This document shows, piece after piece, positions 1-64,000 of a stretch of DNA of 64,000 nucleotides. The DNA is from Acidimicrobiia bacterium (lineage in GTDB: Bacteria > Actinomycetota > Acidimicrobiia > Spongiisociales > ZC4RG35). The notes beneath the pieces were generated by a model. The model worked only from the letters and a program-made list of their open reading frames with translations, ran no database searches and was not told the origin of the DNA. Each line of letters starts with the position of its first letter. Positions within the stretch are counted from its first letter, which is position 1. Location: positions 1,312,001 to 1,376,000 of the forward strand of contig CBDBCY010000004.1 in assembly GCA_965203555.1 (NCBI GenBank), in the 5' to 3' direction. A program made the position numbers and the translations under genes.

Positions 1-642
1 TTCACCGCCTTCACCGACCCTCCGTACCGGTCGGGCGACAACCTGTTGTTCCAGATCGGCAAGAGCGTCTACCGGGCGGTGGCAGGCTGGATCATCGGGG
101 TGGTGGTCGGAGTCGTATTCGGCGTGGTCGTCGAGTGGTGGAACAAGCCCGGGTCCGTGGCTACCTCGCTGCTCGAGTTCCTCCGACCCATCCCGGTCAT
201 CCTCTTCCTTCCCGTGCTGGTGCTGGTGGTCGGGATCGGGGACCTGTCCCGAATCATCGTGATCGCCTGGGCGTCGTTCATCTTCGTGGCGATCAACACC
301 ATCTTCGGCGTTCGCACCGCCAAGCAGTCGCTGCTGCCCGACGTGGTGAGAAGCTTCGGCGGCACCGAGACCCTGGTGCTGCGACGAGCCGTGATCGGCC
401 TGGCGGTCCCCCAGATCGTGGCCGGAGCGCGGCAGGCGGTCGGCGTGGCGCTGGTGCTGATGGTGGCGTCGGAGCTCATACTTTCCACCGACGGGCTCGG
501 CTGGTTCATCCTGTTCATGCGCCGCAGCCTGTTCCCCGCCGAGATGTACGGAGCGATACTGATGGTCGGCATCCTCGGCCTGGTCTTCGGCGCACTGTTC
601 CAACGCCTACAGAAAATCATCCTCCGCCCCTACATCGACTGA
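1..642 (+). CDS. ABC transporter permease, SsuC/TauC (nitrate/sulfonate) type; 5'-truncated by window edge
   Basis: Frame 1 is open from base 1. Hydrophobic helices plus LEFLRPIP, RSFGG (EAA-like loop) and LMVASEL..STDGLG motifs. Confidence 0.9.
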   Translation, partial: FTAFTDPPYRSGDNLLFQIGKSVYRAVAGWIIGVVVGVVFGVVVEWWNKPGSVATSLLEFLRPIPVILFLPVLVLVVGIGDLSRIIVIAWASFIFVAINTIFGVRTAKQSLLPDVVRSFGGTETLVLRRAVIGLAVPQIVAGARQAVGVALVLMVASELILSTDGLGWFILFMRRSLFPAEMYGAILMVGILGLVFGALFQRLQKIILRPYID

Positions 643-661
643 AAGAAACCAAGGAGAGAAC

Positions 662-1651
662 ATGATCAAGACCGGCATCGGCCTTTTGCAGAACACCCCC
701 CTTCCGGAGACTGTCCGGCTCACCAAGCGGGTGGAGGAACTCGGATACGACTCGGTGTGGTACGCCGAGCACAACTTCTCCCGCGACGGTGTCACCGCCT
801 GCGCGGCAGCCGCGGCGGTGACCGAGCGCATCACCATCGGCCCGAGCGTCTGCCCGATCTTCACTCGCAGCCCGCTGCTGATGGCCACCACCTTCGCCGC
901 CCTCGACGAACTCTCCGAAGGCCGCTTCGTTGCCGGTATCGGCGCCGGTTCCCGGGTGCTCATCAAGGCCCAGGGGATCAACTTCGTGAAGCCTCTCAAG
1001 GCGCTCCGCGAGTACGTGGAAGCCTGCCGGGCCGTGTGGAACGCCCACGGTACGCACTTCGACTACCACGGCGAGATGGTCCACCTCGACAACGCCGAAC
1101 TCGACTTCGAGCCCGTGCGCCGCGACCTGCCCGTATGGCTGGGACCGACCGGTCCGCTGGCCTGCCAGTTGACCGGTGAGATCGCCGAGGGAGCGTCGCT
1201 CAACGCCTTTCTGAGCACCGACTACGTCACCTGGGCACTGGAGCACCTCAACAAGGGCGCCGAGAGGGCAGGGCGCACGGTCGACGATGTAGAGGTCGGG
1301 ATGATGCTGGTGGCTTGCCTCGACGACTCGAAGGAAGCCGCCCGCGCCTACCTGCGTCCCCTTCTGGCTCTCTACCTGGCTCGCCTTCCCGACATCACCA
1401 GGCGGACCTCGGTGTGGGGAGAGGACGGCGCCGGATGGAGACAGTTGGTGGCCGCCGTGGACGAGGGGGGCGGCGAGGGCGGCCAGCACCTGATCAGCGA
1501 CGACGTCATCGACGATCTCACGCTCAACGGCACCCGGGACGACTGCCTCGAGGGCATGCAACGCTATGTCGATGCCGGGATCGATCACCCGATCATCACG
1601 GTGATCGGCGACATCGAACGCGGCATCGAGGAACTGGCGCCGCAGAGATAG
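662..1651 (+). CDS. LLM-class flavin/F420-dependent oxidoreductase (Mer-like)
   Basis: GYDSVWYAEH, R-P..A...A.LDELSEGRF..GIG motifs; AAGGAG SD at about 651-656. Confidence 0.9.
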   Translation: MIKTGIGLLQNTPLPETVRLTKRVEELGYDSVWYAEHNFSRDGVTACAAAAAVTERITIGPSVCPIFTRSPLLMATTFAALDELSEGRFVAGIGAGSRVLIKAQGINFVKPLKALREYVEACRAVWNAHGTHFDYHGEMVHLDNAELDFEPVRRDLPVWLGPTGPLACQLTGEIAEGASLNAFLSTDYVTWALEHLNKGAERAGRTVDDVEVGMMLVACLDDSKEAARAYLRPLLALYLARLPDITRRTSVWGEDGAGWRQLVAAVDEGGGEGGQHLISDDVIDDLTLNGTRDDCLEGMQRYVDAGIDHPIITVIGDIERGIEELAPQR

Positions 1652-1662
1652 AGGAGGACCAC

Positions 1663-2913
1663 ATGGGCACCACAGCAATCACCAATGCGTCGATCTTCGA
1701 CGGGACGGGTGCCGAACCCTACGGTCCGGCGGGCCTGATCATCGAGGACGACCGCATTACGGCCGTCGGCGCCGACGTGGAGGTTCCGGCAGGCGCCGAG
1801 GTGATCGACGCAGCCGGGGCTCATGTGCTGCCGGGCCTGATCGACGCCCACCTGCACCTGTTCGGCATCCCGGGGTACGACTTCGTGTCGTGGGCCATGG
1901 AGTCACCCATGCTCCATGCGATCCGGTCGGCGATCGAAGTCCAGGAGATACTGGGGGCCGGCTACACCCTCATCCGAGATTGCGGGAGCGACAACAGTCT
2001 CCAGGTGAAGAAGGCGATCGAGGAAGGAAAGGTCAACGGTCCCCGGATGCGGGCGGTGGGTCGGTTCATCGCCGAGACCGGCGGGATACCGGATCTGCCG
2101 TTCATCCGGCTGGAGTGGATGCAGGGACCCGAACCACCCGGGTTCGTCCGGTTGGCCGACGGCGTGGCCGAGGTGGCGAAGGCTGCCAGGGAGCAGATCC
2201 GCGGGGGCGCCACCGACATCAAGCTGGGCGTCACCGGCGGCATCGACCCTTCGTTCATTCGCGCCGAGTCGGCCTGGACCGGCGCCGAGATCGAAGCCGC
2301 CGCCCATGTTGCCCACAACGTGGGAGCTCTCCTCTCCTGTCACAGCAACACTCTCATCGGGGAGTCGTGCATCGGCATGCAACGGGCCATCAAGGCGGGC
2401 GCCGACTCGATCGAGCACGGGTACTGGATCGACAGCGAGACCCTGGAGATGATGGCGAGTCACGGCGTCACGTGGAATCCCAACATCGGGTACCTGGCGC
2501 GGGCGGTCGAACGCGCCGATGACCTCGACCTCAATCCGGTATACGTAGACCGCTGCAAGATGGCGCTTGACTCCTACGCCGACACCTTGCCCCGCGCCAA
2601 GTCGATCGGAGTGAAGCGGGCCATCGGGTCGGACTTCCTGGGCACGCCGGCCGACCCGCACGGTGAGGAGGCCTACGAACTGGAGGTGCAGACCCGGCTC
2701 GGCCTCTCGAACATGGATGCTCTGGTCACCACCACCAGGGGCAACGCCGAGTTCTTCCGGATCGACGATGACTTCGGGACGCTGGAGGAGGGCAAGGTCG
2801 CCGACCTGCTGATCATCGACGGCAACCCACTCGACGATGTCCGCATTCTCCAGGAACGTCATCGGATCAAGCGGGTCATGATCGGGGGTGAGACCCGCGT
2901 AGAGAGGCCATGA
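1663..2913 (+). CDS. Metal-dependent amidohydrolase (Xaa-Pro dipeptidase-like subgroup)
   Basis: PGLIDAHLH, IKL, SIEHG, IGSD and GKVADL motifs; GAGGAGG SD before ATG 1663 (ORF-track start 1315 is an over-extension). Confidence 0.9.
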   Translation: MGTTAITNASIFDGTGAEPYGPAGLIIEDDRITAVGADVEVPAGAEVIDAAGAHVLPGLIDAHLHLFGIPGYDFVSWAMESPMLHAIRSAIEVQEILGAGYTLIRDCGSDNSLQVKKAIEEGKVNGPRMRAVGRFIAETGGIPDLPFIRLEWMQGPEPPGFVRLADGVAEVAKAAREQIRGGATDIKLGVTGGIDPSFIRAESAWTGAEIEAAAHVAHNVGALLSCHSNTLIGESCIGMQRAIKAGADSIEHGYWIDSETLEMMASHGVTWNPNIGYLARAVERADDLDLNPVYVDRCKMALDSYADTLPRAKSIGVKRAIGSDFLGTPADPHGEEAYELEVQTRLGLSNMDALVTTTRGNAEFFRIDDDFGTLEEGKVADLLIIDGNPLDDVRILQERHRIKRVMIGGETRVERP

Positions 2914-3914
2914 CAACCCGATCCACACTGAGATTCGACGTCGGCCTGGACAACGGCCGGACGGTGGAGGAGATCATCGCCGTCGCCCGGGCGACGGAGC
3001 GGGGCGGGTTCGGGACCATCTGGATCGCAGAGCAACACTTCCACCGGGGAGTCTTCACCATCGCCGCGGCAGCCGCCGAGGCCACCTCCTCGGTCGGGAT
3101 CGGCTTCGGCGTTCTGAGCCCGTTCATCCGTCACCCGGCATCGGTGGCAATGGAGTTGTCTTCTCTCACCGAGCGATACGGCGACCGGTTCGCTCTTGGA
3201 TACGGGGTGGCGCACATCGGCTCGTCCCGGCTGGGAACCATCCCCTCCAACCAGGTCACCGGCCTGCGGGATGCCGCCACGGCCACCCGCGCTCTCCTCA
3301 GAGGGGAAACGGCCTACCAGGGGGCGCAACTGCACTCTCCCCCGCCACCCGTGCCGATCTACCTGGGGTCGATGGGTCCCCAGTCGCTCCGGATGTCGGC
3401 CGCCCACTACGACGGAGCGCTGTTGGGGGTGATGTGTTCTCCGACATTCATCGCGTCGCGCGCCGAACTGATCCACTCGGCGCTGGCCAAGACCGGGCGC
3501 TCGAAGGACGACTACTCGTTGGGCGCCCTGGTGCTCACCGCGGTGGCCGATGACCCCGCAGACGCCAGGGATGCGGTGCGGAGGTCGGTGGCGTACTACC
3601 TGGCGGAGATCCCCGACGTCTCCCCCCGCCTGGTGGGGACCGATGTTTCCCGTGACGACCTTCTGTCGGTCCGCGCCCGGATCCTGGAGGCGAAGGCGAC
3701 CCACGGCCCCGAGGGGGCTGCCGCGGTCCTCACAGATGACCTGGTGGACCTCCTGGCGGTAGCCGGCACTCCCGGCGATGTGGCCGAACGCCTGTCCCGG
3801 CTGGGGGATGCGGGCCTTGACAGGGTCGTGGCTCACCACGCGCTCGACGCCGACGCGGTGGTGGCGCTCGGCTCCGCCCTCGCCGCCCGCGCCACGGCGA
3901 TGGCCGATGGTTGA
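2910..3914 (+). CDS. LLM-class flavin/F420-dependent oxidoreductase
   Basis: GFGTIWIAEQH, RHPASVAME, PIYLGSMGP; ATGA overlap with the upstream gene. Confidence 0.88.
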   Translation: MTTRSTLRFDVGLDNGRTVEEIIAVARATERGGFGTIWIAEQHFHRGVFTIAAAAAEATSSVGIGFGVLSPFIRHPASVAMELSSLTERYGDRFALGYGVAHIGSSRLGTIPSNQVTGLRDAATATRALLRGETAYQGAQLHSPPPPVPIYLGSMGPQSLRMSAAHYDGALLGVMCSPTFIASRAELIHSALAKTGRSKDDYSLGALVLTAVADDPADARDAVRRSVAYYLAEIPDVSPRLVGTDVSRDDLLSVRARILEAKATHGPEGAAAVLTDDLVDLLAVAGTPGDVAERLSRLGDAGLDRVVAHHALDADAVVALGSALAARATAMADG

Positions 3915-5241
3915 ACTCGGCGCGCCGATCGAAGGCCAGGCGCCCGCCGAGATCCGGGCGATCCAGAGCGAGCGCCTGGCCGCACAGTGGTCCTACCTGT
4001 GGGCAAAGTCGCCCTTCTACCGGGAAAAGCTGGCCGCCGCAGGTCTCGGCCCCGGCTCGGTGAGGCGCGTCGAGGACCTGGCGGCAGTCCCCTTCACGGT
4101 GAAGGATGAGATTCGCAGGTCCCTGGCGGCGAGGCCGCCGCTGGGAAACCACCTCGCCGCCGACCCGCGGGACATCGTCCAATTCCAGGCGTCCACGGGG
4201 ACGACCGGACGACCGTCCTATGTCGGGCTCACCGCCCACGACCGGGCCAACTGGGCCGAGATCACCCGCCGGACATTCTGGTCCCATGGCTTCCGCCCCG
4301 CCGACCGGGTCCTGCAGGCATTGGGGATGTCGCGCTGCTGGGTGGGCGGGGTGCCGGTCATCCAGGGTCTCGAAGCCCTGGGGGCGGCGTGCATCCCGGC
4401 GGGCGCCGAGCCGGGGACCACGTGGTTGCTCCACACCATCGCCGACCTGAGTCCCAACGGGTTGGTCGCCACCCCGAACTTCGCGGTTTACCTGGGCAAC
4501 CAGGCCAGGGAGGTGTTGGGCGTCGACGCCCGGGAACTGTCGATCGAGCGGATCTACGTGGGCGGTGAACCCGGGGGCGGCATCCCGGAGTTCCGCCGGC
4601 ATGCAGAGGAGCTTTGGGGAGCGAAGATGCATGAGGTGATGGGCGGCACCGACCTCTCACCCGTCCTGTGGGCGGAATGCCAGGACCAGAGCGGCATGCA
4701 CTTCGTCGCCCACGAATTCGTGTACTGGGAGTTGGTGAACCCGGCCGGCGAACCGGTGGAAATCGAGACCGGAGCGACCGGAGAGTTGGTGTACTCCCAT
4801 CTCGACCGGGAGGCCACTCCGGTGCTGAGATTCCGGCACAGCGACATCGTCGAGATCCTCGACACCGAGTGCTGCTGCGGGCGGACCACCCCCAAGATCC
4901 GCTGTTTCGGGCGCACCGACGACCTGATGATCATCAAGGGGGTCAACTTCTTCCCCACCGCCCTCCAGGACATCGTCCTGGGCTTCCGACCCGCCACGAC
5001 CGGCTCGGTCCGGATCCTCAAGCACGAGCCCGAGTACGCCTGGCCCGGCCCCCTCCACGTCCGGGTGGAACGGGGCGAAGGGCGTTCTCCCGATGATGAC
5101 GACGAGTTACGTTCCAGGCTGGCCCGGGCAATCTCCGACATGTGCAGGGTCCGCGCAGAGGTCGAGGTCGTATCCTTTGGCACATATCCATCACCCGGAC
5201 GCAAAAAGGTCCGGATCATCGAAAAGGTGTACGAGACATGA
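3907..5241 (+). CDS. Phenylacetate-CoA ligase (PaaK)-family adenylate-forming enzyme
   Basis: ASTGTTGRP P-loop, VPFTVKD, GGEPGG, GRTDDLMIIKGVNFFP. Confidence 0.88.
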   Translation: MVELGAPIEGQAPAEIRAIQSERLAAQWSYLWAKSPFYREKLAAAGLGPGSVRRVEDLAAVPFTVKDEIRRSLAARPPLGNHLAADPRDIVQFQASTGTTGRPSYVGLTAHDRANWAEITRRTFWSHGFRPADRVLQALGMSRCWVGGVPVIQGLEALGAACIPAGAEPGTTWLLHTIADLSPNGLVATPNFAVYLGNQAREVLGVDARELSIERIYVGGEPGGGIPEFRRHAEELWGAKMHEVMGGTDLSPVLWAECQDQSGMHFVAHEFVYWELVNPAGEPVEIETGATGELVYSHLDREATPVLRFRHSDIVEILDTECCCGRTTPKIRCFGRTDDLMIIKGVNFFPTALQDIVLGFRPATTGSVRILKHEPEYAWPGPLHVRVERGEGRSPDDDDELRSRLARAISDMCRVRAEVEVVSFGTYPSPGRKKVRIIEKVYET

Positions 5242-6620
5242 CGTCACTAACGGTCAAAGATGCCACCTTGGTCAGCCCGGCCGGCCGGACCAGGGCCACC
5301 GTCCATTGCAGCGAAGGAGTCATCCAGGCTCTCCTTCCCCCGGGCGACGCTCCCTCTGCCGACCGCATCATCGACGCCAAGGGCGCCTTCGTCATTCCCG
5401 GCGCCATCGATGCGCACGTGCATCTGGGGGTGATCCTGCCGTTTGCGGACTCCTGCCGGCAAGAGAGCGCCGCGGCCGTGACCGGGGGCGTGACAACCAT
5501 GTGGCATTACCTTCTGTCGCCCGGTTCCTTCAAGGACACTCACTCCCAACATGTCGACGACATCGAGCAACACAGCATCGTCGACCAGGGCTTTCACGGC
5601 CTGGTCACCAACGCCCAGCAGGTCTGGGAGATCCCTGAGACCGTCGACGAACTGCGCCTCACTTCCTACAAGTTCCACATGGCGATGAAGGGACCCGAGG
5701 CCGGATACGGGATCGTGGGACTCGACGACGGGCTGATCTACGAGGGGATGCGCCAGGTGGCCTCCCGCCCCGGCGTCATGGCGCTGATCCACGCCGAGAA
5801 CATCGACGTGATCCTCCACAACCGGGAACTCGGCATCGCAGCCGACCCGGACGCCACCGACACCGCCACGTGGAGCAATCACCGCCCGCACTTCACCGAA
5901 GAGGAGGCGATCATCCGCTCGTGCATCTTCGCCGAGAACGCCGGGGCGCCGCTCTGTGTGATCCACACCAGCGTCGGACGGGGACCGGAACTCATCCGCG
6001 CCGCGCGGGACCGCTACCCGCCTCTCTACATGGAGACCTGCCCCCAGTACCTGGTGCTGGACATGGACATGCCGCTGGGCACCTGGGGGAAGGTCAACCC
6101 GCCGCTTCGGACCAAGACCGACCAGGAACTGCTGTGGGCGGGCCTGGCCGACGGGAGCATCGACTGGATGGGATCCGACCACTGCGACTACGACCTGCCG
6201 ACCCGCCAGGGCAACATCTGGGACGTCGGTCCCGGCCTTCCCGGCGGCATGACCATGATCCTCCCCGTCCTGCTGTCCGAGGGCGTCAACCAGGGTCGGC
6301 TGACGCTGGAGCAGGTCGTCGAACTGACGTCGGCCAACTTCGCCCGTCTCATCGGAGCGTCGCCGCGCAAGGGGACGATCGCAGTCGGCAGTGACGCCGA
6401 CCTGGTGATGATCGACCTCGAGAAGGAGGTCACCATCGATGCGGACAGGCTCAATGGGCACTCGGACTACACACCGTACGAGGGCATGGTGATGCGGGGT
6501 TGGCCGCGGATGACCATCGCCGGAGGCCATGTGCTGTACGAGGACGGCGAGGTCGACCGCGGAACGACCCACCGCGGAACGCTCGTCACCATACCCCCGG
6601 ACAAGATGCCGGTGCATTAG
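5238..6620 (+). CDS. Cyclic amidohydrolase (dihydropyrimidinase/hydantoinase/allantoinase family)
   Basis: PGAIDAHVH, SYK (carbamylated Lys), HAEN, ETCPQYL, KVNPPLR, GSDH, KGTIAVGSDADLV; ATGA overlap. Confidence 0.9.
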   Translation: MTSLTVKDATLVSPAGRTRATVHCSEGVIQALLPPGDAPSADRIIDAKGAFVIPGAIDAHVHLGVILPFADSCRQESAAAVTGGVTTMWHYLLSPGSFKDTHSQHVDDIEQHSIVDQGFHGLVTNAQQVWEIPETVDELRLTSYKFHMAMKGPEAGYGIVGLDDGLIYEGMRQVASRPGVMALIHAENIDVILHNRELGIAADPDATDTATWSNHRPHFTEEEAIIRSCIFAENAGAPLCVIHTSVGRGPELIRAARDRYPPLYMETCPQYLVLDMDMPLGTWGKVNPPLRTKTDQELLWAGLADGSIDWMGSDHCDYDLPTRQGNIWDVGPGLPGGMTMILPVLLSEGVNQGRLTLEQVVELTSANFARLIGASPRKGTIAVGSDADLVMIDLEKEVTIDADRLNGHSDYTPYEGMVMRGWPRMTIAGGHVLYEDGEVDRGTTHRGTLVTIPPDKMPVH

Positions 6621-7390
6621 TGGCCGCTCACCGGATTCTCGTCCTGCCCACCGGCACTTGCTACATGGCCGAGTTCCGGACAAAACTCGGCGGGTCGAAT
6701 AGAGAAGTCGGGGTGCCGCTTCCCATGTTCGCTATCTATACCGACGATGGCTGGGTGGTGTTCGACACCGGATGCGACCCGGAGGCAGCCACCGATCCGG
6801 TGGGGACGTGGGGACGGTTGGCGAAGGCGTTCCGACTCGAGATGTCAGACGCCGACCACCCGTTGGCGCGCCTGGAGGAGGCCGGTATCGCGATCGCCGA
6901 CGTAACACACGTAGTCGTGTCGCATCTGCACATGGATCATGCCGGCGGTATCCGCTTCTTCCCCGACGCCACCGTGCATATGCAACTGGCCGAACGCAGG
7001 TGGGCCCAGTTCCCGGACCGGTTCGGAGCGCCCGGATTCATCAGCAAGGACTTTGACAGGCCCGAGATCACCTATCGGTACCACGAAGGCGACGCCCAGA
7101 TCGTTCCGGGCGTTCATGTCGTACTCACCGACGGCCACACGCCGGGGCACCAATCGCTGGTGGTCGACCTGCCGTCGGGGCGGTTCGTGCTCACCGGCGA
7201 TGCGGCCTACCGGCGGGACAACATCGACCGCCGACTCCCGCCGCCAACCACAACCGACGAGTTTGCAGCCATCCGGTCCCTCGCCCGGCTGAAGGGCTTT
7301 GAAGACCGCGACGGCGCAACCATCCTGGTGGCGCATGACATCGAGCAGTGGAAGACCACGGTCAAGTCACCTGACGGCTACTACGAATAG
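6620..7390 (+). CDS. Metallo-beta-lactamase-fold hydrolase, N-acyl homoserine lactonase (AiiA/AttM-like) family
   Basis: SHLHMDHAGG, GHTPGHQS and TGDAAY motifs; GTG overlaps the upstream TAG. Confidence 0.87.
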   Translation: MAAHRILVLPTGTCYMAEFRTKLGGSNREVGVPLPMFAIYTDDGWVVFDTGCDPEAATDPVGTWGRLAKAFRLEMSDADHPLARLEEAGIAIADVTHVVVSHLHMDHAGGIRFFPDATVHMQLAERRWAQFPDRFGAPGFISKDFDRPEITYRYHEGDAQIVPGVHVVLTDGHTPGHQSLVVDLPSGRFVLTGDAAYRRDNIDRRLPPPTTTDEFAAIRSLARLKGFEDRDGATILVAHDIEQWKTTVKSPDGYYE

Positions 7391-7400
7391 GGGAACACCC

Positions 7401-7763
7401 ATGGCAAGCTTCACCGATTGGAATCAACAGGACGGGTTCGAGGCCTTCCCGGGCGATTTCGTGTGGAACGTCACGGGAGAGGACGTCCAGGTCATCCGTG
7501 CCGAGATCGCGCCGGGAACCGACTTCGGCCTCCACTCCCATCACCAGGAGCAGATCATCTGCGTGTTGGCGGGACAACTGGAGTTCACGGTCGGCGGCGA
7601 GACGCGGATCGTCGGACCCGGCCAGGTAATCCACGCTCCGTCCGGCGTAGAGCACGGCGGGCGGGCGGTGTCGGACGATCCGGTCGTGACCCTCGAGGCC
7701 TTCTCCCCTCCCCGGGTCAACTTCAGCCAGAACCAGGCGATGGTATTCGAGGACCCGGTATGA
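7401..7763 (+). CDS. Cupin_2 domain protein
   Basis: HSHHQEQ...G.L and P.GVEHG metal-binding cupin motifs. Confidence 0.87.
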   Translation: MASFTDWNQQDGFEAFPGDFVWNVTGEDVQVIRAEIAPGTDFGLHSHHQEQIICVLAGQLEFTVGGETRIVGPGQVIHAPSGVEHGGRAVSDDPVVTLEAFSPPRVNFSQNQAMVFEDPV

Positions 7764-8551
7764 CCCGAGGGCTCAGCGGCCGCAAAGCCCTGGTCACAGG
7801 TGGAAGCGCGGGCATCGGTCTAGCCACGGCCAATCGGCTCGCCTCCGAAGGCGTCCATCTGGCGCTGGTGGCCCGAACCGAATCCCGCCTGTCCGAAGCC
7901 TGCGCCCACCTCGCCGGGGCGCACGAGGTCGAGGTGATCCCGATCGCCGCCGATCTCTCACGACCGGATGCCCCGCAGCGGGCGGTTGCCCGGGCGGCCG
8001 ACACCCTGGGCGGGATCGACATCCTGGTCAACAATGCGGGTTCTTCTCCGTTCGGCACCCTGGAAGCGGTCAGCGACAGTGACTGGTCGTCCTCGATCGA
8101 CCTGAAGCTGATGGGGTACGTGAGGTGCACACGAGCCGTATTCGGAATCATGAAGGAGGGTGGGGGCGGTGTGATCGTCAACGTGGTCGGCATGGCCGGG
8201 CGCTCGGCCTCCCCCGCCTACGTGCTCGGCTCGCTGAACGCCGCCCTCCTCCACTTCACCAAGTCGGTAGCTGAGCTTGGCGGACCCCACGGCATCCGGG
8301 TGATGGCGGTGAATCCCGGCCTCACCACCACCGATCGCATGGAAGAGGCCATCGAGGTCTGGGCCGCCGACGCCGGGATGACCGACGAGGCCTTCCGGGC
8401 CGCCTACCTGGAGGACAGGGTTCCCCTCGGTCGCTTCACCACACCCGAGGATGTCGCCGAGGCGATCGCCTACCTGTGCTCGGACGCCGCCGCACCGGCC
8501 ACCGGCTCGGCAATCCAGTTGGACGGCGCCTCCCCTCCCGGCGTGTTCTGA
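7760..8551 (+). CDS. SDR-family NAD(P)-dependent oxidoreductase (atypical active site)
   Basis: TGGSAGIG, DILVNNAG, VNPG; YVLGSLN replaces the usual YxxxK. Confidence 0.88.
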   Translation: MTRGLSGRKALVTGGSAGIGLATANRLASEGVHLALVARTESRLSEACAHLAGAHEVEVIPIAADLSRPDAPQRAVARAADTLGGIDILVNNAGSSPFGTLEAVSDSDWSSSIDLKLMGYVRCTRAVFGIMKEGGGGVIVNVVGMAGRSASPAYVLGSLNAALLHFTKSVAELGGPHGIRVMAVNPGLTTTDRMEEAIEVWAADAGMTDEAFRAAYLEDRVPLGRFTTPEDVAEAIAYLCSDAAAPATGSAIQLDGASPPGVF

Positions 8552-8693
8552 CCCTGCAACGAAGTCCCGGCTTCAGCTGAGGTGGTCCATAATGGTGCGC
8601 ACACATCCCGACCATCGCGTTGGTAGCCTTACCCGACAGGAGAGCCAGACACGTCACGCAATGCATCGGGGACAACCATCAAGTGGAGTGACC

Positions 8694-9893
8694 ATGGAAG
8701 GAAAGCGGTTCCTCCGAACAATACGCCTGCAAGGCATTCTCTCCTATGGGCCACAGGCCGCAGAACTGGCATTGGAACCGCTGAACGTTCTGATCGGTCC
8801 GAACGGCTCAGGCAAATCGAACCTCATCAACGTCCTGTCGATTCTGAAGGGTGTGCCTCGCAACCTGCCGGAGACCATCCGTAGAGGAGGAGGCACCAGG
8901 GAATGGCTCTGGAAGGGACGGGACCGGCTTGGTGCCGCCTCCGTGGAGATCACGGTAGACAACCCGACCGGGATCATGCCGCTGAAGTATCGGCTTTCCT
9001 TCACGGAGGTGCGGAACCGATTTGAACTCTGTGACGAATCACTCGAGGATGAAAAACCACAGCCCGGCAGAGACGGGCCCTTCTTCTACTACAGGTACCA
9101 ACGAGGCGATCCTGTCATCAACATTGCATCGTCACCTGGCAGAAGCGGTGTCAAACGTCGGCTCGAGCGGGAGCAAGTGCATCCGGAGGAGTCAATCCTT
9201 TCACAGCGCCGTGATCCCGATTCGTATCCGGAGTTGACCTATCTCGCCGCACAGATCGAGCGGATAGGTATCTATCGTGAATGGAATCTGGGACCCGACA
9301 CTCCGTTTCGCCTGCCGCAGAGCGCTGAGCTTCCACAGGGCGCCCTTCTTGAGAACGGCGCCAATCTTGGCTTGATATTGAACAACCTGATGGATCAGCC
9401 TCCGATCAAACGCCGGGTAATGCGACACCTGCATGCCTTTTATCCTGACATCGAAGACCTGGCCACGGCCATTGACGGCCGCACAGTGGAGGTCTCTCTC
9501 CATGAAAAAGGCCTTCGCCATCCTATTCCTGCAGTTCGACTCTCGGATGGCTGTCTCCGATATCTCAGCTTGCTCGCCGTGCTTTGCCACCCCGAACCCC
9601 ACTTGATAACTTGTATCGAAGAACCAGAATTGGGTCTTCATCCCGACATCATCCCTGACATTGCAGATTTGATGGTTGCGGCGTCGAAACGCACTCAACT
9701 GGTCGTCACCACGCACTCCGACATACTCATTGATGCCCTGACGGACGTTCCCGACTCCGTCATCGTTTGTGAAAAACGGGAGGGAGCGACACGTCTCCGT
9801 CGGTTGGAGAGAGAAGACCTCACACCCTGGCTCAAGAGACACAGACTCGGAGAACTGTGGTCGAAGGGTGAAATCGGCGGCAACAGGTGGTGA
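8694..9893 (+). CDS. AAA_21/ABC-type (SMC-like) ATPase of the kind normally paired with a DUF4276/RloB-like partner
   Basis: Walker A GPNGSGKS, signature LSDG, Walker B IEEPELGLHP, TTHS, C-terminal LGELWSKGEIGG; lower GC than flanks. Confidence 0.85.
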   Translation: MEGKRFLRTIRLQGILSYGPQAAELALEPLNVLIGPNGSGKSNLINVLSILKGVPRNLPETIRRGGGTREWLWKGRDRLGAASVEITVDNPTGIMPLKYRLSFTEVRNRFELCDESLEDEKPQPGRDGPFFYYRYQRGDPVINIASSPGRSGVKRRLEREQVHPEESILSQRRDPDSYPELTYLAAQIERIGIYREWNLGPDTPFRLPQSAELPQGALLENGANLGLILNNLMDQPPIKRRVMRHLHAFYPDIEDLATAIDGRTVEVSLHEKGLRHPIPAVRLSDGCLRYLSLLAVLCHPEPHLITCIEEPELGLHPDIIPDIADLMVAASKRTQLVVTTHSDILIDALTDVPDSVIVCEKREGATRLRRLEREDLTPWLKRHRLGELWSKGEIGGNRW

Positions 9894-9916
9894 GGACAAT
9901 GGTGTATGGTGATCGC

Positions 9917-10660
9917 ATGATGCCCGAACTGAGCCTGACCCATCACGGCGCTGTGGCCAGGGTGACTATCGACCGTCCGCAACGAAAGCACGCCTGGTCG
10001 GCGGCGATGTGGACCGAGATGGCCGGCCTCATGGACCGGTGCGCCACCGACGACTCGGTGCGGGTGGTCCTCGTCACATCGACAGGTGACCGTGTGTTCA
10101 GCGCCGGCGCCGACCTCGAACAGTTCGACGGAGCAGATCCAGCCGCGGTGCGGGCCACGTTGGAGGGAGTTGAATCGGTCATGGCGTCGATCGAGGCGTG
10201 CCCAAAGCCGGTGATAGCGGTGGTGAGCGGCGCCGCAGTCGGCGCGGGGACCGAGGTTGCCGCGGCCTGCGACGTCCGGATCGCCTCCCACCGGGCCTGG
10301 TTTTCCATCCCCGCTGCGACACTCGGGATCGTCATCACCAAGAGCGACATAGCCCGGCTGGTGCGGGGGGTGGGAGCGTCGATGGCACGCGACATGCTGT
10401 TGACCGGCCGCCGCTTGACCGCACCGCAGGCCGAGCGCATCGGTTTCGTACGTTCGGTCCACGCTACGGACGACCTGGAGCAGGCAGCCATGGACCTGGC
10501 CCGGGAGATCGCGGCACTCGATGCACCGGCGCTGGCAGCAATGAAGGCGCACCTGAACGCGCTCGGAAACGTCTCCTGGGACGAGCGATCGTGGGCCTCG
10601 ACACTGGAGGCGATCACCTCGGCTACGACCCGGAAGCGGATCGCTGACCGGCTGGGATGA
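9917..10660 (+). CDS. Enoyl-CoA hydratase/isomerase (crotonase) family protein
   Basis: FSAGADL, KPVIAVVSGAAVGAG, ACDVRIA; an in-frame GTG at 9887/9890 overlaps the ATPase stop. Confidence 0.88.
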   Translation: MMPELSLTHHGAVARVTIDRPQRKHAWSAAMWTEMAGLMDRCATDDSVRVVLVTSTGDRVFSAGADLEQFDGADPAAVRATLEGVESVMASIEACPKPVIAVVSGAAVGAGTEVAAACDVRIASHRAWFSIPAATLGIVITKSDIARLVRGVGASMARDMLLTGRRLTAPQAERIGFVRSVHATDDLEQAAMDLAREIAALDAPALAAMKAHLNALGNVSWDERSWASTLEAITSATTRKRIADRLG

Positions 10661-10664
10661 TCAG

Positions 10665-12026
10665 ATGACCGGAGTGGTTCGCAACGGGCGTCTCGTCACC
10701 GCCGACGGCGTCCTGGAAGGCGACATCTCGGTCCGGAACGGCGTCATCCACCAGATCGGAACGGGCCTGGAAGGCAGCACGGTCGCCGACGTCAACGGCG
10801 CCTGGGTGCTGCCCGGTGCCGTGGACCCACACCTGCACATCTCCCTGGGGGGACACTCGATCACCGAGCCGTTGCTGCACGATCTGCACCAGGCCGCCCG
10901 GGCGGCGCTGCGAGGCGGAGTGACGACCACGGGCGTGTACGCACAGAGGACCCCGGTGACCACGGTGGCCGAATCGATCGAAGCCGAGATCGGCCGGGAG
11001 CGTGACGGTGTGGCCACCGACTACTTCATCAACGCCCTGTTTTTGCCCGGCGACGACATCGAAGGAACGGCGGCCAGAAGCGCCGAGATGGGCGTCACCT
11101 CTTTCAAGACGATGGTCGCCTACGCGCAGCGGGGCCAGATGCTCGACGACGCCTCGATCTGCCTGCTGATGGAGCAGGCGGCGGCGGTGGGCGGCATCAC
11201 CCTGGTACACGCCGAGAATGGCGGGGCAATCGACTACCTCGACGCGGTCGAGCGCCGACAGGGAGTCACCAATGCAAGCTTCCTGCGCAGCCAACCGGCG
11301 GAGTTGGAACCCGAAGGCATGAACCGGACCGCCACGTTTGCCGCGCTGACCGGATGCCGTCTCCACTTCGTCCACACCACCTCGGCGCCGGGTGCCGCAA
11401 TGCTTGGGACCCTGAAGGGCTCGGGCGCCTCGGTGACCGCCGAGACCCAGATCCACTACCTGTTGCTCACCAATGACGAGGTCCTCCGACGGGGCCCCCT
11501 GGGCAAGGTGGGTCCGCCCCTGCGAGACGCCGAGCACCTCGCCCTGCTGTGGGACGCCCTGGCCGACGGCCGGATCGACCATCTCTCCTCGGACCACTCA
11601 CCCAAGAGCAGGGAAGTCAAACTCGCCGCCGACAACATCCTCGACGCCACCTTCGGCGGCATCGCCGGCACCGGCGTCATGCTGCCGCTCGCATTCAGCG
11701 AAGGGTTCTGCAAGGGCCGGCTGACGATCGAGCGACTGGCAGAGGTCACCTCGACCAGGGCGGCGCAGATCTACGGCGTGTACCCGCAGAAGGGTGTCCT
11801 GGCCGAAGGCTCCGACGCCGACCTGGTGGTCATCCCGGAGGGACAGCCCGCAGTACGTCTGACCCATCAGTACCTGGAACCGGCCGCCGGGTATTCGCTG
11901 TTCGAGTCTCTCTCCACCAGCGGTATACCGAGCCTCGTGATTCGTGGAGGTTCTGTGGTCGTGTCGAACGGCGAGTTGACGGGAACCGAGAACGGCCGGT
12001 ACCTGGCGCGGTTCGGACCGAGATGA
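10665..12026 (+). CDS. Cyclic amidohydrolase (dihydropyrimidinase/hydantoinase family), second paralog
   Basis: PGAVDPHLH, SFK, HAEN, KVGPPLR, SSDH, KGVLAEGSDADLV. Confidence 0.9.
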   Translation: MTGVVRNGRLVTADGVLEGDISVRNGVIHQIGTGLEGSTVADVNGAWVLPGAVDPHLHISLGGHSITEPLLHDLHQAARAALRGGVTTTGVYAQRTPVTTVAESIEAEIGRERDGVATDYFINALFLPGDDIEGTAARSAEMGVTSFKTMVAYAQRGQMLDDASICLLMEQAAAVGGITLVHAENGGAIDYLDAVERRQGVTNASFLRSQPAELEPEGMNRTATFAALTGCRLHFVHTTSAPGAAMLGTLKGSGASVTAETQIHYLLLTNDEVLRRGPLGKVGPPLRDAEHLALLWDALADGRIDHLSSDHSPKSREVKLAADNILDATFGGIAGTGVMLPLAFSEGFCKGRLTIERLAEVTSTRAAQIYGVYPQKGVLAEGSDADLVVIPEGQPAVRLTHQYLEPAAGYSLFESLSTSGIPSLVIRGGSVVVSNGELTGTENGRYLARFGPR

Positions 12027-13609
12027 CCTTCGACCTTCTGATCCGCGACGGCCGCGTCTACGACGGGACCGGATCGTCGTGGATCCGGGCGGACATCGGC
12101 GTCGACGGGGACTCCCTTGTCGTGTTGCGAGGCGACACGAGCCACGTGGAGGCGGAGAGGGTGATCGATGCCAGCGGCCTGGCGGTCTGCCCGGGTTTCA
12201 TCGACATGCACGCCCATTCGACCATGGCGATCCTGGGCGATCCCGCCCACGAACCGAAGGTCCGCCAAGGAGTCACCACCGAGTTGATCGGCGTCGACGG
12301 GAACTCCTACGCGCCGTTCCCGTCGGACGCGGACCTCGACGGTTGGAGCATGATGAACGCCGGGCTCGACGGACGCCGCCCGCCGGGTCTCCGGTGGAGT
12401 TCGGTCTCCGAGTACCTCGATGTCTACGACCGGTCGGTGCCGGTGAACATCGCCTACGTGATCGGCAACACGCCGCTTCGGGTGGCGAGCGTCGGCTGGT
12501 ACGACGTCCAACTCACCGACGAGGACGTCGCCGCGCAGAGACGCTTGTTGCAAGAGGGCCTCGACCAGGGCGCCTTCGGTTTCTCAACGGGCCTGACCTA
12601 CCCGCCGGGGAGCTTCGCCGACATCGACGAACTGACCAAGTTGGCCGAGGTGGCGGCTCGCAATGGCGCCCTGCACGTGTCGCACGTCCGATACGGGGCG
12701 GGCGACGCCTTCACCGATCCATTCCACGAGGTGGTCGAGATCACCCGCCGCACCGGCGCCGCCTTACACATTTCCCACTACGCGTCGCTCTCCAAAAGAG
12801 ACGGCGAATTCCATGACCTGATCCGCCTGGTGGAGGACGCCCGCCGAGAGGGCCTCCAGGTCTCGTTCGACGCCTATCCGTACAACCAGGGCGGCACCCG
12901 GGCGCACGTGGCCCTCCCCGAATGGGTCCAAGACGGGGGGCCCCAAGTTCTCCTGGAGCATCTATCCAGTCGGGCGTCGCGAGCCAGGATGCGTGAGGAG
13001 ACAGATCCCCGGCAGAGTCGCTGGCGCAATCCTGCCGGTTGGCACCTCAGCGGATTCGAGAACCCCGACTACCGACAATTCGAAGGCGTCCCCCTCGACC
13101 GGATCGCCGCCGAGATGGGCCTGGACCCGCTGGATGCGCTCTGTGACCTTCTCCTGGCGGAGAACCTGGGCCTGTCGTATGTCGGCCACGACTCCAACAA
13201 CGTGGAAACGGTCCGCCACATCCTCAGCCACGACCTGTGCGCGGTCGGAAGCGATGCGCTACTGGTGGGCGACGCTCCCAGCCCCCGAACCTACGGCACC
13301 TTCCCCAGGATGCTCGGCGGCCTGGTGAGAGACGAAGGCTTGATGACCATGGAAGAAGCCATCCGCAAGATGACCTCCTACCCCGCCGGTCTGCTCGGCA
13401 TCACAGACCGAGGGATCATCCGGGACGGTGCCAAGGCCGACATCGTAGTGTTCGACTCCGCCACCGTAGGCAGTACGGCCACCCTTCACAACCCACGTCA
13501 GTTCCCCACCGGCATTCCCCACGTGATCGTCAACGGCATACCGGTGGTCCACAACCATCACCGGACCGACGCCACTCCAGGACAAGCGCTGAGAAGGCAG
13601 AGCACCTGA
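12023..13609 (+). CDS. N-acyl-D-amino-acid deacylase (D-aminoacylase) family
   Basis: PGFIDMHAHS, QGVTTE, STGLTYPPG, YPY, GSD, PRTYGTFPR, AIRKMTS.PA. Confidence 0.9.
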   Translation: MTFDLLIRDGRVYDGTGSSWIRADIGVDGDSLVVLRGDTSHVEAERVIDASGLAVCPGFIDMHAHSTMAILGDPAHEPKVRQGVTTELIGVDGNSYAPFPSDADLDGWSMMNAGLDGRRPPGLRWSSVSEYLDVYDRSVPVNIAYVIGNTPLRVASVGWYDVQLTDEDVAAQRRLLQEGLDQGAFGFSTGLTYPPGSFADIDELTKLAEVAARNGALHVSHVRYGAGDAFTDPFHEVVEITRRTGAALHISHYASLSKRDGEFHDLIRLVEDARREGLQVSFDAYPYNQGGTRAHVALPEWVQDGGPQVLLEHLSSRASRARMREETDPRQSRWRNPAGWHLSGFENPDYRQFEGVPLDRIAAEMGLDPLDALCDLLLAENLGLSYVGHDSNNVETVRHILSHDLCAVGSDALLVGDAPSPRTYGTFPRMLGGLVRDEGLMTMEEAIRKMTSYPAGLLGITDRGIIRDGAKADIVVFDSATVGSTATLHNPRQFPTGIPHVIVNGIPVVHNHHRTDATPGQALRRQST

Positions 13610-13668
13610 CCGGATCGGACTCGTAACGCTTAGAAGCGGTTCAGGGCCGGGCGCAGTCCGCGGTCTTG

Positions 13669-13715
13669 GGGGAACTGAGGTGAAGAGCCCCTAAACAAGC
13701 ACCTCAACCTTCCCC
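13669..13715. terminator. Stem-loop between convergent genes (possible terminator)
   Basis: GGGGAACTGAGGTG (13669-13682) pairs imperfectly with CACCTCAACCTTCCCC (13700-13715). Confidence 0.4.
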
Positions 13716-13976
13716 ACTCCCCACCAATTCGCGAAGCCTCACTCTTCTTTGTACCCCATCGACCTTTGGTCCTATCTGGTCGACCCAGGGATCGTTCATG
13801 CTGCCCACCCAGACAGAATGTTAGAAACCGGGATCCAGTCACGCTGAGCACGTTCGCTAGCATGCGATCACTGTGAGGCCAAGGTGCTGGGGGGCCAGCC
13901 TTCCGATGACTTGGGGTCGAATGGTAAGAGACGAGCCAGATGGGTGGACCCGGAGAGAGCAGGGGCTACGACTGGC

Positions 13977-16900
13977 CTAGCTGCGGGACCGCGCCATGCG
14001 AAAACGCACCTGCTCTATGAGGGTCTCCCTGATTAGCTCTTGATGTTCTCTGAAGTTCAAAAACTGCGCTACCATGTCGTCAATCCGCATGTGTTGCCGG
14101 GTACGCAGCTTTGTGTACGGGTAGGGGCTCGCGGGTCTTGATGTCATCCATCACGGCTGACGCGTCGCTGAGGGCACTGAAATCGAAACCCAAAGGTAGT
14201 GCCTTCAAATCAGTGGCCTCTGCTTTGAGCATGCCGCCGCCAAGGTTTTTCCTGCCTGTGATTTCACGGTACAGCCAAACGAAGGACGAGTTCATATAGG
14301 CCCATAACCCGTAATGCAGTGGAGTTGCCCAGAGTTCGGGGGGCAAATACACCTCAACGGCACTGTAGGAGAATGCTCTGTGATCGTTGTAGGAGCAGTA
14401 GTAACGCTCCCCGATACCACGTGGCATTATGAGTGCTGGCACTTCCCTACCTATGGGAACAGAAGCGACGAGTCCCTCCGCTGATGTTGTGAAGAACGAT
14501 GCCATCTTGAGGATGACGGGGATCCTCGCTCCCTCCACATCCAGGTCTCTTTTCGGAAAATTGAGGCCTTGTCCTATGCGCATTCTGCTGGTGTCGTATC
14601 TTGAACGACTGTGGAGGTCATCAAAAATCTCCCTGAAGAAACCGGGCATTGCTATCACATGACCCCACTTTGACCGCTGCCTAGCCAAGATCTTCTTGGT
14701 TGGGTTTGTGGTCATGTCCTTGTCAGCAATGCTGACCTCAATGTTGCCGCTCGGCCTTGTGCTGAATAGGGTGATGATCGCGTTGATATTCTGGCTGTCG
14801 GTATCTGGAAAGAACTTGGCCGAGGTGTCGATGATATGGTGGAAGGCAAAACGCTCAAGCGAAAAGTCTTGAAACTTCTTTCCGTAATCTGTGCTCAGCC
14901 AAGCGTTTTGGGTTATGAAGCAACCACACCCAGTATCTCTCAGGAACTTTGCTGCACGCGCATAGAAGTAGATCAGAATGTCACTGCCGCGTGGAAGAGG
15001 GGCAGCCCAATCTAGCCTCACCTGGTTGCCGTAGGCATCTTTTTTCTTCGCCGTCATGAGGCTGTTCCTGGACTCGATGTATGGAGGGTTGCCGATTACG
15101 ATGTCGAACCCTTCGGTCAAATCGAACATGTACTTGGGATCGAACCAATCGGCGCTGGTGTTCTGGTTGTATCGGTCCCACTTGGCGATGCTGTCGGTGT
15201 GGTCCGGTGACATACCGAGGTGTCGCAGTTCTTTGGCCAGTGCGGTGCGAAGTTTCCGGTCTTCTCGGACTAGGGCTGCTTTCTTTTGCGGCGTGGTAGC
15301 GTGAAAATGCCGTTCGGTGTTGGCAGCCCATTTCCTGCGTAGGTCGACGGCGCGTGGACTAGCGAGTCTTTCTTGGCCTTTTAGCCCGATGAGGGAGTCC
15401 GCAGCGACGAACCTGCTTTCGAGGTTGGGTAGGGGTCGGATGCCGTAGTTGTCCTCAGGATCGCTGTTGGGTTGCTGTTCTATGGCTAGGGAGATGAACA
15501 TCCGTAGTTTGGCGATCTGGCAGGCGATGGGCTGTATATCCACCCCGTAGATACTGTTCTGGATGAGGTAGAGCTTGCGACCGAAGCCAGACTGGTACCT
15601 TTCGAATGCCTCGTTGATTGCCTGTAGCACCCTGTGGCGTTCGTCCTTGTCTTCGATGCCAAAGGCCTGACCCGCCCGGGATCCGGCCAGGCGTTGCTGG
15701 GTTTCCCGCCATGCCGTGTTGTCGGGGTCGAGTCTGCTCAATGCGAGGGTGATTCGGTGGAGAATGGCCATTGGGAAGGCTCCCGATCCCACAGCCGGGT
15801 CAAGTACCCTTATGTGGGCAATGTTCTCGATGAGCCTGTCTTGTTCACTAGTCATCAAAAGCGTGCGGGCATCGTCGATGTCGTCGGAGTAGTCGAGCAG
15901 ATAGCGGAGCCTTTCCTCCCAAAAGTCCTTGTCGTCGAAGTTGTCCTGGACGGTTTCTGTCCAGTAGGCGACCAGAGCCTCTGTGACCATGTAGTCCACA
16001 ACCTGTCTGGGGGTGTAGTAGGAGCCGGTCTGTCTACGGGCGGTTACCCGTGTTTCGGGGTTGAAGGCGGCAAGGAGGTTCTCGAACACCTTGCCCAACA
16101 GTTCGGGGTCGAGCGCTACATCCTGTTCTACCGGGGTGTTTTCCTCCACGGTGAACCGGTAACGGTCGAACAGGGGAATCAGTCCTTCCGAGCCGAAAAA
16201 CAGCCGGTTGGGCACCGAGAGAAGACCTCGATGGTCTGGGTTGTCGGAGAAGCAGTCGATCAGCCCTTGCCCATTGGTGGGGTGGCTCCTATCAAGACAG
16301 TCGAATAGTCCCCCATTGATGAATGGTGTCTCGGCAAACAGGGAGAGCAGGCGGTCAGGGTCGGCTATCTCGTCTTGATAGCGGTATAGGGAGAAGTTCC
16401 CGTTGGGATTGTTGTCGCTGAATCCGCGTTGCTCGATTTCGGTGTTGAGGGTGGCGAAGAACAGGTTCTGCAGGATTGCTCGGTAGTAAGAATCGCCGGT
16501 CTCCTGGTCATAGTCGGCAAGGAGGTCACCCACTACTGCTTCGTTGAACAGGTCGGCGTTGACCAGTCCTTTTTCCTTGATGAACCAGATGAACAGCAGG
16601 CGGGTAATGAGCCGGATAATGTGCTCTTCGGTTGTTGGTTTCACCGATGTGGGGAAGTTTGCCTGGTCGTCGGCGGCGTTCTCGAACCATCGGAACAGTT
16701 CCCGGTAGAACTGCTTGTTCAACTTTTCCGTGTCGAGGCAGTTGATCCAGGCGGTCAGCAGCCCGTCAAAATTCGCCCGGTTGTTGGTGGCCTGCATCCA
16801 TTCGAGTCGGTTATGGAGTGACAGTTCTCCGAGGATTCGCAAGTGGGCCTGATGGGGTTCCTTGGAGTTGATTTCCCTGATGAGGGACACCTTTCCGAGC

Positions 16901-17409
16901 ACATCGCGGTTTCCTGTGCGTTTGTCCGGTCGCCGGTCCATGAACGCGATGGTGAGCATCCCGGTTGCGGTGCGGAACAGCACGACGGTTGGTTGGCTGA
17001 GGCGTTTGTTGATCTCTCGGGCGAGTTTGGCGTACATGCCGCGGGGATAGGTTTTCTTCTTCAGATCCACTGCGGCGAATACGAAGCTACGGTTGACACC
17101 TATGTTGAATAGCTGGCCCGGCAGTGGTTGTTGGAATGGGAATTCTATTTCGGCATCAGTAATCTGGAAGAGAATCCGGACGGTGGGGTCATGTTCGAGG
17201 AATAGCTGTTCGGAGGTGGTGTTCCGGTTCTCGGTCGGGAACTGTTTTATGAAATCGGCAGCCTTTCCCGTCTGTTCCGGAGGTATGCGGTCGCTCCGAT
17301 AGCCAAGGATGGACAGGAGATCGGATGCCGCTTGGAAAAAGCCGTCCTCGGGGATCCGGTGCAGAGTGTCGTCGATTTGGCGGAGGAGTTCTACAGATGG
17401 TGCGGCCAT
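13977..17409 (-). CDS. Type IIG/Eco57I-like N6-adenine DNA methyltransferase with C-terminal target-recognition region; frameshift near 14100 (annotated frame stops at 14080)
   Basis: TGSYYTP, VLDPAVGSGAF (SAM-binding), GVDIQ, GFDIVIGNPPY. A shifted frame continues RQHMRIDDMVAQFLNFREHQELIRETLIEQVRFRMARSRS* to 13977. Confidence 0.85.
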
Positions 17410-17411
17410 GA

Positions 17412-20400
17412 TCAGAGACCGAGGGACAACGGGGAGATGATCAGCCAGCTCACCAAGTCAAAATCCTCGCCGGTCCGGGGGGTTTCGGAGCGGCGGGACA
17501 TCACAAAGTCCCGACCGCCGCCCACGGCTAAGCCTGCCATCTGGGTGGCGCCGTGCCGACGGTTTACATGTCGGATGACCGTTTCCAGCAAATTGTCGTA
17601 GAGTGCCATTTGACGGCCGTTGTCTGTGTGGGTGTTGAACTGGTCGCACAGGCGGCGGATGGGTTTGTCCTCACCAATCGCCACCATCTCGAATGCTTCT
17701 AGCACTTGGCGGGTGTTGGCACATCCGTACCTGATCCTCCTGTCATGCTGGACATACACCAAGTAGAAGGGATGCACCGGACTAGCGACACGCTGTCCGG
17801 TCTTGACCGCCTCTCGGCGTTGTTTTAGGACAAAGACCACTCCTGGCTGGACTCCGCTGGAGGTTTCGGCAACAGCGTAAAGGCCTTTGGGCGCCATCTT
17901 GAGCTCCTCCTGATTCTTCTCCAGATAGCGCAACAACTGAGTGAAGAAGTAGTCGAGGGTGAAGTCGGTCATGGTCGGAGTGTCGGTCAGGTCGTCCAGA
18001 TCAACGATCTCTTCTCGAAGCTTGAGGAGTTGCTCGTCTCGGAATGTCAATTCCAATTGGATGCCCTCCTCCGTAAGAGGGTCGCTATCGCCGGTTGCTG
18101 TCATGTCGGCCAGCACCATCCGGGCGCGGACCCGGTTCTCCAACCTCAGATATGCTTCCATGTCCTCGGTAGGCCAGAAATTCACCATCCGCACTGTCTG
18201 ACTGCGACTGCCGATACGGTCGATCCGCCCGAAGCGCTGTACCAGCCTCACCGGGTTCCAGTGGATGTCGTAGTTGAGGGTGGTGTCGCAGTCCTGCAGG
18301 TTTTGACCCTCAGATATGCAGTCGGTGCCGATTAGTAGGTCTATCTGAGGACTGTCCAGGCTGGTGCGGTTGCGCGCCCGGGGAGCGAAAGCCGTCAGGA
18401 TGGCGTGGTAGTTGTTCTCTCCCACAGTGGTGAGGGTGGCGTCGCCGGACACCATGGCCATGTTGAGACCCAGTTCGGCTGTTAGGTCCTCCAAGTTCTT
18501 ATAGAGGTATTCGGCGGTGTCCTTGAAAGTGGTGAACACCAGAATCTTGCGATTGGGCCGGCCATCACTGTCAATAGTCGGATTCAGGGCTTTCTGGCGG
18601 ATCACCTGCCTGACTTCTCTCAGTTTCCCATCTCGTTCGGGTGTCACCACCGCCACCTGTCGCCGCGCCGCGTCCAGAACGGCCCGGTCCAAAAGCAAAT
18701 CCTGCTGCCACCGATCCAGGTCCAACTGGCCGAGGTGGTAAGGGTTCCGGGCCCGGTTTACAAAGAACTCGTCGTCGTCCTCGTCCGCCTCCGGCAGGAC
18801 CTCCGCGGAAACCCCGTTCGGTGGGTGCTGTCGGACTTTGAACCGGTCGATGCGCTCCATCAGGTCGTCAATCTTCTTGACCGTCCGTTCCAAAGTCAGC
18901 GTGAGGGCCTTAGCGGAACTCTCCAAGCGTTTGAGGAAGTTGGTGCGGATCATCCCGATCAAAAACCTCTCCCGGTCGGCCTGGTTGAAATTCCGAACTT
19001 TTCTTTCCTCTTCCAGTTCTCTTTTGCGGGCCTCGTCGATTAGGTACTCCGACGGCTGGTAGATGGACAGTCCGAAGTTGTTGATCTGCTTGGCCAGATG
19101 GTCGTATGACAACTCCCCCCCGAGATCGGTGGGAGGGTGGCGGTTGTCCGGCGCCTCATGTGTTGGGAACCGGCCGATACGGTCGATCTCTCTGGTGTAG
19201 AAGCGTTCGATCTGGCGGCGGGAACGGGCAATGGACACAGCGTCCAGCAGGCGGAACACATCAGGACCCAGGTTCTCCAGAAGCTCCATTTTGTTCCGAT
19301 GAGCCTTGCCTGTGTTGTCGGTCTCCCACTTTTGGAACTTCTTCTGCGCCACGGCCAGCAGGCTGGAGATGCTTCCGATTCCCAGGCTGTCCCTAAAAGT
19401 GTCGGCCCGTCTCTCTGTCATCAGATAAATCTGGTTCCGCAAGTCGATCAGTGAGGTGTTGACCGGGGTGGCGGACAGCATCAGCACCTTGGTTTGGGCA
19501 CCTTGGGCGATCACTTCATCGACCAGTCTCTGATACCGCTGCCCCTCGTGGTTCCTAAAGTTGTGGGACTCGTCGATCACTATCAGATCGAAGTTGCTCC
19601 AGTTGAAACGGGACAGGTCAACATCTCCTACCCGGCCCTTCTCTCGAGACAGATCCGTGTGAGACAACAGTGTGTACCCGAAGCGGTCCTCCGGGAAGGG
19701 GTTGTCCGAGTATGAGTTGTACGCCGGATACAGAGACCAGTTGTCACGCAACTTCCGAGGGCAGAGCACCAACACCCTCTGGTTTCGAAGCTCGAAATAC
19801 TTGATCACCGCCAGCGCGGTGTAGGTCTTGCCCAAACCCACGCTGTCGGCCAGGATGCACCCGTTGTGCCTCTGCAACGCCGAGATCACGCTGTGAACCC
19901 CGTCCTGCTGAAACTCGAACAGAGCCTTCCAAACTTGGGTGTCATACAGATGGATACTGTCGAACCGGTCCTGGTCGGCCAGTCGGGTGTCGATCTCGTC
20001 GCGGAACAACTCGAACAGAGTCTTGAAATAGACGAACTCGGGAGCATGCTCCTTCCCCACCCGACCCAAAGCTGCCAGCACCTGCGCCTTGGCGTCGCGG
20101 GTCAGCTCATCATCGCTCCACAACTCGTCAAACCAACCCGCCAACTCTCCTCGACTCGAAGGATCGGCAGTGGCCAGATTGATCTCCAGATTCGGTTCGG
20201 CACCGCCCCCCAGGCCCCGCTTGGTGAAATTGGAACTACCCACCACCGCCGCGCCCTCACCGTCCGGCCCATCCGCCAGATACATCTTCCCATGCAAAAA
20301 CCCCGGCCTGCCCACCGCCCGCACTCCCACAGAATCGCGGTCAATCCAATCAGCGCAACGAAGAGCAAGAAACTTCTGACGCAACACCACGCCGGGCACA

Positions 20401-20657
20401 AGCCCATCCTCAGTCAACTTGAAGAACCGAGGATCCTCCTCAGCAGGGTCCAACTCATCCACCGACGTCGGATCACCGAACAAGAAGCGCGTCTCGCCCA
20501 CCCCACCCAAGACATCCTCCAACAACTCAAACCCATAAATCGTGAAAAACGCCGACACCACCCGAAACAGGTCTGCATCATGCAACGTCCTCCGCAAGTA
20601 GTCCACCACCGCCCGGTCACGATTGTCCAGAATGTGCTCGTAAACGGACCTGCTCAC
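17412..20657 (-). CDS. PLD(HKD)-nuclease-SNF2-family helicase fusion
   Basis: N-terminal LHGKMYLAD..GSSNFT; ILADSVGLGKT, DESH, SATP, SEGQNLQ, QRFGRIDRIG. GTG 20657 follows an AAGGA SD; ends 2 bp before the MTase start. Confidence 0.9.
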   Translation of the reverse strand: MSRSVYEHILDNRDRAVVDYLRRTLHDADLFRVVSAFFTIYGFELLEDVLGGVGETRFLFGDPTSVDELDPAEEDPRFFKLTEDGLVPGVVLRQKFLALRCADWIDRDSVGVRAVGRPGFLHGKMYLADGPDGEGAAVVGSSNFTKRGLGGGAEPNLEINLATADPSSRGELAGWFDELWSDDELTRDAKAQVLAALGRVGKEHAPEFVYFKTLFELFRDEIDTRLADQDRFDSIHLYDTQVWKALFEFQQDGVHSVISALQRHNGCILADSVGLGKTYTALAVIKYFELRNQRVLVLCPRKLRDNWSLYPAYNSYSDNPFPEDRFGYTLLSHTDLSREKGRVGDVDLSRFNWSNFDLIVIDESHNFRNHEGQRYQRLVDEVIAQGAQTKVLMLSATPVNTSLIDLRNQIYLMTERRADTFRDSLGIGSISSLLAVAQKKFQKWETDNTGKAHRNKMELLENLGPDVFRLLDAVSIARSRRQIERFYTREIDRIGRFPTHEAPDNRHPPTDLGGELSYDHLAKQINNFGLSIYQPSEYLIDEARKRELEEERKVRNFNQADRERFLIGMIRTNFLKRLESSAKALTLTLERTVKKIDDLMERIDRFKVRQHPPNGVSAEVLPEADEDDDEFFVNRARNPYHLGQLDLDRWQQDLLLDRAVLDAARRQVAVVTPERDGKLREVRQVIRQKALNPTIDSDGRPNRKILVFTTFKDTAEYLYKNLEDLTAELGLNMAMVSGDATLTTVGENNYHAILTAFAPRARNRTSLDSPQIDLLIGTDCISEGQNLQDCDTTLNYDIHWNPVRLVQRFGRIDRIGSRSQTVRMVNFWPTEDMEAYLRLENRVRARMVLADMTATGDSDPLTEEGIQLELTFRDEQLLKLREEIVDLDDLTDTPTMTDFTLDYFFTQLLRYLEKNQEELKMAPKGLYAVAETSSGVQPGVVFVLKQRREAVKTGQRVASPVHPFYLVYVQHDRRIRYGCANTRQVLEAFEMVAIGEDKPIRRLCDQFNTHTDNGRQMALYDNLLETVIRHVNRRHGATQMAGLAVGGGRDFVMSRRSETPRTGEDFDLVSWLIISPLSLGL

Positions 20658-21371
20658 AGGGTCATCCTTTGACCTGCCCTGAACCCGCCCACGAACTCGT
20701 CGGGAGACACCAACGGGGACCACCATCTGAAGTTGTCAAGTGTTGGGCTGGCCAGAGATGCCTTCCAACCGCATGGCCCGGTCCACCCAGCAGCTTTCGG
20801 CAACTGATGACCCATAATCGCGGCTCGGACCGGCGCGATGACGTCCCACATGAGAGCACGGGATGCCCGAGGAGATGCCTCAACTGTCTGACGGACCGTC
20901 CGCCTAACGTCCATCACCCACTTCTTTAGCGACTGTTCGTTCTTCAACGAAAGTGGATATTACCCCCCCGTGTCCCAACTTGTGACAGGATCTTGTCTCA
21001 CCACCTACTGAGAGGCTCACCCTAAATTAGATCTATGACCACACAGCTTTTGATCGCTGGTGCCGTTCAACGCAGGTTCGAGTCGTTCGCCAAAATGCGT
21101 GGGAAGAGCCTCGGCGCCGATGGGGAAGGCTTGACTTCGTGCTGGGTGGTGGGAGATACGGAACCCGAACGGCATCGTCAAGGACCGAGCCAAATGGTCA
21201 CTCCAAGGCGGATATTTGGAAGATAGGTGATTCCCCAGGGCGGCGGACGAGGAGATCATGTTAGGTGCTCCCTTGCACTTGGTGGCGGGCTTCACGATCC
21301 GTGCCCTACGCTGAATCAGACCGAACCGGAAAGAGTGGGCGCAGCGGGTGGGGTGGCGAAGCCTCCGCTTT

Positions 21372-21570
21372 GTTTGGCGCGCCATCCTTCCCTTGGGCAC
21401 CCAGATCTTCAATTGCCATCAATCCGCCGTGAGCAAAGAACCAACCGAGGGACTGAACAAATCTCATCAAGCGCATCAACGACCAGCATTACGGTTCCCT
21501 AACTACCAGAGCGCCACCCAAGTCTCATCCGCTTGCTAACCCAGCCGGTAGCTCCCCTCACCGCCACTTC
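21372..21570 (+). pseudogene. Degenerate ISL3-family transposase C-terminal relic
   Basis: Reads QIFNCHQSAVSKEPTEGLN and, after a frameshift, LIKRI..NY; resembles the ISL3 tail pattern SNGPTEAINNLIKRIKR.AFGF.NF.NY. Confidence 0.6.
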
Positions 21571-21641
21571 CCTGTGGACCGATGGTTCCGTACTCAACGA
21601 CAGCAAAACGCTCCCCAGTTGTGCCGTTGGGCTTCGTTTCC

Positions 21642-22313
21642 CTATAGATGGTTCGGAATAGCAAGATGAACAACATCACGCTCCGTGTTCGAGATGCACC
21701 TGTCGAACCTCAATCGTGGATGTGGCATCTCAAGAGGTCCCACCATCCGCGCCTTATTGTAAAAGGCACTAAGGATAAAATCCATGAAACTATGTGGCGT
21801 CAAGGCTGCCGTAGCTGGGATCCGACAATGTTTGTATTGACCCAAAGTAAGGTGACTTTTGGGATGTGGCATTTTTGTTTGGCCACTGGTGTCACCCTTA
21901 AAGTCGAACCTTACCGGAACAGTCACGGTCCTTTTGTCAATTACATCCGCGTAGATCGGATCACTCCCATATATTTCTGGATCGTTCTGATACTCCAATA
22001 GGTCAGGTGCTGGTAAAAAAGCTAGTCGATGCCTAAGCAGGGCCTGATCAGACACCACGTACCTCATCTGTACCATAGCACCATCTAACATAAGAAGATT
22101 GAAGGACCGCTGCGACCGCTGCTCATAGTACGCCTGCGCATAGTCAAGATTCTTTAACATAGCGTTGTTCCAGTTGGGATGCTGGATACAATAGATGTTG
22201 GAGGCAGTTTGGGTTTCAAAGGCAACGTTCTGGTCATCAACCATACCCGCCAACACCAGACACCGCGTAATCTCACGTATTTCTCTAAGAAGGAGGCTGC
22301 GGTCAGAAGCCAT
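21642..22313 (-). CDS. DUF2290 domain protein (partner of the upstream helicase; anti-phage)
   Basis: HRLAFLPAP, PVRFDF, HPKSHLTLGQYKHCRIP; ATG 22313 after GAGGAG, overlapping the helicase end; low GC. Confidence 0.8.
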   Translation of the reverse strand: MASDRSLLLREIREITRCLVLAGMVDDQNVAFETQTASNIYCIQHPNWNNAMLKNLDYAQAYYEQRSQRSFNLLMLDGAMVQMRYVVSDQALLRHRLAFLPAPDLLEYQNDPEIYGSDPIYADVIDKRTVTVPVRFDFKGDTSGQTKMPHPKSHLTLGQYKHCRIPATAALTPHSFMDFILSAFYNKARMVGPLEMPHPRLRFDRCISNTERDVVHLAIPNHL

Positions 22314-24483
22314 TCTCCTCCTCAGCCTTGTAAAGGATACGCCGCAGTGCTTCCAATAGGTCCTGATCGAAATCTTCAATGTAATACCTATTACGCTCAA
22401 TATCTTCAACGAATCTGGCCATATTCTGGCGGTTCAGCTCGATGCCTTGACGTTCAGAGCTGGACATATCCCTGTGAACTCGAGTAATGGCTTCAAGCTC
22501 GCTAGTAGTGGGGTATCGGAATGACAATCTGAAGTCTGCACTTCGGATGCGTTCATACTCTTGCGCCAAGACATCCATGCCTAAACCAACGCCAGTGATG
22601 CGGACCCAAGCTTTGCTCCGTGTGATAGCGGTAAACAGAATGTTTCTCAATCGCGATGCATTGACGTTTCCTGTGGTGTGGCATTCGTCAGCATTCACGA
22701 CGTACACCATTGCAGCTTCATTACCTTTGGCTCTATAGATACCAGTACACGCAATGGAATCAGGTTGCCAAAAGTGATCAGGCTGTGTGGTAACTCCCGC
22801 ATGATGGTTGGGGATTCCTAAAGCAAGAAGGGCGTCGCGGACTACACCCAGCTTTCTCCGCGCCGTGGTAGGATTCGGACTAATGACAATGATGTCCTCC
22901 AAACCTAACTCATCTTTGGAGAGGTTATCCCTAATTGCCCCTGCAACCCACGCCGCCTGCATCGTCTCATTCGTGAATGTCTGCAACTTGATTAGATCGT
23001 CCACAGGTGAGTGTTCTTCGAGAAAAAGCGGGCTCGTTTCGGCTGTTCTCCTCAATGTAACATCGCTACCCAGCTCTAGGGTCCCGCCTGCCACCCTATA
23101 GCCTATCTCTAACCAAAGATGTGGATGATCAAACATCTGTACTAACCCCGAGCTATACCGGCCAAGATGTTTCCGATAGATTCCAAAGCCGAGGCCGTGG
23201 GCCGTTACTAGCAAAGGCCGTGAGTTCCGATAGCATTTCTCCAAAATGATGTCCTGTTTTGGAGACAAGGATCCTCCAATGTCTGTGAACTCTACGCGAG
23301 GCCTGCCTCCTTCTTCGCCGAATATGTCCTCGGGTGGTAATGTAGATGAATCTGTCAGGTTTTGGAGTTCGTCGTAAGCGTAAACTAAGCGTTTTGGTGG
23401 TTTAAGCACTTCATAGCACATCCGCAAGAAACTGGCGGGCAGATCCTGAGCTTCGTCTATGAGGATTGCGTCGTACAGATGCCGAGGGTCTCCGACTTTG
23501 TCCAGGGCCGCCCTCACAGCGCCATCAAACGCTCTTGTCGTGCCATACCGCTGCTTTGCCTTATAAAAGTCCAAATACTCAATATCATTCTCACGGCAGA
23601 ATTCGTAATATATGCCCCACCGCTCAGACGAACCCGGAGCACCCCAGGAGTTGACAATCCGAAGTTGGTCCCAGCGCGGTTCCTGGCCAATCTGTTCTAT
23701 GACAAAATTGTTGATTAGGCGATAAAAATACCCTTTCAGGGACCGCGTGTGGAAGGTCACAGCTATCTTCCAATGCGGGTTCTGGGCATGCAAATAGGCT
23801 GCCTTCAGTGCTAGGACTATCGTCTTACCGGAACCAGCCAGCCCCCTGATTCTTTGTACTCCGTTCACAGTCTCGATTACAGCACTATGTTGTTGCTGAT
23901 CTAAGACAGCGATGGAATCCTCAAGTCTTTGCAACCTTGATCCTCTAGAGGTTTTGGCAGTGAGCAACCTGGGCTGTCGTGGCTTCCGCAACGCCGTTAC
24001 GCTTTGCACAGCCGATAGGGTTAACCGATACAACGATTCTGAGAGGTTTGAAACCTCTCTAGATTTCTCCGCCAGCCAGGGCACCAAAGATGCTCGAGTG
24101 AGCACGGGATGAGAGGTTGAGGATGGAACAGAGGTTACAGCGGGGGCGTATGTAGCTGTATGGATAGGCACTGCCAACTTGCGGCTAGAAACTAACTCTC
24201 TATTCCTAAGTAGGCGGGCGTGGAGCATGTTGTAACCATGATCCTGTCGATCCGAAGAGCCTGTGAGATCAGTGCCTTCAATCAAATCAAAGCACACTAA
24301 ACCGTGTTCTGGAGAAACCAACAATGCATCAATCGTGTGGTGGCCGAGAGATGTGGGTAAGACCGGATAACCGAGAGAGAGTTGTCCCTGCAAGGAAGAC
24401 GAGACTAAGGTGTCAACCAATGATTCGCTAGCCACTGGTTTGCCATTGATGCCATTTGCTACAACAAGAGAGGGCGTATCCAT
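22303..24483 (-). CDS. Superfamily-1 (UvrD-like) helicase with N-terminal NERD-like region; helicase+DUF2290 defence pair
   Basis: QRIRGLAGSGKT, ILIDEAQD, AYDELQ, CYRN, IYRAKGNE, LFTAITRSK; low GC. Confidence 0.85.
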   Translation of the reverse strand: MDTPSLVVANGINGKPVASESLVDTLVSSSLQGQLSLGYPVLPTSLGHHTIDALLVSPEHGLVCFDLIEGTDLTGSSDRQDHGYNMLHARLLRNRELVSSRKLAVPIHTATYAPAVTSVPSSTSHPVLTRASLVPWLAEKSREVSNLSESLYRLTLSAVQSVTALRKPRQPRLLTAKTSRGSRLQRLEDSIAVLDQQQHSAVIETVNGVQRIRGLAGSGKTIVLALKAAYLHAQNPHWKIAVTFHTRSLKGYFYRLINNFVIEQIGQEPRWDQLRIVNSWGAPGSSERWGIYYEFCRENDIEYLDFYKAKQRYGTTRAFDGAVRAALDKVGDPRHLYDAILIDEAQDLPASFLRMCYEVLKPPKRLVYAYDELQNLTDSSTLPPEDIFGEEGGRPRVEFTDIGGSLSPKQDIILEKCYRNSRPLLVTAHGLGFGIYRKHLGRYSSGLVQMFDHPHLWLEIGYRVAGGTLELGSDVTLRRTAETSPLFLEEHSPVDDLIKLQTFTNETMQAAWVAGAIRDNLSKDELGLEDIIVISPNPTTARRKLGVVRDALLALGIPNHHAGVTTQPDHFWQPDSIACTGIYRAKGNEAAMVYVVNADECHTTGNVNASRLRNILFTAITRSKAWVRITGVGLGMDVLAQEYERIRSADFRLSFRYPTTSELEAITRVHRDMSSSERQGIELNRQNMARFVEDIERNRYYIEDFDQDLLEALRRILYKAEEENGF

Positions 24484-24810
24484 GGGAGGAGTCTGGAGAG
24501 GAGTAGTCGGGTGTGGTCGATTCGTTTGGTGTGCAGTCTACCCCTTTGAATCGGGGTGCATCACTCTAACGGAGTTGCTTAGCGTGACCCGAGAAGCGGC
24601 AGGTCTGCCAACAACCTTCCAAGGTCGATCCCGGCCGCCACGGAAGCCGTGCAGACACCACCTTGTAGCTCAGAGGCTGTTTTACGACTCACAAGAATGA
24701 GACCTTCAACAATGTGCCTGAGTCAACTGATGCCAATAGAGGATAAGGAAGCTCATCTGCCTCCTCCCCCGATCATCCTTGCATTTCTGGACTCTTATGC
24801 CATAATTGCA

Positions 24811-25980
24811 ATGATGATCCCGCGTCGTCTACATTCACATTTGCAGGATCTCCTGTCGGAGTATCCCGCCGTTGCCTTGATCGGGCCCCGGCAGGTGGGG
24901 AAAACAACCCTGGCCTGGCAGATCGCCAACGCAGTGGACTCTGTCTATCTCGACTTGGAATCACCGTCCGACTTGGCGAAGCTGTCCGACCCCGAGCTAT
25001 ATCTGGCCGACCATCAGCACAGGTTGGTCATCCTGGATGAGGTGCATAGGGCACCGGACCTATTCCAAGCCCTTCGCGGACTCATAGATCGGGGAAGGCG
25101 CAGCGGGCAAGGAGTGGGGCGGTTTCTTCTGCTGGGGTCCGCCTCGATGGAGCTGCTGCGGCAGTCGGGCGAGAGCCTGGCCGGTCGCATCGCCTACCTT
25201 GAACTCGGTCCGCTGGGCGTGACGGAGGTGGGATCAAACGACTGGTCGCACCTTTGGGTGCGAGGCGGATTCCCCAACAGCTTCCTGTCGGTTGACGACC
25301 GCCGAAGCTTCCTATGGCGACAGAACTTTATCCGGACCTATCTCGAGCGCGATATTCCCCAGTTCGGTCGGCGTATCCCCGCCGAGAGGCTCAGGCGATT
25401 CTGGGTGATGCTGGCCCATGCCCAGGGGGGGCTGCTCAACGCGGCGGCACTGTCACGCGGCCTCGGAGTGGACGGCAAGACCGTCTCCCGCTACTTGGAC
25501 CTGATGGCCGATCTGCTGCTGGTGCGGCGCCTGCCACCTTGGCGCATTAGCACAGGTAAGCGTCTTGTCAAGTCCCCGAAGGTCTATGTCCGCGACAGCG
25601 GGATCGTGCATGCGCTGCTGGGTCTGACCTCCAAGGAGGACCTTCTCGGTCATCCCGTAGTCGGGGCAAGCTGGGAGGGGTTCGTCATCGAGACCCTCGT
25701 GTCACGGCTGCCGGATGGAAGCGAAGCGAGCCACTACCGCTCGTCTGGTGGAGCGGAAATCGATCTGGTCGTGAAATTGCCCGGGCGTCGCCCGTGGGCG
25801 ATCGAGGTGAAGAGAAGCCTCAACCCCCGGCCGCGCAGGGGATTCCACAGCGGCTGCAGAGACGTGAGCCCGGAGAGCAAATTCGTCGTCTATCCCGGAG
25901 CAGAGCGTTACAGGATCACACCGGATACCGAAGCTGTCCCGCTGCTTGACCTGGCGCAAGACTTGAGCCGAGCAACATAG
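24811..25980 (+). CDS. AAA_14 ATPase with DUF4143 domain
   Basis: GPRQVGKTT, ILDEVH, LLGSAS, ESLAGR, RGGFP, KRLVKSPKVY.RDSG, EIDL..IEVK. Confidence 0.9.
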   Translation: MMIPRRLHSHLQDLLSEYPAVALIGPRQVGKTTLAWQIANAVDSVYLDLESPSDLAKLSDPELYLADHQHRLVILDEVHRAPDLFQALRGLIDRGRRSGQGVGRFLLLGSASMELLRQSGESLAGRIAYLELGPLGVTEVGSNDWSHLWVRGGFPNSFLSVDDRRSFLWRQNFIRTYLERDIPQFGRRIPAERLRRFWVMLAHAQGGLLNAAALSRGLGVDGKTVSRYLDLMADLLLVRRLPPWRISTGKRLVKSPKVYVRDSGIVHALLGLTSKEDLLGHPVVGASWEGFVIETLVSRLPDGSEASHYRSSGGAEIDLVVKLPGRRPWAIEVKRSLNPRPRRGFHSGCRDVSPESKFVVYPGAERYRITPDTEAVPLLDLAQDLSRAT

Positions 25981-26003
25981 TCTTGGGAGCGTATCTCCCA
26001 AGA
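25981..26003 (+). terminator. Hairpin immediately after the AAA_14 gene
   Basis: TCTTGGGAG-CGTAT-CTCCCAAGA, perfect 9-bp stem. Confidence 0.55.
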
Positions 26004-26028
26004 TGCTGTTGAAGACTGCGGAGGTAAG

Positions 26029-26111
26029 TAGGGTTTGGCCCGTCCCCTTCAATCCGAACCCATACAGTAGAGGAGACAATGGCCGAGATGCCCTGCCCAG
26101 CGGAGAACGGA
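26029..26111 (+). repeat. Diverged copy A of the cyclophilin promoter, 5'UTR and first 11 codons
   Basis: TAGGGTTTGGCCCGTCCCCTTCAATCC..ATACAG..AGGAG..ATGGCCGAGATGCCCTGCCCAGCGGAGAACGGA aligns with 28352-28436. Confidence 0.85.
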
Positions 26112-27443
26112 CTGGACTCGTTGATCGCCGCACTGAAGGCGGATCACGCCGAACGGAACCCGCGGTCGGCCGCCGCGTTTGAGTCTGCTCTACGGGTCAT
26201 GCCGGGTGGCAACTCGCGCACACAGCTCTACTTCGAGCCGTTTCCCTTCTATGTCGATCATGCCGAGGGTCCGTACCTCCACGATCTGGACGGCCATCGC
26301 TACCTGGATGTCGTCAATAACTACACCAGCCTGATCCACGGCCATCCCGACTCCGAGACCGTCCGGGTTATCGCCGATCAGGCTGCCCGCGGCACGGCCC
26401 ACGCCGCGCCGTCACCCTCGGAGATTGAACTGGCCAAGGAGATCACCGGTCGGGTGAACAGCATGGAGATGGTACGGTTCACCAACTCGGGCAGCGAGGC
26501 GGTCTTGTACGCCATTCGACTCGCTCGACATGTCACTGGCCGCGCCGACGTGATCAAGGCAGAGGGCGGGTATCACGGAGGTGCTGAGTCCGTGCAGGTG
26601 AGTGTGAAGCGCCTGGGCCTCGATGAACCGGCGGCCCTGCCCGAGGAGGGCGTCCCCGAAAGTGTCGCCAGCGCCACGCATGTGATCCCCTTCGACGACA
26701 TCGACGAAGCCGTTCGATTGATCGGTGCCCGCGGCCCGGCATCGGCGGCGCTCATCGTGGAACCGATCCAGGGATTCGGTGGTGGCCTGAAGCCGCCGGA
26801 CGGCTACCTGGAGGCGATCTCCAAGGCGGCCTCGGACACCGGAACGCTGGTGATCCTCGATGAGATCCAGACTCTCCGGTACGCATACGGCGGCATCCAA
26901 CAGACGCTCGGCCTCACCCCCGACCTCACCGTCTTGGGCAAGCTGATCGGCGGCGGCCTCCCGGTTGGCGCTTTCGGCGGCTCGGAGGAACTGATGTCGG
27001 CGACCGACCCTCGAAGCCCGGGAGTGATGACCCAGAGCGGCACGTTCAACGCCAATCCCCTAACGATGTCCGCGGGCGTCCACGCACTTCGAAAGCTAAC
27101 CCCGGAAGCCATCGACCGCCTCAACTCCAACGGCGACGACCTGCGCGCCTGGATCAACGCCGAGTGCACGGAGCGCGGCCTGCCGCTGGTCGCCGGAGGA
27201 TACGGGAGTCTCCTGCAACTACATGTGGGGTCCGACCTTCCGACCAGCTACCGGCAGGCCAAGGCGCGGCCAATCGAGCCACTGACGGCGCTGTTCTACC
27301 TCCTCATGGAACGCGGCGTTTTCACCGCACCGTCGAGAGTCATAGTGGCGCTCTCAACCGCGATGCGCGAAACACAACTCGACGAACTCCGCGAGGCCAT
27401 TGCATCGTCGCTCGACGTTTTGTCAAAAGTAATGGCTGATTAG
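26079..27443 (+). CDS. Class-III PLP aminotransferase (glutamate-1-semialdehyde aminomutase-like) with cyclophilin-derived N-terminus
   Basis: MPGGNSR, DLDGHRYLD, RFTNSGSEA, GGYHG, ILDEIQT, LGKLIGGGLPVGAFGG, SGTFNANP. Confidence 0.9.
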   Translation: MAEMPCPAENGLDSLIAALKADHAERNPRSAAAFESALRVMPGGNSRTQLYFEPFPFYVDHAEGPYLHDLDGHRYLDVVNNYTSLIHGHPDSETVRVIADQAARGTAHAAPSPSEIELAKEITGRVNSMEMVRFTNSGSEAVLYAIRLARHVTGRADVIKAEGGYHGGAESVQVSVKRLGLDEPAALPEEGVPESVASATHVIPFDDIDEAVRLIGARGPASAALIVEPIQGFGGGLKPPDGYLEAISKAASDTGTLVILDEIQTLRYAYGGIQQTLGLTPDLTVLGKLIGGGLPVGAFGGSEELMSATDPRSPGVMTQSGTFNANPLTMSAGVHALRKLTPEAIDRLNSNGDDLRAWINAECTERGLPLVAGGYGSLLQLHVGSDLPTSYRQAKARPIEPLTALFYLLMERGVFTAPSRVIVALSTAMRETQLDELREAIASSLDVLSKVMAD

Positions 27444-27512
27444 GCTGGTCGCCTCTCGAGGATCAAGTCAGTCCGGCGCTGCTGCCTCACCGCAGTCAGT
27501 CGAAGCCGTGGG

Positions 27513-27992
27513 TTACGGTCTTCTCCTGACTGGCGGGTCGGTGGCCCTCAGGCTTGATCCGAGTATTGGGTCCCGTGTCTTCAGTTCTGGGTAAGAGAGA
27601 AGTCGCCGTCCCCGGGTCATGAGCGCTTCAACGCCATGGGCTATACAGATCGCCACCATCCTGGCGTCGTGGACGACTCCCCCGATCACTCTGGGGCGTT
27701 TCACGAAACGGCCCAGTATCCGAGGAAAGTCCTCGGTCTCTCGTATCAGCCTCATTGAAGGAGAGGATGTCCAAGCGGCGAGTTGACGCCATGATTGCTC
27801 TGGACTCGTGGCCCTGTCCTTCCAGATGCGAGGGTTGGTAACAACGCTGTGGAACTCATAGCAGCAGGGCCAGGGAATGGCCCATGCATCGTTTCCTTCC
27901 GCCAACCCGTGTATGATCGATGCGGCTGCCTCATGGTGTCTCGACTCTCGGCGGTGTGCATACACAAGTGTGTTCGTATCGACGGCGATCAT
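27513..27992 (-). CDS. vapC: VapC PIN-domain toxin (last acidic motif apparently scrambled)
   Basis: MIAVDTNTLVYA, YEF..VVT.P, HDA; ATGA overlap with the antitoxin gene. Confidence 0.85.
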   Translation of the reverse strand: MIAVDTNTLVYAHRRESRHHEAAASIIHGLAEGNDAWAIPWPCCYEFHSVVTNPRIWKDRATSPEQSWRQLAAWTSSPSMRLIRETEDFPRILGRFVKRPRVIGGVVHDARMVAICIAHGVEALMTRGRRLLSYPELKTRDPILGSSLRATDPPVRRRP

Positions 27993-28237
27993 CGGGACTC
28001 GGGCTCGCCGTAAATGACCTGTCGGAGATCCTGCCATGGATACATCCCCAAGGGGTCCCGCCCGCCCGAGTCGCCCACGCTGTGGTCGGGTAGCCGGTAA
28101 GGCTGGCGGGGAGTCGGGTTGGAGAGCACGTGGTGAAGTCCTTCTTCAATCACGGCGCGCAATGGGCGTCCGGTCCGCCGCGCGTGCCGCTTGGCGCGTG
28201 CCAGCAATTCGTCGTGGATATCAACCGTCGTCTTCAC
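27989..28237 (-). CDS. vapB: VapB-type ribbon-helix-helix antitoxin
   Basis: VKTTVDIHDELLARAKRHA..TGRPLRAVIEEGL; directly upstream of the PIN gene. Confidence 0.85.
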   Translation of the reverse strand: MKTTVDIHDELLARAKRHARRTGRPLRAVIEEGLHHVLSNPTPRQPYRLPDHSVGDSGGRDPLGMYPWQDLRQVIYGEPESR

Positions 28238-28351
28238 GAGACCCAAACTTAGCCATATAGAGGCTCTCACATTGACCATATCACTGGGGAGGAAACGCGA
28301 ACCTCAAAGACATGACCCCTCCGGCATGCCGCAGGAAACAGCGGGCGTGAT

Positions 28352-28436
28352 TAGGGTTTAGCCCGTCCCTTCAATCCCAGATACAGCAATAAAGGAGCCT
28401 TCAGTGGCCGATACGCCTTGCCCGGCGGAGGACGGA
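28352..28436 (+). repeat. Copy B: cyclophilin promoter (TGn-TAGGGT-like -10), SD and first 11 codons
   Basis: TAGGGTTTAGCCCGTCCCTTCAATCC..ATACAG..AAGGAG..GTGGCCGATACGCCTTGCCCGGCGGAGGACGGA. Confidence 0.8.
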
Positions 28437-29000
28437 TCGAGTCCCGTCCGTCGCAAATTCCCGAAGCCACCCCCCATGTGTATTGATGCGGCCAAGTCCT
28501 ACACCGCCGTGATGGAAACGTCAATGGGGACGATGACCATCGCGCTTGACGCCATCTCGGCTCCCCGCACCGTGAACAACTTCGTGGTGCTGGCCCGCTA
28601 CCACTACTACGACGGCGTGATCTTCCACCGCATCATCAAAGGCTTCGTCTGCCAAGGCGGCGATCCCACCGGCACGGGCCGGGGCGGCCCCGGCTATCGC
28701 TTCGCCGACGAGTTGCCCAAACCGGGACGCTACGAAGTCGGCTCGCTGGCCATGGCCAACGCCGGGCCCAACACCAACGGCAGCCAGTTCTTCATCATCA
28801 GCGGGCCCCATGGCCGCCGACTCCCGCCGCAGTACTCGCTGTTCGGCAAGGTGGTGAAAGGCCTCAACGTAGTGGACGCTATGCAAAAGGTAGCCACCGA
28901 CCGCAACGACCGTCCGCTGACCGACGTGACGATCAACTCGGTGACGATCACCGAGTCAGACGGCCGACGGTGGAGAAAGCGCTCAATCTCTCGGGGTTGA
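28404..29000 (+). CDS. Cyclophilin-type peptidyl-prolyl cis-trans isomerase
   Basis: APRTVNNF, YYDGVIFHRII.GFVCQGGDPTGTGRGGPGY, LAMANAGPNTNGSQFFI, YSLFGKV. Confidence 0.95.
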   Translation: MADTPCPAEDGSSPVRRKFPKPPPMCIDAAKSYTAVMETSMGTMTIALDAISAPRTVNNFVVLARYHYYDGVIFHRIIKGFVCQGGDPTGTGRGGPGYRFADELPKPGRYEVGSLAMANAGPNTNGSQFFIISGPHGRRLPPQYSLFGKVVKGLNVVDAMQKVATDRNDRPLTDVTINSVTITESDGRRWRKRSISRG

Positions 29001-29035
29001 TCCCTATCCGCCAATGAGCGACAAAGGCCCCCGGT

Positions 29036-30037
29036 TCAGCCGCGGTTTCCCAACAGAGGGAGTACCTGGTCGGCAGTTTGTGTAACCATCCGGTCAACCC
29101 GGTCACTGGGCATCGGGAAGAGCGCCACACAGTCCACGCCGATCTCGTAGAAACTCTCGATCTTGGCAGCTACCTCCTCGGGTGACCCGGCGATGGTGAG
29201 GTCCTCTATCCACTGATCGGGCATCCCGTCGCGCACCGCCTGGTAGCCACCCCGGTCGATCAGCCCTCGGAGTTGTTCGGACATCCCGTATATGTCGGTC
29301 AGGGCGTTGGTGCCGAGCGACTTGTAGAAGGCAAGGGGACCGCGAACAGCTTGGCGGGCTTCTTGGGGATCGTCGGCCACCGAATAGATGGCGAAGAGGG
29401 TGATCCGGTGCGGTCCTGACCGTCCTGCCGATCGCCGTCCCTCATCGATCCGTTCCCTGGCCCAGCGCACGTAGTCGTGTCCGGCCGCCACGGACAGCAC
29501 CGTGCCGTCAGCGATCTCTCCTGACAGGCGGAGCATCTTGGGCCCGGACACGCCCATGTGGATCGGGGTGGGGACCCCCGTTTCGGGATAGGTGAGCCTC
29601 ACGTCGTGGAAGTCGAACACATCGCCTTCCCCGTCGAGCGTCTCTCCCGCGAGCAACCGCCTCAACGAGGAAACGCACTCGCGCATCGCCGCCAGCGGGG
29701 ACCGGGGATGCAGGCCCATCTGGCGTATCCATCCGGGCACACCCAGCCCGATACCGGCGATCAACCGTCTCGGGTAGGCGGCCGAGATGGTCGAGATCTC
29801 CATGGCCAGGAGCGCCGGATGCCTCACCATCGCCGACACCACGCCGAGCCCCACCGTGGTCCGTTCGGTCGAGGAAAGCACGAGCGAGGCGCCGGAGATG
29901 CCGCCGGTGAAGAAGAAGTCCTCCGCGAGCCAGATCTCGTCAAAGCCTCCCTGCTCAGCGGTGCGCGCCGCGGAAGCCAGGTCCGAGGGCGCTATGGCGC
30001 TGCCCAGCACCAGACCGATCGCTTTGTCTACGGGCAT
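29036..30037 (-). CDS. LLM-class flavin/F420-dependent oxidoreductase
   Basis: GFDEIWLAED, RHPALLAME, GPKMLRLSGEIADG. Confidence 0.9.
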   Translation of the reverse strand: MPVDKAIGLVLGSAIAPSDLASAARTAEQGGFDEIWLAEDFFFTGGISGASLVLSSTERTTVGLGVVSAMVRHPALLAMEISTISAAYPRRLIAGIGLGVPGWIRQMGLHPRSPLAAMRECVSSLRRLLAGETLDGEGDVFDFHDVRLTYPETGVPTPIHMGVSGPKMLRLSGEIADGTVLSVAAGHDYVRWARERIDEGRRSAGRSGPHRITLFAIYSVADDPQEARQAVRGPLAFYKSLGTNALTDIYGMSEQLRGLIDRGGYQAVRDGMPDQWIEDLTIAGSPEEVAAKIESFYEIGVDCVALFPMPSDRVDRMVTQTADQVLPLLGNRG

Positions 30038-30056
30038 GACTTACTTCCTGCGGTCA

Positions 30057-31007
30057 TCAGGAACCGGAAGGGAGTCCAACGGCGAAGCACTCCACCTCAC
30101 GATAGGTCTCCACCGCAGTCAACATCGGAGGCTCATGCCGGCAGCGGTCGAACACCAGCGGGCACCGATCCTGGAAGGAACACCCGGTCGGCAGATCGGT
30201 GGGACTGGGAGTCTCCCCTTCGAGGATGATCCGGGTCCGCACCCTGTCTAGGTCCATGGTGGGCGCCACCGACAGAAGTGCCTTGGTGTAGGGATGGCGA
30301 GGGTCCTCGAAAAGTTCCCGGGTTCGTGCCACCTCCACGATCCTGCCCAGGTACATCACCGCCACCCGGTCGGCGATACGGCGCACCGTGCCCAGATCGT
30401 GGCTGATGAACAGGTAAGAGACCCCCCTGATCTCCTGTATCTTGCGCAGCAGAGCGATCATGCGACCCCTCAGCGACTGATCCAGGCTGGAGGTGGGTTC
30501 GTCGAGCACCACCAGGTCGGGATCGGGCATCAGCGCCCGGGCGATCGCCACCCGCTGCTGCTGGCCTCCCGAGAGCTGTCGCGGGCGACGGTTCCGGAAG
30601 GCCGGGTCCAGGCCCACGAGCTGCAGCATCTCCTCGATGCGCCCGGCGGTCTCCGACCTCGGCACCCCCGCCAGTAACCGGAGGGGCTCGGCCAGCATCG
30701 TCCCGACCGTCATGCGGCGGTTGAGCGACTGCGCCGGATGTTGGAATACCATCTGGATCCGCCGCCGATTCTCCCTCGATGCCGATCCGTCCAGGGACTC
30801 CCCGTCGAAGCGGATGACGCCGTCGGTCGCCCCGGTCAGGCCCGCCACCATCCTGGCCAGGGTGGTCTTCCCGCACCCGGATTCCCCGACCACTCCCACG
30901 GTCTCACCCCGGTCCACGTCCAGGTCCACTCCCCGGACCGCCGGGACCCCGCCGCGCCCCCGGCCGAAGGTCTTGTGGAGTCCCCTCAGTTCAAGGAGCG
31001 CCGACAT
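30057..31007 (-). CDS. Peptide/opine ABC transporter ATP-binding subunit (OppF/DppF-like)
   Basis: [31 protein letters not shown]-terminal GCSFQDRCP. Confidence 0.92.
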
Positions 31008-31944
31008 GCGTCTCCTCCACGGCGTGCAGGAAGCAGGCAGAACGGTGGCCCGTCCCCACGGTGAACAGGTCCGGTACCTCCCCGCATTCCTCCCAGGCGT
31101 AACGGCACCGGTGACCGAAGCGGCATCCGACCAGCCCGAAGTCGACCCCGGCTTCGATGACGTGGGGATCCACCTCCTTTTGCACCGAGTCCAACAGATA
31201 GGTGGTGTAGGGATTCTGGGGGCGGCGAAAAATGTCATCCCGGGATCCGTCCTCCATGACCTGGCCGCCGAACAGGACTGTGACAGTGTCGCACATCTCG
31301 GCCACCGCCGCCAGATCATGGGTTATGAACAGGACGCCGGCTCCGGTCTCGGCGACCAGGTCTCTGATCAGATCGAAGATCTGGGCCTGGATGGTGACAT
31401 CCAGTGCGGTGGTGGGCTCGTCGGCGATCAGGATGCGGGGGCGGCAGGCGAGGGCCATGGCGATCATCACCCGCTGGCACATGCCGCCCGAGAGCTGATG
31501 GGGATGGGCTTCGGCCACCCGCGACGCTCCGGGAATGCCCACCCGTCGCAACATCTCGATGCTCTGTGCCCTGGCTTCGGAACGGGCGGAGCCCTGTTGA
31601 AGGGAGAAGACCCGGGCGATCTGTCGACCCACCTTCATGGTGGGATTGAGGGCAGCCTGAGGATGCTGGAAAATCATGGCCATGTCCCCCGATCGGCGAC
31701 TCACCATCATCGTGTCGGGGTCCATCAGTTGGCGACCGTCGATACGGATGCTGCCGGACCGCACCTCTATGCCCTGGGGGAGAAGACCCATCATGGTAAG
31801 AGCGGCCATGGTCTTACCTGAGCCTGACTCGCCCACCAGGCCGACGATCTTTCCCGCCGGCACCCTGAAGGCGACATTTGCCAGGATCGAGGTCGGGCTG
31901 CGGGCCACTCCCACCGTCAGCCCGTCGACCTCCAGCAGGCTCAT
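30991..31944 (-). CDS. Peptide/opine ABC transporter ATP-binding subunit (OppD/DppD-like)
   Basis: [36 protein letters not shown]. Confidence 0.92.
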
Positions 31945-32825
31945 GCCTCCCGGCCTCCGAACTCGTCACCGATGAAGTGGAAGGCCATCGCCGCCAGCAC
32001 GATCATTCCCCCGGGGAAGAAGGAAGTCCACCAGTGTCCCGCATCAATGTCCCGGGCGCCCTCGCTGACCATCACACCCCACTCGGCGGTCGGCGGTTTT
32101 ATGCCCACCCCGAGAAACGCCAGACCCGACACGGTGAGGATGGCCCAGCCGGCCACCAGGGTGGCTGTCACCAGGGAGGGCTGCAGGGAGTTGGGAAGGA
32201 CATGCAGGAATGCCACCCGTGCCGACCGGTTGCCGGCCAGTTTGGCCCCGTCCACGTATTCGAGTTCCCGTTCCGAGAGCGCCTGGGCGCGGGTAAGCCG
32301 GATGAAGTAGGGGACGAACGCCGCGGTGACCGCTATCCCGACGTTGAGCGTGCTGTTGCCGAGCACCGCCACCAGGATCAGAGCGAGCACGAACCCGGGA
32401 AAGGCCAGCACGATGTCGGTCAATCGCATCAGGGTCTCGTCGACGGCGCCTCCCCAGTAACCGGCCACCACACCGATCGCCGAACCGACAACCATCGCGC
32501 AAATGGCTATCAGGATGCCCAGGGTCAGGTCGAGTCGGGCGCTGTGAACGGCCCTGGCGAAGACATCGCGTCCGAAGTTATCGGTTCCCATGGGATGCTC
32601 CAGGGAGGGGGGAAGCAGCGCATTCGCCGGATCGGTGGCCACCGGATCGGCCACGAAGAAGGGACCGACGGCAGCCAGCAGGATGTAGGCAGCCAGGATC
32701 ACCATCCCCACCACCGCCAGGGGCTTGCGGGACGCCAGCGGAAGGACTTGGGCGCGGCTGTCGATGCGGGGAGGAACGAAACGCTCCCGACCGCCGGTAC
32801 GGGCCGGATCGGACACCGGGCTCAT
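31941..32825 (-). CDS. Peptide ABC transporter permease (OppC/DppC-like)
   Basis: HPMGTDNFGRDVF, HVLPNS, LAFLGVG..PPTAEWG. Confidence 0.92.
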   Translation of the reverse strand: MSPVSDPARTGGRERFVPPRIDSRAQVLPLASRKPLAVVGMVILAAYILLAAVGPFFVADPVATDPANALLPPSLEHPMGTDNFGRDVFARAVHSARLDLTLGILIAICAMVVGSAIGVVAGYWGGAVDETLMRLTDIVLAFPGFVLALILVAVLGNSTLNVGIAVTAAFVPYFIRLTRAQALSERELEYVDGAKLAGNRSARVAFLHVLPNSLQPSLVTATLVAGWAILTVSGLAFLGVGIKPPTAEWGVMVSEGARDIDAGHWWTSFFPGGMIVLAAMAFHFIGDEFGGREA

Positions 32826-33847
32826 GCCACCACCTTCTGTCCCAACTTGATACGGGGGTCGATCCAGCTGTATACGAAGTCGATGACAACGTTGAGGACG
32901 ATGTAGAGCAGCCCCACGGTGATCACGAAACCTTGAAGAGCCTCCAGATCGTTGACCCGTAGCGCCTCGTAGGCGTACCGGCCGACACCCGGCCAGGCAA
33001 AGATCAACTCGACGATGATGTTCCCTCCCAGCATGTATCCGAAGATGATGCCGATGGCTGTCGTCACCGGGATGAGGGCGTTGCGGAAACCGTCCCGGAA
33101 CAGCACCTCCCGCCCCCGAACCCCCAGTGCTCGGGCGGTGCGAACGTACTCGCTGTCGAGAACTTCGATCATCGAGGAGCGAACGATCTTGATGATGGGC
33201 GCCGACAGGACGAATCCCACGGTAATGGCCGGCAGGGCGAGGTAGCGGAAAGCCTCCCACATGAGACCCCAATTCCCCGCCAGAGCGGCGTCGACGGTGA
33301 AAAACCCGGTGACGGTGTCAGGCGGTTGGGTGATGATGGCCAGCCTTCCGACCGGGCCCGGAAACCAGCCGAGCTTGAAGAAGAACACGAAAGTCAGCAT
33401 CAGACCCAGCCAGAAGAACGCCATGGATGATCCGAGCACCGCCACCACTCGCGCCACCCTATCGATCCAGGTGTCCCGCCGGGCGGCTGCCGTGATGCCG
33501 ATCGGAACTCCGGCCAGAACCGCCAGTAGGACCGCGTAGAAGGCAAGTTCCAGGGAAGCGGGCAACCGGATGAGCAGTTCCTCGGTGACCTTGCCGCCCG
33601 TTCTGATCGAGGTCCCCAAGTCACCGGTGACCGCATTCCGCGCATAGTTGACGAACTGCACTCCCACGGGATCGTTCAAACCGAACTGTTCCCTTATCTG
33701 CTCGAGTTTCTCCTCCGACGCGTAGGGGCCGGCACGTACCGCGGCGGCGTCACCGGGCAGGACCCGCATGATGAAGAACACCACCACCACTATGCCGGCC
33801 ACGGTGACCACCGACACCAGCAGTCTTCTTCCCAGATATCTCCACAT
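32822..33847 (-). CDS. Peptide ABC transporter permease (OppB/DppB-like)
   Basis: PGD, GDLGTS, RLPASLEL, YVRTARALG, RNALIP, VELIFAWPGVG. Confidence 0.92.
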   Translation of the reverse strand: MWRYLGRRLLVSVVTVAGIVVVVFFIMRVLPGDAAAVRAGPYASEEKLEQIREQFGLNDPVGVQFVNYARNAVTGDLGTSIRTGGKVTEELLIRLPASLELAFYAVLLAVLAGVPIGITAAARRDTWIDRVARVVAVLGSSMAFFWLGLMLTFVFFFKLGWFPGPVGRLAIITQPPDTVTGFFTVDAALAGNWGLMWEAFRYLALPAITVGFVLSAPIIKIVRSSMIEVLDSEYVRTARALGVRGREVLFRDGFRNALIPVTTAIGIIFGYMLGGNIIVELIFAWPGVGRYAYEALRVNDLEALQGFVITVGLLYIVLNVVIDFVYSWIDPRIKLGQKVVA

Positions 33848-33873
33848 CCGTCGTGAAATACCCTACCGAGAGA

Positions 33874-33902
33874 GGGCGGGGCCGGGCTCGCCGTCCCCGC
33901 CC
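33874..33902 (-). terminator. GC hairpin between the substrate-binding and permease genes (mRNA stabiliser/partial terminator)
   Basis: GGGCGGGG (33874-33881) and CCCCGCCC (33895-33902) inverted repeat. Confidence 0.45.
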
Positions 33903-33915
33903 AACTCTCATTGGC

Positions 33916-35718
33916 TTAGCAGTCCGGGATCTTCGACATTTCGGTGAAGACCGGTATCCGGGTGTAGTCCTGCACAACGCCGGTGACGCACTTGTGAGTG
34001 ACCGCCGTCCGATCCGAGGACCACAGCGGCGCCCAAACCGCCTGGTCCAAGAAGATCTGCTGCGCCTGGGAGGAGACGTCCTGGCGAACCGCCGGGTCGG
34101 TGGTGAAGGTGCCCTGCTGGACAAGAGCGTCGTACGCCTCGTTGCAGAAACGGGCGTAGTTGACGAACTGTCCGCACGTGGTCAGGAACCTCATCTGGTA
34201 GAAGGGATCCTCACCCCATGAGAACCAGTCGTGGATGAACAGCGGCAGTTCGTTGGCGTTGATCCGGCCCGAGAAATCACCGTCGGGCAGGATTTGCACG
34301 TCAACCGTGACTCCGACCTGGCGGAGGGCGTCCTGGATCAACACCGCCGCCTCCTGGTCGCCGAGGCGTGATTCGCGCACTCCCAGCACCAGATTCACGT
34401 CACCCAGGCCCGATGCTGCCAGATGCGCACGGGCCGCGTCCAGGTTTTGGCTGAAGTTGGCGCCGATCGAAGAGTCATGGGTCTCCATGTTGGAGGTCAC
34501 AACCCCTGCGGCCGGTGATGCGAATCCGTACATCACGTTGTCGATCAGCGCCTGATAGGGTACGGCGCTGACGATGGCCTGACGCAGATGGAGGTTGTCC
34601 ATCGGCGCGATGGTCTGGTTCATGGCCAGGTAGTGGACGCCGGTGGTCTGACTCGCCCAGATGGTGACATTCGGGTCATCCGCCAGAACCGCCAGCAGCT
34701 TGGGCGGGATCCCCGTAGCCACGTCTATCTCACCGGCCGAGATCAGGCGCGCCTTTTCATTGGCGTCGGGGATCGGCCTGATGATGACACCTGCATTTGG
34801 CAGATTCCCTGCGTTCCAATAGCCGGGATTGGGTTCGAGCACCACTTCATTGTCCGGGTCGAACTTGGCCACGTAGTAGGGTCCCGATCCGCCGCCCTTG
34901 TCGTTGTAGTAGGCAAAGGCCCACGGATCATCCTCGGTGGCGTTGGCGTCGGCCTCGGCCCGGTTCATCGCTCCGAACACCTGGAAGGTGAGGAACCTGC
35001 GGAACAGGGGACTCTGAACGGTGGTCTCCACCTCGAAGGTGTAATCGTCGATCACCCTGATCTGGTCGGTGCTCGAAATGCCCACGAACGGAAGCAGCAG
35101 TCCTATGTATCCGGGACCTTCGATGGAACGGTCGAACACGTATTTGTAATCGTTGGCGGTCACCGGAGTGCCGTCGGCGAAGGTCTGTCCCTGGCGGATC
35201 GTGAAGCTGGCCAGGAAACCGCCATCGGCCGTTTCCTGGATGTCGAAAGACTCGGCGCCGGCGCCGACATGGTCGACGAACGACCCTTGCAACAAACCGT
35301 TGGGCTGTTCCTCCAGGACCTGTTTGATCAGAGGCTCGTAGACCGCGTTGGTAACCGCATAGGCGGAGGTGGTGCGGAAGGTGTGCAACTCGATCAGGTT
35401 GGGTGTGTCAGCCAGTGAAGCCACTATCACCGGCTTATCAACGATCACTTCCATTTCCTCGGCGGCGGTCGTGGCCGGCGCCTCATCCATCTCCTCAGCG
35501 GCGGTCGTGGTGGGCGCCTCGTCCATCTCCTCAGCGGCGGTCGTAGCCGGCGCCTCATCCATCTCCTCGGCGGCGGTCGTAGCCGGCGCCTCTTGGGCCG
35601 CGGTCGTGGTCGCAGCGGGCTCCTCCTCGTCAGCTGCGCACGCCGCCGCCGCCAGAGCCAAGGCGAGCAGGATTGCTATCCCCTTCGCTTGAAGCCGCCA
35701 TAGTCGTGTGTTTCGCAC
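33916..35718 (-). CDS. Family-5 ABC substrate-binding lipoprotein
   Basis: Lipobox LAAAAC, FADGTPVTA.D, GSGPY, LRQAI; AGGAGG SD. Confidence 0.92.
   Translation of the reverse strand: MRNTRLWRLQAKGIAILLALALAAAACAADEEEPAATTTAAQEAPATTAAEEMDEAPATTAAEEMDEAPTTTAAEEMDEAPATTAAEEMEVIVDKPVIVASLADTPNLIELHTFRTTSAYAVTNAVYEPLIKQVLEEQPNGLLQGSFVDHVGAGAESFDIQETADGGFLASFTIRQGQTFADGTPVTANDYKYVFDRSIEGPGYIGLLLPFVGISSTDQIRVIDDYTFEVETTVQSPLFRRFLTFQVFGAMNRAEADANATEDDPWAFAYYNDKGGGSGPYYVAKFDPDNEVVLEPNPGYWNAGNLPNAGVIIRPIPDANEKARLISAGEIDVATGIPPKLLAVLADDPNVTIWASQTTGVHYLAMNQTIAPMDNLHLRQAIVSAVPYQALIDNVMYGFASPAAGVVTSNMETHDSSIGANFSQNLDAARAHLAASGLGDVNLVLGVRESRLGDQEAAVLIQDALRQVGVTVDVQILPDGDFSGRINANELPLFIHDWFSWGEDPFYQMRFLTTCGQFVNYARFCNEAYDALVQQGTFTTDPAVRQDVSSQAQQIFLDQAVWAPLWSSDRTAVTHKCVTGVVQDYTRIPVFTEMSKIPDC
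35450..35592 (-). repeat. Four tandem 36-bp coding repeats (EAPATTAAEEMD) in the lipoprotein linker
   Basis: Units start at 35450, 35486, 35522 and 35558 on the + strand and are near-identical. Confidence 0.9.
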
Positions 35719-36139
35719 GAGAAACCTCCTTTTTATTTGTCAAGTGATTGGATGTCTGGGCTGTCTGTCTAATTTCCTTCTTTTCTTCCAAAATGCAGAG
35801 GGGTAGCAACGACCGGATCAAGGTGACCCCATGAAGTACAACGGATCTGCTCGTGGCATCCGTTGAATGCCACCTAGGCTACCCCCGGATCAGTCCCGAA
35901 CCGGGCTGAGAGCGAGGTTTTCTACCAGGCGGACACCGATTTGTGGTGGGCATGCAAACACTTTCTACCACGTGGCCCGATGGCTCGATTCAGGTTGCCG
36001 ATGGTGCAGCCGTCGTGACCGGCGACTGCGCACCTGGGAGACGGCTCCTCGTCGCCACCCTCCACTGCCCGGTCTCGCTCAGCGGTCGAAATATCGACTG
36101 CCCTCCCGGGTGCGATGTCAATCCAGGTCAACTTCGCGA

Positions 36140-37690
36140 TCAGGCTGACAATGCCAGATCTCCGACGGCCTTCATCCTGATCCGGACCGCATTTGAGGGA
36201 AGATAGGCCAGGGGCACCTCCTCGATTTCCACCACCTCCACCGTGGCGGGGTCGGCGCCTGCCACAATCGCCCTGCCCACCGCTTCGGAGCGGGCGGACT
36301 CCAAGGCTTGTTCTCTGTGTATGTCGTCGAGAGAGTAGATCCGGTCAACCTCTCCCCCGACCTGGGCGATCGCCGCTCCGATGGCGTTGGCAACCGCAAA
36401 GTTGGCCGGTCGGATCATCTCCCTGACACCCGGGAGATCATCCTCCAACAGGATGGATCCCCCACCCACCACTATCGCCGCCACCGGGTCGGCGCTGGTT
36501 TTCATTCGGTCAACCGTTCGCGCCACCTCGTGGCGGATCCGGTCCAGCGCCCGTCTCGCCATGTCTCGGTCCACCAGGTTGACGGCACTCCGATCCCCGA
36601 TGGACGCCAGGCCACCGGCAACTGCGATGTCGGTGGCGGTGAGCTCTTTTCCACCGAAAACCAGCGCTTGTTCGTCGAGCCGGTAGCCGACACTCTCCGG
36701 ACCGACCGTCACCTCGTCGCCGTCGCAGGCGACCAGCGAACCCCCGCCGATGCCCAGCGACAGCACGTCGGGCATTCGGAAATTGGTGGCCACCCCACCG
36801 ACCTGAACCACCATGGAGGCCTCCCTGGGAAAACCTCCCACCAGGATTCCCACGTCGGTCGTCGTCCCGCCCACATCTATCACGACGCCGTCCGCAACAC
36901 CGCTCAGAAAGGCGGCGCCCCTCATCGAGTTGGTAGGTCCCGAAGCGAAGGTGGCGACCGGGTAGCGGCGGGCATAGTCCAGCCCCAGCAGGGTCCCGTC
37001 GTTCTGGGTAATGAACACCGGTGCGCGCACCCCGGCCTGGGCCACCACCTCCTCGAAGCCATCGAGCACACGGTCGGCGAGGGGACCCAGCGAGGCATTG
37101 AGAATGGTGGCGTTCTCTCTCTCCAAAAGACCAACCCGTCCTATCTCCCGGGAAAGGGATATTTTCACCCCGGGGAGCTCTTCGGTGAACACCGCGGCAG
37201 CCGCAGTCTCCATCTCGGCCGAGACCGGCGAGAACACCGAGGTCAAGGCCACCGAAGTCACGCCGGCTCCCCCGACCTGCGAAGCGACGCGTCTGAGTTC
37301 GTCTTCGTCGAGCGGGGATATCTCCCGCCCATCGAACTCGTGGCCGCCCCGGCACACATAGGTGTGACCACCCAGGGCCCGGCGCAGACGGTCCGGCCAG
37401 TCGGTCATGGGAGGGATTGCCAGGGTCGCCGGCGCCCCGAGGCGAACGGCGGCGGTGGCCGCCAACTGCCGACCCTCCACGACCGCATTGGTGAAATGGG
37501 TGGTGCCGATCATCACCGCTCGAATCCGGAGGGGATCGACCGTCGAGGAGGCGAGTACCCGGCGAAGCGCCGCGCCGATGCCCGATGAGACATCGGGGGT
37601 GGTGGGGGTCTTGACGGCCGCAACAACCTGGCGGCCAGCCATCAAGACCGCATCGGTGTTGGTGCCTCCGACATCGATGCCGAGGCGCAA
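36140..37690 (-). CDS. Hydantoinase A/oxoprolinase-family ATP-dependent protein
   Basis: GIDVGGTNTD, IGTTHFTNA, ERENATILNA, SGPTNSMRGA, DVGGTTTD, ANAIGAA. Confidence 0.9.
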   Translation of the reverse strand: MRLGIDVGGTNTDAVLMAGRQVVAAVKTPTTPDVSSGIGAALRRVLASSTVDPLRIRAVMIGTTHFTNAVVEGRQLAATAAVRLGAPATLAIPPMTDWPDRLRRALGGHTYVCRGGHEFDGREISPLDEDELRRVASQVGGAGVTSVALTSVFSPVSAEMETAAAAVFTEELPGVKISLSREIGRVGLLERENATILNASLGPLADRVLDGFEEVVAQAGVRAPVFITQNDGTLLGLDYARRYPVATFASGPTNSMRGAAFLSGVADGVVIDVGGTTTDVGILVGGFPREASMVVQVGGVATNFRMPDVLSLGIGGGSLVACDGDEVTVGPESVGYRLDEQALVFGGKELTATDIAVAGGLASIGDRSAVNLVDRDMARRALDRIRHEVARTVDRMKTSADPVAAIVVGGGSILLEDDLPGVREMIRPANFAVANAIGAAIAQVGGEVDRIYSLDDIHREQALESARSEAVGRAIVAGADPATVEVVEIEEVPLAYLPSNAVRIRMKAVGDLALSA

Positions 37691-37692
37691 TG

Positions 37693-39978
37693 TCAGCCTT
37701 CCCGCCGATTGTCCATGGCCACCAGCAACTGCTCCGGATCAATGGGGAGCCGGGTGATGTCGGCGCCGGTGGCGTCCGACACGGCATTGGCGATCGCCGC
37801 CCCGACGGGCACTATGGGCGGTTCGGCCACCCCCTTCGCTCCGAAGGGACCCGCCTCGCATGGATGTTCCAGCACGATGATCTCCACATCGGGGATGTCC
37901 ACGGCCAAGGGCAGCCCGTACGATTCCAGGGTGCGGCGGGTGTAACGACCGTCCCGGCTCTCCAAACCCTCCCACAGGGCGTATCCCATCCCCTGGGCGA
38001 CTCCTCCCTGAATCTGGCCGTACACCCCGTCGGGGTTGATCATCCTCCCCACCTCCTGCGCCACGACATACCGGGTGACCCGGACCGACCCGTCGTCGGG
38101 GTCGACCTCCACCTCGGCAAGATGGACGTGATAGGTGGGGACCGGGAAGACGGGGAATAACAGGCCCTCCGCCGAATCCGGGTCCCACTTGGGCAGGGGA
38201 ACGTTGTAGGTTCCGGTGGCGCTGAGAGGCCCGCCGAGACCGTAGGCCGTCCGGGCCACCGTCGCCAGGGGAACCGACCGGGACGGATCGTCGCGGACGC
38301 AGACGCTGCCTTCGCTCAACTCGAGATCGTCGGGGAGCGCTCCCAAAAGGCCCGATGCGATGTTGAAGAGGCGCGGTTTCAACTGTTTGGCGGCCGCCTC
38401 GACGGCCATTCCCACCACATGGGTGGTCCTGCTCCCCTGGGATCCGGCGTCATAGCCTTGCGTGTCGGTGTCCGGGGAGGTGACGAACACCTGCTCGGCG
38501 TCGAGGCCGAACTGGGCGGCGGCTATCTGGCGGACTCCCATGGTCACCGCCCCGCTTCCGTTCTCGGTGGCGGCGGTGGAGACGCCCAGGGAACCGTCCT
38601 GCTGGATGCTGAGGGTTGCCGAACCGGCCAGTGGGTTGGTCAGCCAGATGACTGCGGCCAACCCAACACCTGTGAGGGGACGCTTCGCTGTCTCGTCCCA
38701 GGGAGCGACCTCCTCCACGCTCTCGAAGGCCTCCCGCAGGATATCGGCGTCTTCCAGGGTCTGACCGTTGAGCATGGAGTCTCCGGACTCAAAGAGGTTG
38801 CGCATCCGGAACTCCCGCCGGTCCATGCCGATCGCCTCCGCCAGACGGTCGGTGTGCCGCTCCAGGGCGAAGCAGACATAGGTCCCGCTGACACCCCGGA
38901 AAGCCCCCGTCGGGGCCGTGTTGGTGTAGACGCTCTTGGCCGTCACCCGGGTGGGGCCCACCCGGTACACCGAGCCCACCATGAACATGGGGATGCTGGT
39001 GAGATAGACGGTGTCCCCCGCGTAGGCGCCGCCGTCCATCAGGCACTCGAACTCCCGGGCAACGATCCGCCCCTGCATCGTCACCCCCGACCGGACCCTG
39101 ATCGTGGCGTTCTCCCGGGACATGCAGGAGACGAGATCCTCCCCCCGGTCGTTGACCAGTTGCACGGTACGTCCCGTCAGCGAGGCGCCAATGGCCGCAT
39201 ACTGCTCGAGCCCGAGATCGAGCCGCGCTCCGAACCCGCCTCCGATGTGATGTCCCACCACCCTGACCCGGGAGTCGGCCACTCCCAGAGCCTGGGCCAC
39301 CCTGCTGCGGGCCAGGAAGGGGTACTGATGGGATACATGCAGGGTCCACCGCCAGCCGTCGTAGGAGGCGGTGGCCGACTTGGGTTCCAGGTAGGCCTGG
39401 TACTGGCGGGGAACCGTGTAGGTGTCCTCCACAATTACATCGGCTGTCTCGAAGGCCTCGTCCACTCCCCCGGGATCGGAGGTCAGCACTCCCCCGCAGT
39501 TTCCGCCTTTCGGCCAGGAAGCGGACCCGGGAATTGTCTCGTAGCGGTCCAAGTCGGGATGCAACAAACGGGCGCCGGGTTGGAGCGCTTCGGCCACGTC
39601 GGAAACCGGTTCCCACTCCTCTATCTCCAATTCGATGGCGTCCACTGCCGACCGGGCCTGCCGGGGCGTGTCGGCCACCACCATGGCGATCGGTTCTCCC
39701 TCGTACAACACCTCGTCATCGGCGAAAAAGGGTGTGTCCAGGAGGACCAGGCCGTTGCGGTGCTTCGGCGCATCGGCGGCTGTCACCACCGCGTGGACTC
39801 CCGGGCTCGAGCGAGCCCTTGTCACATCGAGACTGACGACTCCTCCGGCCGCGACGGGGGAACGTAGCAGCCGGGCATGGAGCATCCCGGCCTCCCGGAA
39901 GTCGACACCGTACATCGCCAGTCCCCGCACCTTGGCGTCAGCGTCCGACCGCGGCGTACCCAGACCTATCGCCGTCAT
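37693..39978 (-). CDS. Xanthine dehydrogenase-family molybdopterin-binding large subunit
   Basis: IGGGFG, AFRG, GQIQGG..QG.G.AL, GPFGAKGVAEPP (catalytic Glu). Confidence 0.92.
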   Translation of the reverse strand: MTAIGLGTPRSDADAKVRGLAMYGVDFREAGMLHARLLRSPVAAGGVVSLDVTRARSSPGVHAVVTAADAPKHRNGLVLLDTPFFADDEVLYEGEPIAMVVADTPRQARSAVDAIELEIEEWEPVSDVAEALQPGARLLHPDLDRYETIPGSASWPKGGNCGGVLTSDPGGVDEAFETADVIVEDTYTVPRQYQAYLEPKSATASYDGWRWTLHVSHQYPFLARSRVAQALGVADSRVRVVGHHIGGGFGARLDLGLEQYAAIGASLTGRTVQLVNDRGEDLVSCMSRENATIRVRSGVTMQGRIVAREFECLMDGGAYAGDTVYLTSIPMFMVGSVYRVGPTRVTAKSVYTNTAPTGAFRGVSGTYVCFALERHTDRLAEAIGMDRREFRMRNLFESGDSMLNGQTLEDADILREAFESVEEVAPWDETAKRPLTGVGLAAVIWLTNPLAGSATLSIQQDGSLGVSTAATENGSGAVTMGVRQIAAAQFGLDAEQVFVTSPDTDTQGYDAGSQGSRTTHVVGMAVEAAAKQLKPRLFNIASGLLGALPDDLELSEGSVCVRDDPSRSVPLATVARTAYGLGGPLSATGTYNVPLPKWDPDSAEGLLFPVFPVPTYHVHLAEVEVDPDDGSVRVTRYVVAQEVGRMINPDGVYGQIQGGVAQGMGYALWEGLESRDGRYTRRTLESYGLPLAVDIPDVEIIVLEHPCEAGPFGAKGVAEPPIVPVGAAIANAVSDATGADITRLPIDPEQLLVAMDNRREG

Positions 39979-40448
39979 GTCCCGCTCTCCCTGACTACAC
40001 AACGGACCGCTTCCCGGATTGCGGTGTACCCGGTGCAGCGGCAAATGTTTCCTGCTATCGCTTCATCGACTTCGCGGTCAGGGGGAGACGGATTGCGATC
40101 GAGCAGCGCCGTCAGGGTCATCAGAAAACCCGGCGTGCAGAAGCCGCATTGCACCGCCGCCCGGTCGACAAAGGCCTGCTGGAGAGGGCTCGGTTCTCCG
40201 TGGGGAGTCGCCAGGCCTTCCACGGTTCTGACCTGGCTGCCCGCGGCCGCCATCGCCGGGAATATGCAGGAATGAACAGGCACCCCGTCGACGAGCACCG
40301 TGCACGCCCCGCACTCTCCCTCGTCACACCCCCGCTTGGCACCGGTCAGGTAGAGGCGGTCCCGAAGCGTGTCCAATAGGACTTCGTCGCCGGAAACATC
40401 CACCGTTCGAGGAGTACCGTTGACCTGAAGAGCCAGCCTCTGGCTCAT
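39975..40448 (-). CDS. Xanthine dehydrogenase-family 2Fe-2S small subunit
   Basis: GCDEGECGACTV..C, QCGFCTPG, NICRCTGY. Confidence 0.93.
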   Translation of the reverse strand: MSQRLALQVNGTPRTVDVSGDEVLLDTLRDRLYLTGAKRGCDEGECGACTVLVDGVPVHSCIFPAMAAAGSQVRTVEGLATPHGEPSPLQQAFVDRAAVQCGFCTPGFLMTLTALLDRNPSPPDREVDEAIAGNICRCTGYTAIREAVRCVVRESGT

Positions 40449-41305
40449 TGGATCCCCAGGCTGGTGCGGGCGAGGCGGGCGGCCTTTCTGATGAGGCGCC
40501 CGACGAGCATGCCGCGATAGGAAGCCGTGGCCCGCTGGTCGTCGATCGGATCGATCTCGTCTGTCGCCCGTCGCTCGGCAGCGGCCACCGCGCCTTCCTC
40601 GAGAGCAGAACCCACCAACGCCGCTTCGGCACGAAGCAGTCTGAGTGGCGCCGGCGCCACGGAACACACCCCCAGTCGGGCCTTCTCCACCCGGTTGCCG
40701 ACCATGCTGAACCGGGCTGCCAAACCGACCAGGGCAACCTCCATGGCGGTTCTCCGCCCCACTTTGAGATAGGACTCCCAGGTGGCCGCGGGGGGTACGG
40801 GAACTTCGATCCCCAGCAGGAGTTGTCCTGCCGGGAGAGCGGTCCGGCGCCTGTCCAGGAAGAAACGGTTGGCCGGTATCCGAGCGGCGCCGTCCACATC
40901 GGACACCACCATGACGGCGTCGGCCGCCAGGACCGGTGGCGCCAGGTCGGCGGCCGGGGAAGCATTGCACAGGTTGCCTCCCAGGGTGCCGACCGCCTGG
41001 GTCTGCCATCCCCCCACGGTGGCGGCGGCCTCGGCAAACGAAGGCAGATGGGCGGAGATGATCGGATCGGTCATAAGATCCCGGTGGGTGGTCAGGGCGC
41101 CGATCCGGACGATCCCATCCGAGCAGCCAACGCCTCGTAGTTCGCCAATACCCCCGATGTACAGCAGAGACTCGGAACGAGGTAGCTGATCGGTCATGCG
41201 TTGGATCATCACGTCCGTTCCACCGGCCAGCACCCGGAGATCATCCCCTCTGTCCAACAGCAATTCGAGCGCCTCGTCCACAGTATTTGGCGCCAGGAAT
41301 TGCAT
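40445..41305 (-). CDS. Xanthine dehydrogenase-family FAD-binding medium subunit
   Basis: LAGGTD, IGALTT, TLGGNLCNASPAAD, PIDDQRATASYR. Confidence 0.92.
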   Translation of the reverse strand: MQFLAPNTVDEALELLLDRGDDLRVLAGGTDVMIQRMTDQLPRSESLLYIGGIGELRGVGCSDGIVRIGALTTHRDLMTDPIISAHLPSFAEAAATVGGWQTQAVGTLGGNLCNASPAADLAPPVLAADAVMVVSDVDGAARIPANRFFLDRRRTALPAGQLLLGIEVPVPPAATWESYLKVGRRTAMEVALVGLAARFSMVGNRVEKARLGVCSVAPAPLRLLRAEAALVGSALEEGAVAAAERRATDEIDPIDDQRATASYRGMLVGRLIRKAARLARTSLGIQ

Positions 41306-41422
41306 TGATCTCCACCTCAGAGAATTCGTGGCGAAGTGTACCCAAAGGGCGGCTGTCCCGCCCCCGGGGCCGAGGCGGCGCGGCAAAGAGATTTCTCCAA
41401 AAGCCCTGTTAGGATGCCGGAA

Positions 41423-41725
41423 ATGGCCTCCCAACTCCGTATCTACGATCTTCATCCCGACACGTGGCAGGAGTTCGCCCGAAGGGTCAATGCCGAAATC
41501 GTGCCGATCCGGTTGGACCACGGCTTCCGCCTCGAAGGTCCGTGGCTGGTGGAGGAGACATGCCAGTACGTCTGGATCGTCCACTACGAGGGCGACTTGA
41601 CGTTCGCGGAGGCCGAAGAGCGGTACGAGGCCGATCCCCGCTGGTCCGACCTGACATTCGATCCCAAGGACTACATTCTCGGCGAAGACATCAGAATGCT
41701 AACGCCCCAACCACGCCCTTTCTGA
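41423..41725 (+). CDS. NIPSNAP-family small protein
   Basis: QLRIYDLHP, PIRLDHGF..GPW, YVWIV.Y, Y.ADPRW pattern. Confidence 0.7.
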   Translation: MASQLRIYDLHPDTWQEFARRVNAEIVPIRLDHGFRLEGPWLVEETCQYVWIVHYEGDLTFAEAEERYEADPRWSDLTFDPKDYILGEDIRMLTPQPRPF

Positions 41726-41763
41726 TGCGGGAATCGGTCCCTTTCACAGGCTGACGGCCTCGG

Positions 41764-42867
41764 ATGTCGGTTCGCAGGCAGAACACCAAACAGAGGTGGG
41801 AGGTAACCGAGGAAGATCTCACTCCCGCGGCGATGGGAGCGGCCATTCTGGGCACCGGCGGAGGCGGCAACCCCTACCTGGGACGGTTGCGGGCCCGGGC
41901 AGAGTTGCGCGCCGGCAAGAAGATCGAGATCATCGACCCCACGGAGATAGCTGACGACGATCTCCTGGTGGCGGCCGGAGGCATGGGTTCCCCCGTGGTC
42001 GCATACGAGAAAGTGGCGGGAGGAAGCGAGGAGACCGACGCCGTCCGGGCCTTGGAGCGCCACCTGGGCCGCCGCTTCACCGCCATCGCTCCGTTCGAGA
42101 TGGGAGGAGGCAACTCGATGGTGCCGCTGGTGGTCGGGGCCCGCCTCGGCATCCCGGTGGTGGACGGTGACGGCATGGGAAGGGCCTTTCCCGAACTGCA
42201 GATGATCACCTACCTCATCTACGGGGGGTCGCCGTTCCCTGCCGCCCTGGCCGACGAACGGGGCAACCGGATGGTGGTGGAGAGGATCCTCGACGCCCAC
42301 TGGTTGGAGAGAGTCCTGCGATCGGTCACCATCGACATGGGCGGTCACGCCGGCCTGGCCACCGCGGTGATGGACGGGGCTTTTTGCCGCAAGGCCGTCA
42401 TTCCCAACACGTTCTCGCTCGCCATCAGCATCGGGAGGGCGGTCCTCAACGCCCGCAGACGTCACGAGGACCCCGGCGAGGCCGTCGTGGGCGAGGCCGG
42501 CGGTTGTCGCTACATCCGGGGCAAGGTGGTTGACGTGGAGAGACGGGCCACGCGGGGCTTCGCCAAGGGGCGCCTGGTGATCGACGGGTTGGACGACGAC
42601 ACGGGACGCCGCGTGGAGATCGACTTCCAGAACGAGAACCTGGTGATCCGGGAGGGTGAAGATGTGCCCGTTACAGTCCCCGACCTCATCACCCTGGTGA
42701 CCAGCGACGAGGGCGAACCGATCACCACCGAATTGGTCCGATACGGGTTGCGGACCGACGTCCTGGTGATCCCGTGTCCCGACCTGCTCAAGACACCCGA
42801 GGCACTGGAGGTGGTGGGGCCGCGGGCCTTCGGTTATGACCTCGACTACCGTCCGCTGGTCACCTGA
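41764..42867 (+). CDS. DUF917-family protein
   Basis: GAAILGTGGGG.PY, MGSP, EMGGGNS, VDGDGMGRAFPELQM, FQNENL, VPDLI, GP.AFG. Confidence 0.88.
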   Translation: MSVRRQNTKQRWEVTEEDLTPAAMGAAILGTGGGGNPYLGRLRARAELRAGKKIEIIDPTEIADDDLLVAAGGMGSPVVAYEKVAGGSEETDAVRALERHLGRRFTAIAPFEMGGGNSMVPLVVGARLGIPVVDGDGMGRAFPELQMITYLIYGGSPFPAALADERGNRMVVERILDAHWLERVLRSVTIDMGGHAGLATAVMDGAFCRKAVIPNTFSLAISIGRAVLNARRRHEDPGEAVVGEAGGCRYIRGKVVDVERRATRGFAKGRLVIDGLDDDTGRRVEIDFQNENLVIREGEDVPVTVPDLITLVTSDEGEPITTELVRYGLRTDVLVIPCPDLLKTPEALEVVGPRAFGYDLDYRPLVT

Positions 42868-42910
42868 CCACCTCGCCAACGGGATCGGGAGCGGAGTTCA
42901 GACCGAGAAG

Positions 42911-43402
42911 TCAGAGTTGAACGGACTCGTCGACGATGCCCAGTTGCTTGGCCCAGGACAGCTTGTCGGCCAGCGAGTAGTACTCCACCAGCTTGCCGTC
43001 CCGGACGCGGGCGAACGACATGCCGTCAACCTGAATCTTCTGACCGGCTGCGCCGTGCTCGAAGTGGGCGCCCTGCTGGGTGGCGTTGAAGGTCCACTTG
43101 GAAGCCACGGTGTCTCCGTCGGCCACGATCATGTTGAAGGTGGTCTGACCGTCCGGATAGGCGTTGCCCAACGCGATCAGGAAGTCCGCGTAGCCGTCCC
43201 GCCCGGGGCTGCGCACCGGGACATTGCGAATCACCACGTCGGGGTGTACGTACTCGTTTACCAAGGCCCGCATCCGGCCTTTCCACGAATCATCGGGCGG
43301 GTAGGGAAAGTCCCTCTCCTGACCCACCATGAACTCGACGAAGACCCGCCGGGTCTCCTCGGTGTCCCCGTCCGGATTTCCTTCGGGTAAAACAACAGGC
43401 AT
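42911..43402 (-). CDS. SnoaL-like/ester-cyclase (NTF2-fold) protein, paralog 1
   Basis: VHPDVV, AYPD, VADGDTVA..W, RDGKLVE, QLG. Confidence 0.85.
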   Translation of the reverse strand: MPVVLPEGNPDGDTEETRRVFVEFMVGQERDFPYPPDDSWKGRMRALVNEYVHPDVVIRNVPVRSPGRDGYADFLIALGNAYPDGQTTFNMIVADGDTVASKWTFNATQQGAHFEHGAAGQKIQVDGMSFARVRDGKLVEYYSLADKLSWAKQLGIVDESVQL

Positions 43403-43443
43403 CTATTTCTCCTTTTTCTCCGGTCTGAGCCTCGGGTCGAGAT

Positions 43444-43935
43444 TCAGAGACGAACAGACTCGTCAACCACCCCCAACTGCTGGAGCCAACTGAGGCGATC
43501 GATCATCGCCCAGTGCTCGACAATCTTGCCGTCCTCGAAGCGCTCGAACATCACGCCCTCCACCCGGACCTTGCGTCCGGTGGGTTCGTGTTCAAAGTGA
43601 GACGACATCTGCGTCGCCGTGTAGTGCCACCGGGCGGCGGCCATGTTGCCGTCCACCATGATGATGTCGTAATTGGTGTTGGAGTCCGGGTAGGCCTCTC
43701 CCAGTCCCATCAGAAACTCCACCCAGCCGTCGCGACCGGGACGGCGCACCGGCACGTTGTGGAGAATCACGTCGGGATGAACGAATTCCTCCACCAGGTC
43801 CAGCAATCTCTGCTTCCATGAGTCGTCGGGCGGGTTGGGGAAGTCGGCCTCCTGACCCTCGAGCCACCGCATGAAGAGCCTGCGAGTTTCTTCGGTGTCA
43901 CCTTCCGGTGTCCAATCGGGAAAGCCTGACGGCAT
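43444..43935 (-). CDS. SnoaL-like/ester-cyclase protein, paralog 2
   Basis: VHPDVILH, AYPD, PTGRKV, EDGKIVEHW..D.LSWLQQLG; GAAGGA SD. Confidence 0.88.
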   Translation of the reverse strand: MPSGFPDWTPEGDTEETRRLFMRWLEGQEADFPNPPDDSWKQRLLDLVEEFVHPDVILHNVPVRRPGRDGWVEFLMGLGEAYPDSNTNYDIIMVDGNMAAARWHYTATQMSSHFEHEPTGRKVRVEGVMFERFEDGKIVEHWAMIDRLSWLQQLGVVDESVRL

Positions 43936-44033
43936 AATCGTTCCTTCCTTCGAGCTGACACGCCTATCTTGTTGGCGATAGGATTTCAAAATTAGCGGGA
44001 CAGAGACCGTAGACCTGAAGAAAAGGCATCCGC

Positions 44034-45095
44034 ATGTTGGCATATCAGTTCACCGAGTACGAGCAGGGTTTCGAACTTCGGGAAGTCCCAACCCCGCGAC
44101 CCGGTCCGGGAGAGACACTGATCCGGGTGGCGGGAGCGGGAGTGTGCCACTCCGATCTGTACCTGTGCGACTGGCCCCAATCGAGTCTGCCCTCCTACGA
44201 CCTTCCCTTCACGGTGGGACATGAAATCACCGGATGGGTGGAAGAGTCAGGGCCCGGCGGCGCGGATCTGGAGGTGGGCACACCGGTGGCCGTTTACGGA
44301 GCGTGGGGATGCGATGCATGCCGGCAATGTTCCGCTCAATATGAGAACTACTGCGAGAACGCCGCGGCGGTGGTGTCCTCCGGCCCGGGGAGGCCGGGTC
44401 TGGGCCGGGACGGAGGGATAGCCGAGTTCTTTCTGGCGCCGCAATCCCGGCACCTGGTACCCCTTCCGGACGGTCTCGACCCGGTGGAAGCCGCCCCCCT
44501 CACCGACGCCGGGTTGACCACCTATCACGCCATCAAGCAACAACTGCACCGGCTTTATCCCGGCGCGACGGCCGTGGTCATCGGGATCGGAGGGCTCGGT
44601 TCACTGGCCGTGCAGACTCTCCGGGCACTGTCGGCCGCCCAGGTGATCGGCGTCGACATCGCCCCCGACCGGTTGAAAGCGGCCCGCCGGCAGGGTGCCC
44701 ATGACGCCGTGCTGGCTGACGAAAACGCCTCCGCCGCCATCCGGGAAGCAACCGGTGGCCGGGGAGCGGAATTGATCCTGGACATAGTGGGGACCGACGA
44801 CAGCCTGTCTCTTGCCGTCTCGGTAGCAGCGATCCGCGGGCACATCACCGTGGTGGGCATCGGACCCGGATCTTTTCCGATGGGATACGTCCATGTTCCC
44901 CGGGGGCTCTCTGCTTCCACCGTGTTCTGGGGCGCCATCCCCGATCTGGCCGAAGTGGTGGCCCTGGCCGGCGCCGGCGCTATCCGAAGCGACACAGAGG
45001 AGTTTTCCATGCAAGAAGCCCCCCTCGCCTATGGCAAACTCAGGGAGGGAACCTTGCAGGGCCGGGCGGTGATCGTCCCTCATGGTGCAGGGTGA
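44034..45095 (+). CDS. Zn-dependent NAD(P) alcohol dehydrogenase
   Basis: GVCHSD, GHE, C..C..C.......C, TDAGLT.YHA, GIGGLG. Confidence 0.92.
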   Translation: MLAYQFTEYEQGFELREVPTPRPGPGETLIRVAGAGVCHSDLYLCDWPQSSLPSYDLPFTVGHEITGWVEESGPGGADLEVGTPVAVYGAWGCDACRQCSAQYENYCENAAAVVSSGPGRPGLGRDGGIAEFFLAPQSRHLVPLPDGLDPVEAAPLTDAGLTTYHAIKQQLHRLYPGATAVVIGIGGLGSLAVQTLRALSAAQVIGVDIAPDRLKAARRQGAHDAVLADENASAAIREATGGRGAELILDIVGTDDSLSLAVSVAAIRGHITVVGIGPGSFPMGYVHVPRGLSASTVFWGAIPDLAEVVALAGAGAIRSDTEEFSMQEAPLAYGKLREGTLQGRAVIVPHGAG

Positions 45096-45096
45096 G

Positions 45097-46125
45097 ATGC
45101 CCGTGACATCTAGGACTAGACGCTGGGTACTGGCATCCACTCCGGACGGCGAACCCAAGACCTCGGACTTCGAGATGGTCTCTGTGGAACTGCCGCCGCT
45201 GCGGGAGGGGGGAATAGCGGTCAGCAATACTTTCATCTCGGTGGATCCCGGGGTGCTGGACCGGCTCACCCGTGACAGCTACGCACCGCAGTTGCGGCCC
45301 GGGGAGGTCGTAGACGGGTTCGCGGTTGGGGTGGTCACTTCCTCCCGGAATCCCCGCTTCGAGGTGGGAGATCGGGTGACCTGCGGCAACGGCTGGCGAG
45401 AGAGCTACGTCTCTTCCGGCCGGGGAGTCATGAAACTCCACCCGAAGGTGTTCGGTCCGCCGATATCAGAGCGAGCGGCCATCGGCGCCCTGGGGGTTTC
45501 CGGTCTGACCGCCTACTTGGGCGTGCGCGGCGTGGCGCGGGCCAAGTCCGGAGAAACGGTGCTGGTCTCCTCGGCGGCCGGAGCGGTGGGCAGCACCGCC
45601 GTCCAGGTGGCCCGCAACCTGGGATGCCGGGTGGTGGGCATCGCCGGTTCGGATGAGAAGGTCCGCCTGGTGGTCGAGGAACTGGGTGCGGAGGTCTGCA
45701 TCAACTACCGGGAGGACCCCGACCTGGCTGCGGCAATTTCGAAGGCCTGTCCCGGCGGCGTCGACGTGTTCTTCGACAATGTCGGCGGCGAGACCCTGGA
45801 CGCGGCGCTGGTGAACATGAGTCAGGGGGGAAGGGTGGCGGTCTCGGGACAGGTCAGCGAGTACTCCCGCGTCCGACCGCGGGGGATCCGCGCGGTGGGC
45901 GAATTCATAAACCGGCGGATCACCATGACCGGCTTCGTGGTGTGGGATTTCCTCCCCCAGTTCCGAGAGGCCATGGCGGAAATGAGAGGTTGGGTCGTCG
46001 ACGGCAAACTGGTGTTCCGGGAGGAGATCATCGACGGGTTCGAGAACGCCCCGGCGGCGTTTATCGGCCTGTTCCGGGGAGAGAACCGCGGGCGGCGGTT
46101 GATCAGACTGGCCCCCGGTGACTGA
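45097..46125 (+). CDS. NADP-dependent alkenal/one reductase (prostaglandin reductase/CurA-like MDR)
   Basis: ISVDP, GLTAY.G, SSAAGAVG, GIAGSDEK, CPGGVDVFFDNVGG, ENRG. Confidence 0.9.
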   Translation: MPVTSRTRRWVLASTPDGEPKTSDFEMVSVELPPLREGGIAVSNTFISVDPGVLDRLTRDSYAPQLRPGEVVDGFAVGVVTSSRNPRFEVGDRVTCGNGWRESYVSSGRGVMKLHPKVFGPPISERAAIGALGVSGLTAYLGVRGVARAKSGETVLVSSAAGAVGSTAVQVARNLGCRVVGIAGSDEKVRLVVEELGAEVCINYREDPDLAAAISKACPGGVDVFFDNVGGETLDAALVNMSQGGRVAVSGQVSEYSRVRPRGIRAVGEFINRRITMTGFVVWDFLPQFREAMAEMRGWVVDGKLVFREEIIDGFENAPAAFIGLFRGENRGRRLIRLAPGD

Positions 46126-46963
46126 ACCGGTGCTCATCTCAGAACGGGAGGGGGCGGTGCTGTGGCTGACCCTGAATCGACCTCGCTACCGCAACGCCAT
46201 CAACGTGGCTCTCATCACCGCCCTGGACGGGGCCCTGTCCGCCGCCGCCTCCGACGACGGTATCGGAGCGGTGATAATCGGCGGCGCCGGTCCCCACTTT
46301 TGCTCCGGGCATGACCTGGGCAGCCCCGGACGGGACCTGGAAAAGCCCTTCCCGAGAGTCGCCACCACCTGGTACGACCACTCCGACAAGGAAGGGGCCG
46401 AAACGATCCTGGTGCGAGAGGACGAGGCCTACCTGTCCGTTCCGCTTCGCTGGAGAGAGCTTCCCAAGCCCCTGATCGCCATGGTGCACGGGGCGTGCGT
46501 GGCCGGGGGGTTGTCGCTGATCTGGCCCGCCGACCTGATCGTGGCCTCCGACGACGCCTACTTCGCCGACCCGGTGGTGAGGATGGGTATCCCCGGTATC
46601 GAGTATTTCGCTCACCAGTACGTGATGTCCACCCGCATCGCCCGCGAGTTCCTGCTGGTGGGCGACCGCATGTCCGCCGCCCGCGCCTACGAGGTCGGGA
46701 TGGTCAACCGAGTGGTCCCCCGCGACCGGCTGCGGGAGACCACAGCCCGGCTGGCGCAGCGGTGCGCCGCCCGGCCACGGTTCGGAGTGGCGCTGGCCAA
46801 GAGAGCCCTCAACGCGGTGGAGGATCGCATGGGATTACGAGATGGAATGTCAACGGCGTTCGGCCTCCATCAGGTGGCGCACGCCCACAGCGCTCTCACA
46901 TCAGACGATCATGTCGGCGGCCAGACCCCCCGCTCCATCGCCCGGGATCTGGCACCGGAATAG
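46118..46963 (+). CDS. Enoyl-CoA hydratase (crotonase) family
   Basis: LNRP..RNA, FCSGHDL, KPLIAMVHGACVAGG, DLIVAS, GMVNRVVP. Confidence 0.9.
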   Translation: MTEPVLISEREGAVLWLTLNRPRYRNAINVALITALDGALSAAASDDGIGAVIIGGAGPHFCSGHDLGSPGRDLEKPFPRVATTWYDHSDKEGAETILVREDEAYLSVPLRWRELPKPLIAMVHGACVAGGLSLIWPADLIVASDDAYFADPVVRMGIPGIEYFAHQYVMSTRIAREFLLVGDRMSAARAYEVGMVNRVVPRDRLRETTARLAQRCAARPRFGVALAKRALNAVEDRMGLRDGMSTAFGLHQVAHAHSALTSDDHVGGQTPRSIARDLAPE

Positions 46964-46999
46964 CTTCGAAGACTGCACTTCGAAAATGGCAAAATTGAA

Positions 47000-47161
47000 A
47001 AATCTTTAGCAAATTCGTAACCAAACCGGTCTTTAAAGATTTAAAGGCACCAAAACCCTACCCATAACCGTTTGGCCTCATATCTAAAGATTTGTTCCAA
47101 AAACCCTATAGGTAAATGTCGAATGCACTCTATATTAAAGATTTATCTCCTAAAAACCCTA
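47000..47161. repeat. AT-rich repeat array: TAAAGATTT-N(6-9)-AAAACCCTA x3 at 51-bp period plus one inverted half-site
   Basis: TAAAGATTT at 47034, 47085, 47136; AAAACCCTA at 47052, 47100, 47153; inverted AAATCTTTA at 47000; palindrome TCTTTAAAGA at 47030-47039. Confidence 0.85.
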
Positions 47162-47174
47162 CGGAGGACCGTTG

Positions 47175-48959
47175 GTGAGCTATTCCTTTACTTTTCTGCC
47201 TCAACCAAAGCGTATAGCAGAGGTTGACCGGGTTTTGCAAGCCCTGAGCAAGGGCGACACTCCCGTGAGCGAACTGGAGTCACAAGCGGTGGACATCAAG
47301 GAGGAGACGGACCGCCGGGCAAGGGACGGGTCGATCCGACCTGGATTCAAAAGGAACGAAAAGGTAGCCGATCAGTTGGCTGAAGCCGCGGCATGCATGG
47401 CCAACACTCAAGGTGGCGGGACACTCATTGTCGGCGTGGACGACAAGACCAGCCAGATCATCGGCGCGGACACCGACCCACACTGGCTGAGAAGCAGGAT
47501 CTACGATCTCACCGACCGCAAGCTGGCCGTGAACATCCAGACCGTCAAGATCAACGGAAAGCCACTGTTGGTCATAGACGCTCCACAAGCCGTCGAGCCG
47601 GTGCCCTACCGAGGCAAATACCGGCACCGGGTAGACGCCCGGTGCGTGCCCGTCACATCAACCCTGCTATTAGGCGGGCTGTTCGCCGACTTGGCGGTGG
47701 ACCCTTCCCACCAACCGTCTGATACACCGATCAGCGCGGTCTCCAGGACGGCGGAGCTAGCGTTGAGGAACCAACTCGCAAGCCACGACCCCAGTAAGAC
47801 GGAGTTGCCTCTGGGAGACCTTCTGAGCCGCCTCGGACTCCTCGCCGGGAACGGCGAGCACCTCAACAAGGCGGGAGAGATGCTGCTGTCCGAGCGAGAC
47901 CAGCCAGCCATTGACTACTCGCATCGACGCGTCCCCGGCGGGCCGTCCACGGTGCGAGTCGCGGAAGGAGGTTTGTCGTTGCTGGAAGAAGTTCTAGAAG
48001 TGGAGGCAGTGGCCAACCGCTACAGTCCCCTCACCGAAATCACCACCGGGCTTCAAGTCCACAAGGTTCGGGCGATTCCCGAACGCTCGCTGCGGGAAAG
48101 CATCCTGAATGCGGTATGTCACCGGGATTGGAGCTTGCCCCGCCCAACAGTGGTGGAACACATCGGAAACGACTTCCGAGTCACCTCTCCCGGTGGCCTC
48201 ATCGGCGGCGTCACCGAGGACAACATCATTACCCATCCTTCTGCGCCTCGCTACCGCACGCTCATGACCGCTATGCGCAAAATTGGACTCGTGGAGCAGG
48301 AGGGCGTCGGGATGGACATGATGTTCGCAGAGATGATCCGTGTGGGCAGTCGCCCACCGCTCATCGAGGGAACGCCTGACCCCGCAGTCCGCGTCATTCT
48401 GTACGGGCAACGGGCAGACGAATCATGGTTCAGATTCTTCGTGAATCTCATCCCTCAATCCGGGATGGACGATGTGGACGCCGCCTTGGTGGTGTGGCAA
48501 GGCGCCCGGGAGTCCTCGTATCTCACCGGTCGATCATGCGCAAGACTCCTGCAACGTTCCGACCGTGATGCTGAAGAAGCCCTGCACAGGGTGGCTGCCT
48601 ACACCTTCAAGTTCCAGGCCGCCCTAACCAGCCGAATTTCGGATACGGGAGAGACACCTCCGGTCGAGAAGGCTTTCGTTCTTGATCCCATCAAAGTTCC
48701 ACCGAACACCCCGCCCGCTTGGAGGCTGAGCCGGCAGGCGCGGTCGGCCCTGGGGTTGACCCGCATCAGCGAGTCAACCGAATCAACCCTGTCCTGGGCG
48801 CGGGAACGCGGCCGGATCTCTTCGAGCGAATACTGTGAGATAACCGGCGTCTCGGGAGCGACAGCCGTGAAGCGCCTCAAAGAACTGGCGGACGGAGGTC
48901 TCCTCACACCTTCTTCCGAATCCGGCCGGGGGCGAGGTTTCCACTACCTGCCCGTCTGA
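47175..48959 (+). CDS. Schlafen/AlbA_2 domain + HATPase_c_4 (RecG-C-like) + C-terminal winged HTH protein
   Basis: ESQAVDIKE, ACMANTQGGGTLIVGVDD, RESILNAVCHRDW, SPGG, IGLVEQEGVG, ISSSEY.EITGVS..TA...LKEL; GGAGG SD 7 nt before GTG 47175. Confidence 0.85.
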   Translation: MSYSFTFLPQPKRIAEVDRVLQALSKGDTPVSELESQAVDIKEETDRRARDGSIRPGFKRNEKVADQLAEAAACMANTQGGGTLIVGVDDKTSQIIGADTDPHWLRSRIYDLTDRKLAVNIQTVKINGKPLLVIDAPQAVEPVPYRGKYRHRVDARCVPVTSTLLLGGLFADLAVDPSHQPSDTPISAVSRTAELALRNQLASHDPSKTELPLGDLLSRLGLLAGNGEHLNKAGEMLLSERDQPAIDYSHRRVPGGPSTVRVAEGGLSLLEEVLEVEAVANRYSPLTEITTGLQVHKVRAIPERSLRESILNAVCHRDWSLPRPTVVEHIGNDFRVTSPGGLIGGVTEDNIITHPSAPRYRTLMTAMRKIGLVEQEGVGMDMMFAEMIRVGSRPPLIEGTPDPAVRVILYGQRADESWFRFFVNLIPQSGMDDVDAALVVWQGARESSYLTGRSCARLLQRSDRDAEEALHRVAAYTFKFQAALTSRISDTGETPPVEKAFVLDPIKVPPNTPPAWRLSRQARSALGLTRISESTESTLSWARERGRISSSEYCEITGVSGATAVKRLKELADGGLLTPSSESGRGRGFHYLPV

Positions 48960-49160
48960 CCTCCCGCAAATCCGGACCGACTCGGAGGGGAAAAACAACG
49001 CCCGGTCAGAGTGTCGGACAGTATGTACACTGGTCAGCGGACTAACAGGGAGGAGCCGTCCGAGACCGCTCCTCCCGTTACATCTTCAGCACTAAAGGCC
49101 GCCCAGCCTTTCGGGGCTCAGATTTGCATGACCGAAATGGGCTTTGGGGCATGTTCCGCA

Positions 49161-49355
49161 TCAACCCCAGATGTCGCCGATGGTGTAGCCCTCGGGGAAC
49201 GGGTCGGCGGGGTCCGGCACGTACCGGGCTTTGCCGGTGATCCAGGCGGTTCCGGTGATGGTGGGAATGACCGCCGGGGTCCCTCCTGCAGTTGTCTCTC
49301 CGATGAGGCGTCCGGTGAACACGGTGCCCAGGGGGCCGCAGTGGCGGAAGTCTTC
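49161..49355 (-). pseudogene. Duplicated 3' fragment (about 65 codons) of the proline racemase-family gene
   Basis: About 90% identical by eye to 49757-49951 at an offset of 596 bp; includes the stop codon but has no 5' part. Confidence 0.9.
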
Positions 49356-49756
49356 ACATAGATGGGACTGACCGCTGGCCGCCAGGTTCCCCTCCATCGC
49401 GCGAGATCTCGGCTGCGAGTGGGGGCGGATCCGATTCCAGGGGCTGCTCGCGAAATAAACCCCCGTTGACGGGTTGACTCTGTCACAGGCATGTCGCACG
49501 CTGTCTGCATCACAAGACCTGCCGGTCCGTTCCGGCGTCGCTCGGGCCGCAACATCAAAGACGGGGTTCAAATCTCGGGAAACGCTCCCCTCGCGGGACT
49601 GGCGGAGCGCGTCCAAAACGGCAAGGCGGTGGTGGGGGCGGGCCCTGGCGCGAGAAGGGTCGATCGGAATTCGCGGGATAGTGACGGTTTTCGCGGGGTG
49701 GGTGTGGTCCGTCGGGGGGCCGGGTGAAACGGCCCACCGGTTGGGTTATGTCCGGC

Positions 49757-50812
49757 TCAGCCCCAGATGTCGCCGATGGTGTAGCCCTCGGGGAACGGGT
49801 CGGTGGGGTCCAGCACGTACTGGGCCATGCCGGTGATCCAGGCGGTTCCGGTGATGGTGGGAATGACCGCCGGGGTCCCGCCGACAGTTGTCTCTGTGAT
49901 CAGGCGTCCGGTGAACACGGTGCCCAGGGGGCCGTAGTGCCGGAAGTCCTCGCCGATCGCCAGTTCTCCGCGGGCATGGAGGACGGCCATGCGCGCCGAG
50001 GTCCCGGTGCCGCAGGGAGAACGGTCCAGGGCGCCCGTCCAGGTCTCCGGCCGGTCCCAGTCGAGATCGCCGGTGGCCACGGTGACCGCGTTCCTGGCCT
50101 CTCCCGCCTCCCGGTCGAAAGGCTCGGTGATCATGCCGATGCTGGCCCGGCGAATCTCGGGATTCTCGGGGTGGACCGCCTCCAGCTGCTCCCGCGCCGC
50201 CTGCTTGACCATGGCGCCCACGCGGGCCATCTCTCGGCCGTTCTCGGGGCGGATGGAGATGCCGAACCGCCGGGCGTCGGCGATGGCGAAGAACATCCCT
50301 CCCCAGGAAACGTCCACCTCCACCTCTCCCAGGGTGGGAATCTCCACGGTGGCGCCCAGGTGGACAGGGAAGGCGGGAACGTTCTCGAACGTCACTGCGG
50401 TGACCTTGCCACCCTCCACCCGCGCCTCGACGCCCAGCAATCCGGCGGGAGTCTCCAGCGTCAGTTCGGTCACAGGTTCCCGGGCAGACACCATCCCCGT
50501 CTCGACCAGCGCCGTAACAGTGCAGATCGTGTTGTGCCCCGACATGGGCGGATACTCGGTCTGTTCCATGATCACGAAACCGGCGTCCGCTCCGGGCACG
50601 GTGGGCGGCAGGACCAGATTGCAGTTGGCGGCCGGGTAACCGCGGGGTTCGCGGAGCATGAGCTTTCGAAGACCGTCGGCGCGCCCCTCCAGGTACTGCA
50701 TCTTCTCGAACATGGAAGCGCCGGGAACATCGCCCACCCCGCCGACGATCACCCTTGCGTGCTCTCCGGCCGCGTGCAGGTCCACCGCCTCGATCATCCG
50801 GTCCACTCTCAT
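49757..50812 (-). CDS. Proline racemase/hydroxyproline epimerase-family protein (Ser/Cys dyad)
   Basis: DLHAAGE, LREPRG, PMSGH (usually MCGH), DRSPCGTGTSA, DPTDPFPEG; GGAAGGAG SD. Confidence 0.92.
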   Translation of the reverse strand: MRVDRMIEAVDLHAAGEHARVIVGGVGDVPGASMFEKMQYLEGRADGLRKLMLREPRGYPAANCNLVLPPTVPGADAGFVIMEQTEYPPMSGHNTICTVTALVETGMVSAREPVTELTLETPAGLLGVEARVEGGKVTAVTFENVPAFPVHLGATVEIPTLGEVEVDVSWGGMFFAIADARRFGISIRPENGREMARVGAMVKQAAREQLEAVHPENPEIRRASIGMITEPFDREAGEARNAVTVATGDLDWDRPETWTGALDRSPCGTGTSARMAVLHARGELAIGEDFRHYGPLGTVFTGRLITETTVGGTPAVIPTITGTAWITGMAQYVLDPTDPFPEGYTIGDIWG

Positions 50813-50950
50813 AATCAAACGACTCCTTCCACGTTCGGGGCTCGGGCGAGATGCTTCGTTGAGAACATCCTGCTCGCCCTGAACATCGACTCCGTCGAAA
50901 TCATCATACGAGAAGGGGACGGCGCCCGCCCTTGTTACGCTCACCGGAAC

Positions 50951-52111
50951 ATGACGTCCAGCAACACACAAAAGGGCAAGGTCCAGACGGTCCTGGGAAC
51001 CATATCCGCCGACTCGCTCGGCATCACCCTTCCCCATGAGCACGTGCTGATCGACATGACCATGGGGCAGTCGTCGGCCGTGGCCCTCATCAGGTCGGGA
51101 GAATCGGCTCAGAAGGCCGGTGAGATACCGGAAGCGGGATGGGAGAAGGGACAGGACGGACCGGGCGTGGCCGCCTCCTGGACCGCCAAATGGGGACAGC
51201 CCATCACCTTGGAAAACCGGGGAGACGTGGCTCGCAACTGGTTCTACTACGGCGACTACCGGATCACCGACATCGACGACGTCATTTACGAGGCCAACCT
51301 GTTCAAGCGCCATGGCGGGACCTGCCTGGTGGACCAAACACCGCGCGGTCTGGCCCGCGATCCTCGGGGGCTGGCCCAGATCGCCCGCGCCACCGGGGTC
51401 CACGTGGTGATGGGCACCGGCTTCTACGCCTTCGAATTCCACCCCTCCAACATGTCGGACCTGGACATCTCCCGGTTGCAGGAGTTGATCACCGGCGACA
51501 TCGTGGTCGGAGTGGCGGGAGGCATAAAGGCGGGGATCATCGGAGAGGTGGGCCTCACCTGGCCGCTCCACCCCAACGAGGAGAAGGTCCTTCGGGCATC
51601 GATCCGGTCACAAAAGGAGACCGGCTGCGCTCTCTCCATCCATCCCGGCTTCAGCGCCGATTCCATCTGGGACACGGTCAGGATCGTGGAGGAGGAGGGA
51701 GGGGACCTCTCCCGGACCATCATCTGCCACCTGGAGCACCGCCTTCCCTCCCGGCCCGCCCCCCACTCCTTCGACCCGGCGCCGTTCCTGGAGTTGGGCG
51801 CCACCGGGGTGAACCTCTCCATCGACTGTTTCGGCTGGGAGCAGTCCTACCGCCAGCGCGGCCCCGTCGACATGGCCAACGACGCCATCCGGCTCAACTA
51901 CCTGATGGCCCTGGCGGAGGCCGGCCATCAAGAGCAGTTGCTGATCTCAAGCGACCTTGCCCTTCAGCACTGGCAGCGCAAATACGGCGGACACGGCTGG
52001 CAGCACATACCCGAAACGGTCCAGCAACTGATGCGCTACAAGGGATTCGACCAGGGTCTGATCGACCAGATCCTTATCGAGAACCCCCGCCGCTTGCTGA
52101 CTTTCGTTTAA
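50951..52111 (+). CDS. Phosphotriesterase-like (PTE/PLL) amidohydrolase, paralog 1
   Basis: QTVLG, ITLPHEH, GTGFY, GIIGEVG, SIHPG, ICHLE, LISSD, ENPRRLL; TGT-TACGCT extended -10 shortly before the ATG. Confidence 0.9.
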   Translation: MTSSNTQKGKVQTVLGTISADSLGITLPHEHVLIDMTMGQSSAVALIRSGESAQKAGEIPEAGWEKGQDGPGVAASWTAKWGQPITLENRGDVARNWFYYGDYRITDIDDVIYEANLFKRHGGTCLVDQTPRGLARDPRGLAQIARATGVHVVMGTGFYAFEFHPSNMSDLDISRLQELITGDIVVGVAGGIKAGIIGEVGLTWPLHPNEEKVLRASIRSQKETGCALSIHPGFSADSIWDTVRIVEEEGGDLSRTIICHLEHRLPSRPAPHSFDPAPFLELGATGVNLSIDCFGWEQSYRQRGPVDMANDAIRLNYLMALAEAGHQEQLLISSDLALQHWQRKYGGHGWQHIPETVQQLMRYKGFDQGLIDQILIENPRRLLTFV

Positions 52112-52362
52112 CATCTGCGGTTTCTCGCAACAGGGGATGAAGTTGACCCGCAGCATCGCGAAGCGACGCCGGCCGGTGGGGGAGTTCCGCGTTGGCGCGG
52201 CGCGCAGGGGGCTGCGTTCAGGGTGATAACCCACCGAAACCGGGGTGATTCCCCACAGGAACCAGGGAGAAACCCCATGGACAAGCAGTCTCGGACGCCC
52301 CATAGTTTTTAAGACATGAGCAACAGAACGACATCACTTGGCCAGATGGACCCCCTGCGCCG

Positions 52363-53313
52363 ATGACCGTGAGCAGCGAACCCACGGGTCGGGGAGTCGC
52401 CGACGCGCCGATCATCGAAACCCGGGACCTCCACAAACATTTCGGGAAGGTCCGCGCTCTGGCCGGCGTCGATCTCACCGTCCCACCCGGCATAACCGGA
52501 TTGGTGGGGGCCAACGGGGCGGGCAAGACCACCCTGATCAGATTGTTGTTGGGTTTGACCGCGCCAACCTCCGGACATGTGGCGGTGTTCGGAACACCGG
52601 TTTCCAAAGATGCGGCCGGCCTGCGGGCCAGGATCGGCTACATGCCGGAGGGCGCCTGCCTCCCCCGCGACCAGACGGCGGCCGACTTCGTGGCGTACGC
52701 GGCGGAACTGGCCGGAATCCCATCGACCGAGGCCCGGCGGCGCGCCTCCGAAACCCTGTTCCTGGTGGGACTGCACGAGGAACGATTCCGCTATCTCGGG
52801 GACTTCTCGACCGGTATGCAACAACGCGTGAAACTGGCCCAAAGCATCGTGCACGATCCCAAGTTGGTGCTCCTCGACGAGCCCGCCTCCGGCCTCGACC
52901 CCGCGGGGCGCGACCAGATGCTGGAGGTCATCAATCGCTTCCGCGAGTTCGGCATGAACGTCCTCTTTTCCTCCCACCTCCTGGACGACATCGAGCAGAC
53001 CTGCGACTGGGTGGTGATGCTGGATGGCGGCCGGTTGCTCCGCTCCGCCCCTCTCGAACCTCCCAGCGACGGCGCCTCCGTGTCGGTGGAGGTCTTCGGC
53101 GATCCCCGGCCGCTGGTAGCCGCCCTCACCGAACAAGGTCTCGAAATCACCTACGCCGGTCGGGTCGTGACGGCCGCGAGTTCCTCGGAGGATGTGTTCG
53201 TCGCGGTGCGTGACGCGCTGGCGGCTTCCGGCTCATCGGTCCGGGCGATGGGGACTGATCTGAGAAGCCTGGAAGACGTGTTCGTGGCGGCCACGAAGCA
53301 GTCCCATGACTGA
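52363..53313 (+). CDS. ABC-2 exporter ATP-binding subunit
   Basis: GANGAGKTT, FSTGMQQR, LLDEP, SSH, SLEDVF. Confidence 0.92.
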   Translation: MTVSSEPTGRGVADAPIIETRDLHKHFGKVRALAGVDLTVPPGITGLVGANGAGKTTLIRLLLGLTAPTSGHVAVFGTPVSKDAAGLRARIGYMPEGACLPRDQTAADFVAYAAELAGIPSTEARRRASETLFLVGLHEERFRYLGDFSTGMQQRVKLAQSIVHDPKLVLLDEPASGLDPAGRDQMLEVINRFREFGMNVLFSSHLLDDIEQTCDWVVMLDGGRLLRSAPLEPPSDGASVSVEVFGDPRPLVAALTEQGLEITYAGRVVTAASSSEDVFVAVRDALAASGSSVRAMGTDLRSLEDVFVAATKQSHD

Positions 53314-54220
53314 GTCTCCGAGGACCGGTCAAGACCCGGCGATCATCCTCGACCGCGGCTACCGCAGCTACCACGGGCCCCGCACCGGGCGGCGCGGCGC
53401 CATGGCAGCGATAGTCAAAGAGGGATACCGGCGGGTACTGGGGCTTCGGCGAAAAGCAAAACGCAAGTTGTTCCCCTGGACGCTCATCGCGCTGGCGCTG
53501 GGGTCGGCGGTGGTCCTGGTGGCAATAGAGTGGGTCTCATCCAGCCTGCCCGTCTCGCTGGACACGTCGGACCTCTTCCCGCGATACGCCGGATACTTCG
53601 ATTTCATCTCGAACGTCGCCCTGCTCTTCGCCGCCTTCACCGGTCCCCAGTTGCTGGCGCCCGATCGCACCCAGGGAGTGCTGAACGTCTACTTCTCGAG
53701 ACCCCTGGGAGTCCGCGACTACCTGGTGGCCAAGGGGGCTACGTTCGCCGCGGTCATCCTGAGCTTCTGGCTGGTTCCACAACTCCTTCTCCACCTGGGA
53801 TACGCCGCCCTTTCGCCGGCCGGGTTTCTCTCCTACCTCGGCGAGACCACCGACATCCTGTGGAAAGTCCCCGCGGCCGCACTCGTCTACTTCACGCTGC
53901 ATGCCTCGCTGGCCTTTCTGGCCGCCTCATTCGCCAAGCGGGTGGGCACTGCCGCGGCGGGGTTCATAGCGGTGTTGTTGGGCCTCAACCTCGTCGCCCT
54001 CCTCTTCCAGGAGGCAAGTTCAGCGCCCGGCGCCCGGTGGACCTCGTTGCTGGCGCTGGAACAACACCCGCGACATGTCCGTGACTGGATCTTCGACCTG
54101 GACTCCACGGTGATCCCGGCGCAGGCCGGCTTCAGCCCCGAAGCCTCGCTGATGGTGGTGATCGGCCTGGCCGTCATCGGCGTTCTGCTGGTGGGTTGGC
54201 GATACCGGAGGCTGACGTGA
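53306..54220 (+). CDS. ABC-2 exporter permease
   Basis: About six TM helices; DR..G.L..YFSRPL...DY..AK motif. Confidence 0.85.
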   Translation: MTESPRTGQDPAIILDRGYRSYHGPRTGRRGAMAAIVKEGYRRVLGLRRKAKRKLFPWTLIALALGSAVVLVAIEWVSSSLPVSLDTSDLFPRYAGYFDFISNVALLFAAFTGPQLLAPDRTQGVLNVYFSRPLGVRDYLVAKGATFAAVILSFWLVPQLLLHLGYAALSPAGFLSYLGETTDILWKVPAAALVYFTLHASLAFLAASFAKRVGTAAAGFIAVLLGLNLVALLFQEASSAPGARWTSLLALEQHPRHVRDWIFDLDSTVIPAQAGFSPEASLMVVIGLAVIGVLLVGWRYRRLT

Positions 54221-55173
54221 CCGGAGCACCTGCCGCCATGGACGCGCGGGACGTCTCCGACGCCACGGTGGTTGCCACCGACCTTTCGAAGTGGTTCGGG
54301 CAGAAGGTGGCGGTCTCGGAGGTGAGTTGCTCCTTCGGACCGGGGGTAACGGGGCTGCTGGGGCCCAACGGGGCGGGCAAGACCACCCTGCTGAGGGTGC
54401 TGGCCGGTCTGCTGGCGCCCTCCGCCGGCAGGGCGACCATTCTGGGCCGGACCCCGAAGAAACATCACGGCGTCTACCGACACGTCGGATTCGTGCCCGA
54501 AGACGAGGCGGTCTACAACCACATGACCGCCCGCCGCTTCGTCGAGTGGAGCGCGGCGCTCTCCAAGGTGAACGATGCGAGGTTCGCTGCGCGGCGGGTG
54601 CTGGAGACGGTCCAACTCACTGAAGACGCCCACCGCCCCCTTTCGGGATTCTCGAAGGGTATGCGGCAGCGGGCCAAGGTCGCGGCCGCCTTGGTCCACG
54701 ATCCGCAGGTCCTGATACTCGACGAACCCCTCAACGGGACCGATCCGGTCCAGCGCGCCCGCCTGATCGATCTTTTCGTACAACTGGGAAGGGAGGGAAA
54801 AACCATCATCGTCTCTTCCCACGTGCTGGCCGAGGTCGAGCGCACGGCCGCCAGGGTGGTGGCCATGGTCAACGGCCGCCTTGCAGCCGCGGGATCCGTG
54901 GCCGCCCTTCGCGACGCCATGTCCGACACTCCACGCCTGATCCGCATCGACACCGACCGGCCACGTGAACTGGCCCGGCGGCTCCTGGTCGGTGATTGGG
55001 TGGAAGCCGTACGCGTCGATCCCGCCGGGATCGAGGTCAGAACCAGCGACGCAGGCGCCCTCGGGCTTGACATCGCGGTGGCTGCCCGCCAGACCGATTC
55101 GGTGGTTACGGCCGTGTCCGCCGAGGACGATTCGCTGGAGAGCGTCTTCCGCTACCTGGTGGAGCAGCGGTGA
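54217..55173 (+). CDS. ABC-2 exporter ATP-binding subunit
   Basis: GPNGAGKTT, FSKGMRQR, ILDEPLNG, SSH, DDSLESVFRYLV; GTGA overlap. Confidence 0.92.
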   Translation: MTGAPAAMDARDVSDATVVATDLSKWFGQKVAVSEVSCSFGPGVTGLLGPNGAGKTTLLRVLAGLLAPSAGRATILGRTPKKHHGVYRHVGFVPEDEAVYNHMTARRFVEWSAALSKVNDARFAARRVLETVQLTEDAHRPLSGFSKGMRQRAKVAAALVHDPQVLILDEPLNGTDPVQRARLIDLFVQLGREGKTIIVSSHVLAEVERTAARVVAMVNGRLAAAGSVAALRDAMSDTPRLIRIDTDRPRELARRLLVGDWVEAVRVDPAGIEVRTSDAGALGLDIAVAARQTDSVVTAVSAEDDSLESVFRYLVEQR

Positions 55174-55931
55174 GGGCTTTTTTGCTGATCACGCGCTCGG
55201 TGATGGGCCGGTTGCTCGGCCTTCGTCGGTCGATCGGGCTCATCGTGCTGACCGGTTCCATTGCTCCAATACTCCTGGTGCTGGCGCCCGGGCGCTCGGG
55301 CGACCAGGTGGCCACCCTGTACAACGACATCACCGTCGGCCTCGGACTGTCGATCCTCTTCCCGGTTGCCGCCCTGGTCGTGTCGACCGCCGCGCTGGGC
55401 GAGGAGCGGAAGTCCCGCACCCTTCCTTTCCTGCTTCTGAAACCGGTCTCCCGATGGGTGATCTCTCTGGGAGTCGTCACAGCCTCGGCCCTGGCTTCCT
55501 TCGTGATTCTGCAGGCCGGCGTGCTGGCGTCCTGGATCGTGGCTGCCGCCGTGACCGGAGACTGGTCGATCGGGGTTTCCACCACCGTGGCGGCAGCAGT
55601 GCAGAGCGTGGCGTCGGCTGCCCTGTTCGTTCCCCTGGGCCTGGTACTCGGCCGCGCCGCCCTGGTGGGCCTCGGCTACCTGCTGATCTGGGAAGTGACC
55701 CTGGGTGACGTGATTGAAGGGATCCAGGCTTCGTCGATCTACCGCATCGTCGTCTCTGCCTGGGCGGACCTGGCCGCCATGACACCCGACAATCTCGACA
55801 CCGTCTACGAGGTGCTGGGTCGGGTGGAAGTCGGCGTGGGAGGCGCAGTCGCCAAGGCCACCGTGCTGGCGATTGTCTCAGTGGCCGTCACCGGGTTGCT
55901 GCTCAGGCGTGGGGACCTGGTCCCCGAATAG
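55170..55931 (+). CDS. ABC-2 exporter permease
   Basis: Multiple TM helices; GEE....TL.FLLLKPVSR motif; GTGA overlap. Confidence 0.85.
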   Translation: MRAFLLITRSVMGRLLGLRRSIGLIVLTGSIAPILLVLAPGRSGDQVATLYNDITVGLGLSILFPVAALVVSTAALGEERKSRTLPFLLLKPVSRWVISLGVVTASALASFVILQAGVLASWIVAAAVTGDWSIGVSTTVAAAVQSVASAALFVPLGLVLGRAALVGLGYLLIWEVTLGDVIEGIQASSIYRIVVSAWADLAAMTPDNLDTVYEVLGRVEVGVGGAVAKATVLAIVSVAVTGLLLRRGDLVPE

Positions 55932-56022
55932 ATCTCACGTTACATCCCATCCGACGCCAGCCTACCCCACCACTGCCAAACGTAGGACCGTCGGCCCCCT
56001 CTCTGACACTCCTGGCGCTCTC

Positions 56023-56028
56023 TACAAT
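56023..56028 (+). promoter_or_regulatory. Probable -10 box (TACAAT) of a leaderless transcript
   Basis: TACAAT lies 8 nt before ATG 56037 and no SD is present. Confidence 0.5.
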
Positions 56029-56036
56029 GGTGGGCC

Positions 56037-57188
56037 ATGACTACCCGGAGCGGCAAGATCCAGACCGTTCTGGGACCTGTCCCTCCCCACTCGGTGGGCA
56101 TCACCCTCCCCCATGAGCACGTGCTGATCGACATGACCGCCGGACAGTCATCGGCCGCCGCCCTGCTGGGTTCGACCGAATCGGTGGAGAGAGCTTCCGC
56201 CCAGCCCGAGGCGGGATTGGAACCCGGGCAGAACGGGCCCGGAGTGGCCGCCTCTTTCACCACCAAGTGGGGGAAACCGGTCACGCTGGACACCCGCGCC
56301 GACATCGAACGCTACTGGTTCTTCTATGGAAACTACCGGCTCACCGATATTGACGACGTCATCTACGAGGCAAACCTTTTCAAACGCCACGGCGGATCCT
56401 GCCTGGTGGACCAGACCCCCCGCGGACTGGCCCGCGACCCCCGGGGACTGGCCCAGATCGCCCGGGCCACCGGAGTGCATGTCGTCATGGGAACCGGCTT
56501 CTATTCCCAGCACCACCATCCCTCCAATATGTCGGAGTTGAGCATCTCCCGGTTGCAGGAGTTGATAACCGGTGACATCGTCGACGGCGTGGCGGGAGGC
56601 GTCAAAGCCGGGATCATCGGGGAGGTGGGGCTGTCCTGGCCGCTCAGTCCCAACGAGGAAAAGTCCCTGCGGGCCTCCATACGGTCCCAGAATGAGACCG
56701 GCGCTCCCATTTCCATCCACCCCGGATACAGCCCCGACTCCGTATGGGACGCGATCCGCATCGTGGACGAGGAAGGGGGAGACCTGTCCCGGATCGCTTT
56801 TTCCCACGTCGAACACCGGCTGCCGTCCCGCCCGGCGCCCCATTCCTTCGATCCGGCGCCCTTTCTGGAGTTGGCCGCCACCGGGGCAAGCCTGCTGCTG
56901 GACGGATTCGGCCGGGAGGCCTCCCACCGCCAGCGCGGACCGATCGATGATCCCAACGACGCGGTGCGGCTCAACTACCTGATGGCCCTGGCCGAATCCG
57001 GTTACGAGCAGCAACTGCTGATTTCCCACGATCTCGCCCTGCAGCACTGGTACCGCCGCTACGGTGGGTTCGGGTGGCAGCACATCCCCGAGACAGTCCA
57101 GCAACTTATGCGCTACAAAGGATTCGACCAGGATCTGATCGACCGGATCCTCATCGAAAACCCCCGCCGCCTGCTTACATTTCCATAG
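56037..57188 (+). CDS. Phosphotriesterase-like amidohydrolase, paralog 2
   Basis: Same motifs as 50951-52111 (PHEH, IGEVG, SIHPG, FSHVE, ISHD) with long identical peptide blocks. Confidence 0.9.
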   Translation: MTTRSGKIQTVLGPVPPHSVGITLPHEHVLIDMTAGQSSAAALLGSTESVERASAQPEAGLEPGQNGPGVAASFTTKWGKPVTLDTRADIERYWFFYGNYRLTDIDDVIYEANLFKRHGGSCLVDQTPRGLARDPRGLAQIARATGVHVVMGTGFYSQHHHPSNMSELSISRLQELITGDIVDGVAGGVKAGIIGEVGLSWPLSPNEEKSLRASIRSQNETGAPISIHPGYSPDSVWDAIRIVDEEGGDLSRIAFSHVEHRLPSRPAPHSFDPAPFLELAATGASLLLDGFGREASHRQRGPIDDPNDAVRLNYLMALAESGYEQQLLISHDLALQHWYRRYGGFGWQHIPETVQQLMRYKGFDQDLIDRILIENPRRLLTFP

Positions 57189-57210
57189 ACCCCCACCCCG
57201 TAGGAGAACC

Positions 57211-57681
57211 ATGTCCACAACAGAGGAGACCCGAGCGGTCGTCGAACGCTTCATTCTCGAAGGAGAGAAAGACTTTCCCGTGACCAGCGCCAACCTGGAA
57301 GTCTTCAAGACCAACCTCCGGGCACTGTTCGAAGAACTGGTCCACCCCGACATCGTGCTGCACGGCGTACCGGGAGTCCCACGGGGAAGAGACCTGTGGT
57401 ACGACTTCTACTACAAACTTGGGATCGCTTTCCCCGACTCGGCCACCACCCTCAACGTCATGGTGGTGGAGAACGACAAGGCGGCGGTCGATTGGACCTG
57501 GGAGGCAACCCACTCGGCGCCGCTGATGGGGATCCCGCCCACGGGGATCAAGCTGGCGGTGCGGGGAATGACCATCGAAAGGGTGGAGAACGGTCAGATC
57601 GTCGAGCACTGGGCTGTCATCGATCAACTGAGCTGGCTCCAACAACTGGGAGTCATCTCCTCGGACCTGTCCGTCAACTGA
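57211..57681 (+). CDS. SnoaL-like/ester-cyclase protein, paralog 3
   Basis: VHPDIVLH, AFPD, ATH....GIPPTG, ENGQIVEHW..D.LSWLQQLG; AGGAG SD. Confidence 0.88.
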   Translation: MSTTEETRAVVERFILEGEKDFPVTSANLEVFKTNLRALFEELVHPDIVLHGVPGVPRGRDLWYDFYYKLGIAFPDSATTLNVMVVENDKAAVDWTWEATHSAPLMGIPPTGIKLAVRGMTIERVENGQIVEHWAVIDQLSWLQQLGVISSDLSVN

Positions 57682-57697
57682 ACGAGAGGAGTTGAAA

Positions 57698-58195
57698 ATG
57701 CCAGACCCACAGACCGAAGAAACTCGCCGGATCGTCAAGCGCTTCACCCTCGACTGTGAAAAAGACTTTCCTCTCACCGATCCGTCCGACGACAGTTGGA
57801 AGGACCGCCTTTGGGAGTTGTTCGAGGAACTGGTCCACCCCGACATAGTCCTGCACGGCGTCCCCGGGCTGAAGCAGGGATACCGCCCCTGGTACGACCG
57901 GTTCGTCTCGGTGGGCGCCAACTTCCCCGACGGCCTCACCACCATCGATGTGCTAACCGCTGAGGGAGACAAGGCCACCATGGTGTGGACGTGGGAGGCA
58001 ACCCACAGCCGGGAGGTGATGGGCGCTGCGCCAACCGGCAACAAGATCAGGGTCCAGGCCGTCATGGTCCAGCGGGTGGAGGATGGAAAGATCGCCGAGC
58101 ACTGGGTGGGATTCGACTCGCTGCGCTGGTTGGAACAATTGGGGTTGGTGGGCGGCGATGTCTCCGCCATCGGAAAGGGACATGCTGTTGGATAA
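57698..58195 (+). CDS. SnoaL-like/ester-cyclase protein, paralog 4
   Basis: VHPDIVLH, NFPD, AEGDK, PTGNKI, EDGKIAEHW..D.L.WLEQLG; AGGAG SD. Confidence 0.88.
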   Translation: MPDPQTEETRRIVKRFTLDCEKDFPLTDPSDDSWKDRLWELFEELVHPDIVLHGVPGLKQGYRPWYDRFVSVGANFPDGLTTIDVLTAEGDKATMVWTWEATHSREVMGAAPTGNKIRVQAVMVQRVEDGKIAEHWVGFDSLRWLEQLGLVGGDVSAIGKGHAVG

Positions 58196-58250
58196 TCCCC
58201 AGCATCCATCGGTGGTTGTGGTGGGGTTTCCCGGATTAATACTGTAAAGT

Positions 58251-58375
58251 GGCTCATCGATTTCAGAGGGGTGTGATGGTTGCGAAGAGGTTCCAGTTGG
58301 GTTTTCCGGCGTAGAGAAGAGCGCTGATTCGGTAGTTGGCGAAGTTTCGGAACCCGAACGCTGCTCGTTGATCCG
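58251..58375 (-). mobile_element. ISL3-family relic: transposase C-terminus plus terminal repeat
   Basis: Minus strand reads RAAFGFRNFANYRISALLYAGKPNWNLFATITPL*; a GGCTC-type ISL3 end lies at 58251. Confidence 0.75.
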
Positions 58376-58516
58376 ATGCTCCTTATCGTTGTCAAGGTTT
58401 TGTTGTGGGGCGAGCCCTGTGAGCCATCTCTCATAGCGGGTGGCTAGTTGAGGGTTGCGGTGTGGTGTTGGCCTCGTTCAAGTGAGATGCGGGAACCTCA
58501 ATAAATCAGCGGCCTC

Positions 58517-59629
58517 CTAGTGGTGCGTCGCGGTTTTGGTTTGGTGGAGGGCTGCGCGTCCTCGTTGGACTTTGGTGATGATTTCTTGTGCGGTTTTGTG
58601 CCAGATGAAGGGTTTGGGGTTTTGGTTCCAGTGGTCGGTCCAGGTGTTGATCGCTTCGATGAGCTGTCCGACGCTTCGGAAGCTGTCCCGGCGTAGCCGT
58701 TTTTGGGTGAGTTCCCGGAACCATCTTTCGACCAGGTTCAGCCACGACGCCGAAGTGGGCGTGTAATGGGTGTGCCAGCGGTCCCGACGGCGGGGATGCT
58801 CCAGCCAGCGGGTGACGTTGGCATGCTTGTGAGCGGCGTAGTTGTCGATCACCAGATGCACGTCCAGATCGGATGGGACATGACGTTCGATCAGTCTCAA
58901 AAAGCCCAAAAACTCCTGGTGACGATGTCTGGGTCGACAATCGGCGATGATCTTCCCCGTGGCGGTGTCCAACGCCGCGAACAAAGTGGTGGTGCCGTTG
59001 CGTTTGTAGTCATGGGTCATGGTCCCCGCCCGCCCGGGTTTCAGCGGCAGGGACCTCTGGGAGCGTTCCAGCGCCTGGATCTGGGACTTTTCGTCCACGC
59101 ACAACACCACCGCCCGTTCGGGCGGATTCATGTACAAACCCACCACGTCCACCAACTTCTCCTCAAAACGAGGATCATTGGACAACTTGAACGTCTCGAT
59201 CTTCCACGGTTGCAGTCCCCGCGCTTTCCAGATACGAGCCACGGTGTCCTTTCCCACCCCAAAACGGGCCGCCATCGTCCTGGTCGACCAATGCGTCGAC
59301 CCGTCCGCCGGGCGGGTACCCAACGTGTCCGAAACGATCTGTTCCACCACCTCCTGGCTGATCACCGGGGGACGGCCCCGACCCGGACGGATCACCCCCA
59401 CCCCGTCAACACCGTCCTCGGAGAAACGTTTCCGCCAAGCCCGGACCGTGTTCGACGACACCCCCACCCTCCGGGCGGTCTCCTCGTTGGCCACACCATC
59501 AGCAGCCAACAACAGGCCCCTGGCCTGGCGAACCCGCCGAAACGGCAACGATTCCGACCTCGCTATCTGTTCCAACGCAGCACGCTGCTCAACCGACATC
59601 TCCAACGGGGGCGCAATAAAAACAGGCAT
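58517..59629 (-). CDS. IS630-family DDE transposase
   Basis: HTH, GRPP, HWSTR, VDEKSQIQAL, HDYKRNGTTTLFAALD, DNYAAHK, TPTSASWLNLVERWF; the stop codon lies within the IR. Confidence 0.95.
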   Translation of the reverse strand: MPVFIAPPLEMSVEQRAALEQIARSESLPFRRVRQARGLLLAADGVANEETARRVGVSSNTVRAWRKRFSEDGVDGVGVIRPGRGRPPVISQEVVEQIVSDTLGTRPADGSTHWSTRTMAARFGVGKDTVARIWKARGLQPWKIETFKLSNDPRFEEKLVDVVGLYMNPPERAVVLCVDEKSQIQALERSQRSLPLKPGRAGTMTHDYKRNGTTTLFAALDTATGKIIADCRPRHRHQEFLGFLRLIERHVPSDLDVHLVIDNYAAHKHANVTRWLEHPRRRDRWHTHYTPTSASWLNLVERWFRELTQKRLRRDSFRSVGQLIEAINTWTDHWNQNPKPFIWHKTAQEIITKVQRGRAALHQTKTATHH

Positions 59630-59674
59630 ACCACAACATTAACCCACTCAACTACAAAACCGACGCACCACTAG
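58517..59674 (-). mobile_element. IS630-family insertion sequence, apparently intact
   Basis: Terminal inverted repeats CTAGTGGTGCGTCG(C)GGTTTTG at 58517 and CAAAACCGACGCACCACTAG ending at 59674; CTAG target with TA duplication. Confidence 0.93.
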
Positions 59675-59685
59675 CATTGTGAGAA

Positions 59686-61209
59686 GTGAAGCGTCCCAAC
59701 ATCGTGCTCATCATGGCCGACCAGTTGGCTCCCCATTTCCTGCCCACCTACGGCCACCGGGTGGTTTTGGCCCCCAACATTTCCCGCATGGCCGACGAGG
59801 GAGTGACGTTCGACTGGGCGTACACCAATTCGCCCCTTTGCGGACCCTCCCGGTACGTGATGATGACCGCCTGCCTGCCCGCCCGGATCGGCGCCTGGGA
59901 CAATGCCGCGGAGTGGTCGGTCGAGATTCCGACCTTCGCCCACTACCTGGCCGATCGCGGCTACCTGACCTGCCTGTCGGGCAAGATGCACTTCATCGGA
60001 CCGGACCAGTTGCACGGATTCGAAGAACGACTGACCACGGACACCTATCCGGCCGACTTCGTCTGGCATCCCCGCTGGGACGAGCCCTACGAGAGGCAGG
60101 ACTGGTTTCACACCATGAAAGTAGTGACCGAGGCGGGTAGCACGCTGGCAGCGGTGAATATCGACTACGACGACGAGGTCACATTCCGGGCCCAGCGCTG
60201 GATATACGACCGCGCCCGCGGCAGCGACCGGCCCTTCATGCTCACCATCTCCTTCATCCAACCCCACGATCCCTACCTGGCTCGACCCGAGACCTGGAAC
60301 CTTTACGACGATGACGACATCGACATGCCGGTAACGACCTACGAGCAGGCCCCCAAAGACCCTCACAGCGACCGGCTCCGGTGGTCGATCGGCGCCTCCG
60401 ACGTCGATCTAACCGAGCAGCAGATCCGGGCCGCCCGCCGGGCTTACTACGCCTCGGTCTCCGATTTCGACCGGCGGGTGGGGCTGGTGCGACGAGCGTT
60501 GGAGGAGACCGGGATGGCCGACGACACCATCGTCATCGTCACCTCCGACCACGGGGACATGCTGGGCGAGCGGGGCATGTGGTTCAAGATGAGCTTTCTG
60601 GAACGATCGGTGCGGGTGCCGCTGATCTTTTGGTGTCCCGACCGCCTCCGGCCCCGCCGCGTGTCGGAGGCGGTTTCGCTGGTGGACCTGGGCCCCACCA
60701 TGATGGGCCTGGCCGCCGACGGCGCCGACATCAACTACCCCAGCCCGCTTGACGGGCGGTCTCTGCTCCCCCACCTGCACGGCGACCGCGGCCACGACGA
60801 GGTGATCGGAGAGTATTACGCGGAAGGGACGCTCACTCCCATGTTCATGGTGCAAAGGGGCGGCGCCAAGTACGTGGTGGCGGAGAGCGACCCGGACCAG
60901 GTGTTCCACGTGAAAGCCGATCCGGAGGAACTCTCCAACCTGGCCCGGACCGATGGAACCCTGGCGGCGGTGAAGAAGGAGATCAACGAGCGGTGGGACA
61001 GCGCGCAACTGACCGACCGGGTGCTGGAGAGCCAGCGGCGTCGGGCCTTCGTGAGCAGGGTGATGCGCAGCCAGGGGATCAGTTGGGACTTCACTCCCAG
61101 TTTCGGGGGAGAGGAACTCTACATTCGCAGCCACGTGCCGATCGGCGTCCTGGAGCAGCAATCTCGCTTTCCCCCCTACGGATCCCCCAACTCCAAGTCA
61201 AGAAACTGA
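59686..61209 (+). CDS. betC: Choline-sulfatase
   Basis: RPNIVLIMADQL, SPLCGPSR (CxPxR), GAWDNA, GKMHFIGPDQLHGFEERLTTD.YPADF, SDHGDMLGERG.WFKM; adjacent to betA. Confidence 0.92.
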   Translation: MKRPNIVLIMADQLAPHFLPTYGHRVVLAPNISRMADEGVTFDWAYTNSPLCGPSRYVMMTACLPARIGAWDNAAEWSVEIPTFAHYLADRGYLTCLSGKMHFIGPDQLHGFEERLTTDTYPADFVWHPRWDEPYERQDWFHTMKVVTEAGSTLAAVNIDYDDEVTFRAQRWIYDRARGSDRPFMLTISFIQPHDPYLARPETWNLYDDDDIDMPVTTYEQAPKDPHSDRLRWSIGASDVDLTEQQIRAARRAYYASVSDFDRRVGLVRRALEETGMADDTIVIVTSDHGDMLGERGMWFKMSFLERSVRVPLIFWCPDRLRPRRVSEAVSLVDLGPTMMGLAADGADINYPSPLDGRSLLPHLHGDRGHDEVIGEYYAEGTLTPMFMVQRGGAKYVVAESDPDQVFHVKADPEELSNLARTDGTLAAVKKEINERWDSAQLTDRVLESQRRRAFVSRVMRSQGISWDFTPSFGGEELYIRSHVPIGVLEQQSRFPPYGSPNSKSRN

Positions 61210-61227
61210 TCCCGGTCCCCGGCGGGC

Positions 61228-62862
61228 ATGGACCACTACGACTTTTTGATCATCGGCGGAGGATCAGCGGGGTGCGCCCTCGCCAACCGCCTCAGCGTCG
61301 ACTCTTCTCACCGGGTACTGGTGCTGGAAGCCGGCCGACCCGACTATCGCTGGGACGTGTTCATCCACATGCCGGCGGCTCTCACCTACCCGATCGGATC
61401 GAGGTTTTACGACTGGAAGTACGAATCGGAGCCCGAGCCCTTCATGGGAGGAAGGCGCGTCTATCACGCCCGAGGCAAGGTGCTGGGCGGGTCGAGTTCC
61501 ATCAACGGGATGATCTTCCAGCGGGGCAACCCCATGGACTACCAGAAGTGGGCGTCGCAACCGGGAATGGAGGAATGGGACTACGCTCACTGCCTTCCCT
61601 ACTTCAAACGCCTGGAGACCACCCTGGCCGGGACCGATGAGTACCGGGGAGGCGAAGGGCCCCTGATCCTGGAACGGGGCCCGGCCGCCAATCCGCTGTT
61701 CCAAGCCTTCTTCAAGGCCGGCGAGCAGGCCGGCATCCCCAACACCACCGACGTGAACGGCTACCGGCAGGAGGGCTTCGCCGCCTTCGACGCCAACCGC
61801 CACCGGGGACGGCGCCTGAGCGCTTCCCGCGCCTACCTGCATCCGGTGACGGGCCGTCCCAATCTGTCGCTTCGGACCCGCGCCCACATCACACGGATCC
61901 TCTTTAGAGGAAGCAGGGCGGTGGGGGTGGAGTACCGGAAGGGCCGCCGACTGCACAAGGTGGAAGCCGAGGAGTTGATCCTGTGCGGGGGCGCCATCAA
62001 CTCGCCGCAACTTCTGATGCTGTCGGGGATCGGTCCGAGGGAACACCTGGAGTCGTTCGGCATCAAGGTGGTGGCAGACCTTGCGGGAGTGGGGGAGAAC
62101 CTGCAGGACCACCTGGAGGTGTACATCCAGCACGCCTCCAGGCAACCGGTGTCGCTTCAGCCCTACCTGGCCAAGTGGCGGATGCCCTGGATCGGGCTGC
62201 AGTGGCTGTTCCGCTCCGGACCCGCCACCAGCAACCATTTCGAAGGCGGGGGGTTCGTGCGCAGCAACGAACAGGTGGGATATCCCAACCTGATGCTGCA
62301 CTTTTTGCCGGTGGCGATCCGCTACGACGGGTCGGTTCCGGCCCGGGGCCACGGCTACCAGGTGCATGTGGGTCCGATGTTCTCCGATGTGCGGGGAAGC
62401 ATCAGGCTTCGGTCGACCGATCCCTTCGACAAGCCGGCGCTGCGATTCAACTACCTCTCCACTCCCAACGACCGCCGCGAATGGGTGGAAGCGGTCCGGA
62501 CCGTCCGCCGCATCCTCGGCCAACCGGCCTTCGAGGAGTTCGACGCCGGGGAACTCTCACCCGGACCGGCTGTGCAGACCGACCGGGAGATTCTCGATTG
62601 GGTGGCGTCGGACGCCGAGACCGCCCTCCATCCCTCCTGCACCGCCAAGATGGGCGTCGACGATATGGCTGTGGTGTCGCCGGACACCTTCCGTGTGCAC
62701 GGCGTGGAGGGTCTGCGGGTGGTGGACGCCTCGGTGATGCCCACCATCACCAACGGCAACATCTACGCACCGGTGATGATGATCGCCGAAAAAGCCGCCG
62801 ACGCCATCCTGGGCAACACTCCCCTGCCGCCCGAAAACGTCGAGTGGTACCGCCACGGCTAG
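61228..62862 (+). CDS. betA: Choline dehydrogenase (GMC oxidoreductase)
   Basis: [62 protein letters not shown]. Confidence 0.93.
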
Positions 62863-62913
62863 GTAATCTGCTCAAAGCCAACCTTCGCAATCCCAGAGGT
62901 AGCCTTACCAGCC

Positions 62914-63627
62914 ATGACCGAGATCCCGGATATCGGTGACGAAGACCGACATGTGGTCATTCGAGCTCTCCGTCGCCCTCGCGGTTTCTATGACGCAGTG
63001 CGAGCATCTCAACTGTCGGGTGTGCCGCAGAGCACCATAAACCAGTGGGCAAGATCAGGAATGCTCACACCAGACTGGAATGCGCTACGTCCTCGAGGTT
63101 GGTCGTATCGAGACCTCCTGTACCTGCGCCTCTTGGCCTGGCTACGAAAGAGGGGCATGGACACTGCCGGCGCCTCCGAAAGAGTGCGTTTGATCCGCGA
63201 TGTCCTGGCCCGAGAACGTGTCGACCCGACAGTCCGATCCGACGACCAACATGCTTTTCTCAGCGGTGAGACCTTCGACCGGTTCTCGGGACAGCAGGCT
63301 TTCGACGGCATGACCTTGTTCCTGTCGATATTCGATGTCGCCCAACCGATTGACAAGGTATCGAGGTCAGCGATGTGGGGACCCGGGTTGGTTTACCCAT
63401 CCCTACACACCCACATTTCCCCTGGGGTGCTATCCGGGGAGCCCTGTGTCCTCCGTTCCCGAATCCCCACATCAGCCCTGTTTGCTCTCCATCGAGATCG
63501 CCGTCTGCCTGCCGGGAAGATTGGTTCGCTGTACCCGCAGGTGAGGGTGGAGGCTATAAGAGACGCCATCGAGCTGGAGGAGAAACTTCGCCTCAGGAAG
63601 TCCCGCGCCGATGCGACTGCTGCTTGA
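62914..63627 (+). CDS. MerR-like HTH + DUF433 protein (VapB45-type antitoxin)
   Basis: ASQLSGVPQSTINQW, SYRDL, C-terminal ISPGVLSGEPCV..SRIPT....AI..E. Confidence 0.8.
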   Translation: MTEIPDIGDEDRHVVIRALRRPRGFYDAVRASQLSGVPQSTINQWARSGMLTPDWNALRPRGWSYRDLLYLRLLAWLRKRGMDTAGASERVRLIRDVLARERVDPTVRSDDQHAFLSGETFDRFSGQQAFDGMTLFLSIFDVAQPIDKVSRSAMWGPGLVYPSLHTHISPGVLSGEPCVLRSRIPTSALFALHRDRRLPAGKIGSLYPQVRVEAIRDAIELEEKLRLRKSRADATAA

Positions 63628-64000
63628 TGAAGGATTCCCTTCACCGCCTGGATTTGAGATCAGCGACGTAGACGACAGTGTAAGAGTAGTGGCCCTGCGC
63701 CAGTTCGATCCCGGCCTGGCCGGCACAAGGACTCCTGGCTGGTACCTCTACTTGCGGGCCGAACAGGCAGGCTTCGACGCATTGGTAACTCATGACAGCG
63801 ATCAGTTGACACAGGCTGAGGAACTGTGGGTTATCTCCAACACCAAGCTCTCTCTGATAACTTGGCGGAAACCAATTCCTGATCCAATTCGCGAGTGGGG
63901 ACAGCTTCTCGCCTTTCTTCCCGAGATTCGGCGGCTCATCAAACAGCATGGACCTTCCCTGGTGCTTCTCCCGACCCCCCGACTAAGCAACAGAAATCTC
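63611..64000 (+). CDS. PIN-like toxin (VapC45/DUF5615-type); 3'-truncated by window edge
   Basis: Hand translation from ATG 63611: MRLLLDEGFP...AEQAGFDALVTHDSDQL..., open to 64000; overlaps the DUF433 gene end; absent from the ORF track. Confidence 0.78.
   Translation, partial: MRLLLDEGFPSPPGFEISDVDDSVRVVALRQFDPGLAGTRTPGWYLYLRAEQAGFDALVTHDSDQLTQAEELWVISNTKLSLITWRKPIPDPIREWGQLLAFLPEIRRLIKQHGPSLVLLPTPRLSNRNL

Follow-up and report, generated by a model that had tools for sequence, protein, structure and literature searches.

A class-III aminotransferase gene that carries the 5′ end of a neighboring cyclophilin gene in an Acidimicrobiia genome

Gene content of the locus

The window, a 64-kb stretch of one contig of the present genome (G000 in our comparison with 16 congeners), contains a class-III aminotransferase (AT) gene and, downstream on the same strand, a cyclophilin-type peptidyl-prolyl isomerase (PPI) gene that begins with a related sequence (Table 1). 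MAFFT alignment and a repeat search of the window recovered a two-copy direct repeat at 26003 to 26111 and 28326 to 28436. In a sensitive blastn search of the whole genome (3.4 Mb), the pair aligned over 115 columns with 73.0% identity at E = 2.3e-12; the search turned up nothing beyond these two copies. The window contains an 18-nt core, TAGGGTTTRGCCCGTCCC, two times, where 0.11 occurrences would be expected. The repeat, previously put at ~85 bp, is real and slightly longer than that, and homology of copy 1 to congener PPI upstream regions extends back to 25985. The N termini read as they had been described, MAEMPCPAENG for the AT and MADTPCPAEDG for the PPI, and the only genes between the copies are indeed the AT body (Aminotran_3) and a putative vapBC pair consisting of a PIN/VapC gene and an overlapping VapB-like ORF.

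Table 1. Features of the locus, with positions in the window
Feature	Position	Strand	Basis or remark
Amidohydrolase, D-aminoacylase-like, native upstream operon partner of AT	12023..13609	+	NF006560, E 3.4e-67, below cutoff
Decayed start of the native AT (codons 1 to ~20, by eye), behind amidohydrolase	13606..13665	+	comparison with G005
Low-GC island with defense-like genes (PglX-like methyltransferase, SNF2/DrmD-like helicase, UvrD-like helicase)	14080..24483	-
AAA_14/DUF4143 ATPase gene, immediately preceding copy 1	24649..25980	+	homology to relatives from ~residue 40
Repeat copy 1: PPI-derived upstream region, TAGGGT box, 5′ leader, AGGAG, ATG, codons 1 to 10	25985..26111	+	now serves AT
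Chimeric class-III AT, 454 aa, MAEMPCPAEN replacing native MT	26079..27443	+	PF00202
Recombination joint CGGA (4-nt microhomology)	26108..26111	+	PPI GAC GGA (codons 10-11)/native AT ACC GGA (codons 2-3)
PIN-domain VapC-like toxin gene	27513..28037	-	PF01850, E 2.7e-7, 31.6 bits (cutoff 23.6)
VapB-like antitoxin candidate, 96 aa	27989..28279	-	upstream of and overlapping PIN gene
Repeat copy 2, belonging to the cyclophilin gene itself: its upstream region and leader plus codons 1 to 11	28319..28436	+
Cyclophilin-type PPI, 198 aa, GTG start	28404..29000	+	PF00160, E 2.3e-41

The AT matched PF00202 at E = 1.7e-47 (162.4 bits; gathering cutoff, 30.5). It is GSA-aminomutase-like but was not filed as a GSA aminomutase because HemL equivalog and NCBIfam scores were below their cutoffs. 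Its ORF is intact, and VLGKLIGGG, in which the lysine is presumably the PLP-binding site, is conserved in all aligned sequences. The dN/dS ratio of the AT body was 0.11 to 0.17 against six orthologues, no different from that among the native genes themselves (0.12 to 0.20), which indicates that the body is under purifying selection; residues of the PPI-derived tag drift while the body stays constrained. The VapC-like gene scored 73.3 bits against TIGR00028 (cutoff, 73.6) and likely starts at the ATG at 28002, which overlaps the vapB-like stop codon. No family match was found for the 96-aa VapB-like ORF; its homologues adjoin the PPI in G008, G011, and G013, with a fragment in G007. The low-GC island stands between the amidohydrolase and the chimera, and a search of the 16 congeners for the donor of this 11-kb island returned only three short matches at unrelated places.

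Within copy 1, the TAGGGT box lies at 26029 to 26034, and the spacer between the Shine-Dalgarno sequence and the ATG is 3 nt, compared with 6 nt at the PPI. Transcription of the AT may start at this captured region, which is a candidate promoter only, given that consensus scans detected neither a sigma-70 promoter nor a terminator. Alternatively, the AT could be transcribed by read-through out of the AAA-ATPase gene, which lies 98 nt upstream. A look-up of RNA runs returned none that contain the locus. Translation may begin at the captured ATG or at a second in-frame ATG at 26088, giving candidate N termini of MAEMPCPAENGLDSL... or MPCPAENGLDSL...; the gene caller picked the second ATG in variant P0002. 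In variants P0088 and P0094, M1 is the sole methionine among the first 40 residues, which indirectly supports translation from the captured start. The PPI leader was also considered as a riboswitch-like element and rejected for lack of a convincing conserved fold: there was no Rfam match within 25.5 to 29.1 kb, and the predicted structure (alifold, -6.3; z-scores, +0.06 and +1.4) was not more stable than shuffles.

Origin of the aminotransferase 5′ end

Comparison with relatives indicates that the AT took the 5′ end of the PPI gene and not the reverse. Wherever upstream sequence was available for the PPI locus of a congener (14 of 14), and also in G033, the leader was present together with an MA[DE]TPCP start, and PPI orthologues in 15 congeners are 89 to 96% identical from residue 1. 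Of 32 PPI loci from farther afield in the Acidimicrobiales, 31 have a P-x-x-D-G-[ST] N-terminal motif, which none of six native ATs has; the check proposed for the N-terminal motif came out in favor of the cyclophilin as its source. Native ATs instead start with M[TN][GA]LD (MTGLDSL type) directly after the amidohydrolase 3′ end (7/7 orthologues), with an amidohydrolase TGA stop codon, 2 nt, and the AT ATG. A remnant of this arrangement sits at its original site, 12.5 kb upstream of the chimera, where the AT start codon has become CTG and is accompanied by an in-frame TAA; blastn homology to G005 extends to 13665.

The switch in homology falls at CGGA. The match to PPI loci stops at 26111, and in seven of seven AT genomes the AT match sets in at 26105, leaving PPI codons 1 to 10 fused in frame to AT codon 3. 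It is very probable, in our judgment, that the AT captured the PPI 5′ end at this joint. The preliminary description had the direction and frame of the capture right; of the 11 codons that it assigned to the PPI, 10 come from that gene, and codon 11 (GGA) is common to both parents.

Occurrence and age of the chimera

We give a negligible probability to an assembly chimera or collapsed repeat, a concern that had been raised at the outset and that applies to a genome that may be a metagenome-derived assembly. The two copies, at ~110 nt and 73% identity, differ too much for an assembler to confuse them. An independent Logan contig of 10.4 kb from X1, possibly the source sample, is free of errors, runs across both copies, and reproduces 24500 to 28691 with zero differences. 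X2, from the same study, also showed zero differences, but none of its listed pieces crosses 26.0 to 26.2 kb, and it was not used. Contigs from two other studies, one from a coral metagenome (8,416 nt) and one from a sponge metagenome (2,799 nt), bridge the joint without gaps at ~91% identity. Four further chimeric proteins with the same joint were recovered from ENA, JGI, and Logan data, with tags MAEMPCPAENG, MPCPAENG, MPETPRPSEDG, and MAETPRPAEDK. The bridging contigs and these variants effectively rule out an artifact.

The AT chimera has diversified into at least five alleles, which indicates that it is not recent. The chimeric AT bodies do not form a single clade, as P0001 groups with native P0092, and P0094 with the native gene of G011. 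Later recombination has therefore blurred their history, and G000 may have received a finished chimera instead of making it. Junction-specific degenerate DNA patterns had no match in metagenome contigs or genome contigs, and the AT query of metagenome contigs returned a single close locus, which is G008-like and of the native type.

Parental haplotypes

Sequences on the two sides of the joint resemble different congeners. G006 is collinear with the window from 24777 to 26111 in the order AAA-ATPase, leader, and PPI (86.3%). Copy 1 has the character states CCCC, TTTGG, and CCCTGCCC in common with G006 and G009, and, upstream, GTTGAAGAC in common with G003. To the right of the joint, the AT-(vapBC)-PPI arrangement was matched, and vapBC and ~45 nt past the AT stop codon match G008 and G011. 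Farther left, between approximately -3 kb (outside the window) and 13600, G006, G003, G013, and G010 are 88 to 93% identical and G008 is 80 to 85% identical.

Outside this region the ranking changes. G008 was closest at three unlinked loci (81%, with G007 at 82%; 84%; and 82/77/80%), at which G003 and G006 were 73 to 80% identical, and in the right flank (47 to 64 kb) G008 was 88% identical, compared with 84% for G003 and G006. A background tree, built from a single 5.2-kb locus, placed G000 as sister to G008 (support, 1.0), and a left-tract tree grouped G000 with G006 and G003 (0.991). These comparisons indicate a left tract of ~29 kb that is discordant with the genome background. The left tract, the AAA-ATPase gene, and copy 1 are thus G003/G006-like and the background is G008-like, as judged from few background loci and with a G006 that is itself a mosaic, its left tract being discordant with its own background. 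The assignment of the two repeat copies to different haplotypes is supported by these patterns. The divergence of the copies had been attributed either to different strains or to an old event; both appear to apply.

Routes to the joint

We favor, with moderate confidence in the statement as a whole, an illegitimate recombination between two haplotypes in which one end of the incoming tract was anchored by homology. At CGGA, the PPI upstream region, leader, Shine-Dalgarno sequence, start codon, and codons 1 to 10 would have been joined to the AT from codon 3 onward. The left parent would have had the order amidohydrolase, dead AT stub, intervening sequence, AAA-ATPase, leader, and PPI, as in G006 and G009, and the right parent the order AT, vapBC, leader, PPI, LLM, and ABC, as in G008 and G011. 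With such a right parent, an intact PPI with its own leader (copy 2) would stay downstream. A diverged homologous tract would have recombined leftward by homology at one end, while the other end, inside PPI codons 10 to 11, would have been sealed illegitimately into AT codons 2 to 3, turning the AT into an independent, separately initiated gene. The most likely route of this kind appears to be homology-facilitated illegitimate recombination (HFIR); we infer its one-sided homology, and which side was resident, from the phylogenetic pattern. In G008 and G011, an AAA-ATPase gene or a fragment of one lies between AT and vapBC, and none is there in the window; the route would therefore need one or more additional deletions, or else a parent outside the sample.

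An alternative that we regard as rather unlikely is that the joint is the join point of a tandem duplication that ran from codon 3 of AT to codon 10 of PPI in an ancestor with the order amidohydrolase, AT, (AAA), vapBC, leader, and PPI. The upstream AT would then have decayed to the stub at 13606 to 13665, and the left copy would have been remodeled by deletions, island insertion, and recombination. Of the 16 congeners, 6 have the gene order that this needs, in which AT precedes PPI and both genes are on one strand, and the persistence of the stub at the original site fits as well. Two congeners contain what look like duplication relics: in G007 the PPI precedes the AT, with 25 nt of the amidohydrolase 3′ end before the AT, while in G005 a second, 218-nt copy of this amidohydrolase end sits between AT and PPI. 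Promoter capture by duplication has been documented in the laboratory (PMC6614815; PMC11111574). Against a duplication, only the ~110-nt repeat is doubled, vapBC and the AAA-ATPase gene each occur once by repeat search and blastn, and the AT stub is 12.5 kb away, although second copies may have been lost later. AT-less G006 shows the same AAA-ATPase-leader junction (G009 has the same arrangement), so this junction was inherited instead of being made by a private deletion. The left part is also discordant with the background phylogeny, and several extra events would be required.

The mirror image of the favored recombination, which the preliminary description had proposed, yields an identical final structure and differs in which parent was resident. 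In that case, a fragment consisting of AT (codon 3 to the end), vapBC, leader, and PPI would have entered an AT-less resident through an illegitimate left joint within codons 10 to 11 of the resident PPI and a homologous right crossover, resupplying the PPI and setting the AT behind resident signals. Resident arrangements of this type exist: the proposed search for empty-site genomes was borne out by G006 and G009, in which AAA-ATPase, leader, and PPI are contiguous without an AT. LLM-ABC occupies the position to the right of the PPI only in AT-bearing genomes, so AT, PPI, and right flank could have come together. We nevertheless consider this direction quite improbable, as the three unlinked loci and the right flank put G000 nearer to G008 and the AT-bearing group and it is the left tract that is discordant. 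The 2.3-kb segment also lacks features of a cassette or mobile element, with no integrase or transposase domains in seven neighboring proteins, no terminal inverted repeats around 26.0 to 28.4 kb, and no attC. Nor does the AT look like foreign cargo, given that it is a native neighbor of the PPI in 7 of 16 congeners and has left a decayed native start in this genome. It is apparently the tract on the left that is phylogenetically foreign, and not the AT-vapBC segment; the PPI itself was therefore probably never interrupted and restored. Still less credible, to the point of being extremely improbable, is a portable promoter or leader element that inserts before various genes. The leader is highly conserved, and PPI plus leader occur at differing places across congeners. 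However, the genome has just two copies, no other cargo was found behind the leader (it occurs at the PPI only in 16 congeners), it has no Rfam match, stable fold, or terminal repeats, and the repeat includes 10 PPI codons, which would not be expected of a promoter element.

A functional reading can be added to the favored recombination, namely, that the cyclophilin 5′ module was a preferred rescue site for the AT after the defense island cut it off from its operon, with selection then retaining the fusion. AT-PPI linkage in the genus takes three forms: the AT as upstream neighbor, as downstream neighbor (G007), and as in-frame fusion. We hold this reading to be highly doubtful; if true, it would imply a selected functional or regulatory link between AT and PPI beyond mere adjacency, and the fusion would put the AT under cyclophilin-type, housekeeping-level control.

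Comparison with known systems

The event is of a known kind and reveals no new mechanism. Natural bacterial chimeras are rarely documented with the parents, the exact joint, the decayed start, and diverged descendants all visible, as they are here. The locus suggests that an operon-orphaned gene in a hypervariable, defense-island-rich interval can survive on the promoter region, ribosome-binding site, and start codon of a neighbor. It provides a dated, testable case in which illegitimate recombination has shaped the genomes of uncultured Acidimicrobiales that also occur in metagenomes from corals and sponges. Promoter capture is reportedly also exemplified by the Cit+ duplication of the long-term evolution experiment.

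HFIR integrates DNA at microhomologies of 3 to 10 bp (de Vries & Wackernagel 2002; Prudhomme 2002; Meier & Wackernagel 2003; as summarized in PMC6382021). The present case resembles it, as described there, in its putative one-sided homology (the discordant left tract), its 4-bp microhomology joint, and the diverged donor DNA. Uptake by transformation and RecA dependence are features of HFIR that would have to be presumed here, and the anchor side is suggested by phylogeny, from few loci. Tandem duplication is described as activating transferred genes (PMC11111574), and as in fusions formed at duplication joins, an AT upstream of the PPI on the same strand has PPI codon 10 to AT codon 3 as its expected join; unlike such fusions, no duplicated body is left, and the left flank is of another haplotype. 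As with integrons and other promoter-supplying cassettes, the gene would be expressed from signals of its insertion context, but there is no integrase, attC/attI, or cassette boundary, and the repeat holds housekeeping coding sequence. The rearrangements in Escherichia coli that activated a silent transferred gene by promoter capture, as reported in PMC6614815, offer a further parallel, in that a gene lacking usable expression signals was joined to those of a neighbor at microhomologies (3 to 12 bp there and 4 bp here). Those reported were laboratory events under or before selection and mostly transcriptional fusions. In contrast, the chimera described here is natural and old, and as an in-frame translational fusion it adds a ribosome-binding site, a start codon, and 10 codons to the recipient gene.

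Capture of the cyclophilin 5' end

The class III aminotransferase (AT) gene in the window very probably captured the 5' end of the cyclophilin-type peptidyl-prolyl isomerase (PPI) gene at a CGGA joint. As the preliminary description had noted, the 5' regions of the two genes are diverged direct repeats (copy 1 before AT, copy 2 PPI's own). The alignment extends over ~110 nt. With either copy as a sensitive blastn query against the whole 3.42-Mb genome, only the other was found (115 columns, 73.0% identity, E = 2.3e-12), with no third copy, and the window contains an 18-nt core two times versus 0.11 expected. Homology (blastn) of the window to PPI loci stops at 26111, and homology to AT orthologues starts at 26105 in 7/7 genomes. 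PPI reads ...GAG GAC GGA TCx at this point, native AT reads ATG ACC GGA CTG GAC, and the window reads ...GAG AAC GGA CTG GAC. CGGA (26108 to 26111) is common to both parents; therefore, PPI codons 1 to 10 are joined in frame to AT codon 3. A search of 16 congeners for this joint found it in none.

Features of the locus, in window coordinates
Feature	Position	Strand	Basis or detail
Amidohydrolase gene	12023-13609		12.5 kb upstream of AT
Decayed native AT 5' end	13606-13665		Directly behind amidohydrolase; ATG to CTG, in-frame TAA, indels
Low-GC island (11 kb) between AT stub and AAA-ATPase	14080-24483		GC 49-59% vs 62-69% in flanks
AAA_14/DUF4143 ATPase	24649-25980	+	ORF + domain search
Inverted repeat, 17 nt	25973-26011		82% complementary, 5-nt loop
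Copy 1	26003-26111		
AT, class III	26079-27443	+	ORF + domain search
PIN/VapC-like gene	27513-28037	-	ORF + domain search
VapB-like ORF, 96 aa, overlapping PIN/VapC-like gene	27989-28279	-	ORF + domain search
Copy 2	28326-28436		
PPI, GTG start	28404-29000	+	ORF + domain search
Luciferase-like monooxygenase, ABC ATPases next	29036-30037	-	ORF + domain search
Repeat, 1.16 kb	58515-59676		

The leader and N-terminus belong to PPI. PPI orthologues occur in 15 of the 16 congeners (89 to 96% identical, alignments starting at residue 1), and TAGGGTT...CCGTCCCTTCAATCC...AAGGAG...GTG GCC GAx ACx CCx TGC CC precedes PPI at 14/14 congener loci with upstream DNA and in G033; a contig end cuts the G015 locus. 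The motif P-x-x-D-G-[ST] lies near the PPI N-terminus in 31/32 more distant Acidimicrobiales loci. AT orthologues are present in seven congeners (G002, G004, G005, G007, G008, G011, and G012; 82 to 90% amino acid identity), each just downstream of a D-aminoacylase-like amidohydrolase, at its stop (...AGGAGGTGAAC ATG), and all starting ATG/GTG ACC/AAC GGA/GCA CTG/TTG GAC (MTGLD type; GCA in G002, TTG in G011), with a PPI-like start in 0/7. Since these orthologues share that start and position, the AT of the window, with MAEMPCPAEN in place of MT (454 versus 446 aa), is the odd one out. The earlier proposal that AT begins with a captured PPI 5' end was thus borne out, as was its suggested check that the N-terminal motif be kept in cyclophilin and missing from AT orthologues. 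The G014 assembly breaks within PPI, with residues 1 to 74 and 58 to 193 at the ends of contigs C27 and C42 (L082 and L083). The inverted repeat right after the AAA-ATPase stop lies at the left edge of copy 1, and a similar GGGAG...CTCC element stands before PPI in several congeners.

The AT open reading frame is intact, VLGKLIGGG is conserved in the AT alignment, and pairwise dN/dS against six intact orthologues is 0.11 to 0.17 (0.12 to 0.20 among native genes). Diverged chimeric alleles are also full length. Two of these, P0088 and P0094, have no Met besides M1 within the first 40 residues, which leaves them the captured start codon. Copy 1 has a second ATG at codon 4 as an alternative candidate start, a Shine-Dalgarno-to-ATG spacer of 3 nt (6 nt in PPI), and no conserved TGAT before TAGGGT. 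Consensus scans found no sigma-70 promoter or terminator, and the locus yielded no Rfam family and no convincing leader fold; conservation is the basis for a putative promoter role of TAGGGT. A look-up of RNA runs containing the locus returned none. A second, decaying AT-to-PPI rewiring is present in G007. There the displaced AT (L067 8454-10400; composite position 18123) lies downstream of PPI, and no more than 25 nt from the 3' end of the amidohydrolase precede it; the gene has lost ~30 aa in frame and is frameshifted towards the C-terminus (612-aa ORF).

Genomic context

The remnant behind the amidohydrolase gene is recognizable to about AT codon 20, with blastn homology to G005 reaching its end. 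Shorter stubs with another breakpoint (GGACTG/TTCCCAACC) occur in G006, G010, and G007, and the breakpoint differs again in G003; given these remnants, AT was ancestrally coupled to the amidohydrolase and repeatedly lost or displaced. With the AT start lost, the amidohydrolase gains three codons (window 13598 to 13609) and ends at the TGA that formerly overlapped the AT ATG; G010 reads the same, and G006 also stops at this TGA. The island carries genes for a methyltransferase (PglX-like) and two helicases (one SNF2/DrmD-like, one UvrD-like) and is missing from each of the 16 congeners. Between the amidohydrolase and PPI the locus is hypervariable, with different DNA in nearly every species.

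Gene order at the locus (L, left block up to and including the amidohydrolase; T, AT; K, AAA-ATPase; V, vapBC; P, PPI with its leader; A, B, and C, right-hand blocks)
Genome	Order
G002, G004, G012	L-T-P-A-B
G005	L-T-P-A-B; T and P separated by a 218-nt duplicate from the 3' end of the amidohydrolase (L075 8044-8260)
G008	L-T-K-V-P-A
G011	L-T-K'-VapB-P-A
G006, G009	L-stub-K-P-B'-C (without T, V, A)
G003	L-K-12 kb-P-B'-C
G010, G013, G016	...A-B-P-C
G007	L-stub-11 kb-(149 nt of B end)-VapB'-P-T-A-B-C
G000 (genome under study)	L-stub-island-K-leader::T-V-P-A-B-C

The two sides of the joint have different affinities. To the left, the window and G006 are collinear across K and the leader as far as PPI codon 10 (24777 to 26111, 86.3%); copy 1 has character states common to the G006 and G009 leaders and shares GTTGAAGAC with the upstream region of G003. 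To the right, the match is to G008 and G011 in the ~45 nt that follow the AT stop and in vapBC, and to G011 in the flank upstream of copy 2. K lies between T and V in G008 and G011 but not in the window. The G005 duplicate was left behind by an earlier duplication or rearrangement. Across the genus, PPI and its leader are found at either of two chromosomal positions, one preceding block A and the other separating block B from block C (window 28319 to 29000 versus 42727 to 42913; G013, G010, G016, and G007 loci). Since G007 retains part of the B end upstream of its PPI gene, either PPI or the A-B block (14 kb) has changed position.

Closest relatives of G000 by region
Region	Closest	Comparison
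Unlinked locus 1	G008 81%, G007 82%	G003/G006 76-80%
Unlinked locus 2	G008 84%	G003/G006 80%
Unlinked locus 3	G008 82/77/80%	G003/G006 73-77%
Right flank, 47-64 kb	G002 89%, G008/G012/G004 88%	G003/G006/G013 84%
About -3 kb to 13.6 kb	G006/G003/G013/G010 88-93%	G008 80-85%
Further left than about -3 kb	No G006/G003-type preference	
K gene	G003/G010 90%	G008 86%

FastTree placed G008 as sister of G000 for 5.2 kb of background (support 1.0; a single locus), G000 with G006 and G003 for window positions 2910 to 8551 (support 0.991), and G000 near G008, unresolved, for block A; G006 is also discordant in the left tract. Left of the window, which spans G000:C4:1312001-1376000, ~4.4 kb (G000:C4:1292112-1296550; L186 112-4550) is 97% identical to an unrelated position in G003 (G003:C1:593979-599700) against a background of ~78%, which suggests, from identity, a recently exchanged mobile segment. 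The 1.16-kb repeat is probably an insertion sequence; elsewhere in G000 it has two copies at 100% and one at 95%, G003 has three at 93%, and in G008 copies stand at contig ends.

Occurrence of the chimera in other data

A 10,446-nt Logan contig (X1) has 0 differences over 24500 to 28691 but may be from the source sample and hence not independent. The joint is also bridged by X3, an 8,416-nt coral metagenome contig from another study (25321 to 27401; 179 differences, 0 gaps), and by X4, a 2,799-nt sponge metagenome contig from a third (24798 to 26829; 186 differences, 0 gaps). An assembly artefact is ruled out by these two contigs and the other chimeric proteins. Of 26 close AT homologues in the protein collection (19 fetched hits plus 7 cluster members), 4 carry a fusion at this position; native starts of the MTGLD type and its variants account for 20, and the N-termini of the other 2 (P0017 and P0093) are unrelated.

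Chimeric aminotransferases (slash, joint)
Protein	N-terminus	Remark
P0090	MAEMPCPAENG/LDSLIA	
P0002	MPCPAENG/LDSLIA	Logan, 8416-nt contig; probably X3
P0088	MPETPRPSEDG/LDSLIA	
P0094	MAETPRPAEDK/LDSLIA	

E3 is common to all full-length chimeras (P0002, called from M4, does not cover it), as a single origin would allow. Up to 4/11 tag positions differ between variants and the bodies are 86 to 93% identical, so tag residues drift; the Cys conserved in PPI is Arg in two variants. Chimeras cluster in the AT tree with the native P0092 (93.9% to G000) and G011 but are interleaved with natives and not monophyletic, which indicates later recombination. The earlier suggestion of an old event therefore agrees with the diverged contigs and differing tags.

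Origin of the fusion

We lean towards import by one-sided homology. A G003/G006-like tract would have been imported into the G000 ancestor, and its right end, in PPI codon 10-11, would have been sealed illegitimately into the resident AT; the discordant left tract and joint fit such an event. This reading is qualified by the single-locus background tree, by the discordance of G006 itself, by the K gene between T and V in G008 and G011, and by an island-bearing donor outside the genomes sampled. A tandem-duplication join point could also have made the chimera, and G005 and G007 show further duplication relics at this locus, but more steps would be required and we consider this route unlikely. 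The preliminary description had proposed the mirror image, insertion of a ~2.3-kb AT-bearing cassette into the PPI 5' end, which we regard as quite improbable. Domain and repeat searches around the AT-PPI locus found neither an integrase or transposase nor attC or terminal inverted repeats, so the word "cassette", if taken to mean a mobile element, is unsupported.

The chimera is a real, old, well-resolved natural fusion of a known kind. In an experimental study, promoter capture in E. coli proceeds by microhomology-mediated illegitimate recombination at microhomologies of 3 to 12 bp (PMC6614815), and the G000 structure matches such promoter and start capture. Homology-facilitated illegitimate recombination, as described in another report, makes joins at 3 to 10 bp (PMC6382021), and it is matched by the G000 joint together with its discordant flank.
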